Assembly (NCBI GenBank): GCA_964016885.1 | Contig: OZ024743.1 | Coordinates: 261,268,001 to 261,332,000 of the forward strand | Source of the DNA: Eledone cirrhosa | Taxonomy: Eukaryota | Reading direction: 5' to 3' | Length of the DNA: 64,000 nt | Shown: piece by piece, positions 1-64,000 of the stretch | Layout of the letters: every line of letters begins with the position of its first letter | How positions within the stretch are numbered: the stretch's first letter is position 1 | The notes under the pieces: generated by a model | Told to the model about the DNA's origin: nothing | The model's input: only the letters and a program-made list of their open reading frames with translations | The model's database searches: none | Position numbers and translations under genes: made by a program

Positions 1-1054
1 ACAGGTGTGGTCGCCGTTTGCCAGATGCGCTTTTCCCCAGCTCATCTCCTCGACGGAGCTGCAGTCCTGGATCAGAAAGAGACCGAGGGATAGCGCTTGG
101 AAGCTGGAATGTCTCCAAGCACTTACTGCCCTCTACCAGCTGGGCACTGATATCGGTGGAACATCCACCTCAACATTCTATAGAGGGCTAGTGGAGGAGA
201 AGAGTGACGATGTTCTCAGGGAGACCCTGGGCGTCAAAGACGATCAGCTGTTGGCTCTCTGTCAGCTCGGGGCCTCTGGACAAGTTCCAGAAATCCCTGA
301 CCTGACAGTGCTACCGCGGAGCGTGGTTGGTTCGGGGTAAGCTCTACAGGCACGGATGTGCTGTCAGCCGAGCCTGTCCGAGATGCGCGCAGGGCAAAAA
401 CCATCCTACACAAACTCCTTCAGTGCCCGAGAATTGCTGACTTGTGGAGCTATGTCGAACAGCTGCTGTCGCGTATAGGACGGATCCGGTTATCGGCTGA
501 GTCCATTGTGCAGACAGCCCCGCAATCCTCCTTTAAAGAGGAGGAATGGCAGGCAGTTTTCATCTGCCTGGTGGCCATGGCAAATGAGATTGTGTGGTGG
601 ACAAGGTTGAAAGAGTTGAAGACGGACAATTTCCTCTCTGGCCAATCCCTGATTAACTTTTTCAAGTTTCACTTGAAGAGGAAAATCAGTGTGGAGAGTG
701 CTGTCTTCTAGTAAGTTTGTTGAAAGGTGAGTGAAAGTGGCGAGTCTGAACCAAGTGAACGAGCCCGCTCTGAGTATGCGCCTGTAGACTGAGGAGTGGG
801 AAAACAGAGAGGGCGCTTGCCTTGGTGGTCAGGGTGGCCGTGGTCTTTTGTGTGGTTTTCGCCATGAATGACCCTCGGAGGTTTACCCCTTTTTGGGAAA
901 TTTTTGTTGTTTGAATTTTTTTATTTATTTTTACACATTTCTATCTTGTTATAACCTTTTTACACGGCCCAAACCCACTTTGTATCGTCCTGTACTGTTC
1001 TGTGCCGTCTCTAATGTTTTTCTTCATGTTAGCCCTTGTGGCCAATAAAGAAAC
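1..1054 (+). mobile_element. Degenerate non-LTR retrotransposon (Tx1/L1-like) ORF2 3' end plus 3' UTR
   Basis: Frameshifted ORF pieces (5-340, 358-711) give a zf-RVT-like C-terminus (CPRC...TILHKLLQCPRIADLWSYVEQ). A T-rich UTR follows and ends in ggccAATAAAgaaa. Homologous to the copy at 1428-2072. Confidence 0.75.
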
Positions 1055-1056
1055 CA

Positions 1057-1425
1057 TTAACTTTGCCTTTCACCCCATAAGGATGAAAGGCAAAGTTAAT
1101 CCCGCTGAGGTTAACTTTGCTTTTCATCCTTACGGGGTCAATAAAATAAAGTACCAGTAATGCACTGGGTACTTGCTGGCCTTGTGCCAAAAGTAGAAAC
1201 AATTATTATTATTATTATTGACAAGGGCGGTGAATTGGCAGTATCGATAGAGGGTCTGACGCCATGCTTTGACGCATAGAGTTATAGCCCTTGCGATTCT
1301 GAGTTCAAATCCTGCCGAGTTTAACTTTGCCTATCATCCTTACGGGGTCGATAAAATAAAGTACCAGTAATGTACTGGGATAATTGCTGGCCTTGTGCCA
1401 ATAGTAGAAACAATTATTATTATTG
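1057..1425 (+). mobile_element. Tandem tRNA-derived SINE copies (Meta-like central domain)
   Basis: Two copies of ttaactttgc..tcatccttacggggtc.ataaaataaagtaccag...ttgctggccttgtgccaa.agtagaaacaattattatt. The second has a tRNA-like head from ~1225 with the B-box GAGTTCAAATCC. Confidence 0.7.
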
Positions 1426-1427
1426 AC

Positions 1428-2072
1428 AAGTGTGTGCAGAGCAACGAAACCATTCTGCACATACTTGTCCAGTGTTCATGCATTACTGGCTTGTGTGGAG
1501 TTATGTTGAACAACTGTTGTTGCGTATAGAACAGATCTGGCTATTGGTCGAGTCCATAGTGAAGATTGTGCCACTGCCTTCTTTTGGCCAGGAAAGGCAG
1601 GCAATTTTACCCTATCTGGTGGCAGTAGCGAAAGAGGTTGTATGGTGGACCAGATTGAAAGGACTGAAGACAGATACTTTTCTCTTCAGCCAATCCCTCA
1701 TCAACTTTTTCAAGTTTCACTTGGAAAGGGAAGTGAGGGTGGAGAGAGAAGTGCTGCCTCCCAGTTCATTTGCTAAAAAGTGGGTGAATGTGGTGAGAAT
1801 GGCCTGTATGAATGGGCCTACTCTCACCTCTAGGCTAGTTAATTTGAGGAGGAGAGAGGGTGCCCTTCCTAGGTGCCTTAGAAGCATCGAGTGGTTCATG
1901 ATTGGTGGTGTACCTGAGTTGATCCTGGGTGGTTATCCCCCCTATTAGGGAATTTTTATTGTTATTTTCTTATTCTTATTTATATTGTTTACACGCATTT
2001 ATGTAAAACCTCCACTGTCCCTGTCTTTTGTATTGTCGCCTTTATGTCGGCCCTCATGGCCAATAAAGAAAT
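1428..2072 (+). mobile_element. Second 5'-truncated Tx1/L1-like LINE 3' end
   Basis: ORF 1430-1948 aligns by eye with 358-711 (WSYVEQLL, VWWTRLK.LKTD.FL..QSLINFFKFHL) and has the same ggccaataaagaaa terminus. Confidence 0.75.
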
Positions 2073-2136
2073 CATTATTATTACCATTAGTAGTAATTGT
2101 AGTAGTAATATTAGTATTGTTATCTATCATTTTTAG

Positions 2137-2296
2137 ATGGATGGTCATATTTTAAAAGTTAAACTGAAAAATCCTAATTGGACAGCGACCCTGGGGAAAG
2201 AAATTGAAATGTGTTACGCCAATGCTGAGGCTTTGTATAAGCCGATCGTTAGTAATCTGCTGGGCGATGATTTCCACTCAGAATTTACCGTGGAAG
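2137..2296 (+). CDS. SYNJ1: Synaptojanin-like gene, first exon visible in window (end of the RRM/DUF1866 region)
   Basis: ttttag| acceptor and G|GTAA donor, phase 0 to 1. MDGHILKVKLKNPNWTATLGKEIEM...SNLLGDDFHSEFTVEG resembles vertebrate synaptojanin-1 as recalled (TIALKSPDW..LEEEM...STLLGED...DFDMEG). Confidence 0.7.
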
Positions 2297-2899
2297 GTAA
2301 TTACTTGTTTTTCACTTTTTTATTATTATCTTCTTTATGCTTCTTTTGCCTCCTGTTGGCCTTCCCCCTTTTTTCTTAATCTCTCTGTCTATCTTGTTTT
2401 TGTTTCTTAACTGTAACTGGAAGTAGATACCTCGCCTGCTCTGTCATGGCTTACTAGCTCTATATGGACGTTTAAATTGATTAAATAAATAAATAAAATA
2501 GTTTGCGATACATATCACCGTTAACATCATCGTAAATTTTATCAACAATTTAACTTGTCAAAAATCAAAGTCCTAGTATGTAGAAAATAAAACAGGGCCC
2601 AGATTCCCTCAAGGAAATGGCTTTGATCAACGTGTAGAAAAGGAGTAGATAGAAATTCCATCCTATGTCCCAAATGCAAAAAGATGTAGTGGGATCTCAG
2701 GCAAGCTAGCAATGAATGTAGGTTTTACATGTGGCTCTATAGAAGTAGTATATAATTCATGTTACTTGGATGGCCTCCAGTGGAGGAGGGTGTTCCAAAA
2801 ACACAGTAGCCAGAGTGAGAATGGGTTGGAGAAAGTTCAGGAGTTACTACTGCTGCTAACTACAAAAGGTTTTTCCCTCGCACTACCCCCACCCAACTC

Positions 2900-3190
2900 C
2901 CCAGTCCACACTGTAAAGTGGCCGTTTTGTTGCCACAACAAAAAGTGCCTAGTCCACACTGTAAAGTGGTTGTGTAGGTGTCACAACAAAAACCACCCAG
3001 CACACTGTAAATGTGGTTGCATTAGGAAGGACATCCAGCTGTAGAAACCAAGCCAAAATCAGTTCTATATGAGCAAGACACGGTCATCTGACCTGGTTTG
3101 TCTCAATGAGATAGCTCATCTAACCCATACTAGCGTGGAAAATGGACGTTAAATGGTGATGATGATGATGATCATCATCATCATCATTTC
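2900..3190 (+). mobile_element. SINE 3' part with RTE-type (GAT)n tail
   Basis: Repeated cacactgtaaa.tgg units, then attaggaaggacatccagctgtagaaacc, then aacccat...ggacgttaaa(tga)n. The same body occurs at 24180, 38545 and 63750. Confidence 0.65.
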
Positions 3191-3712
3191 GTTCAAAACA
3201 CTGCTGCTTGCAACAGTATCATGATCACTACCATTACAATTGCCTTCATCATCATACAGCCATCATCATCATCATGTTTTTAATTGTGAATTGGCAGAGT
3301 CGTTAGGATGCCAGTATTTGTTCCAGCTCTGAGTTTAAATCCCACTAAGGTTAACTTTGTCTAAACATTAAATTGATGTTTGAAACATAACTTAACAAAG
3401 GTTAATTATGATGGAAAGTTTTTAGATAAAAATAAACAACATTTTATCATAGAACCAGAGGCAGTTTCAAGTGGTTTGGTATCAAAAAGGTTAATATATA
3501 AACATATATTTATCCTCACCCCAAGCGGATAAATCTTTCGCCTTTACCTAAAGATTTACGTGGGGAGGAACAATTTAATTGTATCATAATAAATAAAGAG
3601 AATTTTATCATAGAACCAGTGACAGTTTCAAGTGGCTTGGTGTCTGTCAAAAAAGTTAATATATTTTGTTTTATTGAATGCAATAATATTATTTTGTCTT
3701 TTCTTTTCCCAG

Positions 3713-3805
3713 GAAACGTTGATTTTGACCTTGTTGAACCACAAGATTTAATATTATCTGTTCCACAATTAGCTACTTGGTCACGAGCAAGCACACCATC
3801 TTCTG
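3713..3805 (+). CDS. SYNJ1: Synaptojanin-like gene exon
   Basis: Pyrimidine tract plus cccag| acceptor and G|GTAAG donor, phase 1 to 1. Encodes (G)NVDFDLVEPQDLILSVPQLATWSRASTPSS. Confidence 0.75.
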
Positions 3806-4159
3806 GTAAGAATACTTCTTTCCTTTGCTACATTCCATTACTCATCTAGCAATATTGCAAACCACAAGAGAGTCAATGAACACTTTTACTTGCTTTTCCT
3901 ATTGGACTGTGACTATTCTGGGGCACTGCCACAATAAATCTGTTTGATTTGATTCTCAATTATGGCTGGACTGGAGAACATTTTTTGAGTCAATATTCTA
4001 TGGCTAAATTCCCATCCTGATGCCAATTTATACTTGTTTGTTTTGTTTTGTTGTATGAAGTAAGATATTTCTTCTACTGAATTTCATATATCAAATCACT
4101 AAGCTGCAGGACATAAACAGACACCACAGCCTCTCCAGTCGATGCCAATGCAACGACAC

Positions 4160-4352
4160 ACAGAGACAAAATTAATGCATGCACACATACACACAAAATG
4201 GGCTTCCACACAGTTTCCATCTACTAATTTCACTTGCAATGCATCAGTCAGTATAAACCTCCAATCGGAGACACTTGCCCAAGGTGCCATGCATTGTGAC
4301 TGAGCCAGAAGCCATGTGTTTGTGGAGTGAACTTTCTAACCACACAGCCATA
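4160..4352 (-). mobile_element. tRNA-derived CORE-type SINE
   Basis: Reverse strand reads tggctgtgtggttagaaag (A-box-like head) followed by CORE-like ggcaccttgggcaagtgtct. Confidence 0.55.
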
Positions 4353-4479
4353 TCATTACATCAACATTGTTTCAAATGTATGGATGTGTCATCTAGTTTC
4401 ATTTTCTGTTAAAATAGAAAATTCCTATATGATTGACCTGCAGGCATTATATAAAAATACATTTCTGTTTTGCATGTTC

Positions 4480-4840
4480 CAATGGATGTGGTATGTTAAG
4501 CATGTATGAATGGTGAAACATGGGAGAGCTGAAAGAAAAACTAGGTATAAGAAGAACTCAGATATAGTAGAAAAGAGAGAAGACTGTGCCAGTGTGGACA
4601 TGTGATGTATAGGAATGATGATCATTGAGTGAAGAAGTGCCAAATTATCTTAGTAGAAGGAAATTGCAGCAAAGGAAGACTGAAGAAGACTTGAGCAGAA
4701 GTGGTGTGAGCTGATCTCAAAATTCTGAACTTCACTAAGGAGATGACAAAGGAATGCAATAGGTGGAAGCAGGCTATGCTGGAAAAGACCTATCCAACCC
4801 ATACAAATATGAAAAAAATGGATATAAATTAATGAAGATG
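4480..4840 (+). mobile_element. Degraded RTE-clade LINE 3' end
   Basis: Nucleotide similarity to 23160-23400 (aagaagtgccaa...gtagaaggaa...ggaagac...ggagatgac.aagga) with stops. Confidence 0.6.
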
Positions 4841-5001
4841 GTGAATTTAGATTGCAATAGCTCTCAGCTATATCATTTCATTTATATCACTAATTCTATC
4901 TGTTTGGGACATGTGAATGTCACAATTTTTAGTTTCATTTTCTGTTAAAAAATTGGAAATTTTTACAAGTGTTATACTAAAATACATTTATTTTATTTTA
5001 G

Positions 5002-5156
5002 ATCGTGTTAGCCCTGTTGCATCTGATGACAGTTATTCTGATAAATCTTCTCGACCTGACCATCCACCTGTTCGTCCACCTCCCCCTGCTGTAGCATCTA
5101 AATGCCAGCCATGTAGTAGCCACCAACTCACTGGTGGTGCAGATATTGGTTCACAG
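5002..5156 (+). CDS. SYNJ1: Synaptojanin-like gene exon (start of proline-rich domain)
   Basis: ttttag| acceptor and CAG|GTAAT donor, phase 1 to 0. Encodes (D)RVSPVASDD...RPDHPPVRPPPPAVASK...GSQ. Confidence 0.75.
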
Positions 5157-6495
5157 GTAATCATATCTTTCACATTTAATCATTTCCTGGTTGTAATTCT
5201 AAACAGATAAATTCTATTTTAATTAATTAATGAAGAATTTTGAAGGATTTGCTAAAGTTATTAATCATTTCATTACTAAGATAATAATTTAACATACAGT
5301 TCTTATATAAAAGTAACTGAAATATCATCAACTAGGTGATTTTTCTGCCAGTGTGTGTGTATTGTAATGTCTATCAATATATGCAAATGTATGATAAGTG
5401 AAAATTACATTTAATTTAATACAATAACATTTATTCATGACAAAATGGTGACCCAAAACTTAATTAAGCAAAGATGTGATATGAACCCATAATGTGCAGA
5501 GCCACAATTGAATCAGGCCAGCACAGCACCATCAATGAGATTTTAACTTGCACTGATTTTCAAATAAAATAGTTTTTTTATTTATCAACTCTTAGATACT
5601 CCACAGCTTCTATTCTAGGAGTATGCAGTCTAGTGAAGCACAATTAAAGGACAAGATTTCTTTCATGATATGAGAATGATAAGAATTTGCAATAACTTAT
5701 TTAATTTTGCTGTTTATTTATGTTAATACTTAAGTGAAATACCAAAACCAGAAAGCCATATGAACACATGCAAGGAAATATACATTTAGTATTATAGATT
5801 ATGATAGAAGATTTTGATTTAAATAGGAACTCTTTAAAATGTGTGGTTTTATTTCATAGAACCAGATTTAATTTTGGGTGGGTTGGTGTCTGAAGGGTCG
5901 ATCTCTTTAGGCAGTGAATTGGCAGAAATTTTAGAGCATTGGTATTTGTTCCAGTTCTCTGCATTCTGAGTTGAAATCTCGTCAAGATTAACTTTGCTTT
6001 CATCTTTCAGAGTCAATAAATAAAGTGCTAGTTCATGAGAGTTGGGTTGGTGGAATTCTTAAAGAGTCAAAAAGGATACTTTGTGGTATCTTGTCATGTG
6101 TGGTCTGAGTTCAAATCATACCTCCTTCTGCCAGGAGTTGCATGTGGTAGATACTATCAGCAATGGTAATAAAGGTGGAAACGCAGTTTTCCCTGGTGCA
6201 ATCTGATGATCAGCTTCTTTCCTTTTTAATCTCTTCTAAATTCATATAAAGCCTGTTTTGTGTGTGTGTGTGGGGGAGGGGGGGTACTGTCTACTTTCCA
6301 ACTCTACCGTGGGTGGGATAACTTTGTAAATTTTGGCATTTGCATATTGTTGGAACAATTATTTTTCAGGTAATAAAGAACTCTCTCTCTCTCTCTTCCT
6401 CCTTCTTTTTCTTTCCATCTCTTTCACCTGAAATGCTGTATGGTAGTGCTACTCGTATGTATACTTATGAAGGTGCCTTTTTGTATTTTAAATAG

Positions 6496-6565
6496 AAAAA
6501 AGTACCCCCACAAAGACCGGGCAAACCACCACCACGACCAACCTCCGGACCATCAAAAGCAAAAG
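6496..6565 (+). CDS. SYNJ1: Synaptojanin-like gene exon (SH3-binding PxxP motifs)
   Basis: aatag| acceptor and AAG|GTAAAG donor, phase 0 to 1. Encodes KKVPPQRPGKPPPRPTSGPSKAK, a frame not shown in the ORF track. Confidence 0.7.
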
Positions 6566-6579
6566 GTAAAGTTAACCTG

Positions 6580-9500
6580 TACTACCATTACCACTACTAC
6601 TGTTACTACTGCCAACACCACTATTACTAATATTACAACTGCCAACACATCCACTAGTACTACAAACACCAGTACAACTACTACTATCAACACCATTACT
6701 ACTACTATCAACACCATTACTACTACTATCAACACCATTACTACTACTCTCAACACCATTACTACTACTATCAACACCACTACAACTCCTACTATCAACA
6801 CTACTACTACTACTACTATCAACACCACTACTACTACTATCAACACCATTACTACTACTATTCACACCACTACAACTCCTACTATCAACACCACAACTAC
6901 TACTATCAACACTACTACTACTACTATCAACACCACCACTACTACTATCAACACCACAACTACTACTATCAACACCACAACTACTACTATCAACACCACA
7001 ACTACTACTATCAACACCACTACTACTACTATCAACACTACTACTACTATCAAGACCACAACTACTACTATTCACACCACTACAACTACTACTATCAACA
7101 CTACTACTACTACTATCAACACCACCACTACTACTATCAACACCACAACTACTACTATCAACACCACTACTACTACTATCAACACTACTACTACTATCAA
7201 CACCACAACTACTACTATTCACACCACTACAACTACTACTATCAACACCACTACTACTACTACTATCAACACTACTACTACTATCAACACCACAACTACT
7301 ACTATTCACACCACTACAACTACTACTATCAACACTACTACTACTACTATCAACACCACTACTACTACTATCAACACCACAACTACTACTATCAACACCA
7401 CTACTACTACTATCAACACCACTACAACTACTATCAACACCACTACTACTACTATCAACACCACTACTACTACTATCAACACCACTATTACTACTATCAA
7501 CACCACTACTACTACTACTATCAACACCACTACTACTACTATCAACACCACTACTACTACTATCAACACCACTACTACTACTATCAACACTACTACTACT
7601 ACTATCAACACCACTACTACTACTATCAACACCACTACTACTACTATCAACACCACTACTACTACTATCAACACCATTACTACTACTATCAACACCACTA
7701 CTACTACTATCAACACCACTATTACTACTATCAACACCACTACTACTACTACTATCAACACCACTACTACTACTATCAACACCACTACTACTACTATCAA
7801 CACCACTACTACTACTATTCACACCACTACAACTACTACTATCAACACCACTACTACTACTATCAACACCACTACTACTACTATCAACACCACTACTACT
7901 ACTATCGACACCACTACTACTACTATCAACACCACAACTACTACTATTCACACCACTACAACTACTAGTATCAACACCAATACTACTACTATCAACACCA
8001 CTACTACTACTATCAACACCACTACTACTACTATCAACACCACTACTACTACTATTCACACCACTACTACTACTATCAACACCACGACTACTACTATTCA
8101 CACCACTACAACTACTACTATCAACACCACTACTACTACTATCAACACCACAACTACTACTATCAACACCACTACTACTACTATCAACACCACTACTACT
8201 ATCAACACCACTACAACTACTACTATCAACACCACTACTACTACTATCAACACTACTACTACTACTATCAACAGCACTACTACTACTATCAACACCACTA
8301 CTACTATCAACACCACTACAACTACTACTATCAACACCACTACTACTACTATCAACACTACTACTACTATCAACACCACTACTACTACTATCAACACCAC
8401 TACTACTACTATCAACACCACTACTACTACTATCAACACTACTACTACTACTACTATCAACACCACTACTACTATCAACACCACTACAACTACTACTATC
8501 AACACCACTACTACTACTATCAACACCACTACTACTACTATCAACACTACTACTACTACTACTATCAACACCACTACTACTACTATCAACACCACTACTA
8601 CTACTATCAACACCACTACTACTACTATCAACACCACTACTACTACTATCAACACCACTACTACTACTATCAACACCACTACTACTACTATCAACACCAC
8701 TACTACTATCAACACCACTACAACTACTACTATCAACACCACTACTACTACTATCAACACCACTACTACTACTATCAACACTACTACTACTACTACTATC
8801 AACACCACTACTACTACTATCAACACCACTACTACTTCTATCAACACCACTACTACTACTATCAACACCATTACTACTACTATCAACACTACTACTACTA
8901 TCAACACCACTACTACTACTATCAACACCACTACTACTACTATCAACACCACTACTACTACTATCAACACCACTACTACTACTATCAACACCACTACTAC
9001 TACTATCAAGACCACTACTACTACTATCAACACCACTACTACTTCTATCAACACCACTACTACTACTATCAACACTACTACTACTACTACTATCAAGACC
9101 ACAACTACTACTATCAACACCACTACTACTACTATCAACGCCACTACTACTACTATCAACGCCACAACTACTACTATCAACGCCACTACTACTACTATCA
9201 ACACCACTACTACTACTATCAACGCCACTACTACTACTATCAACGCCACTACTACTACTATCAACACCACAACTACTACTATCAACACCACAACTACTAC
9301 TATCAACACCACTACTACTACTATCAACACCACTACTACTACTATCAACACCACTACTACTACTATCAACACCACTACTACTACTATCAACACCACAACT
9401 ACTACTATCAACGCCACTACTACTACTATCAACACGACTACTACTACTATCAACACTACTACTACTACTACTATCAAGACCACAACTACTACTATCAACA

Positions 9501-12500
9501 CCACTACTACTGCTATCAACACTACTACTACTACTACTATCAACACCACTACTACTACTATCAACACCACTACTACTACTATCAACACCACTACTACTAC
9601 TATCAACACCACTACTACTATCAACACCACTACTACTACTATCAACACCACTACTACTACTATCAACACTACTACTACTACTATCAACACTACTACTACT
9701 ACTATCAACACTACTACTACTACTATCAACACCACTACTACTACTATCAACACCACTACTACTATCAACGCCACTACTACTACTATCAACACCACTACTA
9801 CTACTATCAACACCACTACTACTACTATCAACACCCCTACTACTACTATCAACACCACTACTACTACTACTACTACTATCAACACCACTACTACTATCAA
9901 CACCATTACTACTACTATCAACGCCACTACTACTACTATCAACGCCACAACTACTACTATCAACACCACTACTACTATCAACGCCACTACTACTACTATC
10001 AACACCACTACTACTACTATCAACACTGCTACTACTACTATCAACACTACTACTACTACTATCAACACTACTACTATCAACACCACTACTACTACTATCA
10101 ACACCACTACTACTATCAACGCCACTACTACTACTATCAACACCACTACTACTATCAACACCACTACTACTATCAACACCACTACTACTACTATCAACAC
10201 CACTACTACTACTATCAACACTGCTACTACTACTATCAAGACCACAACTACTACTATCAACACCACAACTACTACTATCAACACCACTACTACTACTATT
10301 CACACCACTACTACTACTATCAACACCACTACTACTACTATCAACACCACTACTACTACTACTATCAACACCACTACTACTACTATTCACACCACTACTA
10401 CTACTATTCACACCACTACTACTACTATCAACACCACTACTACTACTATTCACACCACTACTACTACTATTCACACCACTACTACTACTATCAACACCAC
10501 TACTACTACTATTCACACCATTACTACTACTATCATCACCACTACTACTACTATTCACACCACCACTACTACTATTACTATCAACACTACTACTACTACT
10601 ATCAACACCACTACTACTACTATCAACACCACTATTACTACTATCAACACTACTACTACTACTATCAACACCACTACTACTACTATCAACACCACTATTA
10701 CTACTATCAACACCACTACTACTACTATCAACACCACTACTACTACTATCAACACCACTACTACTACTATCAACACCACTACTACTACTATCAACACCAC
10801 AACTACTACTATCAACACCACAACTACTACCATCAACACTACTACTACTACTATCAACACCACTACTACTATCAACACCACTACTACTACTATCAACACC
10901 ACTACTACTACTATCAACACCACTACTACTACTATCAACACCACTACTACTACTATCAACACCACTACTACTACTATCAACACCACAACTACTACTATCA
11001 ACACCACAACTACTACTATCAACACCACTACTACTACTACTATCAACACCACTACTACTACTATCAACACCACTACTACTACTATCAACACCACTACTAC
11101 TACTATCAACACCACTACTACTACTATCAACACCACAACTACTACTATCAATACCACTACTACTACTATCAACACCACAACTACTACTATCAACACCACA
11201 ACTACTACTATCAACACCACTACTACTACTATCAACACCACTACTACTACTATCAACACCACTACTACTACTATCAACACCACTACTACTACTATCAACA
11301 CCACTACTACTACTATCAACACCACTACTACTACTATCAACACCATTACTACTACTATCAACACTACTACTACTACTACTACTATCAACACCACAACTAC
11401 TACTATCAACACCACAACTACTACTATCAACACCACTACTACTACTATCAACACCACTACTACTACTATCAACACCACTACTACTACTATCAACACCACT
11501 ACTACTACTATCAACAACACTACTACTACTATCAACACCACTACTACTACTATCAACACCACTACTACTACTATCAACACCACAACTACTACTATCAACA
11601 CCACTACTACTAGTATCAACACCACTACTACTACTATCAACACCATTACTACTACTATCAACACCACTACTACTACTATCAACACCACTACTACTACTAT
11701 CAACACCACTACTACTACTACTATCAACACCACTACTACTACTATCAACACCACTACTACTACTATCAACACCACTACTACTACTACTATCAACACCACT
11801 ACTACTACTATCAACACCACTACTACTACTATCAACACCACTACTACTACTACTACTATCAACACTACTACTACTACTACTATCAGCACCATTACTACTA
11901 TCAACACCACTACTACTACTATTCACACCACTACTACTACTACTATCAACACCACTACTACTACTATCAACACCACTACTACTACTATCAACACCACTAC
12001 TACTACTATCAACACTACTACTACTACTATCAACACCACTACTACTACTACTATCAACACCACTACTACTAGTATCAACACCATTACTACTACTATCAAC
12101 ACTACTACTACTACTATCAACACCACTACTACTACTATCAACACTACTACTACTACTATCAACACCACTACTACTACTACTATCAACACCATTACTACTA
12201 CTATCAACACCACTACTACTACTATCAACACCACTACTACTACTATCAACACTACTACTACTACTACTACTATCAACACCACTACTACTACTATCAACAC
12301 CACTACTACTACTATCAACACCACTACTACTACTATCAACACCACAACTACTACTATCAACACCACTACTACTACTATCAACACCACTACTACTACTATC
12401 AACACCATTACTACTACTATCAACACTACTACTACTATCAACACCACTACTACTACTAACAACACCACTACTACTACTATGAACACCACTACTACTACTA

Positions 12501-15500
12501 TCAACACCACTACTACTACTATTCACACTACTACTACTACTATTCACACCACTACTACTACTATCAACACCACTACTACTACTATCAACACCACTACTAC
12601 TACTATCAACACCACAACTACTACTATCAACACCACTACTACTACTATCAACACCACTACTACTACTATCAACACTACTACTACTACTATCAACACCACA
12701 ACTACTACTATCAACACCACTACTACTACTATTCACACCACTACTACTACTATCAACACCACTACTACTACTATCAACACCACTACTACTACTATTCACA
12801 CTACTACTACTACTATTCACACCACTACTACTACTATCAACACCACTACTACTACTATCAACACCACTACTACTACTATCAACACCACAACTACTACTAT
12901 CAACACCACTACTACTACTATCAACACCACTACTACTACTATCAACACTACTACTACTACTATCAACACCACAACTACTACTATCAACACCACTACTACT
13001 ACTATTCACACCACAACTACTACTATCAACACCACTACTACTACTATCAACACCACTACTACTACTATCAACACCACTACTACTACTATCAAAACTACTA
13101 CTACTATCAACACCACTACAAATACTACTATCAACACCACTACTACTACTAACAACACCACTACTACTACTATGAACACCACTACTATTACTATCAACAC
13201 CACTACTACTACTATTCACACTACTACTACTACTATTCACACCACTACTACTACTATCAACACCACTACTACTACTATCAACACCACTACTACTACTATC
13301 AACACCACTACTACTACTATCAACGCCACAACTACTACTATCAACACCACTACTACTACTATCAACACCACTACTACTACTATCAACACCATTACTACTA
13401 CTATCAACACCACTACTACTACTATCAACACCACTACTACTACTATCAACACCATTACTACTACTATCAACACCACTACTACTACTATCAACACCATTAC
13501 TACTACTATCAACACCACTACTACTACTATCAACACCACTACTACTACTATCAACACCACTACTAGTACTATCAACACCACTACTACTACTATCAACACC
13601 ACTACTACTACTATCAACACCACAACTACTACTACTATCAACACTACTACTACTACTATCAACACCATTACTACTACTATCAACAACATTACTACTACTA
13701 TCAACACCACTACTACTACTATCAACACCATTACTACTACTATCAACACCATTACTACTACTATCAACACCACTACTACTACTATCAACACCATTACTAC
13801 TACTATCAACACCACTACTAGTACTATCAACACCACAACTACTACTATCAACACCACTACTACTACTATCAACACTACTACTACTACTATCAACACCACT
13901 ACTACTACTATCAACACCACTACTACTACTATCAACACCACTACAACTACTATCAACACCACTACAACTACTACTATCAACACCACTACTACTACTATCA
14001 ACACCACTACTACTACTATCAACACCACTACTACTACTATCAACACCATTACTACTACTATCAACACCAATACTACTACTATCAACACCACTACTACTAC
14101 TATCAACACCACTACTACTACTATCAACACCACTACTACTACTATCAACACCACCACTACTACTATCAACACCACTACTACTACTATCAACACCACTACT
14201 ACTACTATCAACACCATTACTACTACTGTCAACACCACTACTACTACTATCAACACCAATACTACTACTATCAACACCACTACTACTACTATCAACACCA
14301 CAACTACTACTATCAACACCACTACTACTACTATCAACACCACTACTACTACTATCAACACCACTACTACTACTATCAACACCACTACTACTACTATTCA
14401 CACCACTACTACTACTATTCACACTACTACTACTATTATTCACACCACTACTACTACTATCAACACCACTACTACTACTATCAACACCACTACTACTACT
14501 ATCAACACCACTACTACTACTATCAACACTACTACTACTACTGTCAACACCACTACTACTACTATCAACACCACTACTACTACTATCAACACTACTACTA
14601 CTACTATCAACACCACTACTACTACTATTCACACCACTACTACTACTATTCACACTACTACTACTATTATTCACACCACTACTACTACTATCAACACCAC
14701 TACTACTACTATCAACACCACTACTACTACTATCAACACCACTACTACTACTATCAACACCACTACTACTACTATCAACACCATTACTACTACTATCAAC
14801 ACCACTACTACTACTATCAACACCACTACTACTACTATCAACACCACTACTACTACTATCAACACCACTACTACTACTATCAACACTACTACTACTACTG
14901 TCAACACCACTACTACTACTATCAACACCACTACTACTACTATAAACACTACTACTACTACTATCAACACCACTACTACTACTATTCACACCACTACTAC
15001 TACTATTCACACTACTACTACTATTATTCACACCACTACTACTACTATCAACACCACTACTACTACTATCAACACCACTACAACTACTATCAACACCACT
15101 ACTACTACTATCAACACCACTACTACTACTATCAACACCACTACAACTACTACTATCAACACCACTACTACTACTATCAACACCACTACTACTACTATCA
15201 ACACCACTACTACTACTATCAACACCATTACTACTACTATCAACACTACTACTACTACTATCAACACCACTACTACTACTATCAACACCATTACTACTAC
15301 TATCAACACCACTACTACTACTATCAAAACCACTACAACTACTACTATCAACACCACTACTACTACTATCAACACCACTACTACTACTATCAACACCACC
15401 ACTACTACTATCAACACTACTACTACTACTATCAACACCACTACTACTACTATCAACACCACTACTAGTACTATCAACACCACTACTACTACTATCAACA

Positions 15501-18500
15501 CCACTACTACTACTATCAACACCACTACTACTACTATCAACACCACCACTACTACTATCAACACTACTACTACTACTATCAACACCACTACTACTACTAT
15601 CAACACCACTACTACTATCAACACCATTACTACTACTATCAACACCACTACTACTACTATCAACACCACTACTACTACTATCAACACCATTACTACTACT
15701 ATCAACACTACTACTACTACTACTATCAACACCACTACTACTACTATCAACACTACTACTACTACTATCAACACTACTACTACTACTATCAACACCACTA
15801 CTACTACTATCAACACCACTACTACTACTATCAACACCACTACTACTACTATCAACACCACTACTACTACTATCAACACCACTACTACTACTATCAACAC
15901 CACTACTACAAACTATCAACACCACTACTACTACTATCAACACCACACTACTACTATCAACACCACTACTACTACTATCAACACTACTACTACTACTACT
16001 ACTACTATCAACACCACTACTACTATCAACACCATTACTACTACTATCAACACTACTACTACTACTACTACTATCAACACCACTACTACAAACTATCAAC
16101 ACCACTACTACTACTATTCACACCACCACTACTACTATCAACACCACTACTACTACTACTATCAACACCACTACTACTACTATCAACACCACAACTACTA
16201 CTATCAACACCAATACTACTACTATCAACACCACTACTACTACTATCAACACCACTACTACTACTATCAACACCACTACTACTACTATCAACACCACTAC
16301 TACTACTATCAACAACAACTACTACTACTATCAACACCACTACTACTACTATCAACACCACTACTACTACTATCAACACCACTACTACTACTATCAACAC
16401 CACTACTACTACTATCAACACCACTACTACTACTATCAACACCACTACTACTACTATCAACACCACTACTACGACTATCAACACCACTACTACTACTATC
16501 AACACCACTACTACTACTATCAACACCACTACTACTACTATCAACACCACTACTACTACTATCAACACCACTACTACTACTATCAACACCACTACTACTA
16601 CTATCAACACTACTACTACTACTACTATCAACACCACTACTACTACTATCAACACCACTACTACTACTATCAACACCACTACTACTACTATCAACGCCAC
16701 AACTACTACTATCAACACCACTACTACTACTATCAACACCACTACTACTACTATCAACACCACTACTACTACTATCAACACCACTACTACTACTATCAAC
16801 ACCACTACTACTACTATCAACACCACTACTACTACTATCAACACTACTACTACTACTATCAACACCACTACTTCTACTATCAACACCACAACTACTACTA
16901 TCAACACCACTACTACTACTATCAACACTACTACTACTACTATCAACACCACTACTACTACTATTCACACCACTACAACTACTACTATCAACACCACTAC
17001 TACTACTATCAAGACCACTACTACTACTATCAACACCACTACTAGTACTATCAACACCACTACTACTACTATCAACACCACTACTACTACTATCAACACC
17101 ACTACTACTACTATCAACACCACAACTACTACTATCAACACCACAACTACTACTATCAACACCACTACTACTACTATTCACACCACTACAACTACTACTA
17201 TCAACACCACTACTACTACTATCAACACTACTACTACTACTATCAACACCACTACTACTACTATCAACACCACTACTACTACTATCAACACCACTACTAC
17301 TACTATCAACACCACTACTACTACTATCAACACTACTACTACTACTATCAACACCACTACTACTACTATCAACACCACAACTACTACTATCAACAGCACT
17401 ACTACTACTATTCACACCACCACTACTACTATCAACACCACTACTACTACTATCAACACCACCACTACTACTACTATCAACACCACTACTACTACTATCA
17501 ACACCACTACTACTACTATCAACACTACTACTACTACTACTATCAACACCACTACTACTACTATCAACACCACTACTACTACTATCAACACTACTACTAC
17601 TACTACTATCAACACCACAACTACTACTATCAACACCACTACTACTACTATCAACACCACTACTACTACTATCAACACCACTACTACTACTATCAACACT
17701 ACTACTACTACTATCAACACCACAACTACTACTATCAACACCACTACTACTACTATCAACACTACTACTACTACTATCAACACCACTACTACTACTATTC
17801 ACACCACTACAACTACTACTATCAACACCACTACTACTACTATCAAGACCACTACTACTACTATCAACACTACTACTACTACTATCAACACCACTACTAC
17901 TACTATCAACACCACTACTACTACTACTATCAACACCACTACTACTACTATTCACACCACTACAACTACTACTATCAACACCACTACTACTACTATCAAG
18001 ACCACTACTACTACTATCAACACTACTACTACTACTATCAACACCACTACTACTACTATCAACACCACTACTACTACTACTATCAACACCACTACAACTA
18101 CTACTATCAGGACCACTACTACTACTATCAACACCACTACAACTACTACTATCAACACCACTACTACTACTATCAACACCACTACTACTACTATCAACAC
18201 CACTACTACTACTACTATCAACACCACTACTACTACTATCAACACCACTACTACTAGTATCAACACCACAACTACTACTATCAACACCACTACTACTACT
18301 ATCAACACCACTACTACTACTATCAACACCACTACTACTACTATCAACACCACTACTACTACTATCAACACCACTACTACTACTATCAACACTACTACTA
18401 CTACTATCAACACCACTACTACTACTACTATCAACACCACTACTACTAGTATCAACACCATTACTACTACTATCAACACTACTACTACTACTATCAACAC

Positions 18501-20905
18501 CACTACTACTACTATCAACACTACTACTACTACTATCAACACCACTACTACTACTACTATCAACACCATTACTACTACTATCAACACCACTACTACTACT
18601 ATCAACACCACTACTACTACTATCAACACTACTACTACTACTACTACTACTATCAACACCACTACTACTACTATCAACACCACTACTACTACTATCAACA
18701 CCACTACTACTACTATCAACACCACAACTACTACTATCAACACCACTACTACTACTATCAACACCACTACTACTACTATCAACACCATTACTACTAGTAT
18801 CAACACCACTACTACTACTATTAACGCCACAACTACTACTATCAACACCACTACTACTACTATCAACACCACTACTACTACTATCAACACTACTACTACT
18901 ACTACTATCAACACCACAACTACTACTATCAACACCACTACTACTACTATCAACACCACTACTACTACTATCAACACCACTACTACTACTATCAACACTA
19001 CTACTACTACTACTATCAACACCACTACTACTACTATCAACACCACTACTACTACTATCAACACCACTACTACTACTATCAACACTACTACTACTACTAT
19101 CAACACCACTACTACTACTATCAACACAACTACTACTACTATCAACACTACTACTACTACTATCAACACCACTACTACTACTATCAACACTACTACTACT
19201 ACTACTATCAACACTACTACTACTACTACTATCAACACCACAACTACTACTATCAACACCACTACTACTACTATCAACACCACTACTACTACTATCAACA
19301 CCACTACTACTACTATCAACACCACTACTACTACTATCAACACTACTACTACTACTATCAACACCACTACTACTACTATTCACACCACTACAACTACTAC
19401 TATCAACACCACTACTACTACTATCAACACCACTACTACTACTATCAACACCACTACTACTACTATTCACACCACTACAACTACTACTATCAACACCACT
19501 ACTACTACTATCAAGACCACTACTACTACTATCAACACTACTACTACTACTACTACTATCAACACTACTACTACTACTATCAACACCACTACAACTACTA
19601 CTATCAACACCACTACTACTACTATCAACACCACAACTACTACTATCAACACCACTACAACTACTACTATCAACACCACTACTACTACTATCAACACCAC
19701 AACTACTACTATCAACACCACTACAACTACTACTATCAACACCACAACTACTACTATCAACACCACTACAACTACTACTATCAACACCACTACTACTACT
19801 ATCAACACTACTACTACTACTACTATCAACACCACTACTACTACTATCAACACCACTACTACTACTATCAACACCACTACTACTACTATCAACACCATTA
19901 CTACTACTATCAACACCACAACTACTACTATCAACACCACTACTACTACTATCAACACTACTACTACTACTATTCACACCACTACTACTACTATCAACAC
20001 CACTACTACTACTACTATCAACACCACTACAACTACTACTATCAACACCACTACTACTACTATCAACACCACTACTACTACTATCAACACCATTACTACT
20101 ACTATCAACACCACCACTACTACTATCAACACCACTACTACTACTATCAACACTACTACTACTACTACTATCAAGACCACAACTACTACTATCAACACCA
20201 TTACTACTACTATCAACACTACTACTACTACTATCAACACCACAACTACTACTATCAACACCACTACTACTACTATTCACACCACTACTACTACTATCAA
20301 CACCACTACTACTACTATCAAGACCACTACTACTACTATCAACACTACTACTACTACTACTACTATCAACACCACTACTATTACTATCAACACTACTACT
20401 ACTACTATCAACACTACTACTACTACTATCAACGCCACAACTACTACTATCAACACCACTACTATTACTATCAACACTACTACTACTACTATCAACACCA
20501 TTACTACTACTATCAACACCACCACTACTACTATCAACACCACTACTATTTCTATCAACACTACTACTACTACTACTATTCACACCACTACTATTACTAT
20601 CAATACCACTACTACTACTATCAACACCACTACTATTACTATCAACACTACTACTACTACTACTATTCACACCACTACTACTACTATCAACACTACTACT
20701 ATTACTATCAACACTACTACTACTACTACTATTCACACCACTACTATTACTATCAACATCACCACTACTACTATCAACACCACTACTATTACTATCAACA
20801 CTACTACTACTACTCACACCACTACTACTACTATCAACACCACTACTACTATTACTATCAACACCATTACTACTATTACTATCAACACCATTACTACTAC
20901 TATAA
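6580..20905. repeat. Intronic ~14.3-kb minisatellite, 18-bp unit ATCAACACCACTACTACT
   Basis: Directly visible. Units vary by the number of ACT triplets and by point variants (ATTCAC, ACA, ATT, GCC). It lies between exons 6496-6565 and 21768-21811. Confidence 0.97.
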
Positions 20906-21767
20906 TCATCAGTGATTATATGTCCCTTTTTTTCCATGCTTGCATAGTTAAACAAGATTTTTTTTGTTGGCAGGTTTTTTCTATGACTAGATACCTGTAC
21001 TTTATTCTACGTATGATATATAACAGGTATTAAAATACAGCTGTGGTATATGACTGGTATTAGAATACAGATATGATATCTGTCAGATATTTCTTATGAA
21101 ACACTCTACCTATGCATTTCAATTAATTTTGAAAATAACCAAACATTTTGAGATCTTTAATAAAATATCTAAATTTTTCTTTAGTAAACTCATCTTTAGA
21201 ACATAAAGATAAATATTTTAATTGGAGCAGTTTTATATCATAAATCCAAAGTAGTTCCAGGCAGTGTGGTATCAAAAAGGGGTTCATCTTCCTGATTAAA
21301 TTATTTCCTCAATAATATTTAAACTACAGATTTAGATCACTGTAGCCAGTCAAGACAATAATACCATTTCACAGATTAGGATAAGAAACAAAAACAAGTC
21401 TGAGGAAACTAGTTTTCGACTGTTTTAAGGCCATTTTCCCTGTGAAAGCAGAGGTTATCTTTGCAGGCCTATGGTTTCATATTGATCATGAAGTGTGTGT
21501 GTGTGTGTTTTTAAGGCAATATTTTACAGCAGGATACCCTTTGTAGCCTATCCATCTAGTTATTTCTTATGCAGGAATATGGTGTACCTAGTTTGGGGCT
21601 GTGTAAAAAAATTAGGAATAAAAATTCTTTAAAAAGTTTTGGTCTTTGTTAAAATAAAACTTTGTTCAGCTACTGTGAGAATAGACTAGTGCTGAAATGG
21701 TTCTTACATCAAATTATTTCTTCATGTACAACAGTTGAGAGTGAATATATTTCTTGTATGATTTCAG

Positions 21768-21811
21768 AGACCAGTAGGACAGAAAACATTGTTCCAATTT
21801 CTTCAACAAAG
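21768..21811 (+). CDS. SYNJ1: Synaptojanin-like gene short exon (44 nt)
   Basis: tttcag| acceptor and AAG|GTAATG donor, phase 1 to 0, which exactly bridges the flanking exon phases. Encodes (E)TSRTENIVPISSTK. Confidence 0.6.
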
Positions 21812-22277
21812 GTAATGTATATAATTTTCTCAACTTCTTTAATATTTTAAGAATGATTTAGAGCACAATGTATGTAGAAAATATAGAAAGAAAATCACAG
21901 TGTGTCATGCAAATGTTTCATGGTCCCAGCAGACAAAATGACAAATATGTTGGCTGAAGAATTGCAAATGGGGCATGCTAAAAGAACTAATCTAACTCAC
22001 AGTGGATGTTCTTTCATATCACCAGCTCCATCCTAATTATAATGTATAGGGAAGCAATTCAAGGTCCCAAGACACCAGATGTTTCCAATACTGTGTGTTT
22101 GACAAGAAGCCTATCAGAGACCATCAGGTACTTTGTTAGCTTGTAGTCTTCAGACTATCAGGTGACAAAACCTGGGTCTAGTACCATTTAACTGCTGCAG
22201 AAAGTATTGTTGCTGCTCACAAATATAAATATATTTATTCTTAGAAAATGTAGAAATATATATATATGTATATATAT

Positions 22278-22608
22278 CATTTCATTTTACGTCCACTTTT
22301 TCCCTGCTTGCAAGGGTGGGACGGGAACTGATTCTGGCTTGATTTCTACAGCTGGATACCCTTCCTAATACCAACCTCATTTACAGTGAGTGCTTGGTGC
22401 TTTTTTGCTGTGGCACCTGCATGACCACTTTGCAGTGGAATGATAGGGAACCCAGTCCCTATCATCTCATTTCTACAGCTGAGTAAACTGGAGCAATGTG
22501 AAATAAAGTGTCTTGCTCAAGGAAACAACACATCACCCGGTCTGAGAATTGAACTCACAACCTTTCGATTGCAAGGCCAATGCTCTAACCACTAAGCCAT
22601 GTGCCTCC
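22278..22608 (-). mobile_element. Full-length tRNA-CORE SINE with RTE-derived tail
   Basis: Closely matches the reverse complement of 32234-32562. Has A box TGGCTTAGTGG, B box GAGTTCAATTC and CORE-like ccttgagcaagacacttta. Flanked by TA runs. Confidence 0.85.
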
Positions 22609-22757
22609 ATATATATTTAAAGGGTAAACAAGGTTCAATGAATAAATCAAAGAATGAGTTTTACAATAGATTGGAAGCACTCAACAGCAATGGTTTTCCT
22701 GAGTTATTAATATTAATTCAAAATATTAACAAAAATAGACATTCGTGTGATCAAGTA

Positions 22758-22824
22758 TATTTTATTATACATATTTCAGAGGTACTGAGCTATCTTCAAC
22801 AGTACGTCCTCATCAGATAAAATA
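22758..22824 (-). ncRNA. Type I hammerhead ribozyme (mirror copy)
   Basis: Reverse-complement copy of 22920-22986 in the left palindrome arm. Confidence 0.8.
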
Positions 22825-22919
22825 AGATGATGCATGACATACCCTGACTTAGTAGATGGTTAAGATTCAGTCGTGGTATCTTAACCATCTACTAAGTCAG
22901 GGTATGTCATGCAGCATCT

Positions 22920-22986
22920 TATTTTATCTGATGAGGACGTACTGTTGAAGATAGCTCAGTACCTCTGAAATATGTATAATAAAATA
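22920..22986 (+). ncRNA. Type I hammerhead ribozyme
   Basis: tattttat-CTGATGA-ggacgtactg[12-nt loop]cagtacctct-GAAA-tatgta-TA-ataaaata. Stem I is 8 bp, stem II is 9/10 pairs, stem III is minimal. Confidence 0.8.
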
Positions 22987-23159
22987 TACTTGATCACACG
23001 AATGTCTATTTTTGTTAATATTTTGAATTAATATATATATATATCTACATTTTCTAAGAATAAATATATTTATATTTGTGAGCAGCAACAATACTTTCTG
23101 CAGCAGTTAAATGGTACCAGACCCAGGTTTTGTCACACCGATGTGTGTGTGTGTGTGAT

Positions 23160-23400
23160 GTGCAATGAGGATGACTGCTGAGTAAAGAAGTGCCAAGAAA
23201 TGCCAGTAGAAGGAAGACGCAGTAGAGGAAGACCACGAAAAACATGGGTAGAGGTTGTGAGAGCAGACCTCAGATCGCTGAAGATCACGGAGGAGATGAC
23301 GAAGGACTGTGACAAGTGGAAAGATGCTGTGCTGAATAGAACCCATTCCACCCTTGCAAGCAGGGAAAAGCGGACGTAAAATGATGATGATGATGATGAT
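23160..23400 (+). mobile_element. RTE-clade LINE 3' end
   Basis: Translates VKKCQEMPVEGRRSRGRPRKTWVEVVRADLRSLKITEEMTKDCDKWKDAV, the typical RTE C-terminus, followed by a (GAT)n tail. Confidence 0.8.
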
Positions 23401-23875
23401 ATAAATATGGATTGAGGGTGAGGCTGTGTGGTTACTGATAACGAGTGTCACCTTATCTTCTAACACTATATGTGGAAATCTTTTATGGTGAGTTTCTGCA
23501 AGGAAAAAGACCACAGCATAGGCCTAAGAAAAAGTACTAAGATTGTATTAAGGAAAATGTGAAATATCTGGGTTTTGATATAGATCAATAGTAAAAGCAA
23601 GCTATTGATCATAATATACAGAAAAAGACAATTAAATCACTTGTATGTTTACCATAATGGCAGGGAATCAGATGGAGGCCAGTTAGTGTTGAAAATGGTT
23701 AGATCAATTGTACTGCAAAACTCCTAGAACCTTGATCTCTTTTCATTCCTTATACCATATCCATAACCTTGATTTACACTCGTGACCATCAAGGTGTTGA
23801 CTTTTAATTATACTCTGTTAACGTTTTTTTATTATAAATGACTAAATCTGTTTATTTTTTATTCTAATCCTTCAG

Positions 23876-23990
23876 ATCTCCAATATTAGTACTCCAATGA
23901 ATGTACAACACCATTGTCATGCCACAGATGCAGATAGTGCTGAGAAAATACTAAACAGTCTAATGACTAACCAATTCCAAACTACGGGAG
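23876..23990 (+). CDS. SYNJ1: Synaptojanin-like gene exon with CRIB-like motif
   Basis: ccttcag| acceptor and GAG|GTTGGT donor, phase 0 to 1. Encodes ISNISTPMNVQHHCHATDADSAEKILNSLMTNQFQTTG. Confidence 0.65.
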
Positions 23991-24179
23991 GTTGGTATAG
24001 GCTCTTTTTTCAGTTTCATTGTCGTTGCTGTTATTCCTTTATTTTTTTAATTGGAGTAAAGAATCTTCAAATAACATTTGTTCTTCATCCCAATGAAGAA
24101 AAAAGTCGGGATTGTTACACAAAGAGGAAATTGTCCCTTGTCATTGTTTTGGCTCTTTCATGACCATATAAAGCTATAA

Positions 24180-24425
24180 TCTCAATGAAAAAACATACAG
24201 TCCACCTTGTAGGTGGTCATACTAGTACAAAAATGAAAAAGCACCCAGTCCATGCTGTAATCTGGTTGGCATTAGGAAGAGCATCCAGCTGTAGCAACCA
24301 AGCTAGAAACAGATCTGTATGAGCAAGACATGGTTACCTGCCCTGGCTAGTCTCATTACATGACAGCTCATCAAACTCATGCAAGCATAGAATATAGAAG
24401 TTAAACGATGATGATGATGATTATT
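24180..24425 (+). mobile_element. SINE 3' part with (GAT)n tail
   Basis: ggttggcattaggaagagcatccagctgtag...gttaaacgatgatgatg, as in the other copies. Confidence 0.6.
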
Positions 24426-25441
24426 ATGTTGATTAGCTGCCTCAGCATATACTTGGGGTTTGGATCTTTACTCATTTCTCAAGCATAAAATATGGGGCTG
24501 GCTTATATTCAAGTATATACAGTAATTAATGAAGACTTTTCTGTGAATTTACTAATACTATTAATTAGCTCATTATTAATTACTTGGTTCGTATATAAAA
24601 TTATTTTGGGAGATTTTAATCTAAATAGAAACCCTTTAAATTGGGTAGTTTAATTTCATAAAACCAGCACTGATTTTGGGTTGATATCAAAAGGGTTGAA
24701 TTCCCTAATCTGGAAACTTTTAAGCAGCAAACCTTTTTAAGTCTTTCTGTGGTCTTTGCTGATGAGGTATAAGACCAGACATATCTTGAGTTGTCCCCAT
24801 AACTATCAAAAATCGGGCTCACTCCCCCTTTGTATGTCTCCATTTAATTTTTTATCAAAGCAGAATTATTAACACTAATGTTTGTTTTTTTTTCTCAATA
24901 CAAATATAATTTCAATTGATCAAACATTTTTTTGGATTCAGTACATTAGATATGGTAACCTAGAACTCAATTTTCAACATTCCAAAACACCTAGTGAGCA
25001 CCCATCAGCACAGGATTTTTATCTATTGTAATTACTGTTTCGATTACAATAAAATATTTACCAGAATATGCTAGGAGTTATGTTAAATGATTGCATCATA
25101 TCCTCCTTTAGCAAACCAGCTGTTGTACCTAGAAGGAAGAAGTGATTGTTTAAACCTTTCATTACCATATTTCTAATGAAAGACACATTTTCAAAATGAA
25201 TTGAAAATAATCAAGAATTTAGAGTAATTTAGTAATATAATTAACTTTCTGATCATTTATCTGGTTCTTGAAGCATTACATCACAAAGGTTTGTTCTTAC
25301 CCAGAATTATGATGGAAGGTTTCTAGATCAACATAAACAAACAATTTAAAATAAATTGTTTAGTATGAAATGGGTTAATTAATTTAAAAATTATTATACA
25401 TAATTATGTAATTCAAGAAATGTTACTAACTTACTATACAG

Positions 25442-25574
25442 CAGGGGTTCCCAACCATTATGTTGAAATACCTTCTTAATACTCAAAATCCTACATCACC
25501 CACCAAAATTTCCCCTATTTTCTGTTCAGTTGCTCATCCCCCAACAGTGATATCGCCCAGGTTGGGAAACCCTG
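25442..25574. mobile_element. hAT-type MITE
   Basis: 15-bp TIRs CAGGGGTTCCCAACC / GGTTGGGAAACCCTG and an 8-bp TSD ctatacag / ctgtacag (7/8 match). Confidence 0.8.
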
Positions 25575-25648
25575 CTGTACAGCATGTATGATTTAATTTA
25601 ATTCATTTAATTTGTATATTCTCTATTTCTGTTCATTTGTTTCCCTAG

Positions 25649-26256
25649 GAGCTACAGCAACTCAGAACAGTATATCCCGTAGTCAGACAACTGGCTGTTT
25701 ACAAGCTTATAACATTCCCGAAAATAAAACGGATACAAATCGTCCTTACAGTGCTAGTGTTGAAAATCTATCACTGACGTCATCAACCAATCTGAAAGAA
25801 AATAAAACCAATGACATGTTTCAAAAGATGGCTCTTAATTCTTCTATTAACACAGCTCCAGAATCAGCAATATCTCAGAACTCATCAACTAATCTGATGG
25901 ATACTATGGTTCCAAAAGTCGTTCCAAGTCCATCAACTAGTGTAAACGCAAGCTTTCCAACCCCACCTCCAGTTCCGGTTCGCAGGGATTTAACTGTGAA
26001 TAAACCCAGCCAATCTTCAAGTGTTCTACAAAATACCAACAGCAATGCCAAAACTTCCTCAGATGATTTCAAAACCTGTCCTTTGCAACCCCCCCCACCA
26101 TTACCAACAACAACTTTGAATCCAATCACAGTTTCTGAAGTAAAGGTTCAGAAAGTAAAATCAGACCCTCCCCCAATTCCTTCTCGACCTCCAGCCTCAT
26201 TACCCCCAGTTCCAGCAAGACCTCAGCCCCCTCCACCTGTACCACCACGCCCTTAA
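25649..26256 (+). CDS. SYNJ1: Synaptojanin-like gene terminal coding exon
   Basis: ccctag| acceptor, phase 1. Long Ser/Thr/Pro-rich frame ending PPIPSRPPASLPPVPARPQPPPPVPPRP-TAA. Confidence 0.75.
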
Positions 26257-26316
26257 TAATAAAACATTAGTGGTTAGAAACAGATTGCTTGTTGTACATG
26301 CATGTGTGGTGTGTGC

Positions 26317-26366
<50 letters not shown>

Positions 26367-26605
26367 CATTCACATACATAAATCCACACACACACATGTG
26401 CTTGCATAGATATGTATTTCTATAGAGAGATATATACGTATATATACATACACATACATAAATTCACACACGTGTGCTTGCATATATATGTATATATTTA
26501 TACATATATAATTGGCTAAAAGGTATAATATACAAAAATTAAAAAAATACACAAAGAAAGAGGTAGCAACATCTCTATTGTTTTATGTTTACAATGTTCA
26601 CATTT

Positions 26606-26772
26606 AAACCATTCATATCCAAAACCATTCATATCGTTAAATATTCATTTATATAGTAAACCATTTATATAGTAAACCATTTATATAGTAAAACATTTAT
26701 ATAGTTAAACATTTATATCACATACCATTTATATAGTAAACCAGTCATATCGTAAACATTTATATAGTAAAA
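26606..26772. repeat. 16-bp tandem repeat AAACCATTTATATAGT (degenerate)
   Basis: About 10 imperfect units downstream of the stop codon. Confidence 0.8.
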
Positions 26773-26941
26773 CTAAATTCACACTTGTATCAGTTCATAA
26801 AATCAGTTAAATTAACCAGAAGCTAATGTAGTATCCCAAAATTCGTAGCTAAGTCTGGATAATTCTTTCATGGAAATGACTCTAAAAACATCTGTAGAAT
26901 CATAATGATGTGGTTTGAGTTTGTGTATATTTTTACTTTGT

Positions 26942-27270
26942 GAAGGTACATGGCTTAAGGATTAGAGTGTTTCACTCATGATCCTAAGGTTGTGAGTGTG
27001 ATTCGAGGTGGCACGTTATGTCCTTCAGCTAGACACTTTATTTTACGTTGCTCCAGTCAACACAGCTGGTAAAAAATTAGTTATACCTGTAATTGAAAAG
27101 GGCCAGCTTTGTCACACACTCTGTCATGCTGATAGTCCCTGAGAATTACATTAAGTTTACACGTGTCTGTGGAATGCTCAAGCACTTGCATGTTAATTTC
27201 ATGAATAGGCTGTTCCAATGGTTGAATCAGTTTGGAACACTCAGCGCTGCAACTGATAGAGGTCCAACAC
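26942..27270 (+). mobile_element. Diverged tRNA-CORE SINE
   Basis: Head catggcttaaggattagag...aaggttgtgag and CORE-like agacactttattttacgttgctccagt, similar to 32234. Confidence 0.6.
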
Positions 27271-28363
27271 ATACACACATACACACATACACACACACAT
27301 ACACATAATTGTTTTCTTTTGTTAAAATTTTAGGTGGGTACCATTGTTAATGGAATCGATTTTGATCCATTGTTGTTTGATTAATGTGAGAATGATTATG
27401 CACACAAACTCATATATATATTTTTTTTTAATAAAAATAAATTTTTATTTGTTATAAACAATTTATTCATATATTTCTGTAGTGTTTTAATGACAATTAT
27501 GATAATGAGGAAGGAAAGAGTGAGGAAAATTTTAACTATGACAAAGTAAAATAGATTTATTCTATAATTTCCTAAATACATTAGTGAATGAATGGTGAAA
27601 ACATGCAGAGTCAATGCTACTATGAAGTCCAACTAGGTGACCACACGAGATGCAGGCCTCAGTGAGGCACATTACTGAATCTTAAAGAATCACAGTTTTA
27701 TACAATTTTGTATAATTAAGTTAAATAATGTTATGGCCTGTCCTGTGATTTGACATAGACGAGTGTAGACTATGTAGTTGAAAATGCAGGCTTAGTCATT
27801 TTTTTAGTGTGGTCAGAGCAAGAAATATCAAAAACTGGGTTTGTCATCTTACCAAACTGAAAGCTGAAACTATTTTATTTGGGAGAGTGAGGCACATAAC
27901 TGGGAGAAAGGGTTAACAGCCTGCCTAGAATACTAAATACCCAGGCACACATAGAACTAACCTAGGATGCTAAATTCCCAGGCACACATTGTAGAGCTAG
28001 TCTATGTGTCTAAATACCCAGGTGCCAATCCAGCCAATGAGTTCTTTATTGTAGAATTACATACTGAATTTCTAGGCACCAACACAGTTTGATTTTGCTC
28101 TTTTGTTTCCATATTCCCCATTAAATATCACTAATAACTTCTATTTTTTTATAACTTCACCAGAAAATTTGGATCAACTTGAATAGTAAATATAAATTTG
28201 AACTTTGGACTTGATTATAAATAATATTCAAGTTTCAAGTATCACCATATATATATATATATATAAGGTGTGTGCACATGTGCATATATATATTCATATG
28301 TGTCTTCTATATATAAAGTAGGTGTTTATATGCATTATATTATTATATATACATATATATATA

Positions 28364-28809
28364 GAATAAGGAAAAGTGAAGTAGTTTCAGATGTTCAAGT
28401 TTTTTAATAATAATGCTGTGATATATATATCAATGGCGACAGTGGCCACACTGTTCCGTGCGCCAGTGTCGCGACATCATCAGACAGCTTGTTATGTTTC
28501 CGAGGCAATCCAAATTGAATCGACATGGGAACGGACGAAGTGTGTGCTCTTGGGTTCTTCATCCATCCCCCTTGGATTGCCTCGGAAACATAACCTTATT
28601 ATGTAACAACCTGTCTGACGATGTCGCGACACTGGCGCACGGAACAGTGTGGCCACTGTCGCCATTAAATTTATATCACAGCATTATTATTAAAAGACTT
28701 GAACATCTGAAACTACTTCGCTTTTCCTTATTCAATATTTACTCCGTCACTCCTATGTGGAATAAGTACATTGAGTGCTTGAATTGAATTGCATCAATGT
28801 TTACCCTAA

Positions 28810-28811
<2 letters not shown>
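28364..28811 (+). mobile_element. Fold-back Penelope-like terminal module with degenerate hammerhead and 3' tail
   Basis: Inverted arms 28364-28513 and 28572-28733. Contains CTGA(C/T)GA...GGAA-cagtg-tggc-cactg-TC. The tail has TTGAGTGCTT (28771) and TGTTTACCCT (28798), then (TA)n. Confidence 0.65.
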
Positions 28812-28859
<48 letters not shown>

Positions 28860-29329
28860 TTTAACCCTTTAGAATTTACATTACTCTATATTTACTATTG
28901 TATTTTTGTGGTAAAGGCTTTATCTCACATATCGAAGCTATGAGATTTTGATTTTATTTATTTTGAGAACAATACCTAAACATCAGTATGAATGGCAGGT
29001 TGCAGCCAGAAAGAGTTGAGAGAATTCTGGCCAGATATGGCCGGTTTAAATGCTAAAGTGTTAATGCCTATTTTACACATGTTCATATACTCTTAAAATT
29101 TGAAATTTTGGAGGTTAATTCAGAGAAATAAAATATGCTATCATTAATTATATATTACATATCAAATAAATATTGAAACTCTAGGTAAACAATGTTGATA
29201 TAATAACAGTTTTGACTGAGTATGATCTGTAATCTACATGACATTTGTTTTCAATTGTTTTAACTAGTTTGCATAATGTAGATTTTATTTTTTCACTTCA
29301 CTCATTTTATCACCAGTATAATCATCATC

Positions 29330-29520
29330 ATCATCATCAACAACAACAATAGTATAACATTTGTTTTTTTCCATGTGTATGGCTGTGCTGTATGTCAGCA
29401 TATTGGAAGATCCTGTTATACAACATATTTTCAGTCATTCCAGTTATTTATCACCTCTTCTCTGTGGCCTAGAGTATCCTGAGACATATCTTCACTTCTT
29501 CCCACAACTTCCTCAGACAT
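29330..29520 (-). mobile_element. Very degraded RTE-like 3' end
   Basis: (CAT)n on the + strand followed by sequence weakly resembling the reverse complement of the RTE terminus. Confidence 0.3.
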
Positions 29521-32144
29521 TTTTGGGGGTGGGGGGCACATGAATACCCCCCCCCCCCCCCCCCGGAACATCTGTACACAAAACGTTTTCACCCAATCAA
29601 TCATTATTGTCCATTTTCATTACATGTCAGTACTAGTGCAGCCACACTTTCTGTACACTTCAGCTGACATTTTTAAGGCCCAGCTGATCTCTCAATACAC
29701 ATGTGCTCAGCTTATGCAGGTGAATATTACATATCCAACCTTAAAAATTTCCTTTGATGGAGCTTACCTGTGTAACGGAACTATCAACTATCAATTTACA
29801 TCTAGTGAGCTGCTTGGACAGTTCATAAATGTTATTTCATGAGTGCTTCTACTGCTAACTTCTCTGAACTTTTAATTCTGTCAGCCTGTTCAAGATCTCA
29901 TTGTATCTGTTATGTGTCTATTTATTGCTTCAATTTAGTACACACTTCCTACCTACTTCCTTACTACATATCAACCAAAACCACTTCCATTGTGGCATTG
30001 AAATATTGTTTCTTTTACTAATCAATATTTTGATATTTACCATGTTTAAACTTTGGATTCTAGATTTGGATCTTTTTATGCAATTCTTTGATGGGTTCTG
30101 CCATGAAACTCAGGTTGTTAACATGCCAAATTATCTAATGATAACAAATCCTTAACTCTTATTCAATAACCCCAAGGAGGACTATAAAGAATAGTTGGAG
30201 CCTTTGGACATAGCTTTGGTGGATACCTGTTTATACATTAAATTTCTTGCTAACAGTTATACCTATGTACGTGACCAGCATGGCTCTCACGAGCCATTTC
30301 TCTACTGCTTGCTTGATTACTTCCCAGCAAAGTGTGGGACTTTATCAAAGCCTTGCTCACCAATGATGTAGAGTAGCTAATAGCTTAACCTCTCTTGCAA
30401 TTATCTCAATAGAAATATAGTATCTGTGGTTTGGTTCCATGTCCTGGCACAAACTCAAACTGCGATAAAACTCCTTTATCTACTATCAACATTTTGTCCA
30501 CCAGACCTCTATAATTCACCCTCTCCAGTGCGACTTCTTTGCCTTTATAGCAGTTGCTGCTGATAGTAGTAGACTTGAAATTAGAAATCTGAATATACCA
30601 AATCTATTATCATTAATATTCAGTTTGCTTCAGAATGGTTGAGGAGTGCTAACATATGATCACAGGACATCACACCTTGTCTTCACAGTACTGATATGAA
30701 AAGTGTTGAGCTTCTTAACACTGTTGGTATCACTAGTCATTACAATGCATCCTGTGCTTCATAGTTATATGGTTGTGATTTTACAACTCATGTCCTTCCT
30801 ACTGTCAGCAGATAGTAGAGTAGACTAAGTATGTTTATTGAACCCCAGACCGGACAGTAGTATGGCTGTCATGTCCTCCCTATATTAGTTTTAATTTGGT
30901 GTGGTTGTTCTCTTAGATTGATTGCCTTCACTGGAGCTTATGGAGTTATGGCTCTCCAGAGCATGAAGATAGAACACATTTTTACACTTATAGGTTTTTT
31001 CAGAGAGCCCAACTTACTAAATTGGTCAATTTCACCATAGTCCCTCCCCAAAAAAGACATCCTGTATCTTCTAGCTGGTGAATCATTGAAGTTGAGAGAA
31101 AGAGAGCGGGTGAGTAAATCTTATATCAAATGTATATAAACAATAAAGAAACATAAACTGTGAAATACAATCAGGTTTATCTGTTTGACTTCAGCTTAGC
31201 ATTGACATTTAATCTTCATAATGATCTGTCCACTACTAAAGATACTGTAAACATTTGAATTAGCAATTCCATTTTTAGATATCTTCTGCTAAATCATTAC
31301 AGGATGCTAATAGTTAATGTTTTCAAACAATATTGAAACATTTTTACATCCTTTTAGGATATTTCTTATGGCCTTTTCAAGAGATATTTCTTTCCAACAT
31401 TTTAGGAAGTTGAATTGAAACAGTAATGCAACTAAACCATGAAATCTCATAATAAAAGTAAAGTTTAATCATTTTCTCAATTTTCTGATTTGCTTCAATG
31501 ATCATTTTTTTCCTCCAAAAATATGAAATTATGAAACAGTTCAACCAATGAGAATGAAAGAAATTATGAGATTTTTTAAAACTTCAGCTTATTCTCAGGT
31601 AGCATTCTTACAATCTTGAACTCGGGTTGATACAAGGATTTCAAATGAAGTGTTAACATCACATTTTGAAGGGCTGTTTATAGAGTGGAGGGGGTGATTA
31701 TATGTCAATTGTTATTGGCAAATTGTTGTTTGATATTAAAAAATTGTTAACTTCTCTTCTTTTTAAATTTAAATGTATTATATAGGTCATGGAATACCAT
31801 GAAGTTTCTTTGGGAATTTTTGCTGACTTTTCATGAAACATACATAAAACATTATGTGTTTAACTGCATATTATATATATATATATATGGATTTAAAACA
31901 GTAATATATATATATATATGATTATAAACGAAGATGGCGAGTGAAATTTGAAAACTGAATTAGCTTTTGCTGTATTTTTTAACACAAAAAAACAGTATCA
32001 GCAAACATATGCTGTTTTTTTTTCTCCATTCCATTCAGGAGGCTTATTTGCCCTGCTATTAGATTATTTTTTGTAGTCAAAATATACAACTATTTAGGCC
32101 ATTACTCAACAGGGTACTCAATACTTGGGGTAGTAGAGTATGGT

Positions 32145-32224
32145 TATATTATAAAGATCTCTTGCTGTTTCAACAGCTAGTTCCAGTTTGGAACTAGCTG
32201 TTGAACCCGACTCTTTATAATATA
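32145..32224. repeat. Short fold-back palindrome
   Basis: Perfect 17-bp arms 32169-32185 / 32189-32205 plus outer 13-bp arms. Confidence 0.85.
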
Positions 32225-32233
32225 TATATATAT

Positions 32234-32562
32234 GGAGGCACATGGCTTAGTGGTTAGAGCATTGGCCTTGCAATCGAAAGGTTGTGAGTTCAATTCTCAG
32301 ACCGGGTGATGTGTTGTTTCCTTGAGCAAGACACTTTATTTCACATTGCTCCAGTTTACTCAACTGTAGAAATGAGATGATAGGACTGGGGTCCATATCA
32401 TTCCACTGCAAAGTGGTCATGGAGGTACCACAGCAAAAAAGCACCCAGTACTCACTGTAAATGAGGTTGGTGTTAGGAAGGGCATCCAGCTGTAGAAATC
32501 AAGCCAGAATCAGCCCCCGTCCCACCCTTGCAAGCAGGGAAAAGCGGACGTAAAATGAAATG
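32234..32562 (+). mobile_element. Full-length tRNA-CORE SINE with RTE-derived tail
   Basis: A/B boxes and a CORE-like segment. The tail ccacccttgcaagcagggaaaagcggacgtaaaatga is identical to the RTE end near 23348-23384. Confidence 0.85.
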
Positions 32563-32575
32563 TATATATATATAT

Positions 32576-32667
32576 ATAATCAAGAATAAGGTAATATGTT
32601 GGAATCTTACATCATGATGTAATTAATAAAATGTAAAGTTCCAACATATTGCCTTATTCTTGATTAT
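32576..32667. repeat. Fold-back palindrome (37-bp arms) followed by TTGAGTGCTT tail
   Basis: Arms 32576-32612 / 32631-32667; motif at 32732-32741. Confidence 0.8.
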
Positions 32668-32825
32668 TATACTAAAACTCCATCATACATAAACTTTTGT
32701 GATCACATCACAGTCTGGAATGTATATCATGTTGAGTGCTTAATCCTGTGTATACAAGTAATAGTTAATCAGCACATACAACTGAGAAACAATAACAGAT
32801 TGATGAACATAAACGGACCAGTACA

Positions 32826-33210
32826 CGTACATACATATATGTATACAGACGTACAGTAGTATGTATATATATATATATATACATACATGCACACATATAT
32901 ATATGTACGTATGGATTCACCGAACATTTATTATAATGCTCGGTGTGTTTGTAAACAAACATCCCGTATTAAGCCGTAGTGTCCAGCAACCATCGTTGCT
33001 CATTTGTTCAACACTGCCTTTGTCAGTGTTGAACAAACAAGCAACGATGGTTGCTGGACACTACAGCTTAATACGGGATGTTTGTTTACAAACACACCGA
33101 GCATTATAATAAATGTTCGGTGAATCCATACGTACATATATATATATGTGTGCATGTATGTATATATATATACATACTACTGTACGTCTGTATACATATA
33201 TGTATGTACG
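32826..33210. repeat. Long fold-back palindrome (~190-bp arms, 7-nt loop)
   Basis: Arms 32826-33016 / 33024-33210, near-perfect. Confidence 0.9.
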
Positions 33211-33319
33211 TATACATACTTATATTTAAGTAACAGCCGTACTAAGAGTGGGAAATCAAATTTCGTTTCATTTTTTCCGTTTATATATATATATATATTG
33301 AAAAGGTTTGAAGCAATGA

Positions 33320-33752
33320 ATATTCGTAAAATTGGAGTATTCTCAGTGCAAAAGGTAGCCGTAAATAGCTGGATGCTATTTGCAAAGTAAAAATTTAGGG
33401 GTTTAAGATATAACCACAAATCAAATGGAGAATGGGAGAAGGAGAAAGAGAGTCTAAAGTATGAGAGTGTTATAGAGCGAGAGAAGGGAGGAGAGGAGAA
33501 AGATGGGGATGAAAACGATGGAGCAGAACTTAAGGAGAAAGACAAGTCCTGCTCCATCGTTTTCGTCCCCATTTTTCTCCTCTCCTCTTGCCTTCTCTCT
33601 CTCATCTCATACTTTAGACTCTCTTTCTTCCCTCTCCCATTCTCCATTCAATTTGTGGTTATATCTTAACCCCAAAATCTTTTACTATACAAATAAAATC
33701 CAGCTGTTTACAGCTACCTTTTGCACTGAGAATACTCCAATTTTACGAATAT
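33320..33752. repeat. Long imperfect fold-back palindrome (~210-bp arms)
   Basis: Arms 33320-33531 / 33544-33752 with a purine-rich/pyrimidine-rich core; more mismatches than the neighbouring palindrome. Confidence 0.9.
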
Positions 33753-36681
33753 ATATATACTACCAAAATTAAATTAAAGATGTCATGTCTGTAGAATAAG
33801 CTCAAAGATTCTAAGGAATAAATCTGAGTATTTATTAACATTAAATTAATTTTTAATATGTTACCCCCATAACTATGTGTATTTACACTCTTTACAAATT
33901 ATCCCCTGTAATTGTTTGATGTGTTTATTTTATATATATATATGTCAATCGATTTTTAATTTGATGATATATATATTACTGTTTTAAATCCATTTTCCCA
34001 TGCTAAGATTGCTTTGCAGATACATTCGCATATCTATGTGATTATACATTGGTGCTCATATATATGTATGTGTGCGTGTATATTTTTCCTGGTATCAAGA
34101 ACCAAAACTCATCAGCTAACTTTTACAGTAATGATATCATGTACAAATTCTTATTTCAGAAACTAAATTCCATAAATGTTATTTACTGCCTAAAAGTAAA
34201 ATGTACTACAAAGGTTTTTTTTTCTCTTTTATCATTGTTTTTTTGTTCTTTTTTATGTATATATAAATTATTAATTGATGCATAAACATTTGGTCAGTTT
34301 AAAACTTTCTTTAAATTGTATTTTATATTAGATAAATATATATAATACATTCTTGATACAAAATATTCATCTAAACATTGAAGTGGGGGTAGAGAGTGTA
34401 GTCTCTACTAAAAGCATATACATATTGAAAAGCAAGACAGATTTTGCAGCTTAACTCTTTTGTGGCCATATTTTTTATGAAATACACTCTATTTCAATTA
34501 ATTAATTGTTTCTACTTTAGGCACAAGGCCGGCAATTTGAAGGGGAGGGGAAAGTCGATTAAATCGGCTCTAGTACATTACTGGTGCTTTATTTTATTGA
34601 CCCCATTGAAGAATTGTTAGGGATTTACTAAAATTATCATTTCATTACAAAGATAGTAATGTAATATATGGTTCATATATAAAATTATGTTGAAAAGTTT
34701 TAATTTAAATAAGATCCCTTTAAAATAGGTTGCTTTTGATTCATAGAACCAGAGGCGGTGTTTTGGTCAGGTTCTTATCAAAAGGGCTAATATGGAAAAT
34801 ACTGCTAGCCACTATACATGTCTAGTTAAGGTAAATAAATTAATATTTACTTCTGAACAGTTGACAAGGGTTTAGAACTTTTATTTTTTAATTTGGAGTT
34901 TTTTAAATTCTATAACCATCCATGTTTTATTTATTTATTTTTTTATTGGTTTATTGTGGAAGGGACTATGTCTGACTTTTCAAAGGCTCTCCAATATCTT
35001 ATTTATATACATATAAATAACATATTTCTCTTTTCCTTTCCCTGACAATTTTTTTCAATATATACTTTGGTTTTTCTTTTAGATAATTATTATTTCTAAA
35101 CTGTATAAAAAAAATAAGAAACTTCTGTGGCCATATATTAAGCAAGTTAATCAAGACTGATCTAATACCAGAGTTGATATAAAATTGACTAAAGATTTTG
35201 AGTAAACTGACTTTGATAAGAATTTTTATTTTCAAAATCTCAGCATAATAATACTCTCATATATTTTTCTGTGTATGGAAGAATATTTAAAAGTGTTTAC
35301 ACTTTGCAGTTCATTTTTTCACTGCTTTGCTTCTAATTCTAAATCTGTAGTTATATTTACCTTAAACACACCCAAACAAAACAAAAATGAACTGAAAAGA
35401 ATTTATCAATTTAGCCCATATGATACCAAACTGCCTGAAACCAGACCTGACTCTGTGATGTAAAACTGTTTATATTTAACAAAAAACCTTCCATCATAGT
35501 TTAAGATATATTCCAATCACCAACTTAATGATGAGAAAGTTATATTACTAAATCACTCCCAATTCTTGATTATTTTCAAAATTTTCTGAAAATCACACAC
35601 AGTGTATTTCATTAGAAATATGACAATGAAAGGTCTAAGAGTGAATTACAATGCTTTTGCTCTAAAACGAATTTACAGATAATTGCTAATATCCCTATAA
35701 AATGTTAATTTGTACATATATTTTGTCAAACGTCTTTTTTTTCTTTTTCACTTTTTGTTTTCTTTGATTTCAACTCTCTCATTTTAATTGTTTGTTCCTG
35801 TGTTCTAGTTGTATCAGTTTTACACATACACACACACATATATAATATATAATATTTGGCGTTACCATTTGCAAAACTTGTTAGCAATGTCTCATGTCTT
35901 GTTTCCAGTTGTAAAACTTTTTATTGTTATTTTCTCTCTTTTTTTTTTTTGTACTTGCTTTGCTGTCCTAGTCAAAAGACATTCACTTGTTGTCAACTGT
36001 CACAATCTTGTGCTATCTCATATCCATATCTCTGGTGACTTGTTCTAAGCTGTCATGCAATTGGGCTCAATGTATTGCAATACCACACTTATGCACGAAA
36101 TTGCATTGTCCAGGAGGTGGCTGATGAGGAAGAAAGATGCTTTTGTTCATTTGTCTAATATATTCATTTTCATTTTTTCTCTTTTTTTTTTATATTCTGT
36201 GTTCAAATTTGCTATATATATATATATATATGCTCCATTGATCAGCCACTATCTGGAAATCATTTTTTTAAAAAGTTCCAACTTATCGTTTCATTAAAAT
36301 GAGTTAGCTTAATTATTATGTGTTCAGTGAATAGATCCCATAATCAGTTATTGCTCTCTGGCTTCATGTCTGTGTAAGAAACAGTATACTTGGGATGAGT
36401 TAACAAGAGGGTCCTGACATGGTTGCTCAACTAACCAGAAATCATAGCTAAATGTTCTTCAGATTTACTCCCTGCAATCCTAAAAAAACGGAGTCATATT
36501 GGATAGTATAGCCCAAAGTAAGCAATAGTCATGCCTGGAATACCATCTGATCATATGTATGCTGAGTCAGAACTAACCTATGGACAAACGACTACAATAG
36601 CATGTTTGTGTAAAGATATTATGAAGTTTACAGTTATACACTTTCATTCCTTGTGTGTAAGTGCATGTGTGTGTGTGTGTG

Positions 36682-36748
<67 letters not shown>

Positions 36749-37055
36749 ATATATGTATACACCAGGTGGTACTATTAAGTTAGACATGGCCTGGGCCAAT
36801 ACTGGCCAAAACCTATCAAAGTTATATATATTAGACAATGTACGAATCCGAAATGCAGAAAATAGCAAACAAGAGTCTATTGCTTTAAATAATAGCTTAT
36901 AAACTCAAGTAAAATACCCCTAAGGACATATTTTACCCAGTTTGCTCAGCTATTATTTTGACAATTACAATCTTCCCATATAAGGAATTACCCCTTGAAA
37001 AGTTCAGCTATTACCACACTAAAAATTCTACTTTAGTCTAGAAATAGCCGTCGAA

Positions 37056-37125
<70 letters not shown>

Positions 37126-37272
37126 CATATATTGAGTTATAAACACAATATAGTCTTTTACAGTTAAATAGCTCAAAGAAGGGAATATTTCTGAGCTGTG
37201 TAATACAAACGAATATATGAAAGGGAAAAACACTGATATATGTATATATATATGTATATGTATATATATATG

Positions 37273-37345
<73 letters not shown>

Positions 37346-37389
37346 ATATATATATATATGTGTGTATATATATATATATATGTGTATAT

Positions 37390-37423
<34 letters not shown>

Positions 37424-37550
37424 ATATGTATATGTGTGTATATATATATATATATGTGTGTGTATATATATATATATATGTGTATATATATGTGTATATA
37501 TATATATGTGTATATATATGTATGTATATATATATATGTATGTATGTATG

Positions 37551-37675
<125 letters not shown>

Positions 37676-37724
37676 GTGTATATATATATATGTATGTATA
37701 TATATATATGTGTATATATATGTG

Positions 37725-37760
<36 letters not shown>

Positions 37761-37762
37761 TG

Positions 37763-37823
<61 letters not shown>

Positions 37824-37880
37824 GTGTATATATATATATGTATGTATATATATATATATATGTATGTATATATAAGTATG

Positions 37881-37931
<51 letters not shown>

Positions 37932-38544
37932 GTATATATATATATGTGTATATATATATGTATGTATGTATATGTATGTATATATATATATGTGTATATA
38001 TATATATGTATGTATGTATATGTATGTATATATATATGTATGTATGTATATGTATGTATATATATATGTATGTATGTATGTGTATATATATATATGTGTA
38101 TATATATATATGTATGTATGTATATGTATGTATATATATATGTATGTATGTATATGTATGTATATATATATGTATGTATGTATATGTATGTATGTATATA
38201 TATGTATGTATATGTATATATATGTATATATGTATATGTATGTATATATATATATGTATATGTATATATATGTATATGTATATATATATATGTATATGTA
38301 TATGTATATCTATATATGTACATATGTATATATATATATGTACATATACACACGCTTACACCTCTCCAAGACAATGTCACTGGACCGAGACCTTTGGCGG
38401 TACTCAGTAATAGAGAAGACCCGCCTTACCTAAATACAAAGTAAAAACCTACTACAGTCAGTAGGCACCTCTATCAAAACACACCCCCGTCCCACCACCT
38501 CCACCCCACCCACACCGCCCCTTTCAATGTAAAGTTATGTTGGT

Positions 38545-38940
38545 CCCACAACATCCAGGCCGAAACAAATGAGATCGTGTAGGTGTCACGACAAAAAACA
38601 CAGTCCACGCTGTAAATGTGGCCGTGTAGGCAACACGGTAAAAACCTCCCAGCCCCACACTGTAAATGTGGTTGGTGTTAGGAAGGGCATCCAGCTGTAG
38701 AAAACCAGCCAGACAGTCCACGCTGTAATGTGGCCGTGTAGGCAACACGGTAAAAACCTCCCAGCCCCACACTGTAAATGTGGTTGGTGTTAGGAAGGGC
38801 ATCCAACTGTAGAAAACCCGCCAGACAGTCCTATGCGAGCAAGACAACCACTCTTGCCTCAAGTGGGAAAACCCCCGTCCAAACCCATGCAAGCGTGGAA
38901 CACGGACGCTAAACCTGATGATGATGATGATGATGATGAT
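38545..38940 (+). mobile_element. SINE 3' part with internal ~115-bp tandem duplication and (GAT)n tail
   Basis: acagtccacgctgtaa...ggaagggcatcca.ctgtagaaaacc.gccag is present twice. Confidence 0.7.
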
Positions 38941-39139
38941 ATATATATATGTATATATATATATGTATATGTATGTATGTATATATATATATATGTATAT
39001 ATTTATATATATATGTATATATATATGTATATATATATGTATATGTGTATATGTATATGTATATGTGTATATGTATATATATATATGTATATATGTATAT
39101 GTATATATGTATATGTATATATGTGTATATGTATATATG

Positions 39140-39192
<53 letters not shown>

Positions 39193-39213
39193 GTATATAT
39201 ATGTATATATGTG

Positions 39214-39244
<31 letters not shown>

Positions 39245-39349
39245 GTATATATGTATATATATGTATATATATATATATATATGTATATATATGTATATAT
39301 GTATATATATATATGTGTATATATGTATATATATATATGTGTATATATG

Positions 39350-39394
<45 letters not shown>

Positions 39395-39405
39395 GTGTAT
39401 ATATG

Positions 39406-39454
<49 letters not shown>

Positions 39455-40071
39455 GTATATGTATATATATGTATATGTATGTATATGTATATATATGTGT
39501 ATATATATGTATATATATATGTATATATATGTATATGTATATATATGTATATGTATGTATATGTATATATATGTGTATATATATGTATATATATATGTAT
39601 ATATATGTATATATGTATATATATATGTATATATATATGTATATATGTATATATGTATGTATATATATATGTATATATATGTATATATGTATATATATAT
39701 GTATATGTATATATGTATATATATGTATATATATATGTATATATATGTATATATGTATATATGTATATATATATATATGTATATATGTATATATATATGT
39801 ATATATATATGTATATATGTATATATATATATATGTATGTATATATGTATATATATATATATGTATATATATATGTATATATGTATGTATATATATATAT
39901 GTATGTATATATGTATATATGTATATATGTATGTATATATGTATATATATATATATGTATATATATATGTATATATATATGTATATATATATGTATATAT
40001 ATGTGTATATATATATGCATATGTATATGTATATATGTATATATATATGTATGTATATATATATATATGTG

Positions 40072-40104
<33 letters not shown>

Positions 40105-40107
40105 GTG

Positions 40108-40174
<67 letters not shown>

Positions 40175-40207
40175 GTATATGTATGTATGTATATATATAT
40201 ATATGTG

Positions 40208-40238
<31 letters not shown>

Positions 40239-40358
40239 GTATATGTATGTATATATATATATATATATAAGTATATATATATGTATATATAAGTATATAT
40301 ATATGTATATGTATGTATATATTTGTATGTATATATATATGTATATATATATATGTAT

Positions 40359-40720
40359 ATAAAATATATAAAAAAATAATGAATAAAACAATGAAACAGT
40401 TCCTTATATTAAACAAAAAAAGTTCATTGTTTAACGATCGTTTCTAGGATATATATGTGTTAGAATTGGCATGCATATTCAACAGATCTATGTATATCCT
40501 AGAAACGATCGTTAAATAATGAACTTTTTTTGTTTAATATAAGGAACTGTTTCATTGTTTTATTCATTATTTTTTTAATATTTTATCTTGACTCTGTATT
40601 CCGTTTATCTTTCACCGAAAGAGATTTTTCATTGCATCTCTTCTTTCCATGATATCCGGATTACATTGAGTTCTTCATACGGATTGCACACTACCGTAAA
40701 CTCTTGGTAGATTTATCTAC
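40359..40720 (+). mobile_element. Fold-back module with 3' half of a hammerhead and tail
   Basis: Arms ~40359-40454 / 40492-40586; GAAA-CGATCG-TT at 40502-40513; TTGAGTTCTT at 40666; flanked by (TA)n. Confidence 0.65.
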
Positions 40721-40827
40721 ATATATATGTATATATATATATGTATATATGTATATATATATTTGTATATATATATATGTATATATATATATATGTATAT
40801 ATGTATATATATATATATGTATATATG

Positions 40828-40860
<33 letters not shown>

Positions 40861-40894
40861 GTATATATATATATTGAATATATATATATATATG

Positions 40895-40962
<68 letters not shown>

Positions 40963-41355
40963 TGTATATGTATATATATGTATATATGTATATGTATATA
41001 TATGTATATATGTATATGTATATATGTATATGTATATATGTATATGTATATATGTATATGTATATATGTATATATATATATGTATATATATATATGTATA
41101 TATATATATGTATATATATATATGTATATATATATATGTATATATATATATGTATATATATATATGTATATATATATATGTATATATATATATGTATATA
41201 TATATATGTATATATATATATGTATATATATATATGTATATATATATATGTATATATGTATATATATATATGTATATATATATATGTATATATATATATG
41301 TATATATATATATGTATATGTATATATGTATATGTATGTATATATGTATATGTAT

Positions 41356-41388
<33 letters not shown>

Positions 41389-41715
41389 TATATGTATATG
41401 TATATATATATATGTATATGTGTATATATATATATATGTGTATATGTGTATATATATATATATGTGTATATGTATATATATATATATGTATATATGTATT
41501 TATATGTATATATATATATGTATATATATGTATGTATATGTATGTGTATATGTATATATATATATATGTATATGTATGTGTATATGTATATATATATATA
41601 TATGTATATATATGTATATATATATATATATGTATATATATGTATATATATGTATATATATGTATATGTATATATATGTATATATATGTATATGTATATA
41701 TATATATATGTATAT

Positions 41716-41749
<34 letters not shown>

Positions 41750-42740
41750 GTATATATATGTATATATATATATATATATGTATATGTATATATATGTATA
41801 TATATATATATATATGTATATATATGTATATGTATATATATGTATATATATATATATGTATATATATGTATATATATATATGTATATATATGTATATGTA
41901 TGTATATGTATATATATATGTATGTATATGTATATATATATGTATATATATGTATATGTATATATATGTATATGTATATGTATATATATGTATATGTATA
42001 TATATGTATGTATATATATGTATATATATATATGTATATATATGTATATGTATATATATGTATATGTATATGATATGTATATATATGTATATATGTATAT
42101 ATATATGTATATGTATATGTATATATATGTATATGTATATATATGTATATATATGTATATATGTATATATATATGTATATATATATGTATATATATGTAT
42201 ATGTATATATATGTATATGTATATATATATGTATATATATGTATATATGTATATATATATGTATATATATGTATATATATATGTATATGTATATATATGT
42301 ATATGTATGTATATATGTATATGTATGTATATATGTATATGTATATATATATGTATATGTATGTATATATGTATATGTATGTATATATGTATATGTATGT
42401 ATATATGTATATGTATGTATATGTATGTGTATATGTATGTATATATGTATGTGTATGTATATATGTATATATATATATGTATATGTATATATATATGTAT
42501 ATGTATGTATATATGTATATGTATGTATATATGTATATGTATGTGTATATGTATGTATATATGTATATGTATGTTTATATATATGTATATATATATGTAT
42601 GTATATGTATATATATATGTATATGTATATATGTATATATATGTATATATATATATGTATATATATATGTATATATATGTATATATATATGTATATATGT
42701 ATATATATATATGTATATATATATGTATATATATATATGT

Positions 42741-42771
<31 letters not shown>

Positions 42772-43177
42772 TATATATATATGTATATATATATGTATAT
42801 ATATATATGTGTATATGTATGTATATATGTATATATATATATGTATATATATATGTATATATGTATATGTATATATATATATGTATATATGTATATATAT
42901 ATGTATATATATATGTATGTATATATGTATATATATATATATGTATATATATATGTATATATGTATATGTATATATATATATGTATATGTATATATATAT
43001 ATGTGTATATATATATGTATATATATATGTATATATATATGTATATATATATATGTATATATATATGTATATATATATATATGTATATATATATATGTAT
43101 ATATATATGTATATATATGTATATATATATGTATATATATGTATATATATATGTATATATATATGTATATATATATG

Positions 43178-43214
<37 letters not shown>

Positions 43215-44224
43215 GTATATATATATGTATATATATATGTATATATATATGTATATATATATATATGTATATATATATGTATATATATATGTATATGTAT
43301 ATATATATATGTATATATATATGTATATATATATGTATATATATATGTATATATATATATGTATATATATATGTATATATATATGTATATATATATATGT
43401 ATATATATATGTATATGTATATATATATGTATATATATATATATATGTATATGTATATATATATATGTATATATATATGTATATGTATATGTATATATAT
43501 ATATGTATATATATATGTATATGTATATATATATATGTGTATATATGTATATGTATATATATATATGTGTATATATGTATATGTATATATATATATGTGT
43601 ATATATGTATATGTGTATATATATATGTGTATATATATATATGTATGTGTGTATATATACGTGTATGTGTATATATATATATGTATAGATATATGTATAT
43701 ATATGTATAGATATATGTATATATATATATGTATAGATATATGTATATATATATATGTATAGATATATGTATATATATATATGTGTATATATATATGTAT
43801 GTATATATATGTGTATATATATATGTATGTATTATATATATGTGTATATATATATGTATGGTATATATATATGTGTATGTGTATATATATGTATGTATAT
43901 ATATATGTGTATGTGTATATATATGTATGTATATATATGTGTATGTGTATATATGTATAGATATATGTATATATATATGTGTATGTGTATATATATATAT
44001 GTATAGATATATGTATATATATGTATGTGTATATATATATGTATGTGTATATATATATGTATGTATGTATATATTATATATGTGTATATATGTATGTATG
44101 TATATATATATGTGTATATATGTATATATATATGTGTATATATATATATATGTGTATATATATATATACGTATATATATATATATATATATACGTATATA
44201 TATATGTGTATATATATATATACG

Positions 44225-44403
<179 letters not shown>

Positions 44404-44610
44404 GTATATGTATATATATATGTATATGTAAATATATATATGTATATATATATATATGTATATGTATATATATATATGTATATGTAAATATATATATGTA
44501 TATATATATATGTGTATGTATATATATATATATATATATGTATATGTAATATATATATGTATATATATATATGTGTATGTATATATATATATATATATGT
44601 AATATATGTC

Positions 44611-44648
<38 letters not shown>

Positions 44649-62923: not shown

Positions 62924-63750
62924 ATAACTTTGAAAGGTTTCGGCCAGTATTGGCCCAGGCCATGTCTAACTTAATAGCACCACCTGGCGAAGTCTTACAA
63001 ATCAGTGTTTGGGCACCATGGCCCACTCGAGCAGAGAGTTATTGTTCACGGAGGCATATCCGGGTGTAGGAGGCTTATCCAGGATTTCTTGAAGGAATTT
63101 ATCCAACGAACTCTTGAACTTGATGGGGTCTGTCTCTGCTTTGATGTGTTTTGGTGTAATGTTAAAGAGTGCAGGGCCAATTGAGGTGAAATAATTGTGC
63201 CGTATTGTTATGTGATGCGAGTGGGATTTTTGTCACGGGCAGATAGCACGGGGCCCAAGCCTTGGTTGTACACTAAAGGTGATGCCAACATCATTTGGGC
63301 TAAGCTGATGGAATATTTTCCACATCATACAAGTAATGTATCGCTCACGGCGACGTTGAAGAGAATAAAGCCTGTCATGCCAACTATCTTTTTTGTAATT
63401 GACCTTTGGGGTGCTTCAACTTCCATGATACTTTGTTTCGTGTGGGGTGACCACAGTGGACAACAGTATTCAAGGTGGGGTCGGGCAAAAGTGGAGAAGA
63501 GAAGGACAACAGTGTGAATATCTCTCAACTGGAAAGTTCTGAGAATCCAGGAACACATTCTGTGGACCATATCAACTTTGCTGTTTATATGAGTGGCCCA
63601 GCTTATTTTGTTGTCCACAATTACTCCCAGGTGTCTGATGTTATTGGAAGCCACTAGAGTTTCACCCGAAGGAAGAGAGTATGGTAGTTTCAGGGCATCC
63701 TTTTTTCCAAAGTGGATTAGTTCAAATTTATCCTCATTCAAATTTAGCAC
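62924..63750 (-). mobile_element. CR1-group LINE 3' portion (end of RT, thumb, C-terminus, 3' UTR)
   Basis: LNEDKFELIHFG...IRHLGVIVDNKISWATHI...RPHLEYCCPLWSPH...QRSIT; downstream frames are broken. Confidence 0.85.
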
Positions 63751-63922
63751 TCACTGTAAATGAGGTTGGTGTTAGGAAGGGCATCCAGCTGTAGAAATCA
63801 AGCCAGATCAGTTCCTGTATGAGCAAGGCATGGTCAGCCGACCAGACACTGCACACAACAGGACAACCCGTCTAACCCATGCTCGTGTGGAAGAACGGAC
63901 GTAAAACGGTGATGATGATGAT
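63750..63922 (+). mobile_element. SINE 3' part with (GAT)n tail
   Basis: cactcactgtaaatgaggttggtgttaggaagggcatccagctgtagaaatcaagccaga matches the body of the 32234 SINE. Confidence 0.75.
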
Positions 63923-64000
63923 TCAACAGCATATTATTCATCTCTGCCCATTGGATAACAACCAGTAGGTCTGACTGAAGACAAGTCCGGTCACCCACCT

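Follow-up and report, generated by a model that had tools for sequence, protein, structure and literature searches.

A predicted bulged hairpin conserved in the tails of Hydra-clade Penelope-like retroelements likely marks where reverse transcription begins

The hexamer TTGAGT, which recurs in 3' tails of repeat modules in a 64,000-nucleotide stretch of the Eledone cirrhosa genome (contig OZ024743.1, positions 261,268,001 to 261,332,000; hereafter the window), forms one side of a small hairpin with a bulge; this predicted structure is conserved among tails of Hydra-type Penelope-like elements (PLEs). Sequence comparison suggests that this hairpin likely marks the site where the element's reverse transcriptase (RT) binds and begins copying. 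Penelope-like RTs are the closest retroelement relatives of telomerase. The sole biochemical study mapped two start sites for copying without locating the motif that is bound (PMC11167929).

The modules carrying the motif are the 3' ends of Penelope-like retroelements inserted in (TA)n, adjoining a fragment of a Hydra-clade endonuclease. The fragment, which adjoins just one module of the window, has the features that typify the clade, a C-terminal GIY-YIG in which CxxC and CxH flank E and N, although the part of the domain that would reveal CCHH is truncated in the window. It is 43% identical to a full Hydra ORF, and the CxxC and CxH motifs recur in 147 and 125, respectively, of its best 150 matches. 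RWK, DKT and CxCX5C motifs are present in external full Hydra ORFs, and no RT or linker lies within the window. A joint between 62247 and 62731 possibly links the ORF fragment and the module (49 reads from two starts, orientation ambiguous). Module ends abut TA tracts, and the copies display the PLE insertion anatomy of a 5'-truncated copy, an adjoining inverted copy and a one-sided tail, with seven fold-backs between 22.7 and 40.6 kb and a further inverted copy at 62612-62862. A hammerhead predicted near the 3' end is complete in two of the seven motif modules, mutated, half or candidate in four, and absent in one. The features of the window are, by position:

22617..22713, minus strand: tail, the arm protruding past the fold-back and ending in (TA)n
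22677..22704, minus: imperfect bulged hairpin, ACTC/GAGT with a 3-nt bulge, holding the 22684 word; the MFE fold pairs its arms (z 0.13, weak)
22714..23030, strandless: fold-back of two 5'-truncated copies, the short (+) arm stopping 5 nt before ACTC
22758..22824, minus: minimal type I hammerhead, predicted cut 22766 (stem I 8, II 3, III 3)
22920..22986, plus: the same hammerhead on the short arm
28364..28733, strandless: fold-back with core-mutated hammerhead remnants at 28613 (+) and 28483 (-); from the end of the short arm it is 7 nt to ACTC at 28741 and 15 nt to the partner predicted at 28749
28749..28778, plus: imperfect bulged hairpin (internal loop) holding the 28771 word, z -1.84; tail end 28810
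32114..32139, minus: canonical hairpin, 4-bp inner stem, UU bulge, z -2.6, covariance model rank 2; the short arm of the fold-back at 32169-32205 stops 5 nt before it
32677..32739, plus: canonical hairpin, long inner stem-loop, z -0.79; the short arm of the fold-back at 32578-32665 stops 9 nt before it
40591..40673, plus: canonical hairpin, long inner stem-loop, z -3.66; the short arm of the fold-back at 40362-40583 stops about 4 nt before it
56466..57563, minus: non-coding partial tandem, unit about 1009 bp, with the word at 56527 and 57536 and an imperfect partner; in the copy that continues, ACTC follows 3 nt beyond tail end 56466 (an imperfect second hairpin)
62162..62171, minus: word with neither partner nor hammerhead, probably chance and left out of the element
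62332..62611, minus: 5'-truncated C-terminal GIY-YIG endonuclease fragment of Hydra-clade type (CxxC..E..N..CxH)
62729..62781, plus: minimal type I hammerhead recognised by reading the sequence, its cut predicted near 62775, on the copy that lies inverted relative to the ORF fragment; it escaped the strict descriptor and differs from the MFE fold
62801..62821, plus: canonical short hairpin, UU bulge, holding the 62814 word, covariance model rank 1; tail end 62862

These modules share with the Hydra-clade PLEs described in the part of Craig et al. 2021 (PMC8557442) considered here an insertion into (TA)n, a 5'-truncated partner in inverted orientation, a tail on one side only, a hammerhead close to the 3' end and a GIY-YIG at the C terminus that carries CxxC and CxH. 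They differ from the elements in that part in that tails are about 55-70 nt rather than 30-40 nt, and in that the window families are mostly non-coding and use an ACUC/GAGU pairing. The N-terminal endonuclease and lack of a canonical hammerhead that characterize Naiad/Chlamys PLEs were not found, the relatives having a C-terminal endonuclease; five 8-mers of the motif do occur in Naiad/Chlamys consensi, mostly within ORFs. An Rfam scan of the window gave no hammerhead or other fitting family among the best 150 of 714 matches, which were dominated by miRNA-model matches on TA repeats, and at 79 external loci it gave weak miRNA matches only, in 10. Pfam gave no name to the fragment or to three full ORFs and matched GIY-YIG in two of ten relatives, a word-index protein search returned no match, and no relative was found among viral contigs.

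A sequence-only reading had described the word as a shared signature before the TA junction and a candidate cis-signal downstream of hammerheads. The words are indeed where it placed them, at 22684(-), 28771(+), 32732(+), 40666(+), 32121(-), 62814(+), 62171(-), 56527(-) and 57536(-), and two modules do share the end sequence TGTTTACCCT before (TA)n, at 22621-22630(-) and 28798-28807(+). By total count TTGAGT does not exceed background (21 observed versus 20.7 expected in 50,332 unique bases, both strands; 23 sites in the entire window). By position it is enriched: six of eight protruding arms, chosen by fold-back geometry alone, carry it, and any 6-mer reached six arms in 5 of 2000 dinucleotide shuffles. 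The word is only half of the signal; the other half is an upstream ACTC pairing partner, present at 6 of the 9 named sites versus 3 of 14 other sites (background 0.22). It is thus very improbable that TTGAGT in the window reflects chance or shared ancestry unrelated to the GAGCAC hairpin of other Hydra elements: this would agree with the background frequency of the 6-mer and the non-significant model scores of the window sites, yet it is countered by the enrichment in arms, by the partner, by tails that are otherwise barely alignable and by the same rule of copy ends in the window.

Parts of the earlier description did not stand. The distance from word to microsatellite is not uniform (25-201 nt, the tail of the 32121 word being 201 nt long). 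A same-strand hammerhead upstream is complete for 22684 and 62814, core-mutated for 28771, a long-stem candidate for 56527 and reduced to a GAAAC half for 40666 and 32121, and there is none for 32732 and 62171. The last, lacking a partner as well, was counted as a member; along with 57029 and 57279, which were absent from the earlier list and likewise have neither partner nor hammerhead, it probably arose by chance. TTGAGT is absent from two fold-backs (32913-33127 and 33324-33748). A mechanical list of TA junctions was too noisy to use (5 of 21 words in 41 junctions, 1.5 expected). G[GT]TTACC, seen in four of seven tails, was discarded as a common tail word, at least four being reached in 260 of 1000 shuffles; a variant hairpin near 33215-33250 gained no support from folding; and a reading of the word as a degenerate 5' splice site was dropped once the pairing partner was found.

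The paired form, at 6 of the 9 named sites, is RCUC, a stem-loop, a UN bulge and GAGY, TTGAGT being the 3' strand. A strict descriptor of this hairpin has four matches in the window, all at named sites (shuffle mean 0.125). The prediction was fixed before external loci were examined. At external Hydra loci the hairpin, in the form GCUC/GAGCAC, follows the hammerhead within 110 nt of its cut in 20 of 26 informative loci and 18 of 23 families, compared with a shuffle mean of 0.58 (maximum 3) and 5 of 100 ORF tiles. Among hold-out tails, 4 of 10 pass the strict descriptor, one has a variant, one is cut by a fold-back and four have none. The first bulge base, a position the search pattern left free, is U in 57 of 57 external hairpins, and a pair closes the 2-nt bulge in 56 of 57 (C-G 34, U-A 21), as against 1, 1, 8 and 21 in other registers. 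Inner pairs 1 and 2 covary (0 of 2000 family-aware partner shuffles). Since MAFFT failed to align the 5' arm across loop lengths, equal-length subsets of 9 and 10 of the 57 rows were used: the unfitted 9-row alignment is 98% paired by pair counts (0 of 500 shuffles), and covariation in the 10-row alignment is not significant (45 of 500). ACUC/GAGU, the compensatory form of the window families, was not seen among the 57 external hairpins; in three of these ACUC stood opposite GAGC, which leaves a mismatch. The two highest ranks of the covariance model go to sites in the window, 62801..62821 and 32114..32139, with non-significant E values of 0.35 and 1.9. Independent loci support a conserved cis-signal past the hammerhead, in the form of a base-paired hairpin instead of a linear word. 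By eye, the new Hydra consensi in the part of PMC8557442 considered have the hairpin in three of six, a variant in one and none at the 3' end of two; that part mentions neither a hairpin pair nor an end rule, and no description of the hairpin was found in the literature searched. A separate candidate, TTGAGTAG near the end of Hydra-1_Amil, was rejected as the motif; by eye it matches the stretch upstream of hairpin 1 in locus L072.

Full 5' UTRs of external elements contain two hairpins in 19 of 29 cases and at least one in 27 of 29; where there are two before the start codon, they stand about 55-83 nt apart, and hairpin 2 begins 34-79 nt before the ATG. Of 30 mapped copy ends, 22 fall 0-7 nt upstream of a hairpin, which is hairpin 1 in copies that lack a tail and hairpin 2 in tailed ones, and the other eight lie 13-92 nt from a hairpin; the count is 17 of 19 with a reference at least 90% identical and 12 of 16 in hold-out loci. 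The test is confined to pairs in which a hairpin lies ahead in the reference, many ends come from one family, and TA microhomology blurs their position. With ends placed in this way, a tail retains hairpin 1 of the pair and its end is set beside hairpin 2; the distance from the retained hairpin to (TA)n is 51-69 nt in 16 of 18 cases, compared with the spacing of 55-83. Contrary to the earlier reading, the signal has no set position ahead of the TA junction in the copy that carries it; rather, copies end just upstream of a hairpin. In the window, short arms of fold-backs stop 4-9 nt before an ACTC, and in the very high-copy family of the 62.8-kb hairpin, with ACTC at 62801, tandem copies join at 62791-62798 and one copy ends in TA at 62795. 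No clean second hairpin was seen for any window family, and none was clear beyond 62862 in contigs and reads among the matches listed.

Hairpins in a 5' UTR might instead govern translation or packaging, with nearby ends arising merely from annealing of the UA-rich upstream stretch to a (TA)n primer. We judge this quite improbable: the place of hairpin 2 before the ATG would suit it, as would a TA dinucleotide at -9..-2 of the hairpin in 55 of 57 cases (TATA or ATAT in 31 of 57), but the entire region is AT-rich and ends still cluster within 7 nt of each hairpin, which is moreover retained by non-coding, very high-copy window families. It is unlikely, too, that the element is read as DNA, its GIY-YIG endonuclease recognising an interrupted inverted repeat in its own pLTR and nicking just upstream to give partial tandems and fixed ends. 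Tandem joints do occur at this same site, and the D. virilis Penelope endonuclease is reported to have required tail sequence to recognise and cut plasmids (PMC11167929); a bulge on one side only, the presence of G-U pairs and inner stems that covary while differing in length fit a single strand, however, and ends in unrelated (TA)n tracts keep this distance though the target has no hairpin.

We consider it fairly probable that the predicted U-bulge hairpin, usually paired and downstream of the hammerhead in Hydra-clade PLEs, binds the element's protein and positions the RT start a few bases upstream; the part of this explanation read directly from sequence comprises conservation, covariation, a pair of copies ahead of the start codon, and the position of copy ends, 0-7 nt upstream of one hairpin or the other. 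Most likely, each hairpin would bind the protein and set one start. The RT-endonuclease would bind the RNA hairpin, possibly via an arginine in the bulge, and nick (TA)n, whose end would prime on the UA-rich stretch directly 5' of the hairpin. A start at hairpin 1 would give a tailless copy and one at hairpin 2 a copy whose tail contains hairpin 1, so that fold-backs with one short and one tailed arm may be the trace of one start at each hairpin. The optional Penelope 'tail' would then be accounted for. In telomerase RNA, a stem beside the template, a TERT-bound element, fixes the copying boundary. A Hydra ORF has a TERT-like fold, and here too an RNA stem would fix a copying boundary; unlike that of telomerase, this stem follows the copied region on its 3' side and would determine where copying starts.

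The Poseidon PLE of Anolis (PAc; Frangieh et al. 2024, PMC11167929) offers a parallel in vitro: its copying begins internally, downstream of the hammerhead, at two sites which delimit the tail, and depends on the RNA 3' of them. PAc belongs to another clade and starts in an AC-rich stem-loop inside its ORF, its binding motif has been hypothesised only, and the stretch shown in Fig. S1 has no GAGC hairpin. It also bears on a rather unlikely alternative, namely that the hairpin is a processing signal, RNA 3' ends being produced immediately upstream by a nuclease or a stop in transcription and then serving as RT starts: this accounts for the same end positions, and RNA-seq read ends of PAc match its start sites, but in vitro PAc starts internally on unprocessed RNA and requires downstream RNA (PMC11167929).

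The hairpin shares its sequence layout with the arginine-sandwich motif of the HIV TAR bulge and 7SK ASM3, in which a paired purine and a bulged U precede a G, an A-U pair and a G (A22/U23/G26/A27-U38/G28 in the known layout; a two-base U40-U41 bulge in 7SK; PMC6189040). The bulge U and closing pairs of the external hairpins conform to it, and Hydra ORFs contain Arg-rich stretches, in an N-terminal RxRW region and in the linker ahead of WFNPP; the likeness is one of layout alone, the loop closing on the opposite side of the bulge. In the parts of the retrozyme studies considered (PMC7229834; bioRxiv 10.64898/2026.07.22.740005), non-LTR retrozymes are likewise short repeats that carry hammerheads but no coding sequence and whose movement is attributed to PLEs, and the head-to-tail joints of about 77 nt in the 62.8-kb family are retrozyme-like; retrozymes form tandem arrays, whereas window copies are dispersed fold-backs with tails, and no RT cis-signal is named for retrozymes in those parts. 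A broader proposal has a truth that we hold to be evenly balanced: tandem TAR-like U-bulge hairpins would be the address for a telomerase-like RT, each setting one internal target-primed start and so accounting for the long-noted optional tail, and any RNA with the 20-30-nt hairpin would be writable into (TA)n, a point suggested by the very high-copy non-coding families of the window.

If true, this would provide a small template signal for an RT-endonuclease of roughly 700 residues with (TA)n as its target. A short covarying hairpin at a fixed distance to both ends opens RNA recognition and the tailed and tailless ends to mutagenesis and structural experiments, and serves as a marker by which non-autonomous Hydra families can be found in invertebrate genomes rich in repeats.

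Long TA tracts occur in the window, an AT-rich stretch of animal DNA (27% GC) that contains seven fold-backs, each made of two inverted copies with one short and one protruding arm, between 22.7 and 40.6 kb. Adding the hammerhead copy that lies at 62.6-62.9 kb brings the number of protruding arms, or tails, to eight; their definition is independent of any motif. One coding remnant accompanies them:

62332-62613, minus strand: GIY-YIG-type frame of 94 residues; 2356 relatives (E ≤ 0.001)

Among the best 150 of these 2356 relatives, CxxC..E is present in 147 and N..CxH in 125, and long relatives combine a reverse transcriptase (RT) with a C-terminal GIY-YIG with DKT. According to PMC8557442, those protein marks, (TA)n insertion and hammerheads characterize the Hydra clade of Penelope-like elements (PLEs), and usual PLE anatomy is a truncated copy with its inverted partner and a tail on one side only. 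Judged by sequence, the frame at 62332-62613 carries protein marks of this clade. Contig comparison shows that the ORF fragment is cut at 62611; contig depth at 62727-62841 is far above that of the ORF fragment, indicating a very abundant non-coding family. Other features of the window are as follows:

22162-22253 and 23045-23136: 92-bp flank in inverted repeat (99%) on either side of a SINE plus fold-back module, as if insertion had duplicated host DNA in inverted form
22261-22619 and 32223-32578: 359-bp SINE-like composite, two copies (95%), both in (TA)n adjoining a Hydra-type module
61334-61404, plus strand: hammerhead with the stem I/III layout seen at 22928, a different stem II and a TA end, without a tail
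6580-20911: short ACT/CA-rich units in a 14-kb tandem array, apparently intronic in a gene whose last exon (~25650-26256) is proline-rich
63328-63750, minus strand: LINE-like RT fragment
301-708 and 1427-1945, plus strand: two decayed related frames close to the start of the window

The sequence-only reading proposed a shared TTGAGT tail word as a cis-signal, and all of its listed words are found in the window. In unique sequence of the window TTGAGT occurs 21 times against 20.7 expected, which is background, so position alone can matter. Here the proposal holds: TTGAGT is present in 6/8 protruding arms (any 6-mer reached six arms in 5/2000 shuffles), missing from those at 33.2 and 33.3 kb. 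As a linear word it does not stand, TTGAGT being half of a predicted U-bulge hairpin, RCUC-[stem-loop]-UN bulge-GAGY. An ACTC lies upstream within 80 nt at 6/9 named TTGAGT sites versus 3/14 other sites (background 0.22), and ACTC-GAGT pairing appears in minimum-energy folds at all six, with z-scores of 0.13 to -3.66. A strict descriptor recovers four sites in the window, every one among those named, and a covariance model built on nine hairpins of external loci gives its top window scores to 62791-62825 and 32110-32148, though not significantly. The fold-backs 32913-33127 and 33324-33748 have one-sided extensions with no clear hairpin, their short arms stopping 6 nt before ACTT in the first and 5 nt before GCTT in the second. 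Two internal repeats (78%) of a 1-kb non-coding unit, 56957-57098 and 57209-57354, each contain a minus-strand TTGAGTTCTT that has no pairing partner.

The rule RCTC-stem-loop-TT-GAGY was written down before 79 external Hydra loci were retrieved; these come from the top 80 among 486 confirmed stretches and form 60 clusters at 80% identity. A hammerhead was detected in 46/79 loci, and 26 loci were informative, being long enough and lacking an early TA junction. The hairpin lies within 110 nt of the hammerhead cut in 20/26 informative loci (18/23 families), whereas shuffles average 0.58 and ORF tiles give 5/100; reverse-strand matches reach 4/26 because the hairpin arms are self-complementary. 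Since the final letters of the pattern were refined after inspecting the first loci, 19 further loci, some from families already in the first set, served as a hold-out: 4/10 informative tails passed (shuffle mean 0.013), and the others comprised one variant, one tail cut by a fold-back and four without the hairpin. The contigs L082-L098 come from bacterial genome bins; they contain Hydra elements of animal type, grouped within common TA tracts, and probably reflect contamination by host DNA.

Across 57 distinct hairpins the first bulge base, which the pattern left free, is always U; the second varies (U 38, C 10, A 9), and the closing pair forms in 56/57 with C-G/U-A covariation. With one hairpin per family, shuffled partners matched inner pairs 1-4 in 0, 0, 8 and 358 of 2000 trials. 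Pair counts are significant on a 9-row alignment and not significant on a 10-row alignment; a 96-row alignment agrees with the pairing but was fitted to the model. At the sequence level, the pattern-free positions behave as structure. Window hairpins pair ACUC with GAGU, whereas external Hydra copies have GCUC and GAGCAC, a two-sided change absent from the 57 external hairpins.

Where at least 100 nt precede the ORF start (n=29), at least one hairpin is found in 27 cases and two in 19 (15/21 families), the last beginning 34-79 nt upstream of the ATG. A less probable rival explanation is that the hairpin acts in translation and UA microhomology sets the ends. Copy ends were mapped by comparing stopping copies with continuing relatives. 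Two successive hairpins, 1 and 2, follow downstream of the hammerhead, and ends fall 0-7 nt upstream of one or the other in 10/12 cases in the first set (six families), 22/30 over all 98 loci and 17/19 where the reference shares at least 90% identity, against a uniform expectation of roughly 0.14 per end; only pairs whose reference carries a hairpin further along were retained, ends are non-independent, and TA microhomology makes distances shorter. Remaining ends lie 13-92 nt off a hairpin; cross-family pairs and a fold-back are among them. Within the window, short arms end 5, 7 (15 for the predicted partner), 5, 9 and ~4 nt upstream of ACTC. The 56.5-kb tail ends 3 nt upstream of ACTC in the continuing copy, its second hairpin being imperfect. 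Tandem joints of the 62.8-kb family are located at 62791-62798, and a single contig passes into (TA)n at 62795; the ACTC of this family is at 62801. Head-to-tail joints of ~77 nt in contigs and reads (62715-62798) correspond to a hammerhead monomer of retrozyme size whose end coincides with the first site.

According to PMC11167929, PAc, the Poseidon PLE of Anolis and the sole purified PLE, starts internal reverse transcription at two sites bounding the tail, the first starts being at 111-118, and requires RNA that reaches 172 nt into the ORF; a binding motif appears there only as a hypothesis. A hairpin directly 3' of each start would bind the element's protein, and such a predicted protein-binding hairpin would explain the Hydra data most simply, a reading we consider reasonably probable. 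Less probably, the same ends would be accounted for by an endonuclease recognising DNA, or by RNA processing at the hairpin. For the protein-binding hairpin, the bulge layout resembles the TAR and 7SK arginine-sandwich motif (PMC6189040), Arg-rich stretches are conserved in Hydra ORFs, and an arginine contact with the bulge is predicted. One Hydra ORF gives a confident structure model (pLDDT 90) whose best match is telomerase RTs, no PLE entry being among the matches listed.

Neither the hairpin nor the end rule is described in the portions consulted of the literature covered, which includes PMC8557442, PMC11167929, PMC4209133, bioRxiv 10.64898/2026.07.22.740005, PMC6189040, PMC8969392, PMC7229834 and PMC13282606. 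The element class is already known; its cis-acting structure is apparently undescribed, and the link between this structure and the PLE tail can be tested.
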